NCBI GenBank assembly: GCA_934435195.1
Contig: CAKSAJ010000008.1
Span: forward strand, 18,382-82,381
Length of the DNA stretch: 64,000 bases
Reading direction: 5' to 3'
Source of the DNA: an uncultured Schaedlerella sp.
GTDB taxonomy: Bacteria > Bacillota > Clostridia > Lachnospirales > Lachnospiraceae
Under the pieces are notes generated by a model. That model did not search any database. It saw only the letters and a program-made list of their open reading frames with translations, and was not told where the DNA came from. Position numbers and translations under genes: made by a program. Shown here piece after piece: positions 1-64,000 of this stretch; positions within the stretch are counted from its first letter, which is position 1; each line of letters opens with the position of its first letter.

Positions 1-294
1 TTTTATTATAGAGAAGATATCTACCAGGAGGTATTGCAGGAGATGAATGGAATCTCATCATTGAAAAAGGCAATAACATATGAGGCAATTCCAGTGCAGA
101 AACAGTTATTAGAACAGGTGAAGAAGAATGCACAAATTGAAAAAGATGTTTGGACACAACCGGAAGTGCCAGAAGGGTTTTCTAATTTGTTGCACCAGAA
201 CATGCGTAGCATGGCAGTGGGAGAACAATCAGTTGAAGAGACTGCAGAGTATCTTGAACAAGGATGGAGAAGATTAAGTGAAGAAGAAAAATAA
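1..294 (+). CDS. C-terminal fragment of a probable extracellular solute-binding protein (ABC transporter SBP), truncated by window start
   Basis: Frame is open from base 1 with no stop and ends ...EQGWRRLSEEEK. It sits directly upstream of a YesM/YesN-type sensor-regulator pair, the usual position of a sugar SBP. Call is by context only. Confidence 0.3.
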   Translation, partial: FYYREDIYQEVLQEMNGISSLKKAITYEAIPVQKQLLEQVKKNAQIEKDVWTQPEVPEGFSNLLHQNMRSMAVGEQSVEETAEYLEQGWRRLSEEEK

Positions 295-2080
295 GCTGTT
301 TTTTGGTCTGTTTGCAAAACTATCTGTTTCATACATAATCATAGGTTTGATTCCTATTTTTTTGATCAGTGCGTTTTTTTTGAAAAGATTAACAGACAAT
401 GTAGAAAAAATTATGTTGAGTGATGCAGAGATGGTTTTACAATCTACTACATCAACGCTGGATACTGTGATAAATGAATGGAAAGAAGATACAGAGAACA
501 TTTATGACATAACGGATATTCAGGAAGAAAATATTGTAAGTATTGTGCTTAATCCGTCAATCACACAAAAAGAAAAAAGCAGAAAAATTTGTGATTTAAT
601 GGGTGGTTTCAATACATTAAGTGGAATAAGAAGTGTACGATATTTAGATGCACAAGGTAATTTATCCTATATTTGTCAATCAGTTGGGAAATTAATGAAT
701 CAACAAGAGATGGATCAATGGAAGGCGAAGGAGATGCGGAATCGGAGCAAAGGAAACGCAATGATGCTCGAAGGGTTACATTTAGATAGTTATTTTACAA
801 ATAGCAATGATGAAGTTGTTACAGTAAAGAGAAATGTGTTTGATGTAAGCAATCTTGACAGCATGGAAAATTTTTTAGGAACATTTTATTTTGATATCAG
901 TGCCGATACAATAAAAGAGCAGTTTCAAGGAATCCATCTGGGAGAGCATAGTACATTTTTTATTGTAGATCAGGTAGGAAATACAATTTATCAGGAAGAG
1001 AATCAAGAATTATCAAATAAGTGCAGAAAAGAAATTCGAATTCAGAAAAAAGAAGCAGCAATGTTGACAGATGAGGAAAACTATTATCTGTATTGCAAGA
1101 ATAAGGATTCTGGCTGGACATGTATTTTACGTGTTTATAGGGGAGATATCCTGGCTAATGTTTATGATACAAGAAATTATATTCTGTCAATTGTTCTTAT
1201 GGGTTCGCTTGTACTTCTTATGATGTATCTGGGATTTTCAAAGAAACTTAGCTATCCAATTCAAAATCTGAAAAAAGGAATGGAACAGATTCAAGAAGGT
1301 AATCTAGATACAAGGGTAGAAGTAAAAGGAAAAGATGAAGTAGGTGTTCTTGCAGAAGGACTGAATCAGATGGCAAGCCAGTTATCAATGTATATTGACC
1401 GGGTATATGGTGCAGAGATCAAACAGAAAGAAGCTGAATTAAATGCCTTGAAAACGCAGATAAAGCCACATTATCTTTATAATACGTTGGACATTATCCG
1501 TATGACAGCGATGAAACATGAAGACAGGGAAACAGCAGAGATGCTTGAAAGTCTTGCAAGGCAATTGCGTTACCTGATGGGGGAAGAAAAGGAAATGGTT
1601 TCGTTAGAGCAAGAGTTGGATAATATTCGGGACTATTTTCAGATGATGCGTATTCGATATGAAGGAAGAATTTCTTTGAACATTACAGTGCCGGAATCTT
1701 TGCGTGAGATTGCTGTTTTGAAATTGCTGGTACAGCCTGCGGTAGAAAATGCAGTTAAGCATGGATTGAAAGAAAAAGATGGGCAGGGTAGTGTATGGAT
1801 ATCGGCAAATCGAAAAGCAGAGAAGGTTGAAGTGACGGTTATGGATGATGGTGTAGGTATGGATACAGAACAATTGGAGGCTATACGGAAACGAATTTCA
1901 GCTGGAACAAAAGAGTTGCACAACCCAGAAAAGGGTGGGGTAGGACTTGTAAACGTAAATGAACGAATCCAGAATCGATATGGATGTCAATATGGAGTAC
2001 AGATTGAAAGTACAAAGGGAGCCGGAACGATTGTTATAATCTGTATTCCGTATCTTTCAGAAGGAGAAAAGGATGTATAA
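278..2080 (+). CDS. Sensor histidine kinase, YesM-like (N-terminal TM, HAMP, His_kinase, HATPase_c)
   Basis: 600-aa ORF, probably with a GTG start. N-terminal hydrophobic segment. H-box-like KPHYLYNTLDIIRM typical of the PF06580 His_kinase family. C-terminal G-box-like motifs DDGVGM / GGVGLVNV. Confidence 0.8.
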   Translation: MKKKNKLFFGLFAKLSVSYIIIGLIPIFLISAFFLKRLTDNVEKIMLSDAEMVLQSTTSTLDTVINEWKEDTENIYDITDIQEENIVSIVLNPSITQKEKSRKICDLMGGFNTLSGIRSVRYLDAQGNLSYICQSVGKLMNQQEMDQWKAKEMRNRSKGNAMMLEGLHLDSYFTNSNDEVVTVKRNVFDVSNLDSMENFLGTFYFDISADTIKEQFQGIHLGEHSTFFIVDQVGNTIYQEENQELSNKCRKEIRIQKKEAAMLTDEENYYLYCKNKDSGWTCILRVYRGDILANVYDTRNYILSIVLMGSLVLLMMYLGFSKKLSYPIQNLKKGMEQIQEGNLDTRVEVKGKDEVGVLAEGLNQMASQLSMYIDRVYGAEIKQKEAELNALKTQIKPHYLYNTLDIIRMTAMKHEDRETAEMLESLARQLRYLMGEEKEMVSLEQELDNIRDYFQMMRIRYEGRISLNITVPESLREIAVLKLLVQPAVENAVKHGLKEKDGQGSVWISANRKAEKVEVTVMDDGVGMDTEQLEAIRKRISAGTKELHNPEKGGVGLVNVNERIQNRYGCQYGVQIESTKGAGTIVIICIPYLSEGEKDV

Positions 2081-3638
2081 GGTACTATTAATAGACGATG
2101 AAGCGGTAATTTTGGAAGGATTAAAGAATTTGATTGACTGGGAAAAATTAGGGACAGTAATTGTTGATGTCGCAAAAGACGGAAAAGAGGGGGTGAAGAA
2201 AATCGAGCGACATAATCCGGATATCGTGATTTCAGATATTGCAATGCCAAATTGTTCTGGAATTGAATTGTTGAAGAGAACAGAAGAATTGGATATGGGA
2301 ATCAAAGTAATTCTGTTAAGTGGATATCAGGAGTTTGAATATGCAAGGGCAGCAGTTCGTTATGGAGCAGTAGAGTATTTATTAAAACCAGTCAGTCCGG
2401 AAGAACTGGAGCGAGTGGTGATGAAAACGGTGGATCAGATTCGCGAAAAGGACTCGGTTCATGTATTACAGAGAAAGGACAGCCCAGAAGAATTATTGTT
2501 TCAACAGTCATTGTCAGGAGAAAAACCAGAGGTGCTTGTTAAACAAATCCGAGAAATTTCGTATACACAAAAGATACCGGGAGCAATTGGCGTTTCTGTG
2601 CGATTGTTATATCGAAATGTAAAAAATCAGGATGAAAATAGAAATCTGATTCGCTTTGAAATATATGAATTTATACAACAATGGCTTGCAGAAAGAAAGT
2701 GCGGAACGGTAATACGTAGGGAATATGCGACTTGTTATATTTTGTTGTATCTCGAGGAAGACAGAAAGAAGATTGCTCAGCTATGCAATACATTGGCAAA
2801 ACAATTAAAAGAAGTCTATAAAGTCGAGACAATTATTGGAACTGGTGGATGGACAGACGAATTAGGTAAAGTACTGTATTTGTATAAAACTGCAAAATTT
2901 TCTGGTGAACTATATTATTTTGAAGAGAAAAATTACATTGCATATGAAGAGATAAAGAAAGAATATTGTAGTTCAACTGAAGAGTATCAGAATAAAATTA
3001 AACAACTTTGTGTACAGATTGCGACAGACTATCCTTCCATGGAAGTAGTTGGGAAAATTATAGAATGTACAAATCTTATTAGAAATATACATTATGGAAA
3101 TAAAAATGCGGTTGTGAACAGTGTAATATTAATGAACGGAGAAATTTATAACACATTGGAAGAGTGTGGATTGTTGGAAGAAAATTCCAGAGAGAAACAG
3201 GAAGAATTTCTGGAAAATTTGATGAAGAAGGGAACCTTTCAGGGAATGCAGAATCTGGTGCGGGAATATTATAACGGAATGTTTCTAAAATTACGTTTAC
3301 TTGGTGGCAGAAGAGAATCATCGGAAATTGTTAGAATCAAACAATATATCAAAGAACATTATCATGAAACGATTACGTTGGAAGAACTGGCGGATTATAT
3401 TGGTATGAATCCATCTTATATGAGTGTATTTTTCAAGAAAGAGACCGGGCAAAATTATAAGAATTATCTTACAGAAATTCGAATGAAAGAAGCTATCCGT
3501 CTGTTAAATAGCACAGATAAGAAGAGTTATGAAATCGCAGAGGCGATAGGATATAAAGATATCAAACAGTTCAGAGAAAAGTTCCGGGAGTACTATGGGG
3601 TATCACCGCAAAAATATAGAAAAAAAGGGGAAAAATAA
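2073..3638 (+). CDS. Response regulator with CheY-like receiver and AraC-type HTH output (YesN-like)
   Basis: N-terminus MYKVLLIDDEAVILEGL with conserved Asp in DIVISDIAMP. C-terminus carries an AraC-type HTH (ITLEELADYIGMNPSYMSVFFKKETG...IAEAIGYKDIKQFREKFREYYGVSPQKYR). Overlaps the kinase stop by 8 bp, consistent with an operon. Confidence 0.85.
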   Translation: MYKVLLIDDEAVILEGLKNLIDWEKLGTVIVDVAKDGKEGVKKIERHNPDIVISDIAMPNCSGIELLKRTEELDMGIKVILLSGYQEFEYARAAVRYGAVEYLLKPVSPEELERVVMKTVDQIREKDSVHVLQRKDSPEELLFQQSLSGEKPEVLVKQIREISYTQKIPGAIGVSVRLLYRNVKNQDENRNLIRFEIYEFIQQWLAERKCGTVIRREYATCYILLYLEEDRKKIAQLCNTLAKQLKEVYKVETIIGTGGWTDELGKVLYLYKTAKFSGELYYFEEKNYIAYEEIKKEYCSSTEEYQNKIKQLCVQIATDYPSMEVVGKIIECTNLIRNIHYGNKNAVVNSVILMNGEIYNTLEECGLLEENSREKQEEFLENLMKKGTFQGMQNLVREYYNGMFLKLRLLGGRRESSEIVRIKQYIKEHYHETITLEELADYIGMNPSYMSVFFKKETGQNYKNYLTEIRMKEAIRLLNSTDKKSYEIAEAIGYKDIKQFREKFREYYGVSPQKYRKKGEK

Positions 3639-3800
3639 GGAAACGACAATTGAAAAAGGGGGAGTTTTTAGAAGAGAGAGGTGTCTTTTTTAGACACCTC
3701 TCTTCGTTTATTGAAGGGGAAACGGATAGCTGTTAAAGTACAGTCATACCATTTGAGAGACAAAGAAATGGACAGAAAATGAAAGGAGAGAGACGATAGT

Positions 3801-4295
3801 ATGATTAAAATGATGAGGGTAGATGATCGTCTGATTCATGGACAGGTTGCAGTAATGTGGACGAAGGAACTTGGTATTGAGAGGATTATTGTTGCAAGTG
3901 ATAAAATTGCTGCAAATTCCATTCAGGTAAGTGCCTTAAAAATGGCAGCACCTGCAGGCGTGAAGGCAGCGATTCTTCCGATTGACAAAGCAGTTGGAAT
4001 TTTGAACGATCCGCGAGCAGCAGCAATGAAGATTCTTGTAATCTCCAACACACCGGAAGATTTGTTAAAAGTAGCTGAGAAAATTCAGGAAAAACCGATT
4101 TTAAATGTTGCAAATTACGGACGAATCGGAGGAGGAAATCTTTCAGAAAAAATAAAAGTAACTGAGACAGTTTATGTGACAGAGCATGACAAAGAAGTGT
4201 TGAAATCAATTCGAGAGCAGGGGATAGAGATTATTCATCAGCCGCTTCCGAGTGATACAAGAGCAGATTTTATGAAAATACTGGAGGGAAAATAA
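3801..4295 (+). CDS. PTS mannose/fructose/sorbose family EIIB component
   Basis: N-terminus MIKMMRVDDRLIHGQVAVMWTKELGIERIIVASD matches the PTS_IIB sorbose-family signature, including the RLIHGQV phosphorylation loop. Confidence 0.85.
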   Translation: MIKMMRVDDRLIHGQVAVMWTKELGIERIIVASDKIAANSIQVSALKMAAPAGVKAAILPIDKAVGILNDPRAAAMKILVISNTPEDLLKVAEKIQEKPILNVANYGRIGGGNLSEKIKVTETVYVTEHDKEVLKSIREQGIEIIHQPLPSDTRADFMKILEGK

Positions 4296-4296
4296 G

Positions 4297-5163
4297 ATGT
4301 TAACAAACGCAATAATTGTCGGATTGGTATTAATGTTTACCAAATTTTTTGACTGGTGGGGAAACACAATGTTCCAACGTCCAATCTTCTGTGTGTCTAT
4401 TTTAGGAGCATTGCTTGGACATCCAAAAGAGGGAATCATGTTAGGAGCACAGTTGGAATTAGTATTCCTTGGAAATGTAAGTCTTGGCGGAGTAATGCCT
4501 TCTGACTTTACATTAGGTTCTATCTTCGGTGGTGCATTTGCTATGATGCTTGGCAGGGATCTTACAACAGCAATTACACTGGCACTTCCATTATCTGTAT
4601 TGGGAACTCTCCTGTATTCAGGAATGAAGGTTGTTGTTACTTCCCTGGTACCGAAATTCGAAAGTCTGATTGCAAAGAAGAATATCAAAGGATTTAAGAA
4701 ACTTTGGATCGCTCAGTTCTGCATGTTTCATCTTTGCTATTTCTTGCTTGGATTCTTATGTATCCTGGCAGGAACAGATGCAGTAAAAACTTTTGTAGAA
4801 ATGATCCCTGCATGGATTCAGAGCTCTATGACTGTTGCATCAACAATGCTTCCGGCACTTGGTATGGCATTACTTTTGAAATCATTATGGACAAAAGAGA
4901 ACTGTCCATATTATTTCCTTGGATTTGGAATGGGTGCATTCTTAATCTACAACAATGTAACAGGAGCTACATTTGCTGATGGAGTAGTGACATTGACAAA
5001 TGCAAATACAAAAATTCTTTCACTTGTTACGATTTCATTTATTGGAGCAGCAATCGCAGCACTTATCATTTTCCATGAGTTGGAAAAAATCAAAACAAGT
5101 AAAACAGTACAAATAGCAGCTTCAACAACTCTGGATGAAAGCGAGGATTTCTTTAATGATTAA
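4297..5163 (+). CDS. PTS mannose/fructose/sorbose family EIIC component
   Basis: Polytopic membrane protein of 288 aa immediately after EIIB, with a 1-bp intergenic gap. Composition and length fit EIIC-Man. Confidence 0.8.
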   Translation: MLTNAIIVGLVLMFTKFFDWWGNTMFQRPIFCVSILGALLGHPKEGIMLGAQLELVFLGNVSLGGVMPSDFTLGSIFGGAFAMMLGRDLTTAITLALPLSVLGTLLYSGMKVVVTSLVPKFESLIAKKNIKGFKKLWIAQFCMFHLCYFLLGFLCILAGTDAVKTFVEMIPAWIQSSMTVASTMLPALGMALLLKSLWTKENCPYYFLGFGMGAFLIYNNVTGATFADGVVTLTNANTKILSLVTISFIGAAIAALIIFHELEKIKTSKTVQIAASTTLDESEDFFND

Positions 5164-6022
5164 TGCAATGACGACAGATGTATCATCTGCAAAAAATACA
5201 AAACTTACAAAAGGACAGAAAAAACTGGTCGGTTCCGTATTCTGGCGTTCAATGTGGTTGATGTTCTGTACCTCTTATACAAAACAGCAGGGAGTAACAT
5301 TTGGCTGGACAATGATTCCGTATCTGGAAGAAATTTATGGAAAAGAGACAGATGAATTCTATGCAGCAATGGAAAGACATCAGGACTTCTTCAATACAAC
5401 ACCAGGTATGTCACCATTTATCTTCTCTCTCGTTATCTCAATGGAGAAAGAGAGAAAAGCAGCATTGGATGCAGGAAGAGAATTTGATGATTCGTCTATT
5501 GAAGCAATTAAAGTAGCATTGATGGGACCATTTGCAGGAATTGGAGATTCTATTTATTCAGGAGCGTTAAGAATCATTGCAACAGGTATTGCGTTGGGCT
5601 TCTGCCAGCAGGGCTCATGGCTTGGACCGATTCTCTTTGCCTTTATTTATAACATTCCAAACGTATTGATTCGATACTTTGGAGCAATGTTCGGACTGAA
5701 ACTTGGAAGTACATATATTGCAAAAGCACTGGAATCCGGAATGCTGAAAGCATTTACAAAAGGCTTCTCCGTACTTGGTCTGATTATGACAGGTGCGATG
5801 ACAGCACAGTATGTAAGCTTTAAGACAACACTGACAGCGGACTTTGGAAATACAACATTTGTTCTTCAGAATGTACTGGATCAGATCATGCCGGGACTGC
5901 TTCCTCTTGGAATCACAATCGGAACCTTCTGTTACCTGAGAAAGAAGAACAAGCCGGTTACAGTACTTGTAGCGATGTTTATTATTTCAGTTGTTCTTAC
6001 ATTACTTAAAGTTTGTGGTTAA
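5135..6022 (+). CDS. PTS mannose/fructose/sorbose family EIID component
   Basis: The stretch KLTKGQKKLVGSVFWRSMWLMFCTSYTKQQGVTFGWTMIPYLEEIYG is a typical EIID-Man N-terminus. Overlaps the EIIC end. Confidence 0.8.
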   Translation: MKARISLMINAMTTDVSSAKNTKLTKGQKKLVGSVFWRSMWLMFCTSYTKQQGVTFGWTMIPYLEEIYGKETDEFYAAMERHQDFFNTTPGMSPFIFSLVISMEKERKAALDAGREFDDSSIEAIKVALMGPFAGIGDSIYSGALRIIATGIALGFCQQGSWLGPILFAFIYNIPNVLIRYFGAMFGLKLGSTYIAKALESGMLKAFTKGFSVLGLIMTGAMTAQYVSFKTTLTADFGNTTFVLQNVLDQIMPGLLPLGITIGTFCYLRKKNKPVTVLVAMFIISVVLTLLKVCG

Positions 6023-6160
6023 TTTAAGAAAGAAACCGGGAAATGTGTAGAAGCATTTCCTATGAAAAGAGTTAGCGCGAAGCGTGTTAACTCTTTTCGT
6101 GCAATCTGTATGTTATAAAAAGTTAAGAAAAGAAAAATAGATTTGAAAGGTGGAAAAGCA

Positions 6161-7297
6161 ATGAAATTTAATCTCGAGAATGAAACACAGAAATGGGCAG
6201 AGGAAACTTATGAGAAGTTAAAAACAAAACTGTCAGCGGAGTGTGACAGAATTGGTTCAAAAATTCCATATATTGCAGAAGACGGTGTATACAAGGAGAA
6301 TAAAGCAGAATCAGATATTATCTGGTGGACGAATGGATTCTGGCCGGGTATGCTCTGGCAGATGTACCATGCAACAGGAGAAGAGAAGTACAGAACAGCG
6401 GCAGAAGGCGTTGAGAAAGAACTGGATCAGGCGTTTGACATTTATACAGGACTTCATCATGATGTAGGATTTATGTGGCTTCATTCAGCAGTTGCGGATT
6501 ACAGAATTACAGGAAATGAGCGTTCCAAAGCACGTGGACTTCATGCAGCGCATCTTCTTGCAGGAAGATACAATCCGCGAGGAAGATTTATCCGTTCCTG
6601 GAACAGAGACCGTTCCGGCTGGGTTATTGTGGACAGTATGATGAACATCCAGCTTTTATTCTGGGCAAGAGATATTCTTGGTGATCCAAGATTTGAATAT
6701 GTTGCAATGGACCATGCAGATACAATTATGGAAAAGACAGTCCGAGGGGATGGTTCCTGCAATCATGTGATTGTATTAGATCCAACAAACGGAGTACTGC
6801 TTGACACACCGGGAGGACAGGGATATGAATCCGGTTCATCTTGGTCAAGAGGGCAGACATGGGCAATTTATGGATTTGCTTTAAGTTATCGCTATACAGG
6901 TAAGAAGGAATATCTGGAAACGGCTAAAAAAGTGGCAAATTATTTTATTGCACAGACAGACCAGACCGGACATGTTGCATTAGTTGATTTCCGTGCACCG
7001 AAAGAACCGGTTTACTGGGATTCTACAGCAGCGGTTTGTGCGGCATGTGGATTATTGGAAATTGCAGAGCATGTGGATGAATTTGAAAAACAGTTTTATG
7101 TAGATGCAGCAGTAAAGATGTTGAAAGCAACGGATGAGAGATTCTGTAACTGGGCTCCGGAATATGATTCTATTGTTCAGATGGGATCCGGTTCATATCA
7201 TACAGACCACGATAAACATGTGCCAATTATTTATGGGGATTATTTCTTTATGGAAGCAGTACTTCGATTACTGGATAAAGATATCCTGATTTGGTAG
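6161..7297 (+). CDS. Glycoside hydrolase family 88, unsaturated glucuronyl hydrolase (UGL)-like
   Basis: WTNGFWPGMLWQMY and DVGFMWLHSAV motifs are characteristic of GH88 UGL. The ATG at 6161 has a better SD (aaaggtgg) than the ORF-track start at 6143. Confidence 0.75.
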   Translation: MKFNLENETQKWAEETYEKLKTKLSAECDRIGSKIPYIAEDGVYKENKAESDIIWWTNGFWPGMLWQMYHATGEEKYRTAAEGVEKELDQAFDIYTGLHHDVGFMWLHSAVADYRITGNERSKARGLHAAHLLAGRYNPRGRFIRSWNRDRSGWVIVDSMMNIQLLFWARDILGDPRFEYVAMDHADTIMEKTVRGDGSCNHVIVLDPTNGVLLDTPGGQGYESGSSWSRGQTWAIYGFALSYRYTGKKEYLETAKKVANYFIAQTDQTGHVALVDFRAPKEPVYWDSTAAVCAACGLLEIAEHVDEFEKQFYVDAAVKMLKATDERFCNWAPEYDSIVQMGSGSYHTDHDKHVPIIYGDYFFMEAVLRLLDKDILIW

Positions 7298-7306
7298 GAG
7301 AATGGT

Positions 7307-8107
7307 ATGATTCGATTAATATGTATAGATATTGACGGAACACTTTTGAATAGTTACAAAGAACTTCCGGAGGATAATCGTAAGGCAATCCATTATGCAA
7401 TCCAAAAAGGAGCGATGATTGTATTTGCAACCGGAAGAAGCAGACAAGGTGTTGAGTACTTATTTAAAAGTATTTCCTGTGATGAAAATGCAATTTGTCT
7501 AAACAGTGGATTAATTCTGTATCAGGGCGAAACAATTTATCAGAAGCAGATGAGTGAGCAGGTTGTGAAAAAAGTTATCAATTTGATGGAAAAGTATAAT
7601 TCGCAGCTTTTTTTGACGAGCGAGAACGGCAATATTACTGTGGGAAGTCTTTCAGATAAGTTAAAAGCAGAAATGCAGCAGGGAAGTTTAAAAGGAAACT
7701 ATCGGTTCTGTGAGAATTATGAGGAGCTTCGCGGTGTGGTTTCGCAGACAAAAGTTTTGAAGATGGCGGTACAGGATTTTGAGGAAGAACGATTTGAACA
7801 ACTGTATGGTGAATTGCAAAAGATAAAAGAGGTTTCTGTGTTGCGTTCAGATAAATTTTTTGTAGATATTATTCCTTACGACAGCGGGAAAGAAAAGGGA
7901 GTCGAGATACTTGCACAGTATCTGGGAATTGCGCCGGAGGAACTTCTTTGTATTGGTGACAATGAAAATGATATTGCAATGCTAAGAGGTTCCGGAATTG
8001 GTGTTGCGATGGGGAATGCATCAGAAGAGGTAAAACTTGCGGCAGATTATGTAACTGCGGACAATGACCATGCCGGAGTGGCAGAGGCAATTTATCGTTA
8101 CATTTGA
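7307..8107 (+). CDS. Cof-type HAD-IIB family hydrolase (sugar phosphatase-like)
   Basis: MIRLICIDIDGTLLNS (DxDGT motif I), GDNENDIAMLRGSGIGVAMGNA (motif IV). Confidence 0.7.
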   Translation: MIRLICIDIDGTLLNSYKELPEDNRKAIHYAIQKGAMIVFATGRSRQGVEYLFKSISCDENAICLNSGLILYQGETIYQKQMSEQVVKKVINLMEKYNSQLFLTSENGNITVGSLSDKLKAEMQQGSLKGNYRFCENYEELRGVVSQTKVLKMAVQDFEEERFEQLYGELQKIKEVSVLRSDKFFVDIIPYDSGKEKGVEILAQYLGIAPEELLCIGDNENDIAMLRGSGIGVAMGNASEEVKLAADYVTADNDHAGVAEAIYRYI

Positions 8108-8130
8108 AAATGTAAAAAGGAGGAATTAAA

Positions 8131-9762
8131 ATGCAGAAAATAGAGGTTAAAAATCCGATTTTACGTGGATTCCATCCAGACCCATGTATATGTAAGGCAA
8201 AAAACAAATATTATCTGATTACTTCGACTTTTGAATGGCTCCCGGGCGTATCTTTGTATGAATCAGAAGACCTTGTGAACTGGAAATCCAAAGGTGGAAT
8301 CTTACAGTCTCTGAATCTGGAAGGAATTCCGGACAGTGCCGGAATCTGGGCACCTGCATTGTCTTATGACAATGGGAGATTTTATTTGATTTATACAGTA
8401 TGCAAGCAGATTGACGGATATTTTAAAGACGTAGAAAATTATGTGATTACCGCAGAGCATATAGATGGACCTTGGAGCGCGCCTCTCTTTGTCAACGCAT
8501 CGGGATTCGACCCATCTATGTATCATGAAAATGGAAAACACTATGTGGTCAATCCACAGTGGGACCCACGACCGCTAGAAGGTCATCAGAAATTTAACGG
8601 ATTGATTCTCCAGGAATTTGATTTTGAAAAAGGTATGGTTGGAGAAGCAAAAGTTATCTATCACGGAAGTGGATGGGGAAGTGCAGAAGGTCCGCATCTG
8701 ATGAAGAAAGATGAATATTATTATATTCTTGCAGCCGAAGGTGGGACGGGAAGACACCATTCTGTATGCGTTGCCAGAGCGAAAAATATCTGGGGACCTT
8801 ATGAGGTATCGCCTTATACACCGATGATCACAGCGTGGGAACAGGATACCAGATTGAAAAAATCCGGACATGGCAATCTTGTTGAAACCGATTCGGGAGA
8901 ATGGTATCTGGTACATTTGTGTGGCCGCTATCTTGACAAGCAGAATGTATGTGTACTGGGAAGAGAAACTGCGATTCAGAAAGTTGAATGGACAGATGGA
9001 TGGCCGCATCTTGCAGATGGGACATGTATACCTCAGGAACATGTAGGAATTATGGCAAACAGCACTGAGGCAACAGAGCAATCAAACCAAAGCTATAGAA
9101 TTGACTGGGAAAAAATGTATCAGGCAAATGAGGGGCTTCCAGAACCCAAATTTTCAGAGCAATTGTGCAGAGAAATGGAAGAGCAGGAATGGTTGTCACT
9201 TCGAACAAATCTGAAGGAGAAAATGGAAATTAAAGCAGATGGATTGTATCTGAAAGGCGGGGCATCACTTACTTCGACATTTTCTCAAAAGATGATAGCA
9301 AGACGTTTAGAGTCAGTAAATACAGAAGTAACAACAAATCTGAAATTTCGACCATATCATTATGCACAGACTGCAGGATTATCCTGCTATTATAATACGA
9401 AGGTATTTTATTACCTTTATGTTGGCTATGATGAGAATAAAAAGCAAAGGATTGTGAATCTGCTTAAGAACGATAATTTTGAATTTTCTGAACCATTGGA
9501 AGGAAATTATATTTATGTGCCCGAACAGGTAGAAAAGATTTCTTTGAAAATGGTTATGGAACAGGAAAAACTTCAGTTTTACTATTCATTTGATGAAGAA
9601 AATTACGAAGCAATTGGGCAAAAGTTAGATTCGACAATATTAAGTGATGAGCATGCAGATGGTTGGGCATACACAGGCACTGTGGCTGGAATCACTGCAG
9701 TTGATACATTTAATAAAGATACAGAAGCTATATTTTTAAGTTTTGAACAGAAAGAATTATAG
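8131..9762 (+). CDS. Glycoside hydrolase family 43 (beta-xylosidase/alpha-L-arabinofuranosidase-like) with C-terminal beta-sandwich domain
   Basis: GFHPDPCICKAKNKYYLITSTFEWLPGVSLYESEDLVNWK and AEGPHLMKKDEYYYIL are GH43 five-bladed-propeller signatures. Strong SD aaaaaggagg. Confidence 0.75.
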   Translation: MQKIEVKNPILRGFHPDPCICKAKNKYYLITSTFEWLPGVSLYESEDLVNWKSKGGILQSLNLEGIPDSAGIWAPALSYDNGRFYLIYTVCKQIDGYFKDVENYVITAEHIDGPWSAPLFVNASGFDPSMYHENGKHYVVNPQWDPRPLEGHQKFNGLILQEFDFEKGMVGEAKVIYHGSGWGSAEGPHLMKKDEYYYILAAEGGTGRHHSVCVARAKNIWGPYEVSPYTPMITAWEQDTRLKKSGHGNLVETDSGEWYLVHLCGRYLDKQNVCVLGRETAIQKVEWTDGWPHLADGTCIPQEHVGIMANSTEATEQSNQSYRIDWEKMYQANEGLPEPKFSEQLCREMEEQEWLSLRTNLKEKMEIKADGLYLKGGASLTSTFSQKMIARRLESVNTEVTTNLKFRPYHYAQTAGLSCYYNTKVFYYLYVGYDENKKQRIVNLLKNDNFEFSEPLEGNYIYVPEQVEKISLKMVMEQEKLQFYYSFDEENYEAIGQKLDSTILSDEHADGWAYTGTVAGITAVDTFNKDTEAIFLSFEQKEL

Positions 9763-9839
9763 GAAGTCAAGCAGCGTCGAAGCACAAGAATATGTTCTCC
9801 GGTGCTGTTTGTTATATGTAAAATATGAGGTGACGATTT

Positions 9840-11948
9840 ATGAGAACAATAATTTCATCCTACAAAATGGGAGATATGAGATTGATTTATCAGCGAGGAA
9901 CAGATAGAAAGGGAAATGACTGCACAGGGATGTTGCTAGTGCCGGAAAGTATGAAGGACAAGATCATTGCAGAGAAAGAGTATGATGTAGAACCGTTGAT
10001 TCAAATGAAAATTGTAGGGGATAATTATCCGTTTAACTATTCCCACGGACGGACTATGAGGGGAAGTCAGACTGGAATGAAATTGCATTTTGCGGGACAG
10101 AAAGAGAATGAAGATGAGAAAGAACATACAATTTCTACTTTTTTAGAGGATGGACGAGGATTAAAATGCGAACATAGAGTACGTCTGTCAAAAGGCGATA
10201 AAGCTTGTTATGTGACTTGTAAAGTGACGAATGGGATGGACCATGAAATCAAAATGGAAATGTTCAGTAGCTTTACACTTGGAGGACTTACGCCTTTTAT
10301 AGTCGGAACAGCTTCGGAGACAATGCATTTGTATCAGATTCGCAGTACATGGGCCAATGAAGGCAGACTGGTCAGTCGTCCAATCGAGGAAGAACAATTG
10401 GAACCATCCTGGAAACCATCGGGAGCAAACGGAATTCGGTTTGGTCAGGTGGGAAGTATGCCAAACAGAGAATATTTTCCTTTTGTCGGTATAGAAGATA
10501 AGAAAAGTAAGGTGTGTTGGGGCGTACAGCTTGCAATCGGAAGTTCATGGCAGTTAGAAGCATATCGTAAAGATGATGCACTTTCTCTGTCGGGAGGAAT
10601 TGCGGATAGAGAGAAAGGACATTGGTTGAAGTCATTAAAGAAAGGGCAGAGCTTTGAGACACCGGCAGCAATTTTGTCAGTAGCTGCGGGAACAATGGAT
10701 GAATTGTGTCAGCGTATTACAAGAACGATACAGAACCATCTCACAATTCATTCGGAGGAACAGAATTTACCGATTGTATTCAATGAATTCTGTACGACAT
10801 GGGGGAATCCGGAAGCAGAGCTTATGAAACAGATTGTAGATACTGTTGCAGAAAAAGGAATCCGCTATTTCGTTCTGGATGCCGGATGGTATAAAACCCA
10901 AACAGGAAAGAATGATCAGTGGGCAATTGAGCATGGAGACTGGAATCCGAGTAATGAACTGTATCCGGATGGAATTGGAAAATTAGTAGAATACATCCAT
11001 GAGAAAGGAATGAAAGCAGGAATCTGGTTTGAGTTTGAGAATTGCGGACGTGAGTCAGAGCTGTTTTCCAACACAGAACTTTTATATGAAAGAGACGGTG
11101 TGCCGATTACAGTTGGAAACCGACGGTTTTTGAATATGCTGAATCCAAAGGTATGGGAATATCTGGATGAGCGAGTGCTTGGATTTTTGCAGAAGAATCA
11201 ATTCGATTATATAAAGATTGATTATAATGCGAATCTCGGAATCGGACCGGAAGGTGGAGATTCGTTTGGAAGTCAACTGTATGACAGTGTACAGGCAACA
11301 CAGCGGTATTATCAGCATCTGAAAAAAGAAATTCCGGGCTTGTTGATTGAAAACTGTGCAGCAGGAGGACATCGACTTGTAGAACCATTTTTGAACATTA
11401 CGGACATGTCTTCTTATTCAGACGCACATGAATGTATGAATATTCCATTGGTAGCAGCTAATATGCATCGCATGATACCGATTCGACAGAGCCAGATTTG
11501 GGCAGTGTTACATCCGGAATTTTCGGAAAGGATGATGTATTACAAATTGACAAGTACATTTCTGGGACGTATGTGTCTGTCTGGAGATGTTCAGAAACTG
11601 GATAAAAATCAGTGGGAAATTGTGACGGATGCAATCGATTTTTATAAGAAATGTGTTTCGATTATTGAGCATGGTTTGAGTGAGATTATGACAGAAACAG
11701 GATTGAGTTACAAAGAACCGAAAGGATATCAGATTGTAAAAAGGGTCTGGGAAGATAAGATGATGATAGTTGTTCATACGTTTGAAGAATGCCCGGAAAC
11801 GATCGAGATCAATTTAAACGGATATCGCGTAACAGACGTATTAAAAGCTCCTCAGATTGATGTAAATGATGAGCTTAATACGATTGAAATTAAAGGTTTA
11901 AAAGCATTTGACGGAATGGTATTATTAGGACAAAAGGAACGTAAGTAA
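9840..11948 (+). CDS. Alpha-galactosidase-like glycoside hydrolase (GH36/melibiase family)
   Basis: FVLDAGWY and DYIKIDYNANLG resemble the melibiase catalytic region (xDDGWF, DYIKWDMNR). Length is 702 aa. Confidence 0.6.
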   Translation: MRTIISSYKMGDMRLIYQRGTDRKGNDCTGMLLVPESMKDKIIAEKEYDVEPLIQMKIVGDNYPFNYSHGRTMRGSQTGMKLHFAGQKENEDEKEHTISTFLEDGRGLKCEHRVRLSKGDKACYVTCKVTNGMDHEIKMEMFSSFTLGGLTPFIVGTASETMHLYQIRSTWANEGRLVSRPIEEEQLEPSWKPSGANGIRFGQVGSMPNREYFPFVGIEDKKSKVCWGVQLAIGSSWQLEAYRKDDALSLSGGIADREKGHWLKSLKKGQSFETPAAILSVAAGTMDELCQRITRTIQNHLTIHSEEQNLPIVFNEFCTTWGNPEAELMKQIVDTVAEKGIRYFVLDAGWYKTQTGKNDQWAIEHGDWNPSNELYPDGIGKLVEYIHEKGMKAGIWFEFENCGRESELFSNTELLYERDGVPITVGNRRFLNMLNPKVWEYLDERVLGFLQKNQFDYIKIDYNANLGIGPEGGDSFGSQLYDSVQATQRYYQHLKKEIPGLLIENCAAGGHRLVEPFLNITDMSSYSDAHECMNIPLVAANMHRMIPIRQSQIWAVLHPEFSERMMYYKLTSTFLGRMCLSGDVQKLDKNQWEIVTDAIDFYKKCVSIIEHGLSEIMTETGLSYKEPKGYQIVKRVWEDKMMIVVHTFEECPETIEINLNGYRVTDVLKAPQIDVNDELNTIEIKGLKAFDGMVLLGQKERK

Positions 11949-11965
11949 AATGAACCTTACTATTT

Positions 11966-12001
11966 ACAGCCTTCCCATTAGATACGGAATGAGAAGGCTG
12001 T
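11966..12001. repeat. Palindromic hairpin element copy 1 (acagccttc-N18-gaaggctgt)
   Basis: 9-bp perfect inverted repeat 18 nt after the GH36 stop. Related in sequence to the hairpin at 13298-13337, sharing the ACAGCC.TCC.ATTAGATA core. Confidence 0.5.
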
Positions 12002-12261
12002 CGGGAAATAGATGATTCTAAATAGGGGTAGATGTGACGCATGTGAGTCTAATCTACCTCTAATATTTTTCCACAAAAAAGACGCTGACTATATTTTAAT
12101 TTTAGTATTGCAATCGATATATTTTTTATGTTAGAGTATAAAAAAGCATATTTCTTTATGAATTCTAAGGTGTTATGCACCATCTATACTCTACAAACAC
12201 ATTTCAGAAATCTATGCTTTGATACCAAAAACAAATGTAAAAAAGCAGAAGAGGACTGAAA

Positions 12262-13287
12262 ATGAAAAGGAATAGAGTACGTCCTCCTGCGAAAGAATGG
12301 GAGGAACCAAAGACGAAACAACAAAATAAAGTAAAACCAGATGCAATTTTGAAGACATTCTGGAGAAATAACGAACGATTTGCGGATTTATTTAATGCCG
12401 TATTGTTTGATGGACAACAGGTGATAGAGGCAGAAGCATTAACAGAGGCTGATACAGATCTTTCATCTTTGTTAAAAATGAATGGACATGCAGAGACAAT
12501 CCAGAAAGTATTTGATGTTGTAAAGAAAACAGCATACGGAGTGGATTTTGTAATCTGGGGATTGGAAAATCAGGACAATGTTCACTATGCGATGCCGCTT
12601 CGGCATATGTTAAATGATTCGCTTGTATATTTGAAAGAATGTAATGAAATTATTGCGGAGAATCGTAGAGAAAAGCAATTAAAATCATCAGGTGAATTCT
12701 TGTCAGGGTTAAAGAGGGCAGATCGTTTACATCCGATAATTAGTATCTGTGTGTATTATGGGGAAGAGGACTGGGATGGACCATTGAGTTTGACAGATAT
12801 GCTGAATATACCGGAGAAATTAAAACTGATGGTGGCAGACTATAAGATGAATCTGTTGCAGGTGAAGAAAAGCGAAAGTTTTCCATTTCATAATCAGGAT
12901 ATAAAAACTGTATTTGAAGTCATACGTCTTATTTATGGTCATGAGTATGAAAAAATTAATACAGTGTATAGAGATAGACCACTGGATACAGAATTGGCAT
13001 TAGTAATTGGTTCAATTACGAAATCACAGAGAATCATTGATCAGGCGTTGGATTTAGAACAGGAGGGAAAACAGATGCAGATGTGCAAAGCGTTGCAGGA
13101 ATTAGAACAACGAGGCATGGAAACCGGATTTACAGAAGGTATAGAATCTGGTAAAAAAGAGTTATTGAGACAGAAAGTAGCAAAGAAACTTGCAAAAGGA
13201 AAGCAATTGGAAGTAATTGCAGATGAGTTAGAAGAGGATATTGCAACTATCCAGACAATTGTAGATGAGATACAAGCAGCAGAGTAA
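12262..13287 (+). CDS. Rpn/YhgA-like family recombination-promoting nuclease / putative transposase
   Basis: PDAILKTFWRNNERFADLFNAVLF resembles the YhgA-like N-terminal HDxxFKxxF motif. VDFVIWGLENQDNVHYAMPLRHM fits the hIEhQs..d..M.RM core. Acidic/K-rich C-terminal tail is typical of the Rpn family. Confidence 0.5.
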   Translation: MKRNRVRPPAKEWEEPKTKQQNKVKPDAILKTFWRNNERFADLFNAVLFDGQQVIEAEALTEADTDLSSLLKMNGHAETIQKVFDVVKKTAYGVDFVIWGLENQDNVHYAMPLRHMLNDSLVYLKECNEIIAENRREKQLKSSGEFLSGLKRADRLHPIISICVYYGEEDWDGPLSLTDMLNIPEKLKLMVADYKMNLLQVKKSESFPFHNQDIKTVFEVIRLIYGHEYEKINTVYRDRPLDTELALVIGSITKSQRIIDQALDLEQEGKQMQMCKALQELEQRGMETGFTEGIESGKKELLRQKVAKKLAKGKQLEVIADELEEDIATIQTIVDEIQAAE

Positions 13288-13297
13288 TTTTACTACC

Positions 13298-13337
13298 AAA
13301 CAGCCATCCTATTAGATATTGAATAGGATGGCTGTTT
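13298..13337. repeat. Palindromic hairpin element copy 2 (16-bp stem aaacagccatcctatt / aataggatggctgttt)
   Basis: Perfect 16-bp inverted repeat with an 8-nt loop, 10 nt after the Rpn stop. Homologous to copy 1, with compensatory changes that keep the stem paired. Confidence 0.5.
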
Positions 13338-13378
13338 AGTAATTTACATTTTATTTACTATATATGAAAGAAATAATA

Positions 13379-14248
13379 TTATGAATTAAACTGGGCATAT
13401 TTCTTCGGAGATATGCCCACTGCTTTTGTAAATGCCTTTAAGTAATTGCTATAGTCATTAAATCCGCACATCTCACATGCTTCGGTCACACTGTATCCCT
13501 GACTGAGCAGAGATTTTGAAAGTGTCAGTCGTTTTGCAGTGATGTATTTATTGATTGTCGTTCCGGTAGCGGCTTTGAATATGCGGCAGATATAGGAACT
13601 GCTCATATAAAAATGCGCCGACAAATCTTCTAAAGTCAAAGGCTCTTTGATATGTGAATTAATATAAGAAAGAATCTCATCCACTTGCGTATGGTATTTG
13701 GATGTTGATTTTTCAGCATCATTTTTTATAGTAGTGGTCCCCTTGTTTTGGAATGTCTGATTTAAAAATACCATCAATTCAAGAAAAACTGCTTTATCTA
13801 ATAAATCTTCACCAATTCCTTCGTTTGATTGAAATTTATGAATAAAATAAATGAATCGATTCTGTTCTTCTGGTGTCAAATGGACACAGTGAGGCATATG
13901 GGTATCTCGAAAACTGAAGCAATGGTTCAGGTCAGTGTTTGGGGTAGAAAGTTGTGTCAGGTAATCCGGGTCAATAGATAGAATAATTCTTTCGTGAGTT
14001 TCCTGATCAATCTGAGTCAAATGATGGCTTTCAAATTGATTGATCAAAAAAATATCGCCGGGATGGATGTCATACAGACAATTATCAATCAGAAATTGTT
14101 TGCCACCGGAAATCGAATAATAGATTTCATAACAATTGTGAATATGCATATCCATGATTTTTTCATCACTATATAAGTGAGCAAATGCAAAAGAATGTGT
14201 GTCGATACAATTTTTCATAGATTCTTTGCATGTAGAACAAGCTTTCAT
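13379..14248 (-). CDS. AraC family transcriptional regulator (cupin-type N-terminal domain plus AraC HTH)
   Basis: C-terminal LTLEDLSAHFYMSSSYICRIFKAATGTTINKYITAKRLTLSKSLL...GFNDYSNYLKAFTKAVGISPKKY is a canonical AraC HTH pair. Start chosen at the internal Met (MKACSTCKE) preceded by aaaggagg. Confidence 0.8.
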   Translation of the reverse strand: MKACSTCKESMKNCIDTHSFAFAHLYSDEKIMDMHIHNCYEIYYSISGGKQFLIDNCLYDIHPGDIFLINQFESHHLTQIDQETHERIILSIDPDYLTQLSTPNTDLNHCFSFRDTHMPHCVHLTPEEQNRFIYFIHKFQSNEGIGEDLLDKAVFLELMVFLNQTFQNKGTTTIKNDAEKSTSKYHTQVDEILSYINSHIKEPLTLEDLSAHFYMSSSYICRIFKAATGTTINKYITAKRLTLSKSLLSQGYSVTEACEMCGFNDYSNYLKAFTKAVGISPKKYAQFNS

Positions 14249-14522
14249 TGGGTTAAACCTCCTTTTCTTTTGGATAAATATACGAATAATATTGCAATGT
14301 TTGAACAAATTGATTCTATATAACATGCAAATCGTGAACTCTTATTTTGATTATACGAGGTATGTTCAAAATATTCAATATTTACATCAACATTTCACAA
14401 GAAAAGGAATAAAGCGAATGGTATAGTATAGTCAAGAGATGAGAAAAAACTCATTAAAAAAGCAGAACTTCATTGTTTAGACAAATCAAATAGCTATTAC
14501 AAAAAATAACAGGAGGATTATC

Positions 14523-15386
14523 ATGGAAGTAAGAACAGCAGCATCACCAAGAGATGTGAAACACTACACAACAGACAGATTGAGAGAGGAATTTTTAATT
14601 CAGAATCTGTTCCAGGCAGACAAGATCAATCTGGTTTACAGCCACATTGACCGTATCATCACAGGAGCAGCAGTACCGGTTCAGGAGAAACTTGCATTGA
14701 CAGCAGGGGATGAACTGAGAGCAGAATATTTCCTTCAGAGAAGAGAAATGGGACTGATCAATATCGGTGGAGATGGAGTTGTGACAGTTGATGGACGCGT
14801 TTATGAAGTAAATGCAAGAGACGGAATGTACATCGGACGTGGATCAAAAGATATTACATTTGAAAGCAAAGATGCTTCATGTCCGGCTAAATTTTATTTG
14901 AACAGTGCTCCGGCACACGTTGCTTACCCAACAGTACATATCAAACTTGAGGGAGAACCTGAAGAAGGTGTTGTGATCGTAAAAGATGAGAACAAAGTGG
15001 AAATGGGAACACTTGAGGATTCTAACCACAGAGTAATCAACAAATATATCGTAACAGGTCAGGTAGATAGCTGCCAGCTTGCTATGGGTATGACAAAACT
15101 TCTTCCGGGAAGCGTATGGAACACAATGCCGGCTCATACACACGACAGACGTATGGAAGTTTACCTGTACTTTGATATGGAAGATGATGCATTTGTAATG
15201 CACTACATGGGAGAGCCACAGGAGACAAGACACATCATTATGCATAATGAAGAAGCTGTTATCTCTCCAAGCTGGTCAATTCACTCAGGATGTGGATCAA
15301 GAGCATACACATTTATCTGGGGAATGTGCGGAGAAAATCAGGACTACGGCGATATGGACAATATCGAGAATAAAGATTTGAGATAA
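14523..15386 (+). CDS. kduI: 4-deoxy-L-threo-5-hexosulose-uronate ketol-isomerase
   Basis: Co-linear with E. coli KduI along its length: VYSHIDRII, GLINIGG, KFYLNSAPAH, NTMPAHTHDRRMEVYLYF, HNEEAVISPSWSIHSG, YTFIWGMCGENQ. Confidence 0.9.
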   Translation: MEVRTAASPRDVKHYTTDRLREEFLIQNLFQADKINLVYSHIDRIITGAAVPVQEKLALTAGDELRAEYFLQRREMGLINIGGDGVVTVDGRVYEVNARDGMYIGRGSKDITFESKDASCPAKFYLNSAPAHVAYPTVHIKLEGEPEEGVVIVKDENKVEMGTLEDSNHRVINKYIVTGQVDSCQLAMGMTKLLPGSVWNTMPAHTHDRRMEVYLYFDMEDDAFVMHYMGEPQETRHIIMHNEEAVISPSWSIHSGCGSRAYTFIWGMCGENQDYGDMDNIENKDLR

Positions 15387-15506
15387 TCATCTTTTATATA
15401 AGAATATAGAAAACGCTCGTTGAGAGTAAATACACAGAAGTATATAAGAATAATAATCCCTAATATATAAACCCAATTATAATAAGAAGAAAGAGAGGAA
15501 TTTAAC

Positions 15507-16301
15507 ATGGTTAATTTTTCATTGGAAGGTAAAATTGCACTTGTAACAGGAGCATCTTACGGAATCGGATTTGGAATCGCATCTGCTTATGCAGAAGCAG
15601 GAGCAACAATCTGCTTTAACGATCTTAGTCAGGAAAAAGTAGATAAGGGAATTGCTGCATACAAAGAAATCGGTGTAGATGCACACGGATATGTATGTGA
15701 TGTAACAGATGAAGCACAGGTTCAGGCAATGGTTGCTAAAATCAACGAAGAAGTTGGTATCATTGATATCCTTGTAAATAATGCAGGAATCATCATGAGA
15801 AAACCAATGCTTGAGATGGAAGCTGATGAGTTCAGAAAAGTAATCGATGTAGATTTGAACGCTCCATTCATCGTTTCCAAAGCAGTTATTCCGGGAATGA
15901 AAGAAAAAGGACACGGAAAAATTATCAACATCTGTTCTATGATGAGTGAGCTTGGACGTGAGACTGTATCTGCTTATGCAGCAGCAAAAGGTGGATTGAA
16001 AATGCTTACAAGAAATATCTGTTCTGAGTATGGTGAGTACAATATTCAGTGTAATGGTATTGGACCTGGATACATTGCAACACCACAGACAGCACCACTG
16101 CGTGAGAGACAGGCAGACGGAAGCAGACATCCATTTGACCAGTTCATCGTTGCTAAGACACCGGCTGCTCGTTGGGGAACACCGGAAGATCTTCAGGGAC
16201 CAGCAGTATTCCTGGCATCTGATGCATCAGACTTTGTAAACGGACATATCCTGTATGTAGACGGAGGAATCCTTGCATACATCGGAAAACAGCCACAATA
16301 A
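15507..16301 (+). CDS. kduD: 2-dehydro-3-deoxy-D-gluconate 5-dehydrogenase (SDR family)
   Basis: FSLEGKIALVTGASYGIG (Rossmann), IDILVNNAG, GKIINICSM, IGPGYIATP, GPAVFLASDASDFVNGHILYVDGG closely follow KduD/gluconate 5-dehydrogenase. Immediately downstream of kduI. Confidence 0.75.
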   Translation: MVNFSLEGKIALVTGASYGIGFGIASAYAEAGATICFNDLSQEKVDKGIAAYKEIGVDAHGYVCDVTDEAQVQAMVAKINEEVGIIDILVNNAGIIMRKPMLEMEADEFRKVIDVDLNAPFIVSKAVIPGMKEKGHGKIINICSMMSELGRETVSAYAAAKGGLKMLTRNICSEYGEYNIQCNGIGPGYIATPQTAPLRERQADGSRHPFDQFIVAKTPAARWGTPEDLQGPAVFLASDASDFVNGHILYVDGGILAYIGKQPQ

Positions 16302-16336
16302 GAATCCTTTAAAATATCATAAATTGATAATATATG

Positions 16337-16411
16337 AAAATAGCTCATTTTGTCTTGTTATGTACAAAATGAGCTATTTTTAGGGTGCTATGTGACAGCA
16401 CCCTTTTTATA
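16337..16411. terminator. Convergent-gene terminator region between kduD and the downstream Rpn gene (two hairpins)
   Basis: 15-bp inverted repeat aaaatagctcatttt...aaaatgagctatttt at 16337-16380. Second hairpin agggtgct-atgtgac-agcaccct followed by ttttt at 16383-16410. Confidence 0.6.
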
Positions 16412-16421
16412 CAGTAGTATT

Positions 16422-17408
16422 TTATTTTTGTTTCTGTAATTCTTCTTTTAATTTTTGAATTTCTTCATCTTTTTTCTTAAGTTCTTTTTCTTTCTGGTCT
16501 ATATCTTTCTGCATTTCGTCAATCATCAACTTCGTTGTATTCCGGTCTAATTCTATCAACTCTTTCGAAAACATATTCATCACCTCTTCGACATTCCGGC
16601 AAATCTCATAGACTTGTGTGTACATTTCTCTGAAATCCGGATATCGCTCAATAATCTTAATGATTGCTTCCGGTTCATCCATGCACAGAAACGCAAGCCA
16701 TGCTTCCAGCCTTGTTTCTATCTTTATTGCTCTGTTTTCATTGTGCTGAATCTGCTTAAAAATGTCAAGTGGCACGAAGATATATTTTTGTAGTAAATTC
16801 ATTTTTGCTCCTGTGTTTGAAGTTTGTTCAAAACAATGAATATAGTTTTTCGGATATTTGTGGAATACTTCTGGACTTTTTTCGAAAAATACGATTGTGT
16901 ATACCGGTTTGATATCTCTATATGAAAATTTAGTTACCAATCGACTTCGAACTCTTCGATATTGACGTAATAGTAAATCAGCAGAATAACATGCACCTCT
17001 TTCCCCCGGAAACATATAGCCAATTTTCTGAATCTCTAGGTTTACAATGCTTCCATCTTCCAATTGCACTACCATATCTTTAATCAAAAGTGTACATTCA
17101 TCTGCAAGACGTGTACCTTCATTTGGTAACACTTCAATGATTTTTACTTTCTGTTTCAACAATAATGAAAGTAATTCATTCACCCGTTCAGGTGTGCTTT
17201 CCGGATTCAGAATTTCTTTTCCCATAAAATCGTACATCATCTTAATGCCTTTTACACCGGTACAGATATCCAGAAACTCTTGACGGTGATCTGCGTTCCA
17301 ACCATAAAACATTTCTAGTAATTTAGGTTTACTTTTAATTATCTGTTCTACCTCCTCGCGTGTCCGAATTATTGGAAAATATTGTTGTAACTTGTTTTGC
17401 ATAAGCAT
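16422..17408 (-). CDS. Rpn family (PD-(D/E)XK nuclease-type) putative transposase
   Basis: The segment IKDMVVQLEDGSIVNLEIQKIGYMFPGERGACYSADLLLRQY is the conserved core of PD-(D/E)XK transposase-like proteins. C-terminal coiled-coil/KE-rich tail. Confidence 0.55.
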   Translation of the reverse strand: MLMQNKLQQYFPIIRTREEVEQIIKSKPKLLEMFYGWNADHRQEFLDICTGVKGIKMMYDFMGKEILNPESTPERVNELLSLLLKQKVKIIEVLPNEGTRLADECTLLIKDMVVQLEDGSIVNLEIQKIGYMFPGERGACYSADLLLRQYRRVRSRLVTKFSYRDIKPVYTIVFFEKSPEVFHKYPKNYIHCFEQTSNTGAKMNLLQKYIFVPLDIFKQIQHNENRAIKIETRLEAWLAFLCMDEPEAIIKIIERYPDFREMYTQVYEICRNVEEVMNMFSKELIELDRNTTKLMIDEMQKDIDQKEKELKKKDEEIQKLKEELQKQK

Positions 17409-17739
17409 GCCCTCCTTCTTTGACAGAAAAATTTTCTGGAAAAGGAATGACTTTTGCCTACAAACAAACTTTTCAGAGTTTATATAGAAGTTGATTTTGC
17501 CTAAAAAACTATTGGATAATAATGTCTGATTTTCCTATTCCATTTCCTATTTTTCTGTTCAATTGTAATGTGTTCATTTTTGGAATAATTCCCTGATAAA
17601 TAGGGCCCTGAAATGAATGAAATTAATATAGATACTTTTTGCAGACACTGAGAATTTATCTGCGTGTTGAAAGCATAACATAATGTATCTGTAAAAGCAA
17701 GGATAAAATTTATTCCAATCAGCCTACCTTTTTCGTCAT

Positions 17740-17881
17740 GTTACTGTTCACAGTGCCTGTGACCAGCAACGCATCTCGCCATTTTAAATCGCCTTTGGCG
17801 ATGGGCGAGATGCCGTTCAAGATAAAACGTGCATCCTCCGTGCCAATCAGCGTAGTGATTGACACGGGAGTGAACAGTAAC
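17740..17881. other. GC-rich structured intergenic element (nested inverted repeats); possible cis-regulatory RNA or small RNA
   Basis: 12-bp inverted repeat gttactgttcac (17740-17751) / gtgaacagtaac (17870-17881) encloses a 10-12-bp stem (gcatctcgcc at 17771-80 pairing ggcgagatgc at 17804-13) with an inner atcgcc-ttt-ggcgat hairpin. GC content is clearly above the flanks. Confidence 0.3.
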
Positions 17882-17920
17882 TTCGTCATATCCTGTATTC
17901 TATAGTTTTTTAGAAAAAAT

Positions 17921-17980
17921 ATTTGACGAGCGTCAAATAATAACATATAATATTATAAAATTATTTGACGAGCGTCAAAA
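17921..17980 (+). promoter_or_regulatory. Two identical 17-bp operator-like palindromes (aTTTGACGagCGTCAAa) spaced 43 bp apart, overlapping a sigma-A-like promoter (-35 TTGACG, -10 TATAAT)
   Basis: atttgacgagcgtcaaa occurs at 17921-17937 and 17964-17980; each has 6-bp palindromic arms TTGACG/CGTCAA. TATAAT at 17946-17951 lies 16 bp after the first TTGACG. Both copies are upstream of the HipA-like gene, with its SD aaggag at ~17983. Confidence 0.5.
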
Positions 17981-17992
17981 AGAAAGGAGCAA

Positions 17993-18817
17993 ATGATGGA
18001 TAATAAAATAATTATGGAAACACAGGATCTCACATATTTAAAATGGTCGCATATCAGAAGTTCAAGTGGAACAGCAGGAACTTTTTTGAAATCAGAATCC
18101 GTGATAGAAGGGAAAAAGATATATTATAAGTTATCTAATTTTGATTTTGTGAATGGAGTTATAGGGCATGAATGCGTAAATGAGATAATTGTTGATCGTT
18201 TGCTTACTTTATTAGGAGTGGAACATCTTGAATATAAGTTGATACATGCAGATATAGAGATAGAGGGAAAGATATATAACACATATTTGTGTGCTTCTGC
18301 GGACTTTAAAAAACGAGGAGAGAGTAAGATTGCGTTAGACGATTATTATAGAACGAATGCTAAGAAAGAAGAATCACACTATGATTTTTGCGTTCGCTGT
18401 GGTTGGAAAAAGTATATTGATCAAATGATAGCAATTGATTATCTGATACTTAATAGGGATAGACATGGTGCCAATATTGAAATTTTAAGAAATGCAAGAG
18501 CTCGTATATTACGAATTGCACCATTATTTGATCACGGATCGTCATTATTATATTCATGTATCTCTGATGAGGATGTTATGAAATTTGATATTATGGAAGA
18601 CAAACGTTGTCAGAACTTTATTGGTAGTTACTCATGCTATGAAAATTTGAATTTCATAAAAGCTTGTGGAGATGTGTTTGATGGTAAGTTGAAGGAATCT
18701 GATAGAAGTATTATTTTTGAAGGACTGGAAACAATTTTGTCAGAAGTTTTTATTGATAAAATTTGGAATATGATTTATGAGAGGTATAAGATATATGAAA
18801 ATCTTTCAAATAATTGA
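17993..18817 (+). CDS. HipA-like serine/threonine kinase-fold protein (kinase core only, HipT-like length)
   Basis: SSSGTAGTFLKS resembles the HipA P-loop-like motif (SvAGaQeK). ILNRDRHGANIEIL matches the HipA catalytic loop N-x-D-x-H-x-x-N. APLFDHGSSL resembles the HipA aPaYDlvST Mg-binding segment. Confidence 0.55.
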   Translation: MMDNKIIMETQDLTYLKWSHIRSSSGTAGTFLKSESVIEGKKIYYKLSNFDFVNGVIGHECVNEIIVDRLLTLLGVEHLEYKLIHADIEIEGKIYNTYLCASADFKKRGESKIALDDYYRTNAKKEESHYDFCVRCGWKKYIDQMIAIDYLILNRDRHGANIEILRNARARILRIAPLFDHGSSLLYSCISDEDVMKFDIMEDKRCQNFIGSYSCYENLNFIKACGDVFDGKLKESDRSIIFEGLETILSEVFIDKIWNMIYERYKIYENLSNN

Positions 18818-19592
18818 TGAAGAAAATGCATTATTAGCAGGAATTCTTCTTTACTATGAAAAAGCCAAAACTTGTATTATAGAATTGCCGGAATATCTGG
18901 ATGCATGGACAGCTCCTTTGCTGTTTGCAAGCTATGTCAAAAAGAAAATATATACCATTCCACGTGATATTAGCTTTTTATGGGTAAAAGAAAGAGTAAT
19001 TCCAAGCGGAAGACAGAATATCAAAGCGATTCTGACACATCATCATATGGAGACTTACGATGAAATGAAATTTTTAGAAATTTCAGAGGGTAGATGTTCA
19101 CAGGATAGTCTTTATATTAAAAAAATAAATTATTTACCGGATTTTGTTATGGAAAGACAACAGAAAAATATTAAGGAATGCGTTATGTCTGAAAATCATA
19201 CAATATTATGTTTTTTTGCTGATGAGACAATGAAGAAAATTGAATTAGATAGCATGAAAGATATTGAAGAACTGAAAAAGATAGTGAATAATGAACGATT
19301 ATATCAATCAGGAAAAATTGGAACAGGAGGGTATTTTATTACGTTTAATGATTCCATTGATATACAGGCAAGCCTTCTTTACGAAGTTGGGGAAACAATG
19401 CCATTAAAATTGAATGATTTTAAAATGTTTGTACAAAAAAATATTCTTGATACAACAGAAAGCTGTAATTTATTAGAATGTTCTCGGCAAAATATATCCT
19501 ATATGGTAAATCAACAGAAGTTAAATTCTGTAAAAGAAGAAGCAAGGGGAAATCTATATTTAAAAGGTGATGTTTTGCGTACAATGTGGTAA
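18795..19592 (+). CDS. Hypothetical protein with C-terminal helix-turn-helix motif; putative partner/regulator of the HipA-like kinase
   Basis: Start overlaps the upstream stop by ~23 bp (translational coupling). C-terminal TTESCNLLECSRQNISYMVNQQKL fits an HTH (XRE/AlpA-like) pattern. No recognisable N-terminal domain. Confidence 0.45.
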   Translation: MKIFQIIDEENALLAGILLYYEKAKTCIIELPEYLDAWTAPLLFASYVKKKIYTIPRDISFLWVKERVIPSGRQNIKAILTHHHMETYDEMKFLEISEGRCSQDSLYIKKINYLPDFVMERQQKNIKECVMSENHTILCFFADETMKKIELDSMKDIEELKKIVNNERLYQSGKIGTGGYFITFNDSIDIQASLLYEVGETMPLKLNDFKMFVQKNILDTTESCNLLECSRQNISYMVNQQKLNSVKEEARGNLYLKGDVLRTMW

Positions 19593-19616
19593 AGTAAATT
19601 TCCGGAAATAAAAACT

Positions 19617-19668
19617 ATGTCGTAAATAAGTAACCAACCGGCTACTTATTTACGACATGTTTGGTTTT
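19617..19668. terminator. Bidirectional rho-independent terminator between convergent genes
   Basis: 16-bp perfect stem atgtcgtaaataagta / tacttatttacgacat with a 10-nt loop, T-rich on both sides. Confidence 0.6.
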
Positions 19669-20977
19669 ACAGTATATCAATATATTCTCCGGCAAGTGCT
19701 TTGTTCATACTTCTGACAGCGCAGAATTTTCCGCACATGCTGCAAGTATCACTGTGATCATCTTCCGGTTTTCTACTGTCGCGGATCGCTTTGGCAGTTT
19801 CAGGATCTAAAGCACATGCGTACTGAGCATCCCAGTCGAGAACGCGACGGGCATCAGCCATCTTGTCATCAATATCACGTGCACCTGGAATTCCTTTTGC
19901 AATATCGGCTGCATGAGCTGCAATCTTAGAAGCAATGATTCCCTGCTTTGTATCTTCTACATTTGGAAGTGCAAGGTGCTCTGCAGGAGTTACATAGCAG
20001 AGGAATGCAGCACCACTCATAGCAGCTACAGCACCACCGATGGCAGCTGTGATATGGTCATAACCAGGAGCAATGTCTGTTACAAGAGGTCCAAGTACAT
20101 AGAAAGGAGCTCCCATACAGATACTCTGCTGTACTTTCATATTGGCTGCAACCTGATCAAGCGGCACATGTCCAGGACCTTCTACCATAACCTGTACGTT
20201 GTGATCCCAGGCACGTTTTGTAAGTTCTCCCAAACGAACAAGTTCTTCAATCTGGCATACATCTGTTGCATCTGCAAGACATCCAGGACGGCAGGCGTCG
20301 CCAAGAGAAATTGTTACATCATACTCTTCGCAGATATCAAGAATTTCATCATAGTATTCATAGAATGGGTTCTCTTCGCCTGTCATACTCATCCATGCAA
20401 ATACAAGGCTTCCGCCACGGCTTACGATATTCATTTTTCTTTTATGTTTTTTAATCTGCTCGATTGTTTTTCTTGTAATTCCACAGTGAAGTGTGACGAA
20501 ATCAACACCGTCTTCTGCGTGCATACGGATAACATCGATAAAATCATGAGCTGTAAGTGTTGCGAGGTCACGCTGATAGTGGATAACACTGTCATAAACA
20601 GGAACAGTTCCGATCATAACAGGACATTCGCTTGTCAGTTTGCGACGGAAAGGCTGTGTATTACCATGGCTTGAAAGATCCATGATTGCTTCGGCACCTA
20701 AATTTACCGCGCTCATTACTTTTTGCATTTCTACATCATAATCTTTGCAGTCACGTGATACACCAAGATTGACATTGATTTTTGTGCGGAGCATACTTCC
20801 GACACCCTCAGCGCTTAAGCAAGTATGGTTTTTATTTGCACAAATGGCAACCTTACCTTCAGCAACAAGTGTCATAAGTTTATCAACATCCATATGCTCT
20901 TTTTCAGCAACAAGTTTGATTTCAGGAGTGACAATTCCCTTGCGGGCTGCATCCATCTGGGTTGTGTAGTTTCTCAT
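19667..20977 (-). CDS. thiC: Phosphomethylpyrimidine synthase
   Basis: [22 protein letters not shown]-terminus and radical-SAM ThiC C-terminal cysteine cluster [14 protein letters not shown] lies 8 nt upstream of the ATG at 20977. Confidence 0.9.
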
Positions 20978-21281
20978 GTTATTTGCCTCCAATCATTTTA
21001 ATAAAAGAAATAAATTATATTTATGACGTCAGCAAAATACGGACAGCGTACATGAAAGATGAAAGTCTGTAGTGATACAGACCGTTCATCGAAAAACCAA
21101 CACGTCCAGTGAATGAGCATAGAAAAAATAAGAGAAAATATTTCTCTATGAATATGAAATATTTTTGCCAACGCCTACATCAGAGCAATCTGATGATATA
21201 CAAAATCATAAAGCGATTTGCTTTTTTATAGCGGTACAAGGTGGTGTCCCCAATGTATCGCTTTTGGGTCAAACAAAAAAA

Positions 21282-21788
21282 TTATGCTGTAGTGAGCTGT
21301 GACATTACTCCGCTTTTCTGAAGGATTGAAATTAGGATAAATGCAAGAATACTTCCAGCTACAGTAGAAATAAGGAATGGTATTACATAAACGAACAGTC
21401 CTGCAGGTGCAGCACCCATAAGGAAACGGGCAACCGGATAAGCTGCGATACCACCAAGAATACCGGTACCGATAGCTTCAGCAAGACAAGTCAAGCTTAA
21501 GACTTTACATTTTTTGTAAACCAGTCCACAGCACAATGCACCGACCATACTTCCAGGGAATGCCATAAGGCTTCCAAGACCAAGTATATTACGAAGCAGG
21601 CTTGCACAGAAAGCAATGCCAACTCCCCAACCAGGACCAAGTGTAACAGCGGCAAGAATATTGACCATATGCTGAACCGGAGCACATTTACTTCCGGCAA
21701 CTGGAACACTCAAAAAACTTCCTACAACTGCAAGTGCAGTAAGAACTCCGGCAAGCGCTAATTTTTTTGTTTTATTTGTTTCATTCAT
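21282..21788 (-). CDS. thiW: ECF-transporter S component for a thiamine precursor (ThiW-like)
   Basis: ~168-aa polytopic membrane protein KTKKLALAGVLTALAVVGSFLSVPVAGSKCAPVQHMVNILAAVTLGPGWGVGIAFCASLLRN resembling ThiW. Sits between a TPP riboswitch and thiC. Start taken at MNETNK with SD aaaaggag. Confidence 0.55.
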   Translation of the reverse strand: MNETNKTKKLALAGVLTALAVVGSFLSVPVAGSKCAPVQHMVNILAAVTLGPGWGVGIAFCASLLRNILGLGSLMAFPGSMVGALCCGLVYKKCKVLSLTCLAEAIGTGILGGIAAYPVARFLMGAAPAGLFVYVIPFLISTVAGSILAFILISILQKSGVMSQLTTA

Positions 21789-21929
21789 AATCTGAGTCTC
21801 CTTTTCTTTTTCTCTCGGAAATGCGTTTGTCATTTTGAAAAAATTAAGATGAAAAAAGAATCCTCACCTGAGTGAAGATCCTACCAGCTGTCCGAAATAA
21901 AAGAAATGAGATGCGAGGGCATCTCAATC

Positions 21930-22035
21930 AATTACATGGTATACATTCCCTCCGTTGGCATTATCCAAATCAGGTTTAAGTGGGTCGAAACGGAATTACG
22001 CTTCCTCTCAGCCGGTTTTCGCCAGCTCCCCAGTG
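21930..22035 (-). ncRNA. TPP riboswitch (THI element) controlling thiW-thiC
   Basis: Minus strand reads ACUGGGGAGCUGGCGAAAACCGGCUGAGAGGAAGCGUAAUUCCGUUUCGACCCACUUAAACCUGAUUUGGAUAAUGCCAACGGAGGGAAUG. This contains the conserved GGGG..GCUGAGA, ACCC, AACCUGAUCUGGAUAAUGCCAGCGUAGGGA-type blocks. A hairpin plus U-tract follows toward thiW. Confidence 0.8.
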
Positions 22036-22211
22036 ACAATATAAAATTGTTGTCTAGTGATATTATGCATCTATATATATGAAATTGCAAGGGGAATCTT
22101 AAAAAATGGAAACTTTAAGGTAATGGTAATAATTGACAAGTAACGTATTATACTGCATATTCTAAGTAGTAAGTAAAATTCCGCAGATAAGTGAAAGAGA
22201 GGAAGAATGTT

Positions 22212-23117
22212 ATGAAAGAGCTTATATTATCTCAGCAATATGCGTTACTTGCGTTAAACGGACAGGAGAGTCTTCATCCAAGCGTGGCAAAAAATGCGGT
22301 GCTGCGTGCAGTTGCTGCGGCACAGGTGTTGGAAATAGAGATGGGGAAAGCAGATACAAGTTCATTTTCAGAATTTTCTGCATCATTACAGAAAGCAGTG
22401 CAGATAGCAAAGACTTTGAAGAAAAAAGAAGCATCTCAGATTGAGCAAGAAGTGGTAAATGCTCTGAAAGCGGAAGAACTTTTAAAGGAAGTTCCGGATC
22501 TTCTGGGATGTGATATGGATTATGATACATCAGGTATTGAACTGAAGGCATATCTTAGTGATGAGATAAGTTATGTTAGAATAAAAGAAGGTCTTCGTGC
22601 AGAGATTTTAGAGGATGGTCCAATTAGTTTGGAATATGCAGTCTTATTATGGCTTCTTCGTGAGAGTGGTTGTATTCATGATCTGTTTTCTGTATCAGAG
22701 CAGAGTCGTGTAGAAGAGCGTATGACAGAGGCTGCCGCGCAGGATGAACAGTATCGTACACTATGGGAAGCAGAATTCCATAGTATTTTCGAAGGAGCTA
22801 TGAATCGTTTTGTAAAGACAAAGAGTAAATTGTTCAAGAATCCATATTTAGAAGGTGTAAATCTTGCGTTCCCTTATCTTGACAGAAGGAAATCGGTATT
22901 TATAGATATGGTTATTTTGGGGACAAATGTAGCAGACAGAAGAGCTGCGGCTATAGAATATCTGAGTAAAAAAGGATTTACAGTAGAAGAAATAAGAATA
23001 GGCAGTGAGACATTGCTGAAAATAGGAAATATATATTATCGTATATTCCCGATGACAAAAACGGCGTATAAAGTACCGATTCAGGGAGTTAATCTGGTAC
23101 CGGCGTACTGGCAGTAA
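22212..23117 (+). CDS. Hypothetical protein (weak resemblance to GPP34-family N-terminus)
   Basis: ORF with ATG at 22212 after SD agagaggaag. N-terminus LILSQQYALLALNGQE is reminiscent of GPP34 (LAEElLLLAlDD) only; no firm domain call. Confidence 0.35.
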   Translation: MKELILSQQYALLALNGQESLHPSVAKNAVLRAVAAAQVLEIEMGKADTSSFSEFSASLQKAVQIAKTLKKKEASQIEQEVVNALKAEELLKEVPDLLGCDMDYDTSGIELKAYLSDEISYVRIKEGLRAEILEDGPISLEYAVLLWLLRESGCIHDLFSVSEQSRVEERMTEAAAQDEQYRTLWEAEFHSIFEGAMNRFVKTKSKLFKNPYLEGVNLAFPYLDRRKSVFIDMVILGTNVADRRAAAIEYLSKKGFTVEEIRIGSETLLKIGNIYYRIFPMTKTAYKVPIQGVNLVPAYWQ

Positions 23118-23210
23118 GAAAAGGGTGCTGGCATAGCAAGTATTTGAATAGGCAGAAGAGAACCGCCCCGACTCAAATCTAAGTTGAGCCGGGGTGGTTC
23201 TATTTTTCAT

Positions 23211-24056
23211 TTACACACTATGAAATCCCTTACCAATAATCTCACTTGTATTCGATATCAAGATAAACGCTGTTGGCTGATTCTCCTTGATATAGTTACG
23301 AAGTTTGATTGCCTGAGGGCGGTTGAGCGCAGTGAAGATAATATATTTTTCGTTTCCGGTAAATGCACCCTGGGCATCTACAACAGTTGCGCTGCGGTTC
23401 AGTTCATTTACAATGAAATCACAGATTGGTTGTGGATCATCGCATACAACGTTAAAATATTTCGAAAGATTAAAGCTTTCAATAAAGTTGTCGATCATGA
23501 AAGAACGAACGGCAAGTCCGAGGAAGGAGTACAGTCCGGTCTTGATGTCAAATACAAAGCATCCGGCAACTGTAATCAGAATGTCGGATACGAGCAATGC
23601 CCTTCCGATATCGAAACTGCTGTATTTTTTAATAATCATAGCAATGATATCCGTTCCGCCACTTGATGAGCCGATATTAAAAAGAATGGCAGAGCCAAGT
23701 GCAGGGAGTGCGATTGCAAAGCAAAGTTCCAACATCGTCTGGTCTGTCAGAGGATGGGTCATCGGACAGATACGTTCTAAGACAGAAAGTGCAACAGAAA
23801 GCAGAATACTGCAGTAAGCAGTTTTTGCTGCAAATTTTTTACCCAGTACAAAAAATCCAAGTAACAGCAACAGCATATTCATGATAAATGAAAAATCACT
23901 GGCAGATATTTTCCCTGTTTTGGCAACAAGTACGGCAAGACCGGTGATGCCACCAAAAGTAAAATTGTTTGTAAATTTGAAAAAATAAGTTCCAACTGCC
24001 ATAATGAGTGTGCTGACAGTCAGTAAAGTAAAGTGCTTTAGCTTACTTATATTCAT
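23211..24056 (-). CDS. YitT family membrane protein (DUF161 + DUF2179)
   Basis: MNISKLKHFTLLTVSTLIMAVGTYFFKFTNNFTFGGITGLAVL N-terminus and the C-terminal DUF2179-like segment RSATVVDAQGAFTGNEKYIIFTALNRPQAIKLRNYIKE. Confidence 0.7.
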   Translation of the reverse strand: MNISKLKHFTLLTVSTLIMAVGTYFFKFTNNFTFGGITGLAVLVAKTGKISASDFSFIMNMLLLLLGFFVLGKKFAAKTAYCSILLSVALSVLERICPMTHPLTDQTMLELCFAIALPALGSAILFNIGSSSGGTDIIAMIIKKYSSFDIGRALLVSDILITVAGCFVFDIKTGLYSFLGLAVRSFMIDNFIESFNLSKYFNVVCDDPQPICDFIVNELNRSATVVDAQGAFTGNEKYIIFTALNRPQAIKLRNYIKENQPTAFILISNTSEIIGKGFHSV

Positions 24057-24290
24057 ATAAATCCTCCTGAAATTTGCTTATGTTACCTATAAGAATTCAA
24101 AAGAAAATCCTTTTAATTACTGTTTATAAAATGCCATGTGAACAGTAATTTTTTCCATATATCAACCGAATTGTAACGCGAGGATATTTATTTGTCAACG
24201 CAAAATAAAATCGTACGGATAAAAGTGCAGAAAAAGAAAAAAATTTTATGCTATAATAAGAAAAGTGAAAAATTTCGAGGGTGTAAAAGT

Positions 24291-25253
24291 ATGAAAATAG
24301 AGTATCGAATTCAAAAAGATTATATAGAAATTGTACGTTGTTACGGAGTGGATTCCTGCGTAACGCTTCCGGCGCAAATTGACGGATATCCGGTAAAAAA
24401 AGTAGCTGCATATACATTTTCAGCGAGAAAATCACAGGAAGATGCGGATGTACTTACTTATGAAAGTGAAGATGGTCTTTTGTTGGAAGAAAATAATAAA
24501 TTGCTTGCGGGAGTAGAGGTAGAGAAAGTCATCTTTCCGGAGACCGTTGAAGAAATCGGTAATTATATTTTTTATGGCTGTAAGGAATTGCGATATCTGG
24601 AATTTTCCAATACATTAATGAGTATAGGGAGCGGAGCATTTACCGGATGTGGCAAATTGAGTGGATTGAAAGTGCATATGAAGCAGGGAGAGAAATCTTG
24701 TGTGAAAGAGATTCTTGGAGATTTGTGGCAGCGGATAGATGTTACTTTTATATATGGAGAAACAGGGAAAGAGGCAAGATTAGTATTCCCGGAACATTAT
24801 GAGGAAGCGGTAGAAAATACACCGGCAAGAATTTTGTTTACACAACATCATGGAACGGGCAATAATTATCGACAGTGTTTCTATAATAAGGAAATGGATT
24901 ATCGAAAATATGATGAGTTGTTTGTTTTGGCAAAAGCACAGGATAAACAAGAAGTATTGGTCGATATGGTGTTTAACAGGTTAGAATATCCGTATGATTT
25001 GACAGATAAAAACAAAGATGAGTATAAAGACTATATGTTGGAACATTTTGTACAGTGGTCAGAGATTTTAGTGGAGCAAGATGCGATTGAACGATTGCAA
25101 TTTTTAAGTAAACAAAGTCTTTGGAATCGGGAGATGTTGGACATAGCTATTATGGAAGCCTCTGAAAAGAAAAGGGGAGAAACATTAAGCTTTCTTATGA
25201 ACGAAAAACAGAGCTTGTATCCGGAGCGGAAGAAGAAAACGTTTGAATTATAA
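24291..25253 (+). CDS. Hypothetical protein with BspA-type leucine-rich repeat (LRR_5-like) segment
   Basis: IPETVEEIGNYIFYGCKELRYLEFSNTLMSIGSGAFTGCGKLSGL fits the LRR_5 pattern. First gene of a three-gene block with the VWA and AAA genes (12-bp and 75-bp gaps). Confidence 0.4.
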   Translation: MKIEYRIQKDYIEIVRCYGVDSCVTLPAQIDGYPVKKVAAYTFSARKSQEDADVLTYESEDGLLLEENNKLLAGVEVEKVIFPETVEEIGNYIFYGCKELRYLEFSNTLMSIGSGAFTGCGKLSGLKVHMKQGEKSCVKEILGDLWQRIDVTFIYGETGKEARLVFPEHYEEAVENTPARILFTQHHGTGNNYRQCFYNKEMDYRKYDELFVLAKAQDKQEVLVDMVFNRLEYPYDLTDKNKDEYKDYMLEHFVQWSEILVEQDAIERLQFLSKQSLWNREMLDIAIMEASEKKRGETLSFLMNEKQSLYPERKKKTFEL

Positions 25254-25264
25254 AAGAGGAGGGG

Positions 25265-26599
25265 ATGCAGATGGACAATCAAGGATCAGGAACGCTGGAT
25301 GCGACCAGTGAACTTGCTGAACAATTAGAGCGGATCGGGACACAAATTTTGAATGCATCCCGTGCAGAATTATATTTCGGTATGCGTTTTTTGGATGTGG
25401 CTTTAAGCAGTTTTGATTATCAGATGAATACGGAGATTGCACCATTTGGAACGGACGGAAGAAGTATCTTTTACCATCCGCAATTATTGGGTGGAATGTA
25501 CCGAAAAAATCGAATTCAGGTTAATCGGGGATATTTGCATATGGTATATCATTGCATTTTCCGTCATATCGTAAAACCTGTAAATGGAAATGTGTGGGAG
25601 CTAAGCTGTGATATTGCGGTAGAACATCTGGTGGACGCCAATTATCACAGGTCGGTGAGGTCTTCTAAGAGTTTGCTGCGGCGTGAAACATATAGGCGGT
25701 TGGAGCAGGAGGCAAATGGAAAAGTGCTGAATGCGGAACGCATTTTTAAGATTCTGCAAAGCTGGAATCTCGGAGAAAAGGAACTGGAGAAGCTGGAACA
25801 GGAATTTTATGTGGACGATCATCGATATTGGGAGAGTCAGAAACCAAACCAACAGCCAGATCCAATATTGAATCAGAAGTGGCAGGACATCAATGAACAA
25901 ATGGAAACAGATTTGGAGACATTTTCGAAAGAAGCATCACAAGAAAATGGTGATTTCATTGGACAGATAAAAATAGAGAATAGAGAACGGCATGACTACA
26001 AATCATTTCTTAGAAAGTTTTCTGTGTTCAGGGAAGAAATGGGAATCGACCCGGATTCTTTCGATTATAATTTTTATAGTTATGGATTATCATTGTATGG
26101 AAATATGCCTTTGATAGAACCACAGGAAACAAAAGAAGTAAAGAAAATAGAAGAGTTTGCGATTGTTATAGATACTTCCATGTCGTGTTCCGGTGAACTG
26201 GTACAAAAATTTCTGGAGGAGACTTATAGCGTTCTAAAGGAAAATGAAAGTTTTTTTAAGAAAATAAATGTGCATATTATTCAGTGTGATGAGCAGGTGC
26301 ATTCTGACTGTAAGATTACAAGTGAAGAGGACTTAAAAGAATACATGGAACATATGGAATTGTATGGTCAAGGAGGGACAGACTTTCGTCCGGCATTTGA
26401 ATATGTGGAGCAGTTAGTCAGAGAAAAAGAGTTTCATGACTTGCGTGGATTGATATATTTTACAGATGGGTATGGCATCTATCCAAATAGAATGCCGCCA
26501 TTTAAAACAGCATTTGTTTTTATGCAGGAAGATTATACAGACGTAGATGTTCCTGTGTGGGCAATCAAACTAATATTAAGTGAGGATGAATTAGGATAG
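25265..26599 (+). CDS. DUF2201-type putative metallopeptidase domain + VWA domain protein
   Basis: Central/C-terminal VWA with MIDAS-like DTSMSCSG and GGTDFRPAF. N-terminal region (YHPQLLGGMYRKNRIQVNRGYLHMVYHCIFRHI) resembles the DUF2201_N putative peptidase domain. Partner of the downstream AAA ATPase. Confidence 0.6.
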   Translation: MQMDNQGSGTLDATSELAEQLERIGTQILNASRAELYFGMRFLDVALSSFDYQMNTEIAPFGTDGRSIFYHPQLLGGMYRKNRIQVNRGYLHMVYHCIFRHIVKPVNGNVWELSCDIAVEHLVDANYHRSVRSSKSLLRRETYRRLEQEANGKVLNAERIFKILQSWNLGEKELEKLEQEFYVDDHRYWESQKPNQQPDPILNQKWQDINEQMETDLETFSKEASQENGDFIGQIKIENRERHDYKSFLRKFSVFREEMGIDPDSFDYNFYSYGLSLYGNMPLIEPQETKEVKKIEEFAIVIDTSMSCSGELVQKFLEETYSVLKENESFFKKINVHIIQCDEQVHSDCKITSEEDLKEYMEHMELYGQGGTDFRPAFEYVEQLVREKEFHDLRGLIYFTDGYGIYPNRMPPFKTAFVFMQEDYTDVDVPVWAIKLILSEDELG

Positions 26600-26674
26600 A
26601 CTTCTATCGTATCGGCAGTTACATTGGCTGATTTGATAGAAATAAAGTAAGAGGAAGTATAGAAGGGATATAAA

Positions 26675-28198
26675 ATGGATATAAAGCGTGCGAAACAGGA
26701 AATCAAAGATTCTATAGAGGCGTATTTGGCGAAGGATGAGTTTGGAGCATATCGGATTCCGGCTATCCGCCAAAGACCGGTACTTCTGATGGGGCCTCCG
26801 GGGATTGGTAAAACACAGATCATGGAACAAATTGCAAAGGAATGTAAAATTGGTCTGGTTGCATATACAATTACGCACCATACAAGACAAAGTGCAGTCG
26901 GATTACCATTTATTAAAGAAAAAATATATGGCGGACAGACGTATTCGGTAACAGAATATACGATGAGCGAAATTATTGCGTCAGTGTATGAGAAAATTGA
27001 ACAGACGGGAATCAAAGAAGGAATTCTGTTCATTGATGAGATTAACTGTGTGTCAGAAACACTGGCACCGACAATGCTTCAATTTTTACAAGGAAAAACA
27101 TTTGGAAATCAGAAAATTCCGCAAGGCTGGATTATTGTGGCAGCAGGAAATCCACCGGAGTACAACAAGTCAGTTAGAGAATTTGATATCGTTACACTGG
27201 ATCGAATTAAAAAAATCAATGTAGAGGCAAATTTGGATGTATGGAAAGAATATGCGTATAAACAGGGCATTCATCCGGCAGTGATATCATATCTGGAGCT
27301 GCGCAAACAGAATTTTTACCGGATTGAGACAACAGTAGACGGCAAAGCATTTGCTACGGCAAGAGGCTGGGAAGATTTGTCACAGCTTATACAGACTTAC
27401 GAAGTGCTTGGAAAAACAATAGACAGGGATGTCATTGCCCAGTATATCCAGCATAAAATGATTGCAAAAGATTTTGCAAATTATCTGGAACTCTTCTATA
27501 AATATAGGAAAGATTATGGCGTGGAAGATATTCTGGAAGGGAAATGGAATACCGCAACGTTACAGAAAATCAAGGCGGCTCCGTTTGATGAGCATTTAAG
27601 TGTAGTGAGTCTGTTAAATGGTAAAGCAAGTGAAATGTTCCAGAAAAGTTTCCTGGAGGATTCATATGTTTCAAAAGTATACGAATATTTATTGATTTAT
27701 AAAGATAATCTAGAATCTATGCGCCCAGAAGATATCTGGCATCAGGCAGAACGCGATTATCAGGAACAGATACGAAAAGAATTATTGAATCATACAGAAG
27801 AAATCGTAATGAAAAAGGCGGTTGCGGCACTGGAGAAATTTGCAAAACAAAGCCAGGATAATATTTTGGAAAATAATAGTGAAGAACAATTTGAACAAGT
27901 AAAAGAAATGTTCGGAGAGCTTGTACAGAACCGTGAAAATCTGATAGAATTGACTTCAGAGATGCTGACGCATATTTTTGATTTTATGGAGACTGCATTT
28001 GGAGAGAGTCAGGAAATGGTTGTACTGATCACAGAATTGAATGCCAACAGTTATGCGGTGTGGTTTATTAAAGAAAATGGCTGCGATCAGTATTATCGGT
28101 ATAATAAAGGGTTGCTGTTCGATGAGCGTCAGCAGGCAATCGTACAAGATATGGATGCAGTAGAGACATTGTTAAACAAGCAAGGGGCAATCAGCTAA
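26675..28198 (+). CDS. AAA family ATPase (MoxR/AAA_5-like) partner of the VWA protein
   Basis: Walker A PVLLMGPPGIGKTQIM and Walker B ILFIDEINC. 507 aa with a long helical C-terminal extension. Confidence 0.7.
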   Translation: MDIKRAKQEIKDSIEAYLAKDEFGAYRIPAIRQRPVLLMGPPGIGKTQIMEQIAKECKIGLVAYTITHHTRQSAVGLPFIKEKIYGGQTYSVTEYTMSEIIASVYEKIEQTGIKEGILFIDEINCVSETLAPTMLQFLQGKTFGNQKIPQGWIIVAAGNPPEYNKSVREFDIVTLDRIKKINVEANLDVWKEYAYKQGIHPAVISYLELRKQNFYRIETTVDGKAFATARGWEDLSQLIQTYEVLGKTIDRDVIAQYIQHKMIAKDFANYLELFYKYRKDYGVEDILEGKWNTATLQKIKAAPFDEHLSVVSLLNGKASEMFQKSFLEDSYVSKVYEYLLIYKDNLESMRPEDIWHQAERDYQEQIRKELLNHTEEIVMKKAVAALEKFAKQSQDNILENNSEEQFEQVKEMFGELVQNRENLIELTSEMLTHIFDFMETAFGESQEMVVLITELNANSYAVWFIKENGCDQYYRYNKGLLFDERQQAIVQDMDAVETLLNKQGAIS

Positions 28199-28215
28199 GG
28201 AAGGAGCAATCGAAG

Positions 28216-28851
28216 ATGGATGTAAGAAAAATGAGAAATGAAGTATTAGCTAACCGGGTAGTGAAAAATTTGGAATCCCGTAATATGGAAGCATATTTCG
28301 TGAAAACAAAAGAAGAAGCATTAAAAAAAGCATTGGAGCTGATTCCAGAGGGAAGCTCAATCAGCTGGGGAGGAACTGCTTCAGCTAAGGAGATTGGATT
28401 GTTAGATGCTGTACATGAAGGGAATTATGAAGTATATGACAGGGAAGAAGCACAGACACCGGAGCTGAAAAATGAGATTGCTCATAAAGCTCTGGATTGC
28501 GACTTTTTTATAGGAAGTACAAATGCATTAGCAGAAAATGGCGTGATGGTTAATATAGATGGAAATGCAAACCGTGTGGCAGCGTTTGCTTTTGGACCGA
28601 AAAATGTACTTTTAATCGTAGGCATGAATAAAGTTGTAAAATCTGAAGAAGATGCCATGAGCAGAGCAAGAAATGAGGCGGCACCGATCAATGCACAGAG
28701 ATTCGGACTTGATACGCCATGTTCTAAAAACGGAATGTGTTATGATTGCAAATCACCGGATTGCATTTGCTGTCAGATTTTGATTACGAGATATTCCAGA
28801 GTGGCGAAGAGAATTAAGGTGATTCTGGTGGATGAGAACTTGGGGTTCTAA
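28216..28851 (+). CDS. LUD (lactate-utilisation, YkgG-like) domain protein
   Basis: The WGGTASAKEIGLLDAV...FIGSTNALAENGVMVNIDGNANRVAAFAFGPKNVLLIVGMNKVV pattern is typical of the LUD/DUF162 domain. C-terminal Cys cluster. Confidence 0.5.
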   Translation: MDVRKMRNEVLANRVVKNLESRNMEAYFVKTKEEALKKALELIPEGSSISWGGTASAKEIGLLDAVHEGNYEVYDREEAQTPELKNEIAHKALDCDFFIGSTNALAENGVMVNIDGNANRVAAFAFGPKNVLLIVGMNKVVKSEEDAMSRARNEAAPINAQRFGLDTPCSKNGMCYDCKSPDCICCQILITRYSRVAKRIKVILVDENLGF

Positions 28852-28879
28852 ATGGTGGAACGGGAAGGAGTTTGTGATT

Positions 28880-28914
28880 CGCGAAGTGGACGTACTGTAG
28901 GATCAGCACGTGTT
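28880..28914 (+). repeat. Imperfect direct repeat copy A (cgcgaagTGGACGTACTGTAGgATCAGcACGTGTT)
   Basis: 32/35 identity plus one indel to copy B at 33737-33772, with a perfect 15-bp core GTGGACGTACTGTAG. Weaker similarity extends a few bp on both sides. Confidence 0.5.
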
Positions 28915-28990
28915 GCTACAATTATTGAGTAATACAATTTAAATATAGATTTGTTATCGTAAGATAACGTTACGTCTAAACGTAAGATAC

Positions 28991-29021
28991 CCCAGAAACC
29001 TTGTGTTTCTGGGAATTTTTT
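28991..29021 (+). terminator. Rho-independent terminator (cccagaaac-cttgt-gtttctggg + aatttttt)
   Basis: Perfect 9-bp stem with a 5-nt loop and T-tract, ~110 nt downstream of repeat copy A and 140 nt after the LUD stop. Confidence 0.6.
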
Positions 29022-29118
29022 GTACTCTAAGAAAAGAATTGTTCGTAAATTTATCAGATTAGAAACAGCGAAACATCTACGCATTGACTTTATTCCTTAT
29101 GTGATGGGCTGGAAAGGA

Positions 29119-29343
29119 ATGGATATTAGAGTTTCGCTGAAACAGGCATTAAAAAGTCTAGAAGATCGTAGAGAACAGCTACAGCCGATAATGGATAATG
29201 TGAGCAAAGAAATCAAAGAATATGGATCGGTTAAAACGTTGCTGCAATGGCAGCTCAGATCAAAGAACTTGTGGGTCAGATTGATGAATAATATAAAATT
29301 CAGAGCAGAAGAAATTGACTTGAAAGAAATAATTTATAGATAA
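29119..29343 (+). CDS. Hypothetical small protein (start uncertain)
   Basis: ORF-track frame 29020-29343 begins inside the terminator hairpin. An internal start MDIRVSL with aaagga just upstream is more plausible. No homology recognised. Confidence 0.25.
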   Translation: MDIRVSLKQALKSLEDRREQLQPIMDNVSKEIKEYGSVKTLLQWQLRSKNLWVRLMNNIKFRAEEIDLKEIIYR

Positions 29344-29518
29344 AATTTTAGTGGTGGTTAAAAAATGACTTTTTATAGTATAAAAATCGCAAGAATATGC
29401 GAAGATGTATTGAGATATAAAGAAATATAGTTGACGGTATGAAGTTATAGAGATATAGTTAAACTAAGAATATAAAGGTAGAATATTGTGATTCTTTAAT
29501 ATTAGAGGAATTAGAAAT

Positions 29519-29725
29519 ATGAGGATTAATTATAAAAAATTATGGGTTATGTTAGCTGAAAAAGAAATATCACAGGTGAAATTTCGAAAAGATTTAAATA
29601 TAGCCACAGGAACGATGACAAAGCTGCGTAGGAACGAAGAAGTTGCATTATCTGTATTGCTCCGAATATGCAAATATTTGGAGTGTAATATTGGCGACAT
29701 ATGCGATGCAGAGCTGATTGAATGA
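29519..29725 (+). CDS. XRE-family (Cro/CI-type) HTH transcriptional regulator
   Basis: 68 aa. ISQVKFRKDLNIATGTMTKLRRNEEVALSVLLRICKYLECNIGDI is a classic HTH_XRE core. Promoter-like ttgacg-17-tatagt at ~29432-29460. Confidence 0.7.
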   Translation: MRINYKKLWVMLAEKEISQVKFRKDLNIATGTMTKLRRNEEVALSVLLRICKYLECNIGDICDAELIE

Positions 29726-29744
29726 GAGAGTACAAAAGAGAAAC

Positions 29745-29872
29745 AAAGTAGTGTCATATTGTACAAATTGTGGGAAAAGAGTTGAAGATACATTTGTTTT
29801 TTGCCCGGAATGTGGTAATAAAATAAATTTAGACTATAGGAAATCTGATACAGAAAATATGAAGAACAAATA
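29745..29872 (+). CDS. Possible 42-aa zinc-ribbon peptide (GTG start)
   Basis: VSYCTNCGKRVEDTFVFCPECGNKI has two CxxC pairs. It is in the same frame as the downstream TM2 gene, separated by a single TAA. Confidence 0.25.
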
Positions 29873-29899
29873 AAAATATCTCCAAAATGTAAAGCTGAA

Positions 29900-30193
29900 A
29901 TGCCAGAAGATGCTTTTTATTGCATATGTTGCGGGGAAGCTTTTGAAGAATGTCAAAAAGATTTTGAGACTGTACAGATGCAGGTCAAACGGCAATTTGG
30001 AACGTGGAAAAATAAATGGATAGCATTGTTTTTGTGTATTTTTCTAGGATGGATTGGTGCACATAGATATTATGAGGGAAAAACGATTTCTGCGTTGATT
30101 TATACATTTACGCTGGGTATTTTGGGAATTGGATGGGGTGTAGATATTATTAGATTAGCATTTAAGCCTAACCCATATTTAGCAAAGAGATAA
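29900..30193 (+). CDS. Zinc-ribbon + TM2 domain membrane protein
   Basis: N-terminal CICCGEAFEEC. C-terminal IALFLCIFLGWIGAHRYYEGKTISALIYTFTLGILGIGWGVDIIRLAF is the TM2-domain two-helix signature. Confidence 0.6.
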   Translation: MPEDAFYCICCGEAFEECQKDFETVQMQVKRQFGTWKNKWIALFLCIFLGWIGAHRYYEGKTISALIYTFTLGILGIGWGVDIIRLAFKPNPYLAKR

Positions 30194-30211
30194 AAAACGG
30201 GAGGATTAAGC

Positions 30212-31306
30212 ATGAATTACTGCTCAAAATGTGGAGAAAAACTAGTTGATGGAGCCAAGTTTTGTCAGAAATGCGGAACACCTGTTCATGATGGCTTTTA
30301 TAAAGACTCAGAAGAGAGACAGAAGGTGTACGAAGGAAAAATATATAAATGCCCAAATTGCGGAGAAGTGCTTAAATCCTTTGCAAGAAATTGTCCGGCA
30401 TGTGGATTTGAATTGCGAGGAACAAAGGCCACGAGTGCAGTTCGAGAATTTGTTTTAAAATTAGAAGCAATAGAGGCAAGACGAGAATATGAAAAACCAA
30501 AAGGTATTTTTTCAGCTTCACAGAATCAAATAAATATATCCAAAACGGATGAGCAAAAGATTAACTTGATTCAGAATTTTTCTGTACCGAATACAAGGGA
30601 AGATATGTTAGAATTTATGATTTTGGCTACTTCAAATATAAATATGAAATCATATGATTCTGCTAATTCAAGTATTACTAAGGGAGAAAAAGCAATAACA
30701 GATGCTTGGAATTCGAAAATTAAACAGGTATATGAAAAAGCGAAAAGATCATATGGAGATGCAGCGGATTTTGCTGAAATTCAAGAATTATACGATAAAT
30801 CAAATTTTGAAATAAAGAAAGCAAAAAAAACTGGAATTATAAAATGGGGATTGATGTTTGGATGGATTCCAATTTTGTTTATTATAGTTTTTTCAGTATT
30901 AGGAATTAAGGCACCTGGAGCAGAAAAAAAAGAAATTGCCAGAATGGAAAGTATATATAAAGAAGCGCAGACTGCTTTGGAAAATGATGAATATAAAAGA
31001 GCATTATTAAATGCAGAGGGGCTTGTATATAGCCCGAATATAACAAATGGAAATACGGAGGAATTGAAACGTCAGTGGGATATTAAAAGAGAGTTATTAC
31101 TAGATGAAATTTTGAAAGAGGCTGAAAAAAATGGTATAGAACTTGAATATACACCACAAGATGATACAACATTAGATGATACTTCATCAAAAGGAGGATT
31201 CATTCAGGGTATAAAAGATGGTGCACAGCCTGGAATTGATGCAGCAAAAGAAAACATTGATGAGTTTAATAAGATTATGAATGGTGAGGATGAAAAAGAA
31301 AAGTAG
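30212..31306 (+). CDS. Double zinc-ribbon membrane protein, function unknown
   Basis: MNYCSKCGEKLVDGAKFCQKCGTPV and CPNCGEVLKSFARNCPACGFEL (two zinc ribbons). Single TM segment IIKWGLMFGWIPILFIIVFSVLGI. Charged helical C-terminus. Confidence 0.55.
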   Translation: MNYCSKCGEKLVDGAKFCQKCGTPVHDGFYKDSEERQKVYEGKIYKCPNCGEVLKSFARNCPACGFELRGTKATSAVREFVLKLEAIEARREYEKPKGIFSASQNQINISKTDEQKINLIQNFSVPNTREDMLEFMILATSNINMKSYDSANSSITKGEKAITDAWNSKIKQVYEKAKRSYGDAADFAEIQELYDKSNFEIKKAKKTGIIKWGLMFGWIPILFIIVFSVLGIKAPGAEKKEIARMESIYKEAQTALENDEYKRALLNAEGLVYSPNITNGNTEELKRQWDIKRELLLDEILKEAEKNGIELEYTPQDDTTLDDTSSKGGFIQGIKDGAQPGIDAAKENIDEFNKIMNGEDEKEK

Positions 31307-31319
31307 GAGGAAGTGTGAG

Positions 31320-32681
31320 ATGGGATTGTTTAGCAGAAACACTGGAGGGCTTATGGATTCTATTCGATGTGATGAGCCTTCATACTTGATATGGAAATGG
31401 CATCCGACTGGAGCAAATACAAGAAATAACAATAGGGAGAATGCAATTCGTTGGGGATCTTCCTTAAGAGTAAAAGATGGTGAAGTTGCAGTATTTGTAT
31501 ATAAGCAAAAAGATGGAATCATGCAAGATTTTATTGTTGGTCCATTTGATCAGACAATAAAAACAGTAAATTTTCCTGTGCTTGCGAGTATTGTGGGATT
31601 AGCTTACGATGGAGGAACACCGTTTCAAGCAGAGGTATATTTTATAAATCTTGCTCAAATCGTACAGATAAAGTTTGGGGTACCGTTTTTTGACGTGTAT
31701 GATCCACGTTTTGAGGATTTTGGAGTGCCAGTGGCCGTAAGAGGAACTATTAGCTTTAAAATTACTGATTACCGCCAATTTATCAAGTTACATAGATTAA
31801 GTAATTTTAGCCTTGATGATTTTCAAAAGCAGATTCGGGATGTAGTAATTAGATATGTAAAAGATGCCGTTGCAAATGCTCCGGCAATGAATAATATACC
31901 GCTAGTACAAATTGAATCTAAAACGTCGCAGATTAATGATACTATTGAATACGATATCAGTGAAAGATTGAAGGAAGATTTTGGGGTAGATGTATCTGGA
32001 ATTGATATAGGAGCAATTGAGATTGATAAATCAAGTGAAGGGTACAGACAACTTATGAGTGTAACCAAAGATGTAACTACAGAAACTGTTAAAGCAGAAA
32101 CAGCAGCTAAGGTAAAAGATATTGCAGATCGACAGCGAATAGATGTGGAACATTACGGAGAGAGCTTACGGATTCAGAGGGAAGAAGCTCAATATGCACA
32201 GCATAAACAAACACAAACGAATAATATAGGAGCCTTTCAAGTTGAAAAGCAAGCAGAAGTTGGAATCGCAGGTGCTGAAGCGTTGGGGAAAATGGCATCT
32301 AATAGTGCAGGAAATGTAAATCTTTCTGGCAGTGGAGATGGTTTTAATATGGCGGCGATGATGGCAAGCATGGCTGTTGGTGGAGCAGTGGGACAAAATA
32401 TAGCAGGTTCTATGAATAATATGATGTCAGGAATGAATCAATCAGTACAGAGTGTCGCAACACCACCTCCAGTTCCGGGCATTTCGTATTATGTTGCAAT
32501 AAATGGACAGGCAACGGGACCATATGACTTTAGTATTTTAAAGCAAATGTTGAAAGTAGGAGAGCTTACAACAGAAAGTTTAGTGTGGAAAACGGGAATG
32601 GTTGAATGGAAAAAAGCAGGAAGTGTAGATGAATTAAAACAATTATTTCCTGATATTCCACCAATTCCATCTCAAAACTAA
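31320..32681 (+). CDS. SPFH/Band-7 (Band_7_1, 'virion core protein'-like) domain protein with C-terminal DUF4339 (GYF-like) domain
   Basis: N-terminal MGLFSRNTGGLMDSIRCDEPSYLIWKWHP... resembles Band_7_1-family SPFH proteins. C-terminal ISYYVAINGQATGPYDFSILKQMLKVGELTTESLVWKTGMVEWKKAGSVDEL is the DUF4339 pattern. SD aggagg 9 nt before the ATG at 31320. Confidence 0.55.
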   Translation: MGLFSRNTGGLMDSIRCDEPSYLIWKWHPTGANTRNNNRENAIRWGSSLRVKDGEVAVFVYKQKDGIMQDFIVGPFDQTIKTVNFPVLASIVGLAYDGGTPFQAEVYFINLAQIVQIKFGVPFFDVYDPRFEDFGVPVAVRGTISFKITDYRQFIKLHRLSNFSLDDFQKQIRDVVIRYVKDAVANAPAMNNIPLVQIESKTSQINDTIEYDISERLKEDFGVDVSGIDIGAIEIDKSSEGYRQLMSVTKDVTTETVKAETAAKVKDIADRQRIDVEHYGESLRIQREEAQYAQHKQTQTNNIGAFQVEKQAEVGIAGAEALGKMASNSAGNVNLSGSGDGFNMAAMMASMAVGGAVGQNIAGSMNNMMSGMNQSVQSVATPPPVPGISYYVAINGQATGPYDFSILKQMLKVGELTTESLVWKTGMVEWKKAGSVDELKQLFPDIPPIPSQN

Positions 32682-32683
32682 AA

Positions 32684-33160
32684 ATGTCTAATTGGCAGAG
32701 AAGAAGGAAAAATATGAAAAAATTAGATACCGAAATATTGAAAACATGGTTGAAATCCGGATGGCAATTCTTGTTAGATGAAATAAGAACATATAATAAA
32801 GAAGAATGTGAACAAGCATTTGCAGATGCAGTAGAAATAGGAATTAGCAACACAGTTTCAGCATTATACGATGCAAATGTTTCAGAAGAAGAAATCGGAA
32901 GAGCATTGAACAAATTTTGGGGCATTAACAAAAATGAAGCAGATGAAAGAATTCTATATGAAAAAAGTAATGCTATAATAAGGGAATTAAAACATTATTT
33001 GAAAATGCAAGGATATTCGGATCAGGAATTAAAACAACTTGCAATGAATACGGGTGCATTTTCTAAAATTAGACATGATAAAGAGATGTGGAAATTAAAA
33101 GGTTCACCAGAAAAAGTATATAAGATGTTGACAAAAAATAATGATATTAAAAGAAAATAA
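32684..33160 (+). CDS. Hypothetical protein
   Basis: 158-aa ORF with a 2-bp gap after the SPFH gene. No recognised domain. Confidence 0.4.
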   Translation: MSNWQRRRKNMKKLDTEILKTWLKSGWQFLLDEIRTYNKEECEQAFADAVEIGISNTVSALYDANVSEEEIGRALNKFWGINKNEADERILYEKSNAIIRELKHYLKMQGYSDQELKQLAMNTGAFSKIRHDKEMWKLKGSPEKVYKMLTKNNDIKRK

Positions 33161-33199
33161 ATTTTTGACATTTTCACAGATGCGTGCTAATCTGATTAT

Positions 33200-33300
33200 A
33201 GAAAAAGAGTGCTACCGATAGACGGTTAGTCCGTTTTGTTATTTAGAATATCTATCAAAGATAACCGCTTAGTTTGCAGACAGGGCGGTTATTTTTGTGG
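33200..33300 (+). ncRNA. Candidate antisense small RNA (putative type I antitoxin) overlapping the 3' end of the minus-strand peptide gene
   Basis: Perfect -35 TTGACA at 33165-70 with TAATCT 17 bp downstream. Terminator-like hairpin ataaccgc-N16-gcggttat + ttttgtgg at 33262-33300 overlaps the stop of the peptide gene. Inferred, not demonstrated. Confidence 0.25.
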
Positions 33301-33387
33301 CTTATTATTATCCTTGCCAAAGGTATATCCAAGACCAAAGCAGGTTAAGCCGAAGCTTACCACCGCTATGAAGTCAACAATACTCAT
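33289..33387 (-). CDS. 32-aa hydrophobic peptide, candidate type I toxin (holin-like toxin class)
   Basis: Minus strand encodes MSIVDFIAVVSFGLTCFGLGYTFGKDNNKPQK, with SD aaaaggaggg 5 nt upstream. Single TM helix plus charged tail, like Hol_Tox/TxpA-type peptides. Below the 60-aa ORF-track cutoff. Confidence 0.45.
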   Translation of the reverse strand: MSIVDFIAVVSFGLTCFGLGYTFGKDNNKPQK

Positions 33388-33736
33388 GGTTTAGCCCTCC
33401 TTTTCACTGGATTCTTTTACAGGTTTCTATGTAATCAGAGGGTCACAGGTCTACACTCCGTTTCGGTCGTTGCTAAACGAGTGCCACTGGCGCTCAGCAA
33501 CCTCCGTTGAAGGACTAACCGCCTACCATTATGGTAGCACCCATAGTCTGATTATAACCGCCTAAAACTGTCGGCACAATATAAAGTTGACAGAGTATAG
33601 CAACTGTAGAAGAGAATCTTTTTGGATAGGGCTTCCGGTGCCAAGAAATTAGGTAAATAAAAATACATGGTGAAGATCAGCCGTTTTTCACTGTATTTTG
33701 GAGAAATAAATATGAGGTAAAATTGGATTAAAGTAT

Positions 33737-33772
33737 CGTGAAGGTGGACGTACTGTAGAATCAGGACGTGTT
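33737..33772 (+). repeat. Imperfect direct repeat copy B (cgtgaagGTGGACGTACTGTAGaATCAGgACGTGTT)
   Basis: Pairs with copy A at 28880-28914; the two bracket ~4.8 kb of small accessory genes. Confidence 0.5.
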
Positions 33773-34003
33773 TATGTACCATTTAATCATATGGAGTAAG
33801 AAGAAACATTGAATAAAGCAAGGTCTAAATTCTGTGTACATGAACGAAGGTATGTGGAAGAAAAGTATTGGAACAATCCAGATTATTTGTTTGATTGGAC
33901 GGATGGGAGTTTATACAGGGAGAATATTATGCTGTTGACATTCGATGGGAATTGCCATTAAAATTATTGTTGCGAAGGTTACAGTAAAAGGAGTATGGTG
34001 TCA

Positions 34004-34978
34004 ATGCAAAAGAAACCTAAAAGTATTAATGCGCTGATGGCATATATGCGAGATGAAAAAGGATTGAATATTTCTGGAAGTAGTGATAAGAAAAAACTTA
34101 GATATATGGGTTATTTCCATGGATATAAGGGGTATCGTTATCATAATAATCCGGCGAATACGTATGCATTCAATTCTTTTGATGAGGTGCAGGCAATCTA
34201 TGACTTTGATATGGCGATTAAGACAATGTTTTATCCGGAGATAATGTTCTTGGAAACTGCATTTAAAAACTATGTTTTGGAAGTTATTTTGGAAGATGCT
34301 AAAAGTAAAAGATTTGCGGATATATATGCGAAATTGTTAACGGATTACAAAGCTTATCCGATAGGTAGTAATGATTATAAAAAAGCAATCAATAAAAGAA
34401 TGAATCTTAGAAATAAAGTATATAGCCTTATTTCCCGAGATTATGGTAAGCGGTTTATAGTGAATCATTATTATGACAAGGATCAGCCGCTTCCTATATG
34501 GGCAATCTTTGAATTGATTAGCCTTGGTGAATTTGGTACATTTGTAGATTGTCTTGATCCAAATACCAGGAAAAAAGTTTCTAAGAGTGTAGGGATAAAG
34601 GTTGCTTATGACCGGGATGGTAAATTGTTACCATTGATCGTATATGCATTAAAGGATTTAAGAAATGCTGTAGCACACAATAATACGATTTTTGATGCCC
34701 GATTTAAAACGGGTAAGGTAAGCTTGAGAATTGCTAAGTGTATAAGTGTAGAGACCGGAATTAACAATATTACATTCGAGTCTATTGTTGATTATGTGAT
34801 TCTTATAAGCTTTATGATGAAACTATTAGAGTGTCCAAAGAAGAAAATTATGGCATTTATTCGTTTGTTCGAAAAGAACTGTGAAGAACTTAGGGGAAAG
34901 GTTTCTACATCCATTTTCAACACAGTTGTGTATACAGATACCAGAACGAAGTTGAATTTATTGAAAAAATATTTGTAG
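34004..34978 (+). CDS. Abi_2 family (AbiD/AbiF-like) abortive-infection protein
   Basis: LRYMGYFHGYKGYRYHNN...FNSFDEVQAIYDFDMAIKTMFYPEIMFLETAFKNYVLEV matches the Abi_2 N-terminal pattern (nigYYrLsgY..., fddl..LYeFDreLR..l...ie.iEi.lr). ATG at 34004 has SD aaggag. Confidence 0.65.
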   Translation: MQKKPKSINALMAYMRDEKGLNISGSSDKKKLRYMGYFHGYKGYRYHNNPANTYAFNSFDEVQAIYDFDMAIKTMFYPEIMFLETAFKNYVLEVILEDAKSKRFADIYAKLLTDYKAYPIGSNDYKKAINKRMNLRNKVYSLISRDYGKRFIVNHYYDKDQPLPIWAIFELISLGEFGTFVDCLDPNTRKKVSKSVGIKVAYDRDGKLLPLIVYALKDLRNAVAHNNTIFDARFKTGKVSLRIAKCISVETGINNITFESIVDYVILISFMMKLLECPKKKIMAFIRLFEKNCEELRGKVSTSIFNTVVYTDTRTKLNLLKKYL

Positions 34979-35191
34979 AGAATTCAAAAATATTTGTGGA
35001 AAATTCAAAAGTTCTATTGCATAAAAGTTTTCATTATGGCATAATATATTACAGAATTGCGGCGGACGTCTGCGGACTATGCCTAAGGGAGTTGGATGCG
35101 TCCGGCTTCCTTTTTTACTTTTTAGCAAATATACATATAACATTATCGACCAAAATTATCTGGGAAGTGTAATATAAGAAAAGGATAATAC

Positions 35192-36004
35192 ATGAGTAAA
35201 AGAAATAGAAAAAAGAAAAATAAGGCAGGAAATATCATTTCCACTATCATATTGATTATAGCTGTCTGTGTATTTGTGGTTGCTGCATATCAGTTACTCC
35301 TTAATGTTCTCCCGTATTATCAGGGCGGGAAAGACTATGATAAGGTAAAAAAACTTGCAGTTTGGACGGACGGCACAGACGATAAAGATGCAAAAACTTC
35401 AGGTGAAGAACAAGTAGGGGAAGCAGCTTCAGGATTCAAAGTAGATTTTGCAACACTATTGGAGATGAATCCGGATACAGTAGCGTGGATTCGATTTGAT
35501 GAGCCGTCGATCATTAGTTATCCGGTAGTAAAAAGCCAGGATAACAATGAATATTTGACAAAGACATTTACAGCAAATGACAATAAATTGGGAGCAATCT
35601 TTGTTGATAAAGACTGTGCATCAGATTTTTTGGGAAGAAATACGTTAATCTACGGACATCATTTGAATTATGGCGGGGAGATGTTTTCGAGATTAAATGA
35701 ATATGCGGATGAGAGCTTTTGTAAGGCACATCCATATTTCTATATTTACACACCGGATGGAAAAACGAGAACATATCAGGTGTTCAGTGCCGGTGTTGTG
35801 AAGGATACTGCGGATAATTATATCCTGTCCTATGCGACAGACGAAGATTTTATGAAATATATTGAACTGTGCAGGAGCACATCTAATTATGCTGTGGATG
35901 TAGAGGTAAATGCACAATCCAAAATTGTAAGTTTGTCTACATGCACGAATGTGAATGAAGACGAAAGATTTTTGTTACAAGGTGTATTGGTAGAAGAAAA
36001 ATAG
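35192..36004 (+). CDS. srtB: Class B sortase
   Basis: N-terminal TM anchor, NTLIYGHH, catalytic SKIVSLSTCTN (TLxTC) and C-terminal Arg region. Length and motifs fit SrtB. Confidence 0.75.
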   Translation: MSKRNRKKKNKAGNIISTIILIIAVCVFVVAAYQLLLNVLPYYQGGKDYDKVKKLAVWTDGTDDKDAKTSGEEQVGEAASGFKVDFATLLEMNPDTVAWIRFDEPSIISYPVVKSQDNNEYLTKTFTANDNKLGAIFVDKDCASDFLGRNTLIYGHHLNYGGEMFSRLNEYADESFCKAHPYFYIYTPDGKTRTYQVFSAGVVKDTADNYILSYATDEDFMKYIELCRSTSNYAVDVEVNAQSKIVSLSTCTNVNEDERFLLQGVLVEEK

Positions 36005-36014
36005 GAGGAGAGGC

Positions 36015-36203
36015 ATGGCAGATCGTTTTGCAGTAGGAGATATTATTCGAATGAAAAAACCGCATCCATGCGGAAGTCATGAGTGGGAAATCCTTCGTGT
36101 CGGAGCAGATTTCCGTTTGAAATGTGAAGGCTGCGGGCATCAGGTTATGGTGTCTAGAAAATTGGTTGAAAAAAATACAAAAGAAATACGAAAAAAGGCT
36201 TGA
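36015..36203 (+). CDS. DUF951 family small protein (YyzM-like)
   Basis: MADRFAVGDIIRMKKPHPCGSHEWEILRVGADFRLKCEGCGHQVMVSRKLVEK is the conserved DUF951 sequence usually found upstream of rpsF. Confidence 0.7.
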   Translation: MADRFAVGDIIRMKKPHPCGSHEWEILRVGADFRLKCEGCGHQVMVSRKLVEKNTKEIRKKA

Positions 36204-36324
36204 AAGAAATAGAACACTATGATAAAATAGCAAATTGTGACATGCCGTTTAAATAAACGGTTGAAAACATTTCCTTGCTCTCGTGCAAAGTCGAGGGCCA
36301 GAGACCAAAAGGAGGTAAAAACAC

Positions 36325-36612
36325 ATGAACAAGTATGAATTAGCTGTTGTTGTCAGCGCTAAAATCGAAGACGACGCTAGAGCAGAAGTCATTGAAAAAG
36401 TGAAAGATCTGATCACTCGTGTAGGTGGTAATGTAACAGACGTCGATGAATGGGGTAAGAGAAGATTTGCTTACGAAATTCAGAAGATGAAAGAAGGATT
36501 CTACTACTTCATCCACTTCGAGGCTGAGAGTACTGTTCCTGCAGAGTTGGAACAGCGTATCCGTATCATGGATCACGTTCTCAGATATTTATGCGTTAGA
36601 CAGGATGCATAA
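36325..36612 (+). CDS. rpsF: 30S ribosomal protein S6
   Basis: MNKYELAVVVSAKIEDDARAEVIEKVKDLITRVGGNVTDVDEWGKRRFAYEI... Canonical S6 in the rpsF-ssb-rpsR arrangement. Confidence 0.9.
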   Translation: MNKYELAVVVSAKIEDDARAEVIEKVKDLITRVGGNVTDVDEWGKRRFAYEIQKMKEGFYYFIHFEAESTVPAELEQRIRIMDHVLRYLCVRQDA

Positions 36613-36627
36613 TAGAAAGAGGTATAT

Positions 36628-37080
36628 ATGAACAAGGTAGTTTTGGTAGGAAGATTAACCAGAGACCCGGAAGTTAGATATTCTCAGGGTGACAGCTCAA
36701 CAGCAGTTGCCAGATATACATTAGCAGTAGACCGCAGATTTAAAAGAGATAATGAACCAAGCGCAGATTTTATTCCGTGTGTTGTGTTCGGTCGTTCAGG
36801 TGAATTTGCAGAAAAATATTTCCGTCAGGGAATGCGCGTTTCCGTTTCCGGTCGTATCCAGACAGGAAGCTATACAAATAAGGATGGCGTAAGAGTCTAC
36901 ACTACTGAGGTAATCGTAGAAGAACAGGAATTTGCTGAAAGCAGAGCAGAGAGTGAAGCGAACAGAGGTGCGTTCCACCAGTCAGCTCCTAGCCAGGCAG
37001 CACCATCACCAAGCGTTGATGCCGGAGATGGCTTCATGAATATTCCAGATGGAATCGATGAGGAGTTACCGTTTAACTAA
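36628..37080 (+). CDS. ssb: Single-stranded DNA-binding protein
   Basis: MNKVVLVGRLTRDPEVRYSQGD...FIPCVVFGRSGEFAEKYFRQGMRVSVSGRIQTGSYTNKDGVRVYTTEVIV OB-fold core, Gly/Pro/Gln-rich tail and acidic C-terminal DEELPF. Confidence 0.9.
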   Translation: MNKVVLVGRLTRDPEVRYSQGDSSTAVARYTLAVDRRFKRDNEPSADFIPCVVFGRSGEFAEKYFRQGMRVSVSGRIQTGSYTNKDGVRVYTTEVIVEEQEFAESRAESEANRGAFHQSAPSQAAPSPSVDAGDGFMNIPDGIDEELPFN

Positions 37081-37104
37081 AGTCTGACTTCCAAATGAAT
37101 AAAT

Positions 37105-37386
37105 ATGGAGGTAAACGAAATGGCTTACGAAAAAGGTAGCAAACCAGAAGGCGGCTTCAAGAGAAGAGGCCCAGCACGCAGAAGAAAAAAAGTTTGCGTA
37201 TTCTGTGGTAAAGAAAATAACGAAATCGATTACAAAGACGTTGCAAAATTAAAGAAATATGTTTCTGAAAGAGGAAAAATTCTTCCAAGAAGAATCACAG
37301 GAAACTGTGCAAAACATCAGAGAGCTCTTACAGTAGCAATCAAGAGAGCAAGACACATTTCTTTGATGCCATACGTCCAAGACTAA
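37105..37386 (+). CDS. rpsR: 30S ribosomal protein S18
   Basis: [60 protein letters not shown]. Confidence 0.9.
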
Positions 37387-37482
37387 GCCTTATAAATAGG
37401 GCGTTTGCGAACAGGTTTATCCAATTTTACACCACTTTTACACCAATTGTGGGATAAAAATTGGAGGTAACGAATTCGAAAA

Positions 37483-37516
37483 GATCTAGAACCGTCATTA
37501 CGTGTGTAATGGCGGT
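37483..37516 (+). terminator. Rho-independent terminator of the rpsF-ssb-rpsR operon
   Basis: ccgtcattac-gtgt-gtaatggcgg (10-bp stem with one G-U pair) followed by tttttt. Confidence 0.6.
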
Positions 37517-37638
37517 TTTTTACTAAAAATATCTGAACAAATCATATCAATAAAAAATCGAAAAAACATCACCCAAACAAGATAATATATAATTCCAAAT
37601 AAAATGGTAATTGGTGTCTCATTTTCAAATTCAAAGGT

Positions 37639-38160
37639 TTGAAAGGAGAAAAGACCATGAAACAAAACACAGCGTTAAGAGCAAGCAATTCAAAGAATCA
37701 CACACACATTATTTTCAAAAATCAGGAGCACGAAGAATTCTACTATTCTTCACTAAAGAACTGCAGATATCAAGACAGTTATCATGAAGCATTATGTTAC
37801 TGCCTTGGGATATCCGATGATACAAGACAGAATGTAAATCGTATTTATGATTTCACAACTGGGTATATCAAGCCGGAATGTCTGCATGATGGGTGGCAAA
37901 CAAGCGGTTCATTAAAAATCGTTCGTTTAGCCTTTAATCTCTATACAGATGGGGTACCGACAGTGGAAGAAGATGACAGCCATGAGGAGCAGTTAGATGA
38001 ATGTAGACAATATAGTGTTTCTGATTTATTTTGTTGCAGTTATGCAAAATACTTCTGGCAGGCAATTGGACTTCGGTATCCGGAATACGTAAATTATCGT
38101 TCAATGGAGGAAATCTTATATGGTCAAAGTGAGATTGCAGGGAACAAAACAAGATATTAA
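37639..38160 (+). CDS. Hypothetical protein (first ORF of the conjugative element)
   Basis: 173-aa ORF, cysteine-rich. No domain recognised. Confidence 0.4.
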   Translation: MKGEKTMKQNTALRASNSKNHTHIIFKNQEHEEFYYSSLKNCRYQDSYHEALCYCLGISDDTRQNVNRIYDFTTGYIKPECLHDGWQTSGSLKIVRLAFNLYTDGVPTVEEDDSHEEQLDECRQYSVSDLFCCSYAKYFWQAIGLRYPEYVNYRSMEEILYGQSEIAGNKTRY

Positions 38161-38287
38161 TTGGTTTATTGAAAGAGTATTAAAAAATAACAATGAGGTA
38201 AAAGTCTTAGATATTTCTGAGACTTATGCCAACAAAGGGACAAACAGATTTGTTCGATTGTATTCAGAAGTAGAAAAGGCTAAGTAG
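38120..38287 (+). CDS. Possible 55-aa small protein overlapping the previous ORF
   Basis: MVKVRLQGTKQDINWFIERVLKNNNEVKVLDISETYANKGTNRFVRLYSEVEKAK, with SD ggagg 8 nt upstream. Below the ORF-track size cutoff. Confidence 0.3.
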   Translation: MVKVRLQGTKQDINWFIERVLKNNNEVKVLDISETYANKGTNRFVRLYSEVEKAK

Positions 38288-38303
38288 CAGGAGGAAATAG
38301 TGT

Positions 38304-39092
38304 ATGTGTAGAGTAATTGCAATTGCAAACCAAAAAGGAGGCTGCTCAAAAACAACAACCAGTATCAATCTGGGAGTAGGACTTGCCCGCTTGGGAGAAA
38401 AAGTACTTTTGGTAGACAATGATCCGCAAGGTCATATGACAATGGGGTTGGGATTTCCAAAGAATCTGAGAGTGACGTTAAAGACGATGATGGAAAATAT
38501 TATCATGGGTGTAGAGTTTGATCCTAAAGAGGGAATTCTACATCATTCGGAGGGCGTGGATTTAGTGCCTGCTAATAAACTGCTCACAGGGATGGACATG
38601 TCTTTGATTTCAGTGGATGACCGAGAAAATGTATTGAAGGAATATTTGGAGTTATTGAAAGACGAGTATTCATATATCATCATTGATTGTATGCCGTCTC
38701 TTGGTATGCTCACGGTAAATGCGATGAGTGCAGCTGACAGCGTTCTGATACCGGTTCAGCCACAATATTATGCTGCAGACGGTCTGGTAGAACTTTTAAA
38801 AGTGATAAAAAATATCAAGAAAAGATACAATCCGAGAATTGAAATTGAAGGAATCCTGTTTACGATGGATAATTGTCGTTATAACAATTCAAAGAGAAAT
38901 AAGAAAGCGATTTGTGATGCATACGGAAATGAGCTGAATATTTTTCAAGATTCAATTCCAAGATTAGAGGCGATTGCCGAGACTGCTTCGGAAGGAATCA
39001 GTATATTTGAATATGCAGAAAATAGTAAAGGGGCAGACAGCTATGGAAGACTGGCAGAGGAGGTGTTGAATCATGGCAAGAAGAGTAAATAA
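38304..39092 (+). CDS. parA: ParA/Soj family partition ATPase
   Basis: Deviant Walker A MCRVIAIANQKGGCSKTTTSINLG and VLLVDNDPQG. Confidence 0.85.
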   Translation: MCRVIAIANQKGGCSKTTTSINLGVGLARLGEKVLLVDNDPQGHMTMGLGFPKNLRVTLKTMMENIIMGVEFDPKEGILHHSEGVDLVPANKLLTGMDMSLISVDDRENVLKEYLELLKDEYSYIIIDCMPSLGMLTVNAMSAADSVLIPVQPQYYAADGLVELLKVIKNIKKRYNPRIEIEGILFTMDNCRYNNSKRNKKAICDAYGNELNIFQDSIPRLEAIAETASEGISIFEYAENSKGADSYGRLAEEVLNHGKKSK

Positions 39093-39987
39093 AGAGATTC
39101 AACTTACGTCCTATGAGGATTTGCTTGGTGTTGAAGAAAACGAAGTTCTGTCAGATCAGATTATGGAGTTGCCAATTTCCGAATTGCATGATTTTAAGAA
39201 TCATCCATTTCAAGTCAGAGAAGATGACGAGATGGAAAAGCTTTCGGAGAGTGTCAAAGAATATGGTGTACTAAACCCTGCATTGGCAAGACCAAAAGTG
39301 GATGGTGGATATGAACTGATTTCAGGACACAGAAGAAAACTGGCGAGTATAAGAAGTCATAGAGAAACCATGCCGGTCATTGTAAGGGACTATAGTGACG
39401 ATGAAGCGGTGGCAATTATGGTGGATTCGAATATTCAAAGGGAGAACATTCTTCCGAGTGAAAAAGCCTACGCATATAAGATGAAATCAGAAGCATTGAA
39501 GCATCAAGGCATAAGTAGTGGCTACAAGGAAAACACCTCTTCTATTATTGGAAAAGAAGCCGGAGACAGTGGGAGAACGGTTCAGCGTTACATTCGATTA
39601 ACAGAATTGATACCGGAATTGTTGGAAGCAGTAGACAAGGAAAAAATCAAGTTTATGCCAGCAGTATTCTTATCATATTTAAGTCAGAGTGAACAACAGT
39701 GGGTAAGTCAATGTATTACGAAAAATAGATGTGGAGTTTCGATTGATAAAGCGAAGAAATTAAAGGAATACAGCGAAGCAAATGAATTGACAGAGCTGGC
39801 GGTCGAATTAATTTTGTTAGGTGAAAAAAGAGAAGTTATGAGTGTGACATTGCCAGAGAAGCGGATTCGACAGTACTTTCCAAAGGAGTACGGAAAGGAA
39901 CAGATAGAAAATATTATCATTTCTCTTCTGGAACAGTGGAAGCAGAATGAGGAAAGGGGAGAAGCGCATGGAGCCGATACAGTTTGA
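39073..39987 (+). CDS. parB: ParB/Spo0J-like nuclease domain partition protein
   Basis: ISELHDFKNHPFQVREDDEMEKLSESVKEYGVLNPALARPKVDGGYELISGHRRKLAS is the ParB N-terminal box II region. Overlaps the parA end. Confidence 0.75.
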   Translation: MARRVNKEIQLTSYEDLLGVEENEVLSDQIMELPISELHDFKNHPFQVREDDEMEKLSESVKEYGVLNPALARPKVDGGYELISGHRRKLASIRSHRETMPVIVRDYSDDEAVAIMVDSNIQRENILPSEKAYAYKMKSEALKHQGISSGYKENTSSIIGKEAGDSGRTVQRYIRLTELIPELLEAVDKEKIKFMPAVFLSYLSQSEQQWVSQCITKNRCGVSIDKAKKLKEYSEANELTELAVELILLGEKREVMSVTLPEKRIRQYFPKEYGKEQIENIIISLLEQWKQNEERGEAHGADTV

Positions 39988-41062
39988 CTATTTTCGTGGA
40001 CTTGAAGCAGAGCAATACAACTTCTATCGGGTGCCGAAGATATTGTTTACAGGAGAGTGCTTTCGCGCTCTCTCCTGTGAGGCAAAGGTGTTATACGGTC
40101 TGATGTTGGACCGTATGAACCTAAGTATAAAAAATCAGTGGATTGATGAAGAGAATCGACCGTATATCTTCTTTACGATTGAAGAAATTATGGAGTTTCT
40201 CGATTGCAAAACGCAAAAAGCAACGAAGCTGATGAAGGAACTGGATACGGAATCGGGTATTGGTTTGATAGAAAAGAAACGATTAGGTATGGGAAAACCG
40301 AATGTAATTTATGTAAAGAATTTCATGGTAAAGTCGAATGTAGAACCTAAATCAAAAGAAAAAGAGCCTGAAATCCCAGAAAACACGCAGACTTTTGAAA
40401 ATCAAAATTCAAGAATTTCGGAAATCAAAAATCAAGACTTTCGAGAATCAAAAATCAAGACTTTTGAAAATCAAAATACAGGACTTTTGAAAATCAAAAA
40501 TCAAGACTTTCGAGAATCAAAAATCAAAACTTTTGAAAATCAAAGTTCAAGAAATTTGAAAATCGAGAATCAAGAATTTCGAAAATCAAAATGTAATAAT
40601 ACTGATAATAATAAAACTGATTATAGTGAGACTAATCCTATCCATCTATCTGCAGATTCTGCACAGCAGAAAACTGAAGGGAGGGATTTGATGGATGAGG
40701 TGCAGATTTACACCGATATTGTGAAATCCAATATCGAGTATGACACCGTTTGGATAAACACGCCAGAGAAGGATCGAAAGTATGTAGATGAAATGGTGGA
40801 GTTGATGGTGGAGATGCTTTGCATCAAAAAGGATCCCATCCTCATTGCCGGAGCGGAATATCCTTGTCAGCTTGTGAAGAGCAAGCTGTTGAAGATTGAC
40901 TCTTCGCACATTGAATACATTTTGTGGAGCTTAAAGAAGAATACCACAAAGATTCGAAACATCAAGGCATACTTGCTGACCTGTATCTTCAATGCTCCGT
41001 CTACGATTCACAACTTCTATCACGCAGAAGTGAATCATGACCTATGCGGAGCGGGGGTGTGA
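39968..41062 (+). CDS. RepA_N family replication initiator
   Basis: FDYFRGLEAEQYNFYRVPKILFTGECFRALSCEAKVLYGLMLDRMNLS...YIFFTIEEIMEFLDCKTQKATKLMKELDTESGIGLIEKKRLGMGKPNVIYVKNF is the conserved RepA_N winged-helix N-terminal domain. Repetitive central region. Confidence 0.7.
   Translation: MEPIQFDYFRGLEAEQYNFYRVPKILFTGECFRALSCEAKVLYGLMLDRMNLSIKNQWIDEENRPYIFFTIEEIMEFLDCKTQKATKLMKELDTESGIGLIEKKRLGMGKPNVIYVKNFMVKSNVEPKSKEKEPEIPENTQTFENQNSRISEIKNQDFRESKIKTFENQNTGLLKIKNQDFRESKIKTFENQSSRNLKIENQEFRKSKCNNTDNNKTDYSETNPIHLSADSAQQKTEGRDLMDEVQIYTDIVKSNIEYDTVWINTPEKDRKYVDEMVELMVEMLCIKKDPILIAGAEYPCQLVKSKLLKIDSSHIEYILWSLKKNTTKIRNIKAYLLTCIFNAPSTIHNFYHAEVNHDLCGAGV
40388..40596 (+). repeat. About nine degenerate ~22-bp direct repeats (TTTyGARAATCAAAAATCAAGA-like) inside the RepA_N gene: iteron-type origin candidate
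   Basis: Visible as the tandem peptide repeats FENQNSRISEIKNQDFRESKIKTFENQNTGLLKIKNQDFRESKIKTFENQ. In RepA_N-family replicons the origin lies within the central repeat region of the rep gene. Confidence 0.6.
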
Positions 41063-41077
41063 AATACATAAAAACAA

Positions 41078-41719
41078 TTGAATAACGAGAAAGGAATGGA
41101 AATGCTGCAGTTGGATGAAGACCAGATTAAGGAAACCCTGAAACACTACCAAGAAATCACGCAGCAAATCCATGCTCGTGTTTTAAGTATCCGTCAAATG
41201 ATGGATGAAACAAACAATCAGCTGATTGAGATTGCATCGTATCCCAAAATAGACTTTGGCAAAACCAGTACTCGATGTGGTACACGGAAAGATTTACTGG
41301 ATGTCTATGAACGATATCAAGAGTTGATTGAAGAAAAAGAGGAGAACTTTGCAGAAGAGCTTCGGGAGCTGCTTGTCCGAGCGGAAAGTGTAAAGCGGGT
41401 ATATTTATGCTATCAGGCACTTGGAAATGAAGCCTATGAGATTGTAGACAAGCTGTACATCAAAAAGATTCCGTATAAAGCAGTGGAAGCGGAGTCGGGT
41501 TTGAATCACCGGATTTTTGAGGAGAAGAGAAAACTGGCAATCAAGGAAATACAGAGGCTCTATGAAAGTGACCGGTCGGATATGCAGATTGTCAGATATT
41601 CGAATCAGCGAAGCCACAAGAAAAAACGAACTGTGGTGGAAGTCGATGGACAGATGTCGATGATGGATTTTATGAATCAAGAGAAAGTAGAAACAGAGAG
41701 TAAAACAGGAAACGGTTGA
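41078..41719 (+). CDS. Hypothetical protein, possible sigma-70 region-4-like HTH regulator
   Basis: C-terminal YIKKIPYKAVEAESGLNHRIFEEKRKLAIKEIQRL is HTH-like. Weak call. Confidence 0.3.
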   Translation: MNNEKGMEMLQLDEDQIKETLKHYQEITQQIHARVLSIRQMMDETNNQLIEIASYPKIDFGKTSTRCGTRKDLLDVYERYQELIEEKEENFAEELRELLVRAESVKRVYLCYQALGNEAYEIVDKLYIKKIPYKAVEAESGLNHRIFEEKRKLAIKEIQRLYESDRSDMQIVRYSNQRSHKKKRTVVEVDGQMSMMDFMNQEKVETESKTGNG

Positions 41720-41723
41720 GGAG

Positions 41724-42290
41724 ATGAGAAAGATGAGTTGGAATGAACATCAGCCAGTGAAGCTGGATTGGATGAAAGAGTATTATGAAACAGAACGAAT
41801 CTATAAACAGAACCGGACAAGAGTATACATCCTGTTTGGCATTGGGATGCTGCTCAATCTTGGTCTGTGGATCTGGTATGCAAAAGCTGAAGGCTATCAT
41901 CCGGTGTTGGAGCAGCTACAAATAATCAGCCCGACTTGGAAGAACCAGTTTTTCCTGTATCTGGACGAATGGAAGAGAAGTGATATTGGGATGCGGATGT
42001 TTGGTTCAGTTATTCTGCTTGGAATGGTCGTTGGGAGAATATACAGGATATTGTGTCAAATCGGATTTCTCTTTGGTATCTGGTGGGTATGGAAACGATT
42101 TTGGCAGAAAAGTATGTTGATTTGCATGCTTTCCATTCTGTTTTGCTTTATAACCATCTGGTTCTACCTTGGTGCAGCCTATGTGATTGCGGGACCGGTG
42201 ATGTTATGTGAGTTTATGAAACTCCATACACAAAAAGTAAAACGAGAGGTACATAAAAAAGCAATTGATGTATGTAAGGATTCAAAGTGA
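41724..42290 (+). CDS. Hypothetical polytopic membrane protein
   Basis: 188 aa with 4 predicted TM helices, Trp-rich. Confidence 0.4.
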   Translation: MRKMSWNEHQPVKLDWMKEYYETERIYKQNRTRVYILFGIGMLLNLGLWIWYAKAEGYHPVLEQLQIISPTWKNQFFLYLDEWKRSDIGMRMFGSVILLGMVVGRIYRILCQIGFLFGIWWVWKRFWQKSMLICMLSILFCFITIWFYLGAAYVIAGPVMLCEFMKLHTQKVKREVHKKAIDVCKDSK

Positions 42291-42492
42291 AAAGTAAAGA
42301 GTGAATGCACGGAATAGTGGTGCATAGAGAAGGAATCGTCAGCTGTTTTGATGATTCCTTTTTTGCTGCAAAAATTCAGAAGAGAAAGGAATTATCATGC
42401 GAAAAGAGTGTTCTCGAAGCCCACCCATAGATACGACAAGGGAATAGAAAAGCCTGTCTGAGAAAACAGACTGGTTTCGGAAAGGAGAAAAG

Positions 42493-44772
42493 ATGAAGAA
42501 AAAGAAACGAGTGCAGGAGATTTTGATTGTCCTCTTTGCGTTTGTAATACTCGTCCTGTTTGTTGCTGCAGGAAGGATTGTTACCTATGCAAAAGAATCC
42601 AAAGAGGATACAGTCAAGAATAAACGCACGGAAGATATTTATTACTTTACCGAAGATACCGATTATTCGAAGATTGAACGATGTGAGTATTCGGAGATTG
42701 ACTGGACGAAGTACGGAAACAATGGAATCAAAGATGAAGGAACCAAAGAATATCTGGAAAGTATGGGGATTGATGCGGAGAAAGATGAAACCTATGGAGT
42801 CACACTGGCAAACAAACTTGCAAGTATGCCGATGACCATGGGGATTGCAGAAGACTGGGCAGTAGGAACGGTTCACTGGGGCATGTGTGATATCACATCC
42901 AGTTGGTTTGTTCCATCCGAAGGGCAGTCCTATTTTACCCTTGGAAATTTCCGTGATGGGCTGGAAGGTGTGGAGATGATCGGGGCGGGATGGTGCGCAG
43001 ACCATACCGCAGCAGAACCGGCGGCAGGTCATCAGGTTATTAGTGTTATGTGTACCGTTACAAGTGTAGATCCCTCAACCGGATGGATTTACATGAATCT
43101 GTATCTGACTCCGTATGACGCAACGACCGGACAATCAAACCAATGGGGATTGATCGGGTATCAGCATATTTCAGCCAATGTGCGTGTTAGAAAGCCGTTC
43201 AACGGAACTGCAAAGATCATCAAGAAATCTGCAAAATCGGAAGTTACCCTTAACAACAGTGGATACAGTCTGGAAGGTGCATACTATGGGATCTGGAAGA
43301 ACCGAGAATGCACCGATGGAACGGGTTTGAGTTTTACAACCAATGCAGATGGTGTGGGAGAGTTGAACGGAACATTACCGGCAGGAACGTATTACATCAA
43401 GGAATTAACTGCGCCAACCGGCTATGCGTTGGATCCAACCATTTATACCATCAACATTCAAGCAAATGGAACAGCCACGTTGAATGTGTCAGATACGCCG
43501 ATCATGAATCCGTTGGGAATCCTGTTGGGAAAGGTGGACGCAGCCACCAATCAGAACAAACCAGCCGGAAGTGGGACGCTAGAGGGTGCACTGTTTACAG
43601 TGAAATATTATGACGGTTACTACGATTCGGATCCGGCAGCACAGGGAAAGAATGCAAAGAAAACATGGATATTCCGAACAAATAATGAGGGTGTTTGTTA
43701 TTATGACAATTCCTATCTGCAAGGTGGAAGTGATGAGCTTTATCTGAATCTGGATGGAAAAGCAGCTCTGCCATTGGGAACCGTGACCATTCAGGAAACG
43801 AAGTCACCTAGTGGATATCAGAAAAATGACACGATTTATACGGTGAAGATTACAGAGGATGGGAAGGACAGCGCATCGGTGCAGACCTACAATAAACCGA
43901 CTGTTCCAGAAACATCCTTGGACTTGGAACTGACTAAAAAGCTGAAAGGCACAGAGATTATGATTCCTGGGGCAAAGTTTAAGCATACGCTGCCAAACGG
44001 CACAACCGAAATCCTCACAACAGATGGAAAAGGCAAGGCAGTGTTTCAAGGACTGACCTGGGGAAAACATATCATTGAGGAAGAGTCTGTTCCAGAGGGA
44101 TACACCAAGAATCCGGGAAAAATCGCGTTTACCGTCGGGGAAGACAATACAATTCGAGTGACAGAGAATACAGCAACGGATCTGACTGGAAAGATGACAT
44201 TTACCGTGAAATCAGATGGAAACGCAAGTCTGGTAGTAGAGGATACCTATGCACCTTATCGGCTTCATTTAACGAAAGAGAATGAAACCGGAAAGAAGCT
44301 ACAGGGGGCAGAGTTTACCCTGTATTCAGACAAGACTTGTACAAAAGAGGTTGCCAAAGGAACGACGACAGAAGATGGCACGTTGGAATTTCAGAACCTG
44401 CAGGTGGAAACGAAGTATTACCTGAAAGAAACAAAAGCTCCGAAAGGATACCGGATTCCGGTCAATCCAGACGGAAGTGCAATCGTGTATGAAATCTATA
44501 CAAAGAGTAATCCACTGGAACATGTCTTTGAATATTATGTAAATGGAACGAAGCATACAGAAAAAGACGGCATTTATGCGATTACAGGAACAAAAGAAAA
44601 TAGAATTGTAAACCTGACTGTTGTAAATGATACCGGAGTTCAGATGCCGGAGACAGGAAGCCCGCTGACGCTGTTACTTGTTCTGGCAGGAACAGGATGT
44701 ATGGCAGGGGCATTGGTTTACGCTGTGAGAAAAGGAAAGAAAGAGGATTGTGAGAATGAAAAGAAAAACTAA
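42493..44772 (+). CDS. Cell-wall-anchored surface protein with Cna B/SpaA-type isopeptide domains and a C-terminal sorting signal (MPETG)
   Basis: Signal/TM N-terminus. Repeated YYIKELTAPTGYALD / YYLKETKAPKGYRIP motifs typical of SpaA-like pilin folds. C-terminus QMPETGSPLTLLLVLAGTGCMAGALVYAVRKGKKED (sorting motif, TM, positive tail). Confidence 0.7.
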   Translation: MKKKKRVQEILIVLFAFVILVLFVAAGRIVTYAKESKEDTVKNKRTEDIYYFTEDTDYSKIERCEYSEIDWTKYGNNGIKDEGTKEYLESMGIDAEKDETYGVTLANKLASMPMTMGIAEDWAVGTVHWGMCDITSSWFVPSEGQSYFTLGNFRDGLEGVEMIGAGWCADHTAAEPAAGHQVISVMCTVTSVDPSTGWIYMNLYLTPYDATTGQSNQWGLIGYQHISANVRVRKPFNGTAKIIKKSAKSEVTLNNSGYSLEGAYYGIWKNRECTDGTGLSFTTNADGVGELNGTLPAGTYYIKELTAPTGYALDPTIYTINIQANGTATLNVSDTPIMNPLGILLGKVDAATNQNKPAGSGTLEGALFTVKYYDGYYDSDPAAQGKNAKKTWIFRTNNEGVCYYDNSYLQGGSDELYLNLDGKAALPLGTVTIQETKSPSGYQKNDTIYTVKITEDGKDSASVQTYNKPTVPETSLDLELTKKLKGTEIMIPGAKFKHTLPNGTTEILTTDGKGKAVFQGLTWGKHIIEEESVPEGYTKNPGKIAFTVGEDNTIRVTENTATDLTGKMTFTVKSDGNASLVVEDTYAPYRLHLTKENETGKKLQGAEFTLYSDKTCTKEVAKGTTTEDGTLEFQNLQVETKYYLKETKAPKGYRIPVNPDGSAIVYEIYTKSNPLEHVFEYYVNGTKHTEKDGIYAITGTKENRIVNLTVVNDTGVQMPETGSPLTLLLVLAGTGCMAGALVYAVRKGKKEDCENEKKN

Positions 44773-46657
44773 ACGAAATATGGCAATGTTGTTGACTGGA
44801 ACACTGGCACTTACCGGGCTGGTAGCGGAGCTTCCGTATTCCATGTTTTCAGACAATCTGTCGGTGGTAAAGGCAGCTGCAGAAGGTCAGGTGTATAACA
44901 CACAGAATGGCGTGGCAACATTGGGAACCGGAACTGCCGGGATTACCATTGCCGGAAACAGTGGACAGACCTTGATTGGGAAGCGGTTCAATGTCTATAA
45001 GCTGTTTTATGCAGAGAATTCAAGAGATGGGGAATCCATCAATTACACCTTCAATCCCACCTATGAACAGGCATTGAAAAATGTGGTTGCAAAGGCACTC
45101 TCTAAAGATGGAAAACAGACAAGTGCCGATCAGGTGACCGAGTACATGGTAATTGATTATATTCAGACCTTGAATACCAATCCGGTAGAAGGAACCCAGA
45201 CAGACCAGACCTTAGAAGGTTCTTACAGCCTGTTCCGATATTTTGTGGAAGAGGTACGAAATGAGATTGCAGCATTAAACGTCGTACCGGATATGGTGAA
45301 TGTAAAAAATGTCCGAAACGACAACACCGTTCGGCTGGCTGGATTGGATTATGGATATTATGTTATTGACGAAGTCAGTGCGGTGGAGAATACTCATTCT
45401 GCAAGCTCCCTTTGTATGGTGGATACCGCCAATCCAACAGCAGAAATCACCATCAAGTCGGATTATCCAAGTGTGACCAAGAAGATTCAGGAAGACGATA
45501 AAAATGCAGATATTACAGATGCAGATCGCTGGAATGACATTGGAGATTATGAAATCGGGCAGACCGTACCTTATCGTTATGATTCCAATATCCCAAATAT
45601 GAATGGATATGATACTTACTATTATGCATGGCATGACAAGATGGATGAAGCACTTACGTTCCATCCAAAGTCGGTGAAGATTTCCATTACAGGGAAAGAT
45701 GCAGCGGGAAAAGATAAAACGTACACGTTAAAAGAGGGCGAATATCTTGTAACAACAGAAGGAATCGGAGATGAAACATTTAACATAGTTGTCAATGATA
45801 TCAAAGCGATCGTAGACCGGGAATTCGATCAGATGAATGATCTGGGGGAAAATGTATACGGTCAGTCCGTGCTGCTGACTTACAATGCGACGTTGAATGA
45901 GAAGGCAGCCGACCACACCGGACGTCCGGGATTCGAAAATGACGTTCGCTTGGAATTCTCAAACGATCCGGATTCAACCGGTGTAGGCAAAACAGGATTT
46001 ACGCCATGGGATACCGTTGTGTGCTTTACTTATAAGCTAAATGTAGAGAAGCTCAATGACCATCAGAAGACCCTTGCAGGTGCAAAATTCCGTCTGTATT
46101 CCGATAAGGAATGCAAAAACGAAGTGTTTGTGAAGAATGCAGAGAATGGAACCGGATATGTTGTAATCAACCGGGATACGCTTGGAGGAACCGACCATAC
46201 CGGAGGAACAACACCAACAAATGCAGTGGAAATGGTATCAGCAGAAGATGGAACTTTTGTTATCTATGGATTGGATGGCGGCACCTACTATCTGAAAGAA
46301 ACAGACGCACCGGATGGCTACCGTCTTCTGACAACACCGATCACACTGACGGTAAAACCAACATTTACTGCAAGCCGTGATACTTATGTGAAAGGAAATG
46401 GAGCAACGGAAGATACGTTGCAGAAGCTGGAAGCAAGTGCACACATTGAAAGCTTTTACGACGGATTACTCGGAAAAGAGGATCAGACACTGACAACAGA
46501 TGTGGCGGAGGGTTCGATGAATATGACTGTCATCAATAAGGTCGGAAAGAAACTTCCGGTGACAGGTACATCTGTAGTTCTGATCATGCTCACTGCAGGT
46601 GCTGCTATGATGACAGGTGCAGTTGTGAAGGGGCGTAAGAAAAAAGAAGAGCTGTAG
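44750..46657 (+). CDS. SpaA-like pilin/adhesin subunit with LPVTG sorting signal
   Basis: Signal peptide. YYLKETDAPDGYRLL motif. C-terminal KKLPVTGTSVVLIMLTAGAAMMTGAVVKGRKKK. Confidence 0.7.
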   Translation: MRMKRKTKRNMAMLLTGTLALTGLVAELPYSMFSDNLSVVKAAAEGQVYNTQNGVATLGTGTAGITIAGNSGQTLIGKRFNVYKLFYAENSRDGESINYTFNPTYEQALKNVVAKALSKDGKQTSADQVTEYMVIDYIQTLNTNPVEGTQTDQTLEGSYSLFRYFVEEVRNEIAALNVVPDMVNVKNVRNDNTVRLAGLDYGYYVIDEVSAVENTHSASSLCMVDTANPTAEITIKSDYPSVTKKIQEDDKNADITDADRWNDIGDYEIGQTVPYRYDSNIPNMNGYDTYYYAWHDKMDEALTFHPKSVKISITGKDAAGKDKTYTLKEGEYLVTTEGIGDETFNIVVNDIKAIVDREFDQMNDLGENVYGQSVLLTYNATLNEKAADHTGRPGFENDVRLEFSNDPDSTGVGKTGFTPWDTVVCFTYKLNVEKLNDHQKTLAGAKFRLYSDKECKNEVFVKNAENGTGYVVINRDTLGGTDHTGGTTPTNAVEMVSAEDGTFVIYGLDGGTYYLKETDAPDGYRLLTTPITLTVKPTFTASRDTYVKGNGATEDTLQKLEASAHIESFYDGLLGKEDQTLTTDVAEGSMNMTVINKVGKKLPVTGTSVVLIMLTAGAAMMTGAVVKGRKKKEEL

Positions 46658-46669
46658 AAAGGATGACAA

Positions 46670-47500
46670 ATGAATAGAACATGGGGCATTAGAGCCGTTT
46701 TCCTAATTGGATTTCTGCTCTGTTGTTTTCCAATTGTCAATAACGTGATTGAGCAACGGCATCAGGCAGATGCCGTTGCAACCTATCAAAAAGCAGCAGA
46801 CAAAAGCGAAGATACATTGGAACAGATGCTTTCAGAAGCAAAAGAGTACAACGATATGCTTTACCAGTCGGAAGGTGCAATTGTAGATGGAATGGATACA
46901 CAGCTTTTATCGGATCAGAGTTACCAAACGGTGCTGGATATTTCGGGCACAGGAACGATGGGAAGTCTGGATATTCCAAAAATCAACGTAGAACTTCCAA
47001 TCTATCATGGGACGGAAGCGGAAGCACTGTCTAACGGAATCGGGCATCTGCAGGGAACCAGTCTTCCAATCGGCGGAGAGAATGTACACAGTGTTCTGAC
47101 CGGACATCGGGGACTGCCAAGTTCCAAGCTGCTGGTTCGTCTGGATGAGATGGAAACAGGAGATTTATTTTTTGTCCGGGTTGCAAATGAAACCCTTGCA
47201 TATCGGGTATCAGACATTCAGGTTGTGAAGCCGGAAGAGACGTCCTGTCTTAAAATTCAGCCGGGGAAAGATTTGGTGTCCATTGTGACATGTACTCCTT
47301 ACGGAATCAACACTCACAGGCTTGTAGTGACCGGGGAGCGTGTAGCGTACAAAAAGGCAGAGTATGAACGTATCAAGACCGAGATACCGTCTGTGCGCGA
47401 ACTGTTGTTTACGATATTGCCGTTCGCTTTTATTGCTGTATCAATCGGGTTATGGATCAAGGACAGGAGGCACATTGATTATGAAAATGAGAAGATTTAA
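46670..47500 (+). CDS. srtC: Class C (pilus-assembling) sortase
   Basis: LTGHRGLPSSKLL and VSIVTCTPYGINTHRLVVTGERV (TLxTC catalytic Cys) with a C-terminal membrane anchor. Confidence 0.8.
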   Translation: MNRTWGIRAVFLIGFLLCCFPIVNNVIEQRHQADAVATYQKAADKSEDTLEQMLSEAKEYNDMLYQSEGAIVDGMDTQLLSDQSYQTVLDISGTGTMGSLDIPKINVELPIYHGTEAEALSNGIGHLQGTSLPIGGENVHSVLTGHRGLPSSKLLVRLDEMETGDLFFVRVANETLAYRVSDIQVVKPEETSCLKIQPGKDLVSIVTCTPYGINTHRLVVTGERVAYKKAEYERIKTEIPSVRELLFTILPFAFIAVSIGLWIKDRRHIDYENEKI

Positions 47501-48233
47501 GCAGCTGCTGGCCGTGTCGTTTGCAATCGCGGCACTTTGCACGAATACCGCATTTGCTGCAGAACAGACAGAAAATAATACAACAAAAGAAGTGACAAAA
47601 GAAGAGTTGGTTGTGAATTCAACAAACCAGAATTCCAAAGGAGAACAGACGCTTCCAACCAAAGAACAGCTTGCAGAGGTCAAGGAAGAAAAGACCGGCA
47701 GTATCGCCATCCAATTGACAGATGGAAAAGCGGGAAGCAATAAGAATGGAATCCGGTTCTCCTGTGTAAAAGTGGCAGATGTTATAGCAGGAGAGTATGT
47801 GCTGGATACAAGATATCAGCAGTCTGGGGTAGATTTAAACGGTGTGGACAGTGCCGCAGCTTTGAAAACAGTAGCGGAGAAGTTAAGCGGATACCGGACC
47901 GGAGAAGAGAAAACAGCTACAACAGACCAGAATGGAGCAGTCAGCTTTTCCAATCTGGAAGTAGGAGTGTATTTGATCCAAGGGGAAGACAATCCAACCT
48001 TTGATGTAATCGAACCGGCTCTGATTGCCATTCCAACATGGAGTGATGAGGAAAAAGAAATGCTCTATGAGGTAACTATGGAACCGAAGCATACGCCACG
48101 ACCGGATCAACCGAACCATACAGCTCCACAGACCGGATTACAGGACAGAACCTTGTATTATCTTGCAGGAGCAGGGGGATGTATCGCAGTTGCGGGAGTT
48201 CTCCTGTTGATTGGGCGAAAGAGGAAACGATGA
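47481..48233 (+). CDS. Small surface protein with C-terminal sorting signal (APQTG) and TM/positive tail; minor pilin candidate
   Basis: Start at the ATG after SD ggacaggagg. Signal peptide MKMRRFKQLLAVSFAIAALCTNTAFA. C-terminus TAPQTGLQDRTLYYLAGAGGCIAVAGVLLLIGRKRKR. Confidence 0.55.
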   Translation: MKMRRFKQLLAVSFAIAALCTNTAFAAEQTENNTTKEVTKEELVVNSTNQNSKGEQTLPTKEQLAEVKEEKTGSIAIQLTDGKAGSNKNGIRFSCVKVADVIAGEYVLDTRYQQSGVDLNGVDSAAALKTVAEKLSGYRTGEEKTATTDQNGAVSFSNLEVGVYLIQGEDNPTFDVIEPALIAIPTWSDEEKEMLYEVTMEPKHTPRPDQPNHTAPQTGLQDRTLYYLAGAGGCIAVAGVLLLIGRKRKR

Positions 48234-48912
48234 AATGGCAGGGACAATCAGAAAGATAGTCGCGTGTGGAATGCTTATAATGGGCATTGTTTTGACAGGA
48301 TTGGCATACCGGGAACATCAGCCCTTTGCCGAGGCGAGAGCAAAGCAGGAGGCACTTGTACAAATGGCAGTAGCAGAACTGGAGAAGGGTTCCGAGGATC
48401 CGATGGATAGACAAATTGATTTTGAATCACTACAAAGGTTAAATCCGGACATCATCGGATGGATCTATGCTCCGCAGATTGAGGTAGACCAACCAATCCT
48501 GAAAGGAAGCAGTGATACCGAATATCTTAACCGGGATTTTGAAGGAAACTACAGTCCACTGGGTTCCATCTTCACCTGGGCACATGCGGAGGAACGATTA
48601 TCAGATGCACATCTTTGTCTGTTCGGACATAACATGATGTCCGGTCAGATGTTTGGAAGGCTGGATGCGTTTGCAGAAGAGTCCTTCCGAAAGGAAAACA
48701 GTAAGTTATATTTGTACACTCCGGAACGGGTAAAGGAGCTGGAAGTGGAGTCGGTGTATACGTGTCAAAATCAAGATGCGATATTTCAGGATGATTGGAA
48801 AACAGAATCCGAACAGCAGATGGTGACACTTGCTACATGCACCGGATATAGCAGCACTACAGATCGCTTGGTTGTGAACTGCAAGGTGACAAAAGAAAAA
48901 CTGGTGCTGTAG
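48211..48912 (+). CDS. Sortase family protein (class B-like)
   Basis: DIIGWIYAPQIEVDQPILKG, LFGHNMMSGQMFGRL, and catalytic MVTLATCTGYSS. Confidence 0.65.
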   Translation: MGERGNDEMAGTIRKIVACGMLIMGIVLTGLAYREHQPFAEARAKQEALVQMAVAELEKGSEDPMDRQIDFESLQRLNPDIIGWIYAPQIEVDQPILKGSSDTEYLNRDFEGNYSPLGSIFTWAHAEERLSDAHLCLFGHNMMSGQMFGRLDAFAEESFRKENSKLYLYTPERVKELEVESVYTCQNQDAIFQDDWKTESEQQMVTLATCTGYSSTTDRLVVNCKVTKEKLVL

Positions 48913-48927
48913 GGAAAGGAACACACG

Positions 48928-49341
48928 GTGAAAAAATATGTGATAAGTATGGGATTGATTATGCTCTGTGTCGGGTGCGGCATTGGAGCATATTTCTTTT
49001 TCCAAAAGGGAAATGAAAAATTTATGGAAGAGAAACGACAAATCCAAACGGAACAACAGACCGTTGTGAAGCAAGAGGAGAGATCGGAGCCGATTTCAGA
49101 AGAAAAGACAGAAACAAACGAAGAAATCGGATTTTCTCAGATAGAGACAACAAATGAACCCCAAAATAGTTCGGGAACAGAGATTGAACAGCCACAGCCG
49201 GTTACTGCAGCTGGAAATGTAGCAGGAATGAAGGTTCCAAAGACCGGAGATGTCGGAATATTAATGGCATATTCACTGCTGGCGGGATTGTCCCTTGCGG
49301 TGATGGGAGCGGTTCTGATCTGGAACGGACAAAAGAGTTAA
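48928..49341 (+). CDS. Small cell-wall-anchored protein (VPKTG sorting signal)
   Basis: Signal/TM N-terminus. C-terminal KVPKTGDVGILMAYSLLAGLSLAVMGAVLIWNGQKS. Confidence 0.5.
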   Translation: MKKYVISMGLIMLCVGCGIGAYFFFQKGNEKFMEEKRQIQTEQQTVVKQEERSEPISEEKTETNEEIGFSQIETTNEPQNSSGTEIEQPQPVTAAGNVAGMKVPKTGDVGILMAYSLLAGLSLAVMGAVLIWNGQKS

Positions 49342-49357
49342 AAAGGAGAAGAGAACA

Positions 49358-50581
49358 GTGATGAATGTAACAGAGAAGAGTTCGTTTCTGGAAAACATGA
49401 ACAAGATGTATGAAGACCGGGAAGCGATATTCGAAAAGAGAGAACAGGAATACCAGAAACAAAAGAAGACATTGTCTGTGATGTTAGGACAGATCCAGCA
49501 GGAAAAGGATCGGTTGCTTCAACAGGCGAAAGAACAGGAATCTTTGCAAAAAGAGCTTAACGAAAAACAGGAGATGTTGCAAGGATGGTATGACGAGGAA
49601 GTACAGACCCGGAAAACACTGGAAGCAAACAAAAAGGAATATGAGGAAGAAAAGGAACACTTTCTGGTGCAGTCCCGGATGGAACTGGAACTTGCGAAAA
49701 ATGAAAAAATCAAGGCTCAACAGGTAAAGGAAGCGTTTGAACATCAGTTGTCCGTGGTGGAGCTGTTATTGAATCAACAGGGTGAGGACGGAACAAAGGT
49801 AATCGAATTTTTCCATTCGTTTATGGAGGGGCAATCAACGAAAGAAACCGATGAAATGGGTTCAGAGAACGAACGATTAAAATCCGAAAACCTACAGCTA
49901 CAGGAACAGAATGCGGGCTTGGCAAAACAGCTGGAACATCTGCAGGAAGAAAAAGAAATGCTGGAAGAGGAAAATGAAGAGCTGGCAGATACGACCGCAC
50001 ATTTCGAACAGGAACGAAAGAAACTGTTGGGATTGATCGCGAAATTGCAAAGATCTGGACAAAAAAAGGAAGTTCAGGCAACAAAGGAACCAAGCAAAGA
50101 GGTACCGGGAGAAACAATCAATTCTGTGGATTGGGAAGAGCCAGTTTGGGAGTCGGTAGAGGTGGAAAGAGAAGATCAAGATAACATGGCAGAAGAGATG
50201 GCAGCACAGATGAAAGAACAAGAAGTTGTTTATGAGGAATTGACAGCCACCGTTTTGCAGAGTTACCTACAGAAAAATGAAAGACGGTGCGAACAGATGG
50301 AAATTCGGCATTCCGAAGACTGTGAACAGCTGCATTTTACAATGAATGGATTGAATTATGCATTTCTGTTTTCTTCTCCGGCAGCATTTGAAGTATCGGC
50401 TCCTCGAAAAAACGGAAGGGTACTGCAGAAAGTACTTGCCAAAATGAATGAAAAGTATCCGGATGTAAAATTCCAATATGAGGATGGAAGTGTTTATGCG
50501 ACCGGGTACTTTATGAACACCATCCGACCGGAACGTTTGATGGAGCGAGTGCATGTCATAAGCGATTGTTTTAAACAGTAG
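49358..50581 (+). CDS. Coiled-coil protein, function unknown
   Basis: 407 aa, extremely E/K/Q-rich heptad-like sequence. No catalytic motifs. Confidence 0.45.
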   Translation: MMNVTEKSSFLENMNKMYEDREAIFEKREQEYQKQKKTLSVMLGQIQQEKDRLLQQAKEQESLQKELNEKQEMLQGWYDEEVQTRKTLEANKKEYEEEKEHFLVQSRMELELAKNEKIKAQQVKEAFEHQLSVVELLLNQQGEDGTKVIEFFHSFMEGQSTKETDEMGSENERLKSENLQLQEQNAGLAKQLEHLQEEKEMLEEENEELADTTAHFEQERKKLLGLIAKLQRSGQKKEVQATKEPSKEVPGETINSVDWEEPVWESVEVEREDQDNMAEEMAAQMKEQEVVYEELTATVLQSYLQKNERRCEQMEIRHSEDCEQLHFTMNGLNYAFLFSSPAAFEVSAPRKNGRVLQKVLAKMNEKYPDVKFQYEDGSVYATGYFMNTIRPERLMERVHVISDCFKQ

Positions 50582-50599
50582 CGGATAGGAGAAAAAGGA

Positions 50600-51040
50600 A
50601 TGTCAGCAACACAATATATATGGATGGGAATTTTACTAAGCGGATTATCTGGTATCTGTTTGGTTGGATTGGTAGTGGGAATCGGGATGCTGTATGCGCG
50701 CAAACCTGCTTACAGGAAGAGGAGAAGAAAGATTTGTATCTCAGCAGAATTTTACTATGAATTCAAAGAGAATTATCAGAGAACAGAAAATATCAGGGAA
50801 ACGCTGGATATCATGCGGGAGCTGTATCCGAAAAGGATGTATGCAAAACGAATCGAGGCTGCAATTGATTATCTGGAACGCAGTCATTACCGAGATTATG
50901 AAACGGCATTATATCGCTATTTACTGGATGACAGGCAAGTGGCATCGTTCATTTTGTCAGAGGTTTTATTGGAAGATGTTTTAAAAAGACGAAGACTTCC
51001 GGACAAGGAAGCAGAAAGGAATACCTATGAGAAAAACTGA
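50600..51040 (+). CDS. Hypothetical membrane protein
   Basis: N-terminal TM helix IWMGILLSGLSGICLVGLVVGIGMLY followed by a basic patch. Confidence 0.4.
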   Translation: MSATQYIWMGILLSGLSGICLVGLVVGIGMLYARKPAYRKRRRKICISAEFYYEFKENYQRTENIRETLDIMRELYPKRMYAKRIEAAIDYLERSHYRDYETALYRYLLDDRQVASFILSEVLLEDVLKRRRLPDKEAERNTYEKN

Positions 51041-51227
51041 TTGGAAAGCAAAAGTAATCATTATGGTCGCATTTATCATCGGGATTGCTGCCGGAATTAC
51101 AGCAGGAGTCCTCACACCGGAACTGTATGCGCAGTATCGGGGACTGATTGTGTTTGGAACCATTGCATTGGTTTCTATGATTATTGTAGTGGCTTGTGTA
51201 AAGATTTTTCATATCGGGAGGGATTAA
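51027..51227 (+). CDS. Small membrane protein (two TM helices)
   Basis: 66 aa, overlaps the upstream gene by 14 bp. Confidence 0.35.
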   Translation: MRKTDWKAKVIIMVAFIIGIAAGITAGVLTPELYAQYRGLIVFGTIALVSMIIVVACVKIFHIGRD

Positions 51228-51231
51228 AGAA

Positions 51232-51591
51232 ATGAAGAGTATGAAATTGAAGTTGAAACGTAAAAGTTTAGATAGAAAACAGTTGGCAGGGATGTTTGTT
51301 TTTGCCTGTTTTTTGTCGGTCATGAGCGTGCTGCAGTGCGGGGTTCCTGCCTTTGCAGCAGGAGAGGATATCGTGAACAGTGCGTTCGATGTCATTTATA
51401 ACCTAATCGCAGCGGTGGTGTCATCCATCGGAACCATCCTACTGTTATGGGGCGTGTTTGAGTGGGCGCAGTCTTTGAACGTGCAGGATGGTGGTGCACA
51501 GTCGATGGCATTTAAAAGGATTGCTGCCGGACTGATCGCAACCATTGGACCGCAGCTGATTCCACTGATTACATCACAGATTGGGGCATAG
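51232..51591 (+). CDS. VirB2/TrbC-like T4SS pilin candidate
   Basis: Long basic signal peptide ending AFAAGE, then two hydrophobic helices (VIYNLIAAVVSSIGTILLLWGVFEWA; IAAGLIATIGPQLIPLITSQIG) — the VirB2 topology. Confidence 0.4.
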   Translation: MKSMKLKLKRKSLDRKQLAGMFVFACFLSVMSVLQCGVPAFAAGEDIVNSAFDVIYNLIAAVVSSIGTILLLWGVFEWAQSLNVQDGGAQSMAFKRIAAGLIATIGPQLIPLITSQIGA

Positions 51592-52438
51592 AAAGGAGTG
51601 GGATATGCCGAGTTGGTTAAGTACCTTTATTAGTGACTGGTTATCGGTCAGCCCCTTTTTCGCAATCTCGGATGCGATCTGGAATGCACTTATGACCGCA
51701 TGTACCGGGTTAATGACAACAACGCCTCAGTGGTTTTCCACGGAGGCGTGGCAGTATGTCCGCTTCGAACTGTATCCATGGGCATTGTCCATTGGAATCG
51801 CCAGTCTGAACTTGTTTTTCATTATGGGATTTTTCAAAGCGGCATCGAACCTGAAAGAAAATATCACGTTGGAGCTGCTGATTGAATCGCTGTTTAAACT
51901 GGTGGTACTCAACGTATTGTTAGTAAATGGATTGACCATCATTACGACACTATTTAACATGTCATCGGCTCTAGCGGGAAATGTGATGATGATGGAAACA
52001 CCTGCATTTTTCACCGGAGATGTGGATGCAGGATCCCGGTTATTTTTCTTTCTGTTTGGACTGCTGTATTTTATTGTGGCACTGGTCTGTGGATTTCTGA
52101 TTTTGATTACACTTTACGGACGTTATATCAAGCTGTATGTGCTGATTGTGTTTTATCCTATTGCAATGCCGACCTTGATTGGTGGAAGAGGGGTGGAGCA
52201 TACCGCATATGCATGGGGGAAGAGTTTTTTGTCCAATGTGTTTGAAATCGTAACCATTGCGTTGGTGATGGGGATTGCAGGAAGGATTGTATCCGGAATC
52301 ACACCATTTACGGACAATGCGTTTGCAGAAGTGTTTGACGGATTTGCCCAGGCTCTCAATTCCACGATCTATATGATATTGATGGCGGTATCCGTGAAAG
52401 GGGCGGCAGCATTTATGAATAAAACATTCAATCTATAA
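51581..52438 (+). CDS. VirB6/TrbL-like polytopic T4SS membrane protein
   Basis: 285 aa with 5-6 TM helices, directly upstream of VirB3/VirB4-like genes. Confidence 0.5.
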   Translation: MGHRKEWDMPSWLSTFISDWLSVSPFFAISDAIWNALMTACTGLMTTTPQWFSTEAWQYVRFELYPWALSIGIASLNLFFIMGFFKAASNLKENITLELLIESLFKLVVLNVLLVNGLTIITTLFNMSSALAGNVMMMETPAFFTGDVDAGSRLFFFLFGLLYFIVALVCGFLILITLYGRYIKLYVLIVFYPIAMPTLIGGRGVEHTAYAWGKSFLSNVFEIVTIALVMGIAGRIVSGITPFTDNAFAEVFDGFAQALNSTIYMILMAVSVKGAAAFMNKTFNL

Positions 52439-52453
52439 GGAGAAGGTAAGACG

Positions 52454-52822
52454 ATGAAGATTGATTTAAACAAGGATTTTGAAACTCAGTTCAAATCGGA
52501 GTCTTGGAAAGGCTTTAGTAGCGGTGAGGTGGTCTGCGGAGGAATTGCCCTGGGACTGGCTGCAATTGTGGTGCTCTCTATCTGGCATGTGACCGGGCTT
52601 CCAATCAATGTATGCGTGTACTTTGGCATTCCAATCATGATTCCGGTGGTGGTACTGGGGCTTTTGAAATATCAAGGACATACCATGTTGGATACGGCAA
52701 AAGAGCTGTTGTATTTTATGAAAACAAGGGAGTTGGGAACGGAAATGGAAGAGCTGGATAAAACACATCGAAGAATCTTTTCGATGCAGCATCCGGTAGG
52801 AAAGAAGAAAGGAGTATCGTAA
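52454..52822 (+). CDS. VirB3/PrgI-like small T4SS membrane protein
   Basis: 122 aa with two TM helices. Its stop overlaps the VirB4 start (ATGA overlap). Confidence 0.4.
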   Translation: MKIDLNKDFETQFKSESWKGFSSGEVVCGGIALGLAAIVVLSIWHVTGLPINVCVYFGIPIMIPVVVLGLLKYQGHTMLDTAKELLYFMKTRELGTEMEELDKTHRRIFSMQHPVGKKKGVS

Positions 52823-55497
52823 TGGCAGTATTTAACGGAAACCGTGCGTTTTCTTCCAAAAAGCAGAAGTCACTTCCCATAGCAAAGATACCAAAAAATG
52901 TAAAACAGGCATTTCAGGTTGAAAAAGCATATGAGAATGGGATTTTTCAGATTGAACCAAAAGAGAAAATGGCGGTGTATGATCGATGTTATCTATTTGA
53001 GGATATCAATTACATCAATAAGAATACCGGAGAGCAGAAAGCATTTCTGATGGAACTGATGATGTGGCTCAATTCCATGGAGGTGGAATTTAAGATTTCT
53101 CTTGCAAATGAATATCAGAGCACGGAAGAATTTCTGCAGTCGATCCGAAGCGAACAGAATGTGGACACCTACCCAGACATTGCAAAAGGAATCCGGCAGT
53201 GGCAGGATGAACGATTGGATGAAACCAATCCATCGGTTACGACGCTGCGTTATCTGGTGATTACCGCCAGAGCAGACAATGAACGGAATGCAAGGGTCTA
53301 TCTCAATGCGATGGAAGCGACAATTACCGAAGCATTTGAAGGCTGGGGAAGCCGCATTGAGCGATTGAGTGCAAAAGAACGGTTGTGTTCCCTGCAGACA
53401 CTAACTATGCCGGGAAGAGCCGACGAGCAGGAGTATATCAATTTCCCGGAGGAACACAAATCTAACAGAAGAGACTGGAAGAATGATATTCTGCCAAGAA
53501 GTGTCAAACAGTATAAGAACTTTCTGATTATGGGGGATACCTATGCAACGGTACTATTTGGCGGCAGATATCGGAAGACCATCAATTCAGATTCCTTTAT
53601 TCGTTCCCTTACCAATGTGTCCTATCCGTCCATAATCACTATGGATTTTGCTCCGGTAGAGACAGAGATTGTCAATGATAAGTTGACCGCAGTACAGATG
53701 AATAATGAGCGGGCAATCACAGAAGAAATTGATCAGAAACGAAAGGCGGGGATTCCGGCAACTTCTCCATCCTATCCGAGAGAAAAGAAAAAACAGGAGA
53801 TCGAGAACTATATCGATCAGCTGGATGAGAATGATGAAAAGGGATTTTTTCTAAATTTGTTGGTGGTTGTAACTGCAAAGGAGGAAGATACCCTTGCCAA
53901 GCGGATGCATGAGATGCAGGCAATTGGAAAGAAAGAGGGGGTCATCTTAGAAACCTGTGATTTTACCCAGTTGAAAGCATGGAATACCGCACTTCCGATG
54001 GGAGGAAGACAGGTGGATTATATGCGGTTTTTCCTAACCTCTTCTTTGGTAGTTTTTCAGCCCTACTATGCACAGGATATCATTGAGCCGGGCGGACAGA
54101 TGATGGGACTGAACCGGACAACCAAGCATTTCATTATCGGAAACCGAAAAATGCTGCCAAACCCACATGGGATTATTGTCGGGTTCTCCGGTTCCGGAAA
54201 ATCCATGCTCATTAAGCTGACAGAATTGTCGCAAACGCTATTGTCAACAAACGATGACATTATGATTATCGATCCACAAAATGAGTTCTTGGAAATCTGT
54301 AGCATTTATGGTGGCAGCTATTTTGATCTGACTCCGAAGAGTGGGATCTATCTGAATGGATTTGAGGTATCGCAGGAAGTGTTTGACGCGGACATCGCGG
54401 TTCAGAAGAAGTTCATTGCTACTCAGACGGAATATGCAAAGACGTTGTGTGCAGCCACCATGAAGAATATCAACGTTACCCAAGAACACGATTCCATCAT
54501 CAGTCGGTGTACGGAGCGGATGTTTGCGCAGGTATTTGCACAAAAGAGATTGAAGAAACAGCCAACGCTTCTGTGGTTACGGGAGGAGATCCAGCAGGAA
54601 CTGCAGCATGTGAACAATCTGCATGATGAAGAGTTGATTCGGATTATCTATAACAGTTTGGAAGAGTACACAACCGGAAGCTGCGATATGCTGGCGCATC
54701 CATCCAATGTAAAGATTGATAACCGTCTGATCGGCTTCGGGATGTCCAATGTCCCGGAGAATAACTGGGAGGCGGTGATGGTGACCATTCTTCATTATCT
54801 GTCGGTTCGGATGGATTATAATAAGCGGTTCCAGAGAGCCACCCACTTGGTGATCGATGAGACACAGGTGGTGTCCAAAAAGCCGGGGAGCGCAAGACAG
54901 TTGAACAATGCGGTCATTACCTTTCGAAAGTTTGGCGGCATCGTAACCATGGCAATGCAAAACGTAACAGCAGCATTATCCAATCAGGTACTTACGGAAT
55001 TATACTCCAACTGTTCCTACAAGTGTTTTTTGGATCAGGGCGGAGTGGATGCGCAAAGCCTTGGTGCAATCCAGGAATTCAGTGCAAAGGAATTTCAGGC
55101 ATTAAGCTCCGGAAAACGTGGACAGGGAGTCATGGTCTGGAACAAAAAGGTGGTGCTGTTTGATTCATTAATTGAGAAGGATAATGTGTTGTACCAGATG
55201 TACAATACGGATTTCCATGAAAAGGCGAAAGAAGAGCGCGAGGAAACAAATCCGAACATGGAGGATGAAAAGCAACAAAATGAAGCGAAAAATCAAAGAG
55301 AGCAGAAAAATTTATTATCCGATGCGGACAAGAACTTAATTCTGCAGATAGCAGAACTAACAGATGTTACCGCGGCAGATGTGATGCAGATAACCGGAAA
55401 AGATAAGGAAACCTGTGAATGGTATCTGCAGACCATGAAAGAAGAGCAGTTGTTGGAAGAACTGGATGGAGACGAGAAATACAGAAAGGCAGTCTGA
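52822..55497 (+). CDS. VirB4/TraE-family conjugative transfer ATPase
   Basis: 891 aa. Walker A HGIIVGFSGSGKSM, Walker B-like HLVIDETQ. Size and position are typical of Gram-positive VirB4 (PrgJ/TcpF class). Confidence 0.85.
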   Translation: MAVFNGNRAFSSKKQKSLPIAKIPKNVKQAFQVEKAYENGIFQIEPKEKMAVYDRCYLFEDINYINKNTGEQKAFLMELMMWLNSMEVEFKISLANEYQSTEEFLQSIRSEQNVDTYPDIAKGIRQWQDERLDETNPSVTTLRYLVITARADNERNARVYLNAMEATITEAFEGWGSRIERLSAKERLCSLQTLTMPGRADEQEYINFPEEHKSNRRDWKNDILPRSVKQYKNFLIMGDTYATVLFGGRYRKTINSDSFIRSLTNVSYPSIITMDFAPVETEIVNDKLTAVQMNNERAITEEIDQKRKAGIPATSPSYPREKKKQEIENYIDQLDENDEKGFFLNLLVVVTAKEEDTLAKRMHEMQAIGKKEGVILETCDFTQLKAWNTALPMGGRQVDYMRFFLTSSLVVFQPYYAQDIIEPGGQMMGLNRTTKHFIIGNRKMLPNPHGIIVGFSGSGKSMLIKLTELSQTLLSTNDDIMIIDPQNEFLEICSIYGGSYFDLTPKSGIYLNGFEVSQEVFDADIAVQKKFIATQTEYAKTLCAATMKNINVTQEHDSIISRCTERMFAQVFAQKRLKKQPTLLWLREEIQQELQHVNNLHDEELIRIIYNSLEEYTTGSCDMLAHPSNVKIDNRLIGFGMSNVPENNWEAVMVTILHYLSVRMDYNKRFQRATHLVIDETQVVSKKPGSARQLNNAVITFRKFGGIVTMAMQNVTAALSNQVLTELYSNCSYKCFLDQGGVDAQSLGAIQEFSAKEFQALSSGKRGQGVMVWNKKVVLFDSLIEKDNVLYQMYNTDFHEKAKEEREETNPNMEDEKQQNEAKNQREQKNLLSDADKNLILQIAELTDVTAADVMQITGKDKETCEWYLQTMKEEQLLEELDGDEKYRKAV

Positions 55498-55499
55498 GT

Positions 55500-57575
55500 A
55501 TGCAGATAAAGGAAACAAGGGACAAGCAACTGAATCTTGCAAAAGCTACACTTCAATCCTCAAGGGAAGCTGTCCGGTTTTCCAAGGAACATCTAACTGC
55601 ACTGAATATGGGAAATGAACCGGAGGAACAGGAAGATATCGGGATGGACATAGATCCCACCAGATATCTGAACCGGAGAGAGACAATGCTTTGGAATCGT
55701 TTGTCGCAATCTCAACAGGAGCATTATGTAAAAGAGGGAATGACTGAAGCAGAGCATACCATGAAAAGCAGGAAAGGAATCTCAGCGGAAGCAGATGAAG
55801 TGGAGCTTGTTTCGGAAAGAACTGCTTATGCCTATCGGATGGAAAACCCAGTTTCAGAAGAGGTCGGAGATTTGCAGGGGGAGTTGCAATCGAATATACA
55901 GAATCATGGAATACAGGGGATCCATGAGTTTGAATCCTATGGACAGACATTGCCAGAGCAGGAGTTCAGTGGAATCCAGCGTATTTTATATGGAAAGCTC
56001 GCCGGAAATCGTTCGAGACAGTGGAAAGGTCGGTATCCGGTTACAAAGCATGAGCAGAAGCATATGGGTAATCCATGGAATTTCAATCAGATGATAAAGA
56101 ATCGGCAGGAAAAAGGGACACGGACAAGGAGTCGGTCTGGGATTAGCGATGGTCATACGACCATGCAAAATGTATCTGTTTCAGCAACAGAAAGTGTAGC
56201 AACTTCCACAACAGCTCCGGCAACCGGTGGTGCGAGCATAGCGTGGAATGCAGGGAAAAAAGCAGCAGACAAATTCAAAGCATATATGCAGGAAAAAGCA
56301 ATGGCAACGGAACAGGCAATGCAGGATGTAGAGAAGAGATTAAACAACAGTCGGGAAGTCAATCATGCTATGGATACCATGCCGGAAGCAGTTCGGTATA
56401 CGGCAGCAACGATAGGAGTTGTTGTGACCGTTGTATCTGCGGCAGTGGTACAGGCAGTATTTTCGTTCTTAACGGCCATCATTGCAGCGGTACTTGCAGT
56501 ATTCATTCCTCTGATCGCGGTCATTGCTTTGGTCGCGACTCTGATCGGTATCCTGGCATCGTTGTCTAGTGACACACAGGCGGGGCATGGATTACCGACA
56601 TTTGTAACAGAAGAGATGATGCAGGCTTTTTTCGAAACCCAGCAGGAGAGCGGGATTCCGGTATCATCCGGAATCGCACAGCTTATCGTAGAATCCGGAT
56701 TCGGTTCTTATGGACCGGGAGGGGAGGAAGGACAGGGTATGTCACAACTGGCATATGAATACAAGAACCTGTTTGGAATCAAATATTTTTCCGGCGATCA
56801 GTTTGCGTCCGGAGGCGTCAATATGTCAACCGGAGAAGAGACAAGTGCTGGAAATATTCCCATTGATGCGGATTTTGCAGTGTATCCGGACTATCAGTCT
56901 TGTATCAAGCAACGGGCATGGATGTTAAGGCGTTCTCCCTATGAACCACACCTTTCCCCCTATTTAAACAGAAATGATGGAAGTTATAGCAAAGAAGAAG
57001 CACAACATTTCGTGGAAGGGATACGTGCTGCAGGATGGGCTACGGCACAAGCTTATGTGGATCACTGTTTCAGTGTCATGGAACGATATAATTTGTATCA
57101 GTTCGATAATATGACATGGGAACAGTACCAGGAGAGTATGGCAGGTGGTGGATCCTATGATGGAACAGTCACTCCGCTGATGCAGACCATCGTAGACATT
57201 GCAAAAAATAATGGAAGTACCTATCCCTGTACACCAGATATGTGTGCAGCATGGGTGACTGGCGTTTATCAAGTTGCCGGTGTAAGTGCGATTCCATATG
57301 GCGATGCGATTGATATGTGGAACACATATCAGAATACCGGCTCTACTAGCATGGACAATATCCCTCCGGGGGCAATCGTGTGTGGCAGTGGCTCCGGATA
57401 CATGGGGTCATTATATGGTCATGTGGGGATTTATATTGGAGATGGAATGGTAGCAAACAATGTGGGGCGTTTTTCCATTGAATCATTATCAAACTGGATC
57501 TCATGGCAGACGGCAACCTGTCAGGGGCATACCGGATGGATTGGATGGATTTACCCAGGCGGTGTGCCGAAGTAG
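55500..57575 (+). CDS. Conjugation-associated peptidoglycan hydrolase: glucosaminidase/lysozyme-like domain + C-terminal CHAP domain (VirB1 analogue)
   Basis: TM segment AATIGVVVTVVSAAVVQAVFSFLTAIIAAVLAVFIPLIAVIALVATLIGIL. GFGSYGPGG...NLFGIKYF...YPDYQSCIKQRAWML (glucosaminidase-like). C-terminal CAAWVTGVYQVAG...GHVGIYIGDGMVANN (CHAP Cys/His). ATG at 55500 follows the VirB4 stop. Confidence 0.7.
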   Translation: MQIKETRDKQLNLAKATLQSSREAVRFSKEHLTALNMGNEPEEQEDIGMDIDPTRYLNRRETMLWNRLSQSQQEHYVKEGMTEAEHTMKSRKGISAEADEVELVSERTAYAYRMENPVSEEVGDLQGELQSNIQNHGIQGIHEFESYGQTLPEQEFSGIQRILYGKLAGNRSRQWKGRYPVTKHEQKHMGNPWNFNQMIKNRQEKGTRTRSRSGISDGHTTMQNVSVSATESVATSTTAPATGGASIAWNAGKKAADKFKAYMQEKAMATEQAMQDVEKRLNNSREVNHAMDTMPEAVRYTAATIGVVVTVVSAAVVQAVFSFLTAIIAAVLAVFIPLIAVIALVATLIGILASLSSDTQAGHGLPTFVTEEMMQAFFETQQESGIPVSSGIAQLIVESGFGSYGPGGEEGQGMSQLAYEYKNLFGIKYFSGDQFASGGVNMSTGEETSAGNIPIDADFAVYPDYQSCIKQRAWMLRRSPYEPHLSPYLNRNDGSYSKEEAQHFVEGIRAAGWATAQAYVDHCFSVMERYNLYQFDNMTWEQYQESMAGGGSYDGTVTPLMQTIVDIAKNNGSTYPCTPDMCAAWVTGVYQVAGVSAIPYGDAIDMWNTYQNTGSTSMDNIPPGAIVCGSGSGYMGSLYGHVGIYIGDGMVANNVGRFSIESLSNWISWQTATCQGHTGWIGWIYPGGVPK

Positions 57576-57589
57576 GAAAGGAGAAGTAA

Positions 57590-58209
57590 TGTCAGAAAGA
57601 AGAAAAAATGTAACAAAGGGAATCATCGTTGTGGGGATCATGTTACTGTTATTGTCTACGATGTTTTTGTCACCAAAACTGGAAGAAACGGTGCAAAGAA
57701 ATGCAGACAAAGTACAGGAAGAAAATAAGATAGAAAGCGGTGAAGAGGATGAGCAGAAGCAGACATGGTCTGGCGAGCAGGTACAGGGAAAGTCTGATAA
57801 TCTGAAGGAAAAGAATCGCCAAGAAAAAGTAGAAGCCGATGCGAAAGAAAGAGAGGAAAAAATAGATAGTGTGACTGTGACATATGAGCGAACGGGAGAT
57901 GCTGCAGGAGTTGAGATAATCCGGGAAAATGAAGACAATTTGAAAGTATTTCTTGCGGAGAAAGGTTCGGGAAATGGGGTGAAGCAAGGAGGTGAAAGTC
58001 AGTATTCAGAAATTCAGGCAACAATCAAAAATGTAGTAGATAAAGGTGGATATGTGACTTTTGTATGTAATTTCAAGGGAACGGATGTGTCTATGGTTTA
58101 CTATAAAGATTCCGGACAATTCGCATTTCAGGAAGCAGATCTTGAACCGGGGAGGACAAACAACTATCAGGTTGTAGGTGAGGATAATAAGGAGAAACTT
58201 GATTGTTGA
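57590..58209 (+). CDS. Hypothetical secreted/membrane-anchored protein
   Basis: MSERRKNVTKGIIVVGIMLLLLSTMFLS signal anchor with SD gaaaggagaag. Acidic, K/E-rich. Confidence 0.4.
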
Positions 58210-58327
58210 AATGTGTTTCGTATAAGTGAGAAGCGTGATATAATTTTATATAAATTATCAGGTTTGTGAGGATAATTCGAATATTACTGAATCGATATAT
58301 TTGTGAAATTAGAGATTAGGAGATAAA

Positions 58328-59572
58328 ATGAGTGAAAGATATGGAAAGATAAAAAATGGCAAGTTGATATTAGCGCCACTGTTAATAAATAGGGATGATT
58401 CTATTATAGTTCAGAACAATGCGTTGTATATTGAAAAAGGGTACAAAAAATTATTGTATACAACACCACCAGAGAATAGAGAAGGGTATAATTTAGTAAA
58501 TGACTGGGAGGAACAACAGGATTTAATAGTGCAAAAATGGGATTATAAGGAAATTGGTGACGACTATTCTGGTGAATTGTTAGTTGCAGTTAGAAAGTTT
58601 AATTGGAGTGTTAGTGATTTAAAACGTGAGATTAAAGCAAATTATGATTCTAATGAAAAATGCAAAGAGGATTTATTAAAAAGAAATAGACTTATTAAAT
58701 TAATATACGAACATAAAAAAGAGGAAATTACAACAGGACAATTGTTAGAACACTTATCTGTGTTTGATTTAGATTTGGGACGGTTCTTCGATTGGCTTCA
58801 AATGAAAGAAACTCTAGAAAAGATGAATTATATTATAATAGAAGGATGTTTATTTTATATTTCTGATGAATTAAAAGATTTTGAAGCTAAGGCGTTTATG
58901 GAGACAGAATTAACAAAGTTGTCAGATAAACAACGTAAAATTTTTAATAAGAACATGATTATGCCGCAGTACTTTAAAAGGAATTTATCAATGCTGCATT
59001 CTTATGAAACCCATAGTACAAATAGTAATAGAATAATGTATAATATGTCATTCATATATTTATTTACATTATTTGATGAAGTGCTTTTGAAAATTATTCG
59101 TATAATATGTATGCATGAAAAAAAATGGCTGATTAGTAATGGAAATCTGTCAGCTGAAGAAATACTGAAATGCGATACAACAGATGAACTGCATATGTTG
59201 CTCGTAGAGAAAAAGGTAAATGAATTAGCATGGGGAAGTTACTCTGACAAGTTAACTTTTTTACAGGATAGAGGTATAAAAATTGATACAGAGCATATAA
59301 AATTATTTAACGATATAATTTTGTATTTATCTATAAGACGAAATGTCTTAGTTCATAATGAGGGGATTTGGAATCAGGCCGCAAAAAACTTGCTAAAAGG
59401 AACAGATTACTATCAAAAAGTTGCAGTAGACAAATCGATTGAACGTACTTATGAAAGTTTTGAAGAAGCATGTGATTATATCGAATCAGCAATTACGTAT
59501 CTTTATAATCAGTTGTGTGATAAGTTTAGGTTTTTACATAAGTACAACTTTCTAAAAAATGATAACAGTTAG
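58328..59572 (+). CDS. Hypothetical cargo protein with C-terminal HEPN-like Rx4H motif (candidate RNase-type defence/abortive-infection effector)
   Basis: AT-rich gene (GC well below the element average). C-terminal helical region contains LSIRRNVLVHNEG (R-x4-H) in the position expected for a HEPN active site. No other domain recognised. Confidence 0.35.
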   Translation: MSERYGKIKNGKLILAPLLINRDDSIIVQNNALYIEKGYKKLLYTTPPENREGYNLVNDWEEQQDLIVQKWDYKEIGDDYSGELLVAVRKFNWSVSDLKREIKANYDSNEKCKEDLLKRNRLIKLIYEHKKEEITTGQLLEHLSVFDLDLGRFFDWLQMKETLEKMNYIIIEGCLFYISDELKDFEAKAFMETELTKLSDKQRKIFNKNMIMPQYFKRNLSMLHSYETHSTNSNRIMYNMSFIYLFTLFDEVLLKIIRIICMHEKKWLISNGNLSAEEILKCDTTDELHMLLVEKKVNELAWGSYSDKLTFLQDRGIKIDTEHIKLFNDIILYLSIRRNVLVHNEGIWNQAAKNLLKGTDYYQKVAVDKSIERTYESFEEACDYIESAITYLYNQLCDKFRFLHKYNFLKNDNS

Positions 59573-59865
59573 TTCAATTATCTAACGGGTATTATATTAA
59601 TTGAGGAAATTGTTAGTTTATATATGCAAATAATTTAAAAAATTCCAAATTGTGTGAACGATACCCCCCCCAGTTTGTAGAACAAATTTATAATTACATC
59701 ACTTGAAAAATGAATATGGTGCGAATTGAATTAGAAGAAAAAGTAAAATCCCAGTCTGTCGAGCTTGGAATTTGAATTTGCTAAAGGAGTGGAAAAGTGT
59801 AAAATTAAGAAATCAATAGATGATTATGGCAATAAATAAAAACGCTTGAAAAGAGATGGTGACAA

Positions 59866-60345
59866 ATGAAGAGGCAACAAGAAGACTACTGGTTAATAAA
59901 AGAGTGGGCTCAGGAATTCCGTAATGGACTGGAATATATTCGCAATAATAGATTATATGGAAGTCTGAGAATGTTTGCTAATTTTCCTGATGATTGCTGT
60001 GGATATACAAGTGATTTGCTTGCTCAATATTTACTGGAAAAAGGAATTGATCGACTTCGTATCCAGTTCGTACGAAGTATATCTGATATAAATGATTATA
60101 CACATTGTTGGTTGATGATAGATGAAGAATATTTTCTCGATATTACAGCAGATCAGTTTAATGGTAAAAAATACTTCAAAAAGTACGGAACCATAGAAGA
60201 ATGCATTCTAGTAGAGAGAAATAGTGGATTTTACGAGGTGTTTGAAAAAAATAATGAATTCCTTCGTGATTTTGGAATTGATTCAAGATCTAATATGTAT
60301 GAATTAGAGACAATTTATGAAGAAACATTAAAATATATTGCTTAA
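59866..60345 (+). CDS. Hypothetical protein, possible transglutaminase-like/papain-fold cysteine protease (Cys-His-Asp order)
   Basis: CCGYTSDLL ... THCWLMIDEEYFLDITADQF gives a C...H...D arrangement compatible with a transglutaminase-like core. Weak. Confidence 0.3.
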   Translation: MKRQQEDYWLIKEWAQEFRNGLEYIRNNRLYGSLRMFANFPDDCCGYTSDLLAQYLLEKGIDRLRIQFVRSISDINDYTHCWLMIDEEYFLDITADQFNGKKYFKKYGTIEECILVERNSGFYEVFEKNNEFLRDFGIDSRSNMYELETIYEETLKYIA

Positions 60346-60374
60346 ACCTGAATTATCATGAATAATTCAGGTTT
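60344..60374. terminator. 13-bp inverted repeat hairpin (aaacctgaattat-catga-ataattcaggttt), possible terminator
   Basis: Perfect stem overlapping the stop of the upstream gene. No strong T-tract. Confidence 0.4.
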
Positions 60375-60543
60375 AAGGTGGATTCTCTTTACATTAAATT
60401 TAATAGTGACGAAATTATGCAAACTATTCGTTTGATTTATCAAATGAATAGTATGTTTCTATGTTTAGCAAGAGATTCTAATCCACAACAAAAATCCAGC
60501 TTGAGAGTGCAAACCATTATGAATTTCGAAGGGAGAACGAGCC

Positions 60544-60734
60544 ATGTATCAATATGAATATGAAACGGTAAGCTGTGATTTGGTTCTGGAAATATTTACA
60601 GCATTGAGGATTATCGCTCAATTATAAGCGAAAGAGCTAAAGAAGGATGGAGATATGTTGGATGTATACCTACAAAGCAACGAGGAACGGGACACATTCA
60701 AGAGATGGATCTAATTTTTGAGAAAGAATTATAA
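60544..60734 (+). pseudogene. DUF4177-family small protein interrupted by a frameshift
   Basis: Frame A gives MYQYEYETVSCDLVLEIFTALRIIAQL*. A second frame continues FGSGNIYSIEDYRSIISERAKEGWRYVGCIPTKQRGTGHIQEMDLIFEKEL*. Joined, they match the ~63-aa DUF4177 pattern (MyEYk.v....g.....dyeeiineyAkeGWrlvqi.....g......ELIFEre.). The shift is near 60581-60590. Confidence 0.45.
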
Positions 60735-60763
60735 GAATAGAAGCAAAAAGAAGGAGCGTGCAA

Positions 60764-62404
60764 ATGACCTATACAAATTGTATTACTGTTTACCGAGGCG
60801 ATGAAATTCCCAAAACGCCCTACAAGAAGAAAAGAGATTGCTATCAGCAATTAAATGATTATATGCTGCAGGAAACTCCTCCAATTGGAAAAATCTGTGC
60901 AATTTATGGATTAAGAAGAACTGGAAAATCGGTCATGATGCTGCAGTGTATTGATGAAATGTCAGAAGTACAAAGAAGTAGGAGTGTATACTTGTTGTGT
61001 CAGCAGGGATGCGACATGTATCAACTGCGATTGATTCTGGATTCATTGCTGAAAGAAGGTATTCGGAATTTCTTTATCGATGAAATAACAGAAGTAGAAG
61101 ATTTTCAAGTATATGGAAACATACTGTCAGATGGTTATACATTGAAGGGAGCTAAAATTGCAATTGCGGGAACGGATTCTTTGGGAATCCGACTTGCCGG
61201 GATGGATATTCTGTATGACCGGATGGTAATCATTCATACGTCACGGATTTCTTATGCTGAATTTTCACGGTTGCTGGATGGTAAGGGAATTGAGCAGTAT
61301 ATTGAGTACGGCGGAACCTTAACAGACAGTCAGTATAAGACGATACAGGCAAGAGATGATTATGTGAATACTGCAATCGTGACCAATATTTTACATTCAC
61401 TGGAAAAGAATGAAGAGGTTCGTAATTATCATCCGGTATTGACAGAGCTATACGAGAATAAGGAATTGGTGTCTGTGCTTAATAAAATGATCAATAAGTA
61501 CAGTTATTATGTTACATTGAAGGCAATCAATAAATGTTTTAAGAGTGCACCGTTATATTCTACTATTCATAATATGGATGGGCAGTTTGCAGTAGAAAAC
61601 ATTGATGCCGAGAAGGTAAATCTGGCAACAAAGAAGGCTCTTCATATAAGAGATCTAGATGAGATGGAAACAAGTTTGAAACCGGACGATTTGGACGAGT
61701 TGAAAACATATCTGAAGGAGTTGGATTTGTTTCTTCAGATTCCTTGTTATAAGTCCTTAACAAAAATGCAGCGAGGCAGAGATTTGGAAATTGTTACCCA
61801 GCCGGGAATGATTTACGCACATGCATCTGAACTAATGAAAGTTTTATCTGCAGATGAATATTGGAGCGAGACATGCGAGATTGATGATCGGAAAGAATTT
61901 AAAAAGCGGGCAGACAATTTTGTGAAAGGAATTCTTCTGGAAAACATTATTCTTTCTGAGACATATATTTGGCTGCAGAGTATCGACGCTGAGAGATATT
62001 ATGTTTCGCAGCTGAGTACAATTCTCCCGGAAAGTATGCAGCAAGTGGAAGCAGATTTGATTATCGTTGATACAGAAACAGAGGAGGCACATCTGTTTGA
62101 AATCAAGTTTTCTGACCAGCAGGTGGAGGAGCAGACAAAACATTTACAGAATTCGGAATTTATAGCTTATGTAGATCGGAATTTTGGAAAAGTAAAATCA
62201 AGAACTGTAATTTACAACGGGGCAGATGTAGAAGCATTTGGTGTCAAATATCAGAATGCAGAAACATTTTTATGCCGAATTCATGAAATGAAACTGGACA
62301 AGAAAGTTGAACTTGAAAGGCTGATTGCATTCTCAGAGAATGTCAGCAGAACAACAGAAAAAAGTGTGAAGAAGATCAAAAAAGAAATGGGTCCGAAATT
62401 ATAA
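60764..62404 (+). CDS. AAA_14 + DUF4143 family predicted ATPase
   Basis: Walker A YGLRRTGKSVMM, Walker B NFFIDEIT, and a C-terminal DUF4143-like region. SD aaggag 7 nt before the ATG at 60764. Confidence 0.65.
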   Translation: MTYTNCITVYRGDEIPKTPYKKKRDCYQQLNDYMLQETPPIGKICAIYGLRRTGKSVMMLQCIDEMSEVQRSRSVYLLCQQGCDMYQLRLILDSLLKEGIRNFFIDEITEVEDFQVYGNILSDGYTLKGAKIAIAGTDSLGIRLAGMDILYDRMVIIHTSRISYAEFSRLLDGKGIEQYIEYGGTLTDSQYKTIQARDDYVNTAIVTNILHSLEKNEEVRNYHPVLTELYENKELVSVLNKMINKYSYYVTLKAINKCFKSAPLYSTIHNMDGQFAVENIDAEKVNLATKKALHIRDLDEMETSLKPDDLDELKTYLKELDLFLQIPCYKSLTKMQRGRDLEIVTQPGMIYAHASELMKVLSADEYWSETCEIDDRKEFKKRADNFVKGILLENIILSETYIWLQSIDAERYYVSQLSTILPESMQQVEADLIIVDTETEEAHLFEIKFSDQQVEEQTKHLQNSEFIAYVDRNFGKVKSRTVIYNGADVEAFGVKYQNAETFLCRIHEMKLDKKVELERLIAFSENVSRTTEKSVKKIKKEMGPKL

Positions 62405-62777
62405 ATACAGATGACAAAGAGTGGCATATATGTGCTGCTCTTTCTGTTTTCTGTGGAGAATGCGGTAGATTATAATATGCAGATAATAACGGATACCATA
62501 CCGAAAAAGGGTCTTAGGGAATTTTCCTAACAAGGATGTGAAATGTTAACATTTTGCGTATCTTGCAAATCGCAAGTAGGCGATTTAGATGGATAAGATG
62601 AGAAAAGATGTAAAAATGGAGTGGAAAAGATTTTGAAATGACAGACAAAATACTTATAAAAATGTATTGATAGAATATGAAGAAGGGGTGATGATACAGG
62701 TTTGAAAAACCAGTAAGACATCAATGAAATATTAGAGCCATTGTTGGAAGTATCATGAAAGAAGAAAGGAACATAGG

Positions 62778-63023
62778 ATGAAAACAGAAAGAACACATCT
62801 TGCATCTAAAAAGCATCATAGGAAGCAAATAGATATGGAATGGGTATATAAAGAATTGGATGGAGGGAGAACAATCAAAAGTGTGGCAGCAGAACTGCAA
62901 ATCAGTGTATCAACGTTGCGGCGAAGACATTCGGAATATCAACAACGCATCAAAACAGAGAATGCCAAAAAAGTGGAATATTTTGAAGGTTATGAAAATC
63001 AGGATCATACATTTGAGTTTTAA
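62778..63023 (+). CDS. Small HTH-domain protein (transposase-OrfA/excisionase-like regulator)
   Basis: MEWVYKELDGGRTIKSVAAELQISVSTLRRRHSEY resembles the HTH of IS3-family OrfA or small regulators. No catalytic partner ORF nearby. Confidence 0.45.
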   Translation: MKTERTHLASKKHHRKQIDMEWVYKELDGGRTIKSVAAELQISVSTLRRRHSEYQQRIKTENAKKVEYFEGYENQDHTFEF

Positions 63024-63217
63024 AAGGATTGGAAGAGAAATCAGCGTGAAAGAAAGTAGTTCGAACTCGCGTTGACAGAACAGGTGTACCTAAAGTAACC
63101 TAGATAGGAAAAAGCAGGTTTGCTATACTATAATTAGAAAAAATAAGGGAAACGAAAAAAAGAGTGTCGCTGTGGCATTCTTTTTTTGTTACCCATTTTA
63201 AGGAGATGATGAGAAAA

Positions 63218-63634
63218 ATGGCGAAGCGGGAGTGCATTGTCGGTGTCCGTTTTGACGAGCAGGAACTGGATTTTTTGAAGAAAAGGGCACTGCAGGAGAA
63301 GAAGTATTGTTTCCGAAATGGCAGTGCGAATCTTCCCGGATATATCCGAAGCTGCATTTTAGAGCAGTCTGGATGGAAAAGGGAAACGTATGCAAAGGAG
63401 GTGAAGGAACTAACATATCAGATCCGGAAGGTCGGTGTGAATATCAACCAGGTAACTGCGAAAATCAACAGTGGATACCGAGAACGGGATGATGTCCGAA
63501 TACTGCAGGAGAATCAAAATCAGATTGAGCAGAGATTGAAGGATTTATTGAAGAAACTGGAGGAAGAACATGGCCGTAACAAAACTGATGCATATCAAGC
63601 AGGGGAAGAGGGGTGGGGGAAGACATCTGTATAA
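63218..63634 (+). CDS. mobC: MobC-family relaxosome accessory protein
   Basis: RECIVGVRFDEQELDFLKKRALQE...LPGYIRSCIL...EVKELTYQIRKVGVNINQVTAKINSG fits the Bac_mob/MobC motif (rvtpeE...gr.vNq.a...n). Overlaps the start of the relaxase. Confidence 0.6.
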   Translation: MAKRECIVGVRFDEQELDFLKKRALQEKKYCFRNGSANLPGYIRSCILEQSGWKRETYAKEVKELTYQIRKVGVNINQVTAKINSGYRERDDVRILQENQNQIEQRLKDLLKKLEEEHGRNKTDAYQAGEEGWGKTSV

Positions 63635-64000
63635 TTCCATACGGTATGTCTTGAATAAAAAGAAGACAAGAGATGGTCTTCTGGTTGGAGGAAACGTGGG
63701 AACCGAACCAGAAGATGTCCATCGGGTGATGATGGATACCAAAGCTGATTGGGATAAACCGGACGGCAGACAAGGGTATCATTTTGTCTTAAGCTTTAAG
63801 CCGGGAGAAACAGATGAGCAGACGGCATATGATGTGGTGTGGGAATTCTGTGAGGAATATCTAGGTGATAATTACGAGTATGTTTTTTCAATCCATAATG
63901 ATCACGACCATCTGCATGGGCACATTGTATTCAATTCGGTGAATCGTGTGGATGGTTACAAGTACCGGTATGAGAAAGGAGACTGGGAAAAGTATATTCA
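63570..64000 (+). CDS. MOB-family relaxase (Relaxase/Mobilisation nuclease domain), N-terminal part; continues beyond window
   Basis: Open frame from ATG 63570 to the window end: MAVTKLMHIKQGKRGGGRHLYNSIRYVLNKKKT...GYHFVLSFKPGE...HNDHDHLHGHIVFNSVN, containing the relaxase histidine triad HxDxxHxH. Absent from the ORF track because it has no stop inside the window. Confidence 0.75.
   Translation, partial: MAVTKLMHIKQGKRGGGRHLYNSIRYVLNKKKTRDGLLVGGNVGTEPEDVHRVMMDTKADWDKPDGRQGYHFVLSFKPGETDEQTAYDVVWEFCEEYLGDNYEYVFSIHNDHDHLHGHIVFNSVNRVDGYKYRYEKGDWEKYI

Follow-up and report, generated by a model that had tools for sequence, protein, structure and literature searches.

Hip kinases are classic persistence toxins, and split relatives such as HipBST and hipIN are under study both as toxin-antitoxin systems and as candidate defence systems. 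In hipBA of Escherichia coli K-12 the small HTH protein HipB is encoded upstream of HipA, which contains its N-subdomain 1 in cis, whereas hipBST of E. coli O127:H6 and Legionella pneumophila consists of three genes, and its HipT is kept in check by HipS, which acts at the Gly-rich loop (PMC10627512). The hipIN pair of HipI and HipN (Gerdes et al., 2021, PMC8262856) is identical with the PADLOC candidate defence system PDC-M03, a pair of HipA and HIRAN proteins (PMC13245101, PMC11706625, PMC8262856); the pair is itself a prediction, and activation by phages was proposed for hipIN as well as for hipL by Gerdes et al. (PMC8262856). The locus analyzed here lies in a window of 64 kb, the whole stretch of DNA that was examined, from a gut Lachnospiraceae genome, and comprises two overlapping genes, A and B, behind a near-consensus promoter. 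Our analysis suggests that this two-gene cassette is probably a Hip module akin to type II toxin-antitoxin systems, with a putative toxin kinase of the HipA type followed by a downstream protein that appears to fuse a HipS-like and a DNA-binding part. With the putative functions of HipS and HipB combined in a single downstream protein, the layout falls outside the ten published Hip organizations, and literature searches for PDC-M03, HipS-like proteins, HipA with DUF2442, CtkA with an antitoxin, and fused HipS/HTH proteins found the architecture undescribed. Likewise, none of six Lachnospiraceae-related names occurs in the text of four supplementary files of Gerdes 2021. The layout is nevertheless a variant and not without precedent: an earlier note on this DNA saw no match to the hipBA, hipBST or YjjJ arrangements known to it, but kinase-first Hip operons with HipS-like partners (hipIN, hipJS) had been published before (PMC8262856).

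Gene A (17993..18817, plus strand) encodes a short HipA-superfamily Ser/Thr kinase of 274 amino acids, the putative toxin, and is preceded by a ribosome-binding site, AAAGGAG, read from the sequence at 17983..17989 of the same strand. A second ATG at 17996, with a better spacing to this site, would give a protein of 273 amino acids; since this shorter form is the one called in the databases, a lookup of the exact 274-residue protein returned nothing, and P0001 was used in its place. The kinase is divergent, with a modelled fold nearest to CtkA and HipT and a sequence that compares best with the PADLOC PDC-M03A kinases, which are the HipI family of Gerdes. Its AF2 model (pLDDT 85.8) is predicted to have a kinase fold of the HipA/HipT/CtkA type, as Foldseek returned CtkA as the best match (E 2.5e-7, probability 1.0, TM 0.61) and HipT as the next (E 3e-4 to 1e-3), with eukaryotic-type kinases no better than E 4e-3; a profile of A compared with the PDB likewise gave CtkA as the sole sequence match (E 3.7e-4). 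Each of the 43 family members tested matched six PADLOC PDC-M03A (HipI-type) models, with a best E of 2.4e-12, and the copy in the window matched at E 2.3e-10 over residues 12-207. The match to Pfam HipA_C (PF07804) that had been anticipated stayed below the gathering score (18.2 bits versus 30.5; E 0.002, residues 145-205), as it did in the 31 of 43 family members in which it was seen at E ≤0.01 (best E 2.7e-4, roughly comparable to the match in the window), and NCBIfam holds no model for either A or B. The catalytic hallmarks of HipA noticed earlier were confirmed, and they scarcely vary across the family. In an hhalign alignment D156, H158, N161 and D180 of A fall on D309, H311, N314 and D332 of HipA, so that the catalytic D-x-H-x-x-N motif and the Mg-binding Asp are collinear with HipA, and these four residues, together with an S-S-S-G-T-A-G-x-F-L-K loop, are conserved in at least 97% of cases among 81 sequences. 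Near-invariant positions include S24, S25, G26, T27, G29 and K33 as well as the motifs N154-R-D156-R-H158-G-A-N161 and P177-L-F-D180-H-G. The conserved segment R22-S-S-S-G26-T-A-G-T-F-L-K33 sits in a low-confidence, probably flexible region of the model, and the likeness of its serines to the autophosphorylatable S150 of HipA or S57/S59 of HipT is one of pattern only, not of alignment. As had also been recognized, A is without the HipA N-subdomain 1 and in this respect resembles HipT, which is among its Foldseek matches, and HipI.

Gene B (18795..19592, plus strand) encodes a putative antitoxin and autorepressor of 265 amino acids, one fewer than previously counted, with three domains: a HipS-like domain (residues 1-112, 18795-19130), a DUF2442 domain (residues 113-205, 19131-19409) and a winged helix of the MerR/Xis type, HTH_17 (residues 206-265, 19410-19589). 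The translational coupling that the earlier note had proposed is consistent with the start codon, which lies 23 nt inside A, and with an SD-like GAGAGG at 18779-18784 within the coding sequence of A. An in-frame ATG at 18777 would extend B to 271 amino acids; most homologues instead begin with MKI(F/Y). The N-terminal 200 residues or so had been considered a possible HipS-like or sensor domain, of which the HipS likeness holds, but they divide into two domains, the second being DUF2442; similarly, the protein does end in an HTH as stated, and of the HTH_XRE and HTH_17 types considered it is the latter and not an XRE domain. Among 91 diverse members of the B family, PDC-M03B matched 63, HTH_17 70 and DUF2442 38. 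The AF2 model of B (pLDDT 88) predicts a HipS fold for residues 1-112, and it is over this domain that the PDC-M03B matches begin: in the window copy and the members listed individually they start at B residues 61-69 (HMM positions 68-75), are collinear and span mainly residues 61-115, with two members reaching about residue 145-162. For the B protein of the window the match has an E of 4.5e-4 (residues 63-111 on HMM positions 71-120 of 232), and the best in the family reaches 2e-8. The partner evolves faster than the kinase (mean conservation 0.66 in B versus 0.76 in A), and within B conservation is highest in the HipS-like domain (0.73, compared with 0.57 in DUF2442), where W63 and a P70-x-x-R73-Q74-N75 motif are invariant; in HipS, the inhibitory wedge residue at the Gly-rich loop of the kinase is Trp65. 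The recognition helix, C229-S-R231-Q232-N233-x-x-Y236, is invariant as well. At E ≤0.01, Pfam Couple_hipA was found in none of the 91 members, and phmmer and hmmsearch comparisons of B with PDB sequences gave chance-level matches only. When the B profiles (A2, A3) were compared with E. coli HipA by hhalign, no significant match emerged, and an alignment by eye of the B N-terminus with N-subdomain 1 of HipA was therefore set aside as evidence. Since no C-terminal HIRAN domain was found in B, its identification as HipN was rejected; HipR, which is Stl-like, and HipP, which is resolvase-like, were rejected too, as no such folds were matched and the HTH of B is C-terminal and of the MerR/Xis type. 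Nor is B a well-known housekeeping protein, a finding that would have spoken against the module.

The promoter region is in keeping with a predicted autoregulation of the operon. A sigma-70-type promoter on the plus strand (17923..17951; TTGACG, 17-nt spacer, TATAAT at 17946-17951) matches the consensus at 11 of 12 positions and is the best promoter-like site of the region. Its -35 hexamer is provided by operator O1 (17921..17938), an 18-bp palindrome of the form ATTTGACG-AG-CGTCAAAT, and operator O2 (17963..17980; ATTTGACG-AG-CGTCAAAA) follows at a distance of 42 bp between the -10 box and the ribosome-binding site, at a position that would correspond to about +5 to +20 of the transcript. Both share the core TTGACGAGCGTCAA, at 17923-17936 and 17965-17978. 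The two identical palindromes at the -35 box and the start region were thus correctly described before, apart from positions that were one base off, and they prove to be a conserved feature of the family: a motif ATTTGACG-NN-CGTCAAAT occurs twice or more within 150 nt upstream in 68 of 79 loci and once in another nine, i.e. at least one copy is present in 77 of 79, with a spacing that has its mode at 42 bp and a typical range of 41-46 bp, and a -10-like TATAAT is visible between both operators in most loci. The extended palindrome ATTTGACGAGCGTCAAA has two sites in the 64-kb window, compared with 0.00 expected from 100 shuffles; the pair at the module's own promoter represents the only close matches within the window, the further operator-like sites (7613 and 29943) having two mismatches each, and elsewhere only 24 sites were counted in 833 kb. 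In a few loci (L051, L055, L042) extra perfect operator copies occur beyond the own promoter. Downstream, where B and thiC converge, their stop codons enclose a hairpin with a 19-bp stem (19617..19658). The terminator call was for the minus strand, but a T-rich tract follows on the plus strand too, and the hairpin probably terminates transcription in both directions, closing the operon.

The two genes are conserved as a unit in varied contexts, as is typical of type II toxin-antitoxin operons. Conservation of the pair, which the earlier note had suggested checking, was complete: in 80 of 80 genome loci from Lachnospiraceae B lies next to A and follows it, mostly with an overlap of 10-19 nt. 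DNA homology to all loci ends at about 17917 and 19593, so that 17917-19593, the sole stretch with DNA homology between loci, represents a self-contained module. The flanking genes differ almost everywhere (145 nearest neighbours fell into 124 clusters), there is no third conserved gene, and the absence of an upstream HipB gene could be verified, as the interval from the promoter to A contains no HipB-like ORF, nor indeed any other. Next to the module on its upstream side, the window has a divergent PDDEXK_2 gene; that the module is cargo of this gene was rejected, since none of the 88 related loci has it. The family spans over 500 species-level genomes, nearly all of which belong to Lachnospiraceae of the gut or rumen, and about 850 protein clusters at 50% identity; the single annotated copy that was examined, on plasmid pNP95, is labelled "hypothetical protein" in RefSeq. 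In many Lachnospiraceae the cassette sits at chromosomal sites that are unrelated to one another, a distribution that would suit an accessory element of the toxin-antitoxin or abortive-infection type. Of the accessory, defence-island distribution envisaged earlier, the accessory part is confirmed by the unrelated flanks, but the 136 immediate neighbours showed no enrichment of known defence genes.

Among the described systems, hipIN/PDC-M03 is the only family with significant, albeit remote, sequence matches to both A and B. It shares with the present cassette a short kinase that comes first and is without N-subdomain 1, and a downstream partner with a HipS-like N-terminal domain and a nucleic-acid-binding C-terminal part. 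[quoted passage not shown] The hipBST operon is similar in its kinase without N-subdomain 1, in a separate DNA-binding function that autoregulates the operon (a prediction for our locus) and, by pattern, in the serines before the Gly-rich loop, comparable to the S-psi-S motif of HipT, although sequence likeness to HipT and HipS is undetectable except for the catalytic loop. In contrast to its three separate genes hipB, hipS and hipT, in that order, there are two genes here, one polypeptide encoded downstream of the kinase unites the HipS-like and DNA-binding functions, its DNA-binding domain belongs to the MerR/Xis type and is not the helix-turn-helix of HipB, and DUF2442 is an additional domain. 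With hipBA the cassette has in common the aligned catalytic and Mg-binding motifs, palindromic operators over the promoter and the overlapping genes of a toxin-antitoxin operon, but its gene order is reversed. DUF2442 combined with an HTH is also known from NE0471-type proteins (PDB 2AUW), and DUF4160/DUF2442 toxin-antitoxin pairs exist; both are without a HipS-like domain, and in the latter the partner is a DUF4160 protein rather than a kinase. CtkA (JHP940) of Helicobacter pylori (PDB 3AKJ/3AKK/3AKL), a short HipA-like kinase, is the closest solved structure, yet its identity to A is only 15-17%.

These comparisons suggest how the cassette might function. B would do as one protein, translationally coupled to A, the jobs that hipBST divides between HipS and HipB. 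Judged from fold and homology, its HipS-like domain may dock beside the Gly-rich loop of A and hold the kinase inactive, while its winged helix, presumably as a dimer, would bind both 18-bp palindromes, and with O1 over the -35 box and O2 over the transcript start the conserved anatomy points to self-repression of the operon. The DUF2442 domain in the middle could, speculatively, contribute to dimerization, to the binding of a partner or to the sensing of a signal. The kinase would be set free when B is lost, titrated away or released by a trigger, and by analogy with HipA and HipT it would then arrest growth by phosphorylating an essential component of translation; its toxicity, its target and any role in phage defence are all putative.

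The same anatomy would also fit an anti-phage abortive-infection system instead of a housekeeping-type toxin-antitoxin pair, with a different role and trigger: a phage cue, sensed through DUF2442 or the DNA-binding part, would release the kinase and translation would be shut down. We consider this possible but rather doubtful. Both proteins match a single PADLOC candidate defence system, PDC-M03, and no other, phage activation has been suggested for the related hipIN and for hipL (PMC8262856), the cassette is accessory with flanks that are unrelated between genomes, and a few neighbours match PDC or MADS models. However, PDC-M03 is only a candidate itself, the proposed DNA-end sensor HIRAN is absent from B, and no real phage copy and just one plasmid copy were found. 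Moreover, the census of nearest neighbours returned mostly housekeeping functions (144 Pfam families among 136 neighbours), and most of the PADLOC matches among them were to generic XRE-type HTH models, those to PDC or MADS models being single and scattered. A more specific form of this idea, which we put forward only as a tentative guess, is that B acts as sensor, inhibitor and repressor in a single chain: its DUF2442 and winged-helix part would sense a phage or DNA-borne cue, or be drawn off the kinase by binding to DNA, and the Hip kinase thereby released might have a new target; if true, the cassette would represent a previously unrecognized abortive-infection system.

It is improbable, in our estimation, that the kinase is non-toxic and phosphorylates B or another regulator, tuning palindrome-bearing promoters as a one-step switch. 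The extra operator copies in L051, L055 and L042 hint at a small regulon, and B is much bigger than a typical antitoxin, but in the window close operator matches are confined to the module's own promoter, and the gene overlap, autoregulatory layout, faster-evolving partner and free-floating distribution are typical of toxin-antitoxin pairs, and every characterized Hip kinase that has a HipS or HipB partner is a toxin (PMC8262856, PMC10627512). CtkA, the closest structural relative of A, is not known as a toxin of such a pair, nor is it known to have a HipS-like or HTH partner. That A is itself a CtkA-like effector kinase acting on host cells or other bacteria, with B merely its transcriptional regulator, nevertheless seems very unlikely indeed: although A has its best match in CtkA both by structure and by PDB sequence, the low identity, the unrelated housekeeping neighbours and the highly conserved HipS-like domain, which would be left unexplained in a mere regulator, argue against it. 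The earlier proposal of a candidate non-canonical toxin-antitoxin or defence module is thus supported, and nothing that it had named as a refutation was found.

In summary, a toxin-antitoxin-like Hip module of this kind would represent a new organization, with one polypeptide housing both the HipS fold that inhibits the kinase and the function that binds the promoter, so that toxin neutralization and autorepression would be physically coupled. As a simple, naturally occurring system it lends itself to studying the communication between HipS-type inhibition and DNA binding, with the conserved 18-bp operator as a ready probe for binding work. Both proteins escape the curated thresholds of Pfam as well as NCBIfam, and the cassette stands for a large unannotated family that is abundant in Lachnospiraceae, a dominant but poorly tractable group among the commensals of gut and rumen.

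The region 17900-19600 of the window contains two ORFs on one strand, gene A for a short HipA-superfamily kinase (17993-18817, +, 274 aa) and gene B for its downstream partner (18795-19592, +, 265 aa), and the previously proposed two-gene operon of a HipA-like kinase and a coupled partner was confirmed in every detail. Gene A follows the RBS AAAGGAG (17983-17989), and its second ATG at 17996 has the better RBS spacing, giving the 273-aa form carried by databases. The start codon of B lies 23 nt within A, with GAGAGG (18779-18784) ahead of it; an alternative in-frame ATG is located upstream at 18777, yet MKI(F/Y) is the start of most homologues. The region's top-scoring promoter-like site, TTGACG-17 nt-TATAAT (17923-17951; 11 of 12 consensus positions), has the operon directly downstream. 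The twin palindromes that the earlier note placed at the -35 box and transcription start were borne out: two identical copies of the core TTGACGAGCGTCAA (17923-17936 and 17965-17978) form part of the extended palindrome ATTTGACG-AG-CGTCAAA(T/A) at operators O1 (17921-17938) and O2 (17963-17980), the -35 hexamer being within O1 and O2 lying between the -10 box and the RBS. With at most one mismatch, the extended palindrome was found at just 2 sites in 64 kb versus 0.00 expected (100 shuffles). A hairpin with a 19-bp stem (19617-19658) lies between B and the convergent thiC.

The predicted HipA-type kinase held up when checked by HMM and fold. Seven models of PDC-M03A, from a PADLOC candidate defence system, matched A (top E 2.3e-10, residues 12-207), Pfam HipA_C matched residues 145-205 below its cut-off (E 0.002; 18.2 bits, cut-off 30.5), and NCBIfam gave no match. 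All 43 aligned homologues of A matched six PDC-M03A models, with E down to 2.4e-12, and none matched any PADLOC family besides; HipA_C was matched weakly by 31 and PI3_PI4_kinase by 11. The sole match among PDB sequences was CtkA of H. pylori (E 0.0029 with the single sequence, 3.7e-4 with the profile), and Foldseek with the AF2 model of A (pLDDT 85.8, pTM 0.86) also ranked CtkA first (E 2.5e-7, TM 0.61), followed by HipBST's HipT (E 3e-4 to 1e-3) and, far weaker, by eukaryotic-type kinases. The hhalign alignment to E. coli HipA (E 0.047), limited to the catalytic and Mg loops, pairs D156/H158/N161/D180 of A with HipA D309/H311/N314/D332; in 81 sequences, conservation is 97% or higher both for these residues and for the loop R22-S-S-S-G-T-A-G-T-F-L-K33. 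N-subdomain 1 is absent from A. Since sequence, fold and catalytic residues indicate a real, very divergent HipA-superfamily kinase, we assign A to the Hip-type kinases with high confidence, and HipI-type kinases are its nearest relatives as judged from sequence.

The N-terminal part of the partner had been suggested to be a HipS-like or sensor domain. The AF2 model of B (pLDDT 88, pTM 0.79) has three domains, which we read as HipS-like (residues 1-112), DUF2442 (113-205) and a MerR/Xis-type winged helix (206-265), the last being the C-terminal HTH noted earlier (HTH_17). A representative search with B returned 847 clusters (50% identity, E 0.001 or better), whose full-length members are mostly ~265-272 aa. 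In a diversity sample of 91 members with 25-47% identity to the window's B, HTH_17 was matched by 70 and DUF2442 by 38 (best 3e-9 for each), Couple_hipA by none, and HIRAN was outside the 10 Pfam families matched. PADLOC PDC-M03B was matched by 63 of the 91 (best 2e-8); for the window's B and each member listed individually, the match starts between residues 61 and 69 of B, at positions 68-75 of the 232-position HMM, and it falls within the N-terminal half of the model, the part that is HipS-like. Mean column conservation was highest in the HipS-like domain (0.73, compared to 0.65 in the winged helix and 0.57 in DUF2442), which contains the invariant residues W63, R67, P70, R73-Q74-N75 and C101-x-Q103-D104. 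The B profile gave no significant match to the single sequence of E. coli HipA, and Foldseek support for the HipS link was weak. The winged helix (window 19410-19589) matched the 60-residue PADLOC model mad1 of the MADS system in 54 of the 91 members, and at other loci mad2, mad3 or mad8 were matched by a small number of adjacent genes; this could represent generic HTH similarity or a genuine MADS link.

Scanning a single genome from each species revealed at least 533 relatives of A. B directly followed A in all of the best 80 loci, which were kept and are almost all from Lachnospiraceae, usually with an overlap of 10-19 nt (tblastn coordinates). The sole plasmid copy found (L089, Pseudobutyrivibrio xylanivorans pNP95, 4001-5617; both genes annotated "hypothetical protein" in RefSeq) has an intact kinase with 62.6% identity and an annotated partner of 193 aa ~210 nt from it, and may be a decaying module; no real phage-borne copy of the pair was found. 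Allowing two or fewer mismatches, TTGACG-NN-CGTCAA occurred within 150 nt upstream of A in at least two copies in 68 of 79 loci, once in 9, and not in 2, where the site lies just past that limit. The operators are typically spaced 41-46 bp apart (peak 42 bp), their consensus with flanks is tATTTGACG-NN-CGTCAAATa with an unconstrained central dinucleotide, and most loci have a -10 box resembling TATAAT between both; the other 833 kb of these loci hold only 24 operator sites. The predicted recognition helix of B, C229-S-R231-Q232-N233-x-x-Y236, is invariant, and its combination with an invariant half-site among proteins 46-77% identical is the pattern that a dimeric autorepressor with sequence-specific binding would leave. 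The palindromes are likely binding sites of B. Three or four operators, not two, were seen ~60-180 nt upstream of gene A in L031, L033 and L039, perfect 14-18-bp copies occur away from the module promoter (L051:7792, L055:1741 and 8412, L042:4770), and a further, incomplete B-like ORF is present in L055 (6428-6727, matching residues 166-265); other genes may be under B-type repressors, or orphan relatives may exist.

When window positions 12000-26000 were compared with all loci by blastn, homology to most of the distant ones began at 17916-17922 and ended at 19567-19593, while in a minority it began only about the A start codon (17993-18024). Contig L082, which comes from the same species (98.6% identity), remains collinear with the window between 17917 and 25998, across thiC, thiW and onward, and is wholly different to the left, where a KDGP aldolase cluster replaces kduI, kduD and PDDEXK_2, which places a strain breakpoint a few bases from O1. 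A PD-(D/E)XK 'transposase' (PDDEXK_2, E 6.8e-15; 16422-17408, -) adjoins this breakpoint, and the intervening ~500 nt (17409-17916) lack a recognisable gene, the 75-aa ORF at 17719-17946 (-) having no Pfam match; together with the different flank of L082, this suggests a local rearrangement hotspot. Upstream of thiW (21282-21833) there is a TPP riboswitch (21930-22042, -; 59.1 bits, E 4.5e-10); the search detected none ahead of thiC (19667-20992), the gene next to it. Two larger ORFs near the module, of 308 and 341 aa (22191-23117 and 12262-13287, both +), had no Pfam match (E 0.001 or better). The window's flanking proteins do not recur beside the pair elsewhere, save in L082 and four loci with a kduD-type SDR homologue somewhere within them. 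Among the 145 nearest neighbours (124 clusters), 144 Pfam families are represented, with transporters, regulators and metabolic enzymes in the majority; their PADLOC matches are chiefly generic XRE-type HTH models and scattered single PDC/MADS models, and annotated neighbourhoods on metagenome contigs agree. As a free-standing cassette of 1.68 kb, the module is accessory in distribution, and embedding in defence islands or mobile elements was not visible at the loci examined. Of the accessory, defence-island distribution raised in the earlier note, the accessory character stood, but defence islands were not seen among the nearest neighbours. A phage-defence role for this module, both proteins of which match models of a candidate defence system, is possible, though less likely than not.

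Among the ten Hip organisations of Gerdes et al. (PMC8262856), kinase-first operons with a downstream HipS-like partner are represented by hipIN (HIRAN) and hipJS (HipS alone), whereas all parts are fused in hipL; HipN of hipIN consists of a HipS-like domain followed by HIRAN. PDC-M03, a pair of HipA-domain and HIRAN-domain proteins (PMC13245101; PMC11706625), is the hipIN module. The claim of an unmatched arrangement consequently applies to the fusion of a HipS-like domain to DUF2442 and HTH, which none of the ten has, but not to gene order, as kinase-first Hip modules were already known. In contrast to hipIN, the partner lacks HIRAN, in contrast to hipBST the module has two genes with fused functions, and it stays under the curated thresholds of Pfam HipA_C and Couple_hipA, which places it outside each of these groups. 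Six Lachnospiraceae-related names gave no match in the supplements of Gerdes et al., and no other description of this fused architecture with a Hip kinase was found in the literature.

Despite these differences the module would, by analogy, clearly work like hipIN/hipBST-type systems. A would arrest growth as a kinase, known targets being GltX for HipA and TrpS for HipT (PMC8262856, Table 1). The HipS-like domain of B would act on the Gly-rich loop to neutralise A, in the way that HipS uses Trp65 against HipT (PMC10627512), and inhibition by this N-terminal domain is more likely than not. DUF2442, described as common in antitoxins, might serve dimerisation or sensing, while the winged helix would bind O1 and O2 as dimers and repress the promoter; the 42-bp spacing, ~four helical turns, would put both dimers on one DNA face with possible cooperativity. 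B, encoded downstream of the kinase, would in this way do as a single polypeptide what HipS and HipB do separately in hipBST. In summary, the kinase and HTH-partner interpretation is supported with corrections, and overall the pair is likely a toxin-antitoxin module. It extends the Hip field by a family widespread in gut commensals, as an elaboration of an established theme.

Follow-up and report, generated by a model that had tools for sequence, protein, structure and literature searches.

A candidate type I toxin-antitoxin cassette of Lachnospiraceae with a covarying long-range 5'/3' mRNA helix

The locus lies in a 64,000-nucleotide stretch of DNA from an uncultured Schaedlerella sp., referred to below as the window. 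By comparison of related loci, a 32-aa open reading frame (ORF), two promoters, a shared hairpin and a 5'/3' complementarity together form an autonomous cassette of ~ 410 bp (33165-33579), the edges of which are the limit of similarity between loci (89 loci compared). The elements of the cassette are as follows.

33165-33193, plus strand: sRNA promoter predicted from sequence, with -35 TTGACA (33165-70), a 17-nt spacer and -10 TAATCT (33188-93)
33196-33206, minus strand: U-rich run UCUUUUUCU in the sequence right after the 3' element, the predicted 3' end of the long mRNA
33201-33300, plus strand: predicted antitoxin sRNA of ~ 100 nt, both ends putative
33207-33232, minus strand: 3' UTR element that pairs with the mRNA 5' end, comprising B' GGACUAACCGUCUAUC (33217-33232) and A' GGUAGCACUC (33207-33216)
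33256-33297, both strands: shared hairpin T1 between the stop codon and the 3' element, with T runs on both strands
33289-33387, minus strand: ORF of the 32-aa peptide MSIVDFIAVVSFGLTCFGLGYTFGKDNNKPQK, including the stop codon, from the ORF list
33388-33400, minus strand: ribosome binding site GGAGGGCUAAACC, which can pair with the B arm
33423-33435, minus strand: conserved, apparently unpaired stretch AUUACAUAGAAAC, at least 90% conserved in alignment A2
33436-33506, minus strand: hairpin H2, with 5' arm CGGAGG(U) (33500-06) and 3' arm CCCUCUG (33436-43)
33509-33520, minus strand: anti-SD stretch GGUUAGUCCUUC, within the 5' element
33509-33542, minus strand: 5' element from the predicted transcription start, defined by repeats, folding and covariation, comprising A arm GGGUGCUACC (33533-42), bulge AUAAU (33528-32) and B arm GGUAGGCGGUUAGUCC (33512-27)
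33551-33579, minus strand: toxin promoter predicted from sequence, with -35 TTGTGC (33579-74), a 17-nt spacer and -10 TATAAT (33556-51)

The 32-aa hydrophobic ORF of the original prediction is present on the minus strand at 33387-33289. Pairwise differences amount to 0.19, 0.10 and 0.42 at codon positions 1, 2 and 3, the third varying most, and single-nucleotide codon differences are synonymous in 13103 cases and non-synonymous in 6698, a ratio of ~ 2:1. By these measures the small ORF is conserved, with a coding signature indicative of purifying selection. AlphaFold2, run on the single sequence, places a helix over residues 3-27 with a pLDDT of 83.5, and the mean hydropathy is +1.53 for residues 2-24 versus -3.41 for the tail. 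The peptide is predicted to consist of a single hydrophobic helix that leads into a polar, charged tail, and is presumed to be a toxin of the single-helix membrane type. The locus has, in silico, the short ORF for a small hydrophobic membrane peptide that is expected of a type I toxin-antitoxin (TA) system.

The likeness to toxins of the Hol_Tox/TxpA/BsrG type that had been proposed for the peptide was not borne out, as a search of Pfam-A with 28 family members at E ≤ 10 returned neither Hol_Tox nor any other toxin model. The only Pfam matches among these 28 members were PetM, ZZ_ADA2 and BcsF, each below its own cut-off. Pfam-A, which we take to contain an Fst-type toxin model as well, returned no Fst-type and no Hok model among these matches. 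The peptide had no toxin match in NCBIfam, PHROGs or PADLOC, and the PDB sequences also yielded nothing. Rfam identified nothing in the window at gathering score except a TPP riboswitch elsewhere, and gave no match inside the cassette in six other loci. A hit in the region to ncr1015, a Bacillus sRNA of unknown role (PMC2965217), has an E value of 8.3, aligns with the promoter and terminator only, and was taken as chance. A full-text literature search retrieved no paper on type I TA systems in Lachnospiraceae and likewise nothing relevant for the peptide motif, which is also absent from the accessible part of the supplements of the small-protein preprint of Sberro et al. The paper describing T1TAdb, with 24 families, does not mention Lachnospiraceae (PMC8594479).

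The peptide is nonetheless widespread. Among 185,579 species genomes 293 relatives were confirmed by tblastn, nearly all of them labelled Lachnospiraceae; IMG/VR contributed 7 relatives, and 147 cluster representatives match at E ≤ 1e-3. The exact 32-aa peptide is found on at least about 1000 contigs and in 18,535 index blocks of a gene collection. Database labels for it read uncharacterised or hypothetical protein only, and a homologous locus in Lachnospira eligens carries no RefSeq annotation. Carriers of the cassette include Blautia wexlerae, Coprococcus comes and Lachnospira eligens ATCC 27750. The cassette occurs in many contexts, with several copies in some genomes, and is located on mobilizable or conjugative elements beside defence genes; the elements that it borders carry restriction, SIR2, KAP-NTPase, GmrSD and Abi genes. 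For the comparative analysis, loci were gathered by a peptide pattern, 14 rearranged loci were taken out by eye ahead of alignment, and 61 distinct loci were aligned. A 36-nt patch outside the cassette (33737-33772) was considered as a protein fragment, for which Pfam gave a weak FKBP26_IF match below cut-off and the PDB sequences nothing; comparison with other loci identified it as the 3' end of tuf. Some cassette-bearing Lachnospiraceae elements appear to integrate at the tuf 3' end.

The toxin promoter is found at the same position, with at least 8 of 12 consensus bases, in 52 of 54 loci. An extended -10 TG is present in 48 of the 54, where the window copy carries GG, and the -10 box ends 6-9 nt ahead of the 5' element in 50. 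From this promoter position, transcription would start with the first base of the helix described below, and a minus-strand mRNA of about 345 nt is predicted, running roughly from 33542 to 33196. Its 5' UTR is GC-rich, as had been predicted (50% G+C compared with 39% in the window), and the strong Shine-Dalgarno (SD) sequence is there too, with GGAGGG at 33395-33400 and the AUG 7 nt further on. Between the 5' element and the ribosome binding site, hairpin H2 is paired in 97.2% of cells, and its pair 72/157 is AU in 29 loci and GC in 28. The 3' arm of H2 is possibly a second anti-SD sequence. The H2 loop of the window copy contains a 52-nt insertion (33448-33499), an insertion that is found in both orientations among the loci. 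A pairing of AUUACAUAGAAAC with the tail after A' was considered and discarded as a family feature, the z score being -3.7 for the window and -0.84 for the family mean. At the 3' end, most loci have the U-rich run after A'; 10 of the 61 aligned loci have there instead a canonical hairpin and T-run terminator on the toxin strand (for example, locus L066, 1675-1705). Because these 10 loci carry a separate terminator just after the 3' element, the toxin mRNA probably includes that element.

The two ends of this mRNA are complementary. Repeat finding identified an inverted repeat between 33200-33232 and 33512-33549. The 5'/3' pairing had been predicted as helices of 8 and 10 bp; the pairing stands, but it comprises 10 bp (33533-42 with 33207-16) and 16 bp (33512-27 with 33217-32), interrupted solely by the 5-nt bulge, so that 26 nt of the 3' UTR and the initial 31 nt of the same mRNA form a 26-bp helix. 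The helix closes in the RNAfold structure of the 346-nt minus-strand RNA (z = -5.4, with none of 100 shuffles as good), and RNAalifold predicts it independently. B' also resembles the ribosome binding site.

Folding and covariation across homologous loci, the comparison to which the original prediction had pointed, revealed that the 5'/3' complementarity is conserved with compensatory changes. Over the 61 distinct loci, 96.1% of the 1568 cells of the 26 helix pairs are paired, compared with 24-50% for slid controls, and 15 pairs have changed on both sides. Double-change cells number 109 versus 33.6 ± 6.9 in shuffles, a control that does not preserve phylogeny as the slid one does, and 0 of 500 shuffles reach the observed value. 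Since compensatory changes keep the pairing in 61 distinct loci, it is not a chance feature. Non-Watson-Crick cells on the toxin strand comprise 224 G·U and 24 A·C, and two G·U pairs are nearly invariant; by this asymmetry the helix is selected in the mRNA (minus) strand. Local hairpins were considered in place of the long-range helix, as each arm can fold on itself with 92.7% of cells paired. Changes in column 8 are, however, compensated in the 3' partner (UA 48, UG 6, CG 5) and not in the local one (UA 53, 7 unpaired), and the local folds are thus best seen as an alternative state.

The opposite strand has a promoter of its own. The plus-strand TTGACA/17/TAATCT promoter is present as predicted and holds its position, with at least 9 of 12 consensus bases, in 62 of 65 loci, among which TTGACA occurs in 45 and the 17-nt spacer in 55. 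The -10 box varies (TAATAT, TATATT, TAAGAT) and its position is kept, ~ 15 nt before the complement of A'. The sRNA predicted from this promoter would be complementary along its whole length to the toxin 3' UTR and the final ORF codons, and is presumed to be the antitoxin. Its predicted fold (-28.3 kcal/mol, z = -2.9) comprises CUACCG-AUAGA-CGGUUAG as a 5' hairpin and, ahead of a U run, a terminator hairpin. The terminator-like hairpin anticipated at the peptide stop codon is T1, with arms at 33256-33268 and 33285-33297, and the T run after it overlaps the stop codon. Its stem covaries (pair 345/380 is GC in 44 loci and AU in 16). The non-Watson-Crick cells of T1 amount to 24 G·U when read on the sRNA strand, versus 1 G·U and 24 A·C on the toxin strand, which indicates that T1 is selected in the antisense strand and folds in the plus-strand RNA. 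The opposite G·U asymmetries of the 5'/3' helix and of T1 thus point to two structured RNAs on opposite strands. We infer that T1 terminates the sRNA and is leaky when read from the toxin strand; with a U run on that strand too, it may stop many toxin transcripts short of the 3' element. The promoter, the covarying terminator and the wobble pairs define, in silico, an overlapping antisense RNA gene of the kind found in type I TA systems, and the sRNA gene covers the 3' strand of the helix, so that, as in bsrG/SR4, a long 5'/3' helix overlaps the antitoxin target. Two further pairings were set aside. The first, proposed by RNAalifold between GGGC of the SD and GCCC of T1, was not adopted because no covariation was seen. 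The second, SprA1AS-like, joins the sRNA 5' domain to the ribosome binding site; its energy is -13.4 kcal/mol versus -11.2 for shuffles, and it clearly beats shuffles in only 14 of the 61 loci.

The 5' arm has a second potential partner. Once freed, it could base-pair with the ribosome binding site in 52 of 61 loci, and the 12-bp pairing of GGUUAGUCCUUC with that site is kept in 92.7% of cells, compared with at most 66.7% for slid partner columns. The mean energy of this anti-SD duplex is -17.6 kcal/mol versus -11.0 for shuffles and -42.0 for the long-range helix. Double-change cells number 8 versus 3.7, a weak formal covariation that is explained by the SD side hardly varying. In folding models of the 61 loci, the SD has a mean unpaired probability of 0.23 in the full-length RNA, which drops to 0.05 on masking of the 3' element; opening it costs on average 4.6 and 7.5 kcal/mol, respectively. 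Masking raises the opening cost by at least 2 kcal/mol in 37 of the 61 loci and lowers it by that margin in none. By these means over 61 loci the models find the SD occluded by mRNA structure, as in type I TA systems, and with an unpaired probability of 0.23 even the open state would be open only in part. In the window copy both states are predicted to have a closed SD, with an unpaired probability of 0.01 and opening costs of 7.1 and 9.5 kcal/mol.

These calculations suggest that the 3' element is an activator of translation and not an inhibitor. The anti-SD stretch would close the ribosome binding site while the mRNA is being synthesized, or when it ends at the first hairpin. Once transcribed, the 3' element would pull the anti-SD away into the stronger helix (~ -42 versus -18 kcal/mol), leaving the site more open. 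The antisense RNA would form a perfect duplex with the 3' UTR, release the anti-SD again and create a substrate for RNase III; if the mobile element were lost, for instance, the short-lived antisense RNA would disappear and the peptide could be made. We tentatively propose a three-state RNA switch, in which the mRNA 5' end would be the repressor, a 3' UTR decoy mimicking the ribosome binding site the activator, and the antitoxin would sequester the activator; the direction of the switch comes entirely from thermodynamic models. We put this three-state reading at somewhat below even odds; a switch of this kind, with an antitoxin that silences without touching the ribosome binding site, is not known from any TA system.

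Taken as a whole, the region is probably a type I TA cassette of a family so far undescribed, to which we assign a probability of about 0.75 from comparative sequence analysis and folding models. The RatA/SR4-like layout proposed at the outset, a candidate type I TA locus with a 3'-overlapping antisense RNA, is supported by all comparative tests available. The same cassette might operate differently, with the 5'/3' helix as a hok-like or AapA1-like lock that keeps the full-length mRNA inert and stable until 3' trimming activates it, the antisense RNA acting on the processed form. We consider this unlikely. Fold-back inhibition is the established role of the hok 5'/3' pairing, as cited in PMC3834814; full-length folds of the window copy and of several other loci are predicted to have a closed SD, and even on average its opening costs 4.6 kcal/mol. 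However, without the 3' element, whether removed or masked, the SD is harder to reach in the 37 loci noted above and easier to reach by that margin in none, the freed 5' arm complements the ribosome binding site in most loci, and a trimmed mRNA would lose its antisense target, which overlaps the 3' element, the opposite of the hok arrangement. The hok-type fold-back inhibition of the original prediction is accordingly improbable, since in the folding models the 3' element frees the ribosome binding site of the anti-SD and so would activate.

It would surprise us more if the peptide were no toxin but a small conserved membrane protein controlled by an antisense RNA and by RNA structure, for example a membrane protein regulator or a factor that benefits the mobile element, with no addiction or defence module. 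Many small membrane proteins are harmless, and the peptide matches no toxin family and is listed in databases only as uncharacterised. Nonetheless, the design as a whole follows that of type I TA systems, with tight multi-layer silencing, a strongly conserved short hydrophobic ORF with a consensus SD, and an antisense gene that overlaps it fully and has a near-consensus promoter, all in an autonomous 410-bp module, which is present in multiple copies per genome and positioned on mobile elements among defence genes. We give almost no credence to an explanation at the DNA level, in which the complementary arms are a recombination site or the terminal inverted repeats that bound a small mobile element and the plus-strand hairpin, in line with a caveat that accompanied the original prediction, simply terminates the upstream gene 32684-33160: the cassette is autonomous in many contexts with repeats near its ends, and the window hairpin lies ~ 100 nt downstream of that plus-strand gene, but the strand-specific mismatches and the nearly invariant G·U pairs are not expected of DNA repeats, conservation reaches past the repeats to both promoters, and T1 travels with the cassette and its own promoter whereas the 158-aa gene is shared by 0 of the 89 loci compared.

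Lachnospiraceae are a major commensal group of the human gut, and type I TA systems have been studied extensively in Bacillus, Staphylococcus, Enterococcus, C. difficile and enterobacteria. Should the three-state switch hold, the cassette would be the dominant addiction or defence module, so far without annotation, on mobilizable and conjugative elements of Lachnospiraceae from the human gut. As it marks the border of mobilizable elements, it may explain their persistence. In gut anaerobes that are hard to manipulate genetically, it could be of use for stabilisation or counter-selection. The family is an unusually clean natural example of a long-range 5'/3' mRNA helix with many compensatory changes, and it offers a direct test of activation versus inhibition by such a helix.

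The cassette resembles several known systems in part. The par locus (fst/RNA II) of Enterococcus faecalis pAD1 likewise has convergent RNAs ending at a common hairpin and 5' repeats in both genes, features given in passages of PMC3834814 and PMC8594479. The par repeats make its two RNAs mutually complementary, whereas the 5' ends of the cassette RNAs share the same sense, so that the 5' end of the mRNA finds its partner in the 3' UTR of the same molecule, for which it competes with the sRNA. Neither an Fst-type toxin nor complementary 5' repeats were found here. The prophage type I TA systems of Clostridioides difficile share with the cassette a Clostridia host, a small membrane toxin with an antisense RNA, and a role in mobile-element maintenance (PMC7699646). 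They are taken to be separate families. We know of no 5'/3' helix of this kind in the C. difficile type I TA systems.

In hok/Sok and AapA1/IsoA1, as in the cassette, the extreme mRNA 5' end pairs with the 3' end and folding controls access to the SD, but the hosts are Gram-negative and the toxins unrelated. The hok 3' element inhibits and must be trimmed, and Sok targets the 5' leader, whereas the 3' element of the cassette is an activator in the models and is itself covered by the antisense RNA. The cassette departs from hok/Sok on each point of comparison: no Hok model is matched, the antisense gene is at the 3' end, and masking the 3' element lowers access to the SD. The txpA/RatA, bsrE/SR5 and yonT/SR6 systems share with the cassette a small membrane toxin, convergent 3'-overlapping genes and a position on prophages or islands (PMC8594479, PMC6562991); unlike it, they belong to other toxin families, Hol_Tox being without a match. 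For txpA/RatA only promotion of decay has been proposed, the SD helix being unchanged on RatA binding (PMC3834814).

The closest known system is bsrG/SR4 of the Bacillus subtilis SPbeta prophage, which has the same short hydrophobic ORF, convergent genes, 3'-overlapping antisense RNA and mobile-element location. The two have no detectable sequence relationship (no Pfam toxin model, no Rfam family), and the hosts of the cassette, which is known here from sequence alone, are Lachnospiraceae. Nucleotides 1-35 of bsrG pair with nucleotides 232-262 in helix P1 (PMC3834814), and the cassette mRNA 5' end is likewise held in a long helix with a 3' segment. Unlike that of bsrG, the freed 5' arm of the cassette is a 12-nt complement of the ribosome binding site, its 3' element resembles that site, and the shared hairpin is between the ORF and the 3' element and not after the latter. 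SR4 binding at the 3' part of bsrG frees the 5' end and lengthens the SD-covering helix, besides RNase III-dependent decay (PMC3834814). For the cassette, folding models point towards an SR4-like rise in SD occlusion on antitoxin binding in 37 of 61 loci, and in the opposite direction in none.

The minus-strand ORF of 32 codons behind a strong Shine-Dalgarno sequence (SD), the plus-strand promoter and the hairpin with a T tract overlapping the peptide stop, all elements of the original prediction, are present in the window. The ORF, SD and promoter were read from the sequence; hairpin T1 and an inverted repeat were located by repeat search:

33289-33387, minus strand: 32-codon ORF, MSIVDFIAVVSFGLTCFGLGYTFGKDNNKPQK
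7 nt upstream of the ORF's AUG, minus strand: SD, GGAGGG
33165-70 and 33188-93, plus strand: promoter of the predicted antisense sRNA, TTGACA and TAATCT separated by 17 nt
33256-68 and 33285-97: arms of hairpin T1, then a T run overlapping the ORF stop codon
33200-33232 and 33512-33549: inverted repeat
33448-33499, minus strand: 52-nt insertion in the loop of leader hairpin H2, window copy

The leader is GC-rich, as had been claimed (50% G+C against a window mean of 39%). In the minus-strand RNA, GGGUGCUACC pairs with GGUAGCACUC over 10 bp and GGUAGGCGGUUAGUCC with GGACUAACCGUCUAUC over 16 bp, the sole interruption being a 5-nt bulge; the inverted repeat is thus real, but the helices of 8 and 10 bp first proposed were too short. 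RNAfold closes this 5'/3' helix in the 346-nt minus-strand RNA (-118.7 kcal/mol, z = -5.4).

Judged by its substitutions in 61 distinct loci, the ORF is a gene. Pairwise differences at codon positions 1, 2 and 3 are 0.19, 0.10 and 0.42, and single-nucleotide codon differences are synonymous in 13103 cases and non-synonymous in 6698. Residues T15, C16, F17, L19, G20, Y21 and G24 are invariant. The peptide is hydrophobic from residue 2 to 24 and has a polar, charged tail; AlphaFold2 with one-sequence input yields a single helix over residues 3-27 (pLDDT 83.5).

The long-range helix was evaluated on an alignment of 61 distinct cassettes, running from the predicted start to just beyond the 3' element; 14 loci in which rearrangement had removed one element were left out by eye. 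RNAalifold predicted the helix independently from this alignment. Its 26 pairs are formed in 96.1% of 1568 cells, compared with 24-50% in slid controls. The pairing covaries across homologous loci, a check proposed originally: both sides change in 15 pairs, and 109 cells carry double changes, compared with 33.6 +/- 6.9 in shuffles (0/500 reach 109). Examples are pairs 9/434 (AU 37, GC 18, GU 3), 53/416 (UA 31, CG 21, UG 8) and 51/418 (AU 39, GC 15). Either arm can form a hairpin of its own as well (92.7% of cells paired). However, where column 8 changes, it is the distant partner that compensates and not the local one, which argues that the local hairpins are an alternative state. A DNA repeat or a structure of the other strand would not yield the observed non-Watson-Crick cells, which on the toxin strand comprise 224 G·U and 24 A·C, with two G·U pairs almost invariant. 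These cells are decisive in identifying the 5'/3' helix, from the alignment, as a structure that the toxin-strand RNA forms.

A sigma-70-type sRNA promoter, scored as present at 9/12 or more matches, occupies the same place in 62/65 loci, with TTGACA in 45 and a spacer of 17. Its -10 sequence varies (TAATAT, TATATT, TAAGAT); its position is fixed ~15 nt from the complement of A', the distal part of the 3' element. Folding of the predicted sRNA (33201-33300) gives two structures, a 5' hairpin and the terminator. The toxin promoter has the TG of an extended -10 in 48/54 loci and ends 6-9 nt upstream of GGGUGC, so the helix is predicted to begin at the first transcribed base. T1 covaries (pair 345/380: GC 44, AU 16), and its toxin-strand mismatches (A·C 24, G·U 1) become G·U on the plus strand. 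This pattern indicates that the plus-strand RNA is where T1 is kept as a hairpin and that its toxin-strand form is weakened; on that strand, transcription would have to read through T1 to reach the 3' element. An extra canonical toxin-strand terminator lies right after A' in 10/61 aligned loci (for example, a 13-bp stem at L066 1675-1705); the predicted toxin mRNA therefore includes the 3' element. In the remainder a U run directly follows A'. Within the large loop of T1, AAACU (alignment columns 367-371, window ~33273-33277) is kept, and is possibly the first contact point of the mRNA and sRNA loops.

When the 3' element is masked, i.e. barred from pairing, as it would be if sRNA-bound or missing from a transcript ending at T1, the minimum-energy fold shifts alike in one locus after another: the 5' arm closes on itself as a local hairpin, and GGUUAGUCCUUC forms a helix with GGAGGGCU(A)AGCC, the SD and spacer up to the AUG. 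This 12-bp anti-SD helix can form in 92.7% of cells, compared with no more than 66.7% in slid controls; since the SD side hardly varies, formal covariation is weak. The 5' changes compensated in B', the other part of the 3' element, still allow pairing with the ribosome binding site, by alternation of G·U and C-G (U53/C53 with G228; A51/G51 with U230). Mean duplex energies are -17.6 kcal/mol for the anti-SD helix (shuffles -11.0) and -42.0 for the 5'/3' helix, and a perfect ~100-bp duplex with the predicted sRNA stands above both. On masking, the SD unpaired probability falls from 0.23 to 0.05 and its opening cost rises from 4.6 to 7.5 kcal/mol, a rise that speaks against the hok-type fold-back inhibition suggested originally. 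The cost increases by at least 2 kcal/mol in 37/61 loci and decreases by that margin in none. The masking folds, energy ladder and SD access lead to a three-step proposal. First, the mRNA's own 5' end would silence the nascent or short transcript; next, capture of that 5' end by the 3' element would permit some translation; finally, the antisense RNA would remove the 3' element, restoring silencing and probably triggering RNase III decay. We infer from the models that such a switch is likely, its direction being a prediction of the folding.

The window copy is intact and deviates slightly from the other loci. The 5' arm of H2 reads GGAGGU, the H2 loop carries the 52-nt insertion, the TG of an extended -10 is absent from the toxin promoter, and the sRNA -10 is TAATCT, not TAATAT. 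Folding predicts a closed SD in both states (opening cost 7.1 vs 9.5 kcal/mol with the 3' element masked), and this copy may be a weaker expresser. Directly after H2, AUUACAUAGAAAC (33423-33435, minus strand) shows conservation of at least 90% across subfamilies, and no model pairs it; only in the window is it strongly complementary to the 3' tail. By blast, inserts related to that in the H2 loop occur in the same orientation in L026, L034, L035, L037, L042 and L096 (22-30 nt aligned, 95-97% identity), and as the reverse complement at the same site in L011, L045 and L051 (92-94% over 51-52 nt). No further occurrence was found in the sequences examined. Since the arms of H2 form an inverted repeat flanking the insert, the comparison suggests inversion between orientations.

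Blastn retrieved two diverged copies, in an unannotated gap of a Lachnospira eligens megaplasmid and in a faecal contig filed as phage, each with the ORF, both promoters, the hairpin and the pair of complementary elements. The cassette-bearing contig end of L002 (MT835527.1, 'Bacteriophage sp.') also has a full-length FtsZ-like ORF, and this portion at least may come from a bacterium and not a phage. Scanning with a peptide pattern yielded 7 loci from IMG/VR and, from 185,579 species genomes, 293 stretches confirmed by tblastn; of these 293 the best 80 were kept, and their record names are mostly Lachnospiraceae (Blautia, Fusicatenibacter, Coprococcus, Dorea, Agathobacter, Eisenbergiella). Phmmer against 1.84 billion cluster representatives gave 147 matches at E <= 1e-3. 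The exact peptide is found on at least about 1000 contigs, where its only names are 'uncharacterised' or 'hypothetical' protein. The window ceases to resemble any other locus beyond ~33150 on one side and ~33560-33600 on the other, which defines a self-contained cassette of ~410 bp; the window's neighbouring genes are common to 0/89 loci compared. Some genomes hold several copies, with four in one Eisenbergiella MAG and tandem pairs in L070 and L096.

A 36-nt patch (33737-33772, plus strand), ~190 nt upstream of the toxin promoter, recurs at 89-97% identity in 16 other cassette loci, and a 17th has a shorter, 22-nt match. Sequence identity marks the patch as the tuf 3' end: an EF-Tu ORF adjoining the cassette finishes with this stretch in L023, L073, L020, L031 and L033 (Pfam, tblastn). 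Tuf-related stretches lie at L023 1679-2596 (minus strand) and at L031 1292-1345 and 2479-3096, where a tuf fragment and a tuf gene flank the cassette. The window contains no tuf gene. The patch looks like an att duplication of elements integrating at the tuf 3' end.

On ten long contigs with the exact peptide, the cassette lies beside a conserved backbone (HTH/DUF2007, DUF3784, TnpV, Mob_Pre relaxase, DUF5348, AAA_25 protein, integrase), and its other side carries variable cargo (SIR2, a restriction-modification-Vsr set, KAP NTPase, ABC/MerR, GmrSD, JetD). The window neighbours are AbiD, sortase, SSB, ParA/ParB, RepA_N and LPXTG pilins. The cassette thus travels on elements that are mobilizable or conjugative, surrounded by genes for defence. 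A part in addiction or abortive infection would fit by analogy with C. difficile prophages, whose type I systems have been shown to play such a role (PMC7699646). The surrounding features are:

33995-34978, plus strand: Abi_2/AbiD-type abortive-infection gene (Pfam 4.4e-29; PADLOC AbiD 1.7e-27)
35192-36004: first sortase
36628-47500, plus strand: conjugative-like block (SSB, DUF6075, ParA, ParB, RepA_N + DUF6017, two SpaA/LPXTG pilin-like proteins, second sortase)
21930-22042, minus strand: TPP riboswitch (59.1 bits, above the Rfam gathering score)
24192-28198 and 30212-32681, plus strand: BspA-type LRR protein, VWA/DUF2201 protein and MoxR-like AAA ATPase, then a double zinc-ribbon protein overlapping an SPFH (Band_7_1) + GYF_2 protein

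The AbiD-type gene adjoins the cassette, with a near-consensus promoter at 33935-33964. In C. difficile such Abi proteins are neutralised by an upstream ncRNA with abiF motifs (PMC12373285); Rfam detected no abiF motif upstream of the AbiD-type gene (33600-33995), even at E <= 10. The 36628-47500 block looks like a conjugative element, and the genes within 24192-28198 and 30212-32681 may be further accessory or defence genes.

Pfam-A contains Fst- and Hok-type models. Its models did not place the peptide in TxpA/BsrG/Hol_Tox, Fst or Hok, and the Hol_Tox/TxpA/BsrG-type assignment proposed originally was not borne out. [quoted passage not shown] The hok fold-back element has the opposite sign to the 3' element modelled here. 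In bsrG/SR4, nt 1-35 pair with nt 232-262, and SR4 frees the 5' end so that the SD helix extends from 4 to 8 bp (PMC3834814). The same logic, demonstrated for bsrG/SR4, is modelled for the cassette, which is on its sequence and predicted folds a candidate new type I toxin-antitoxin family with bsrG/SR4 as its closest working analogue.
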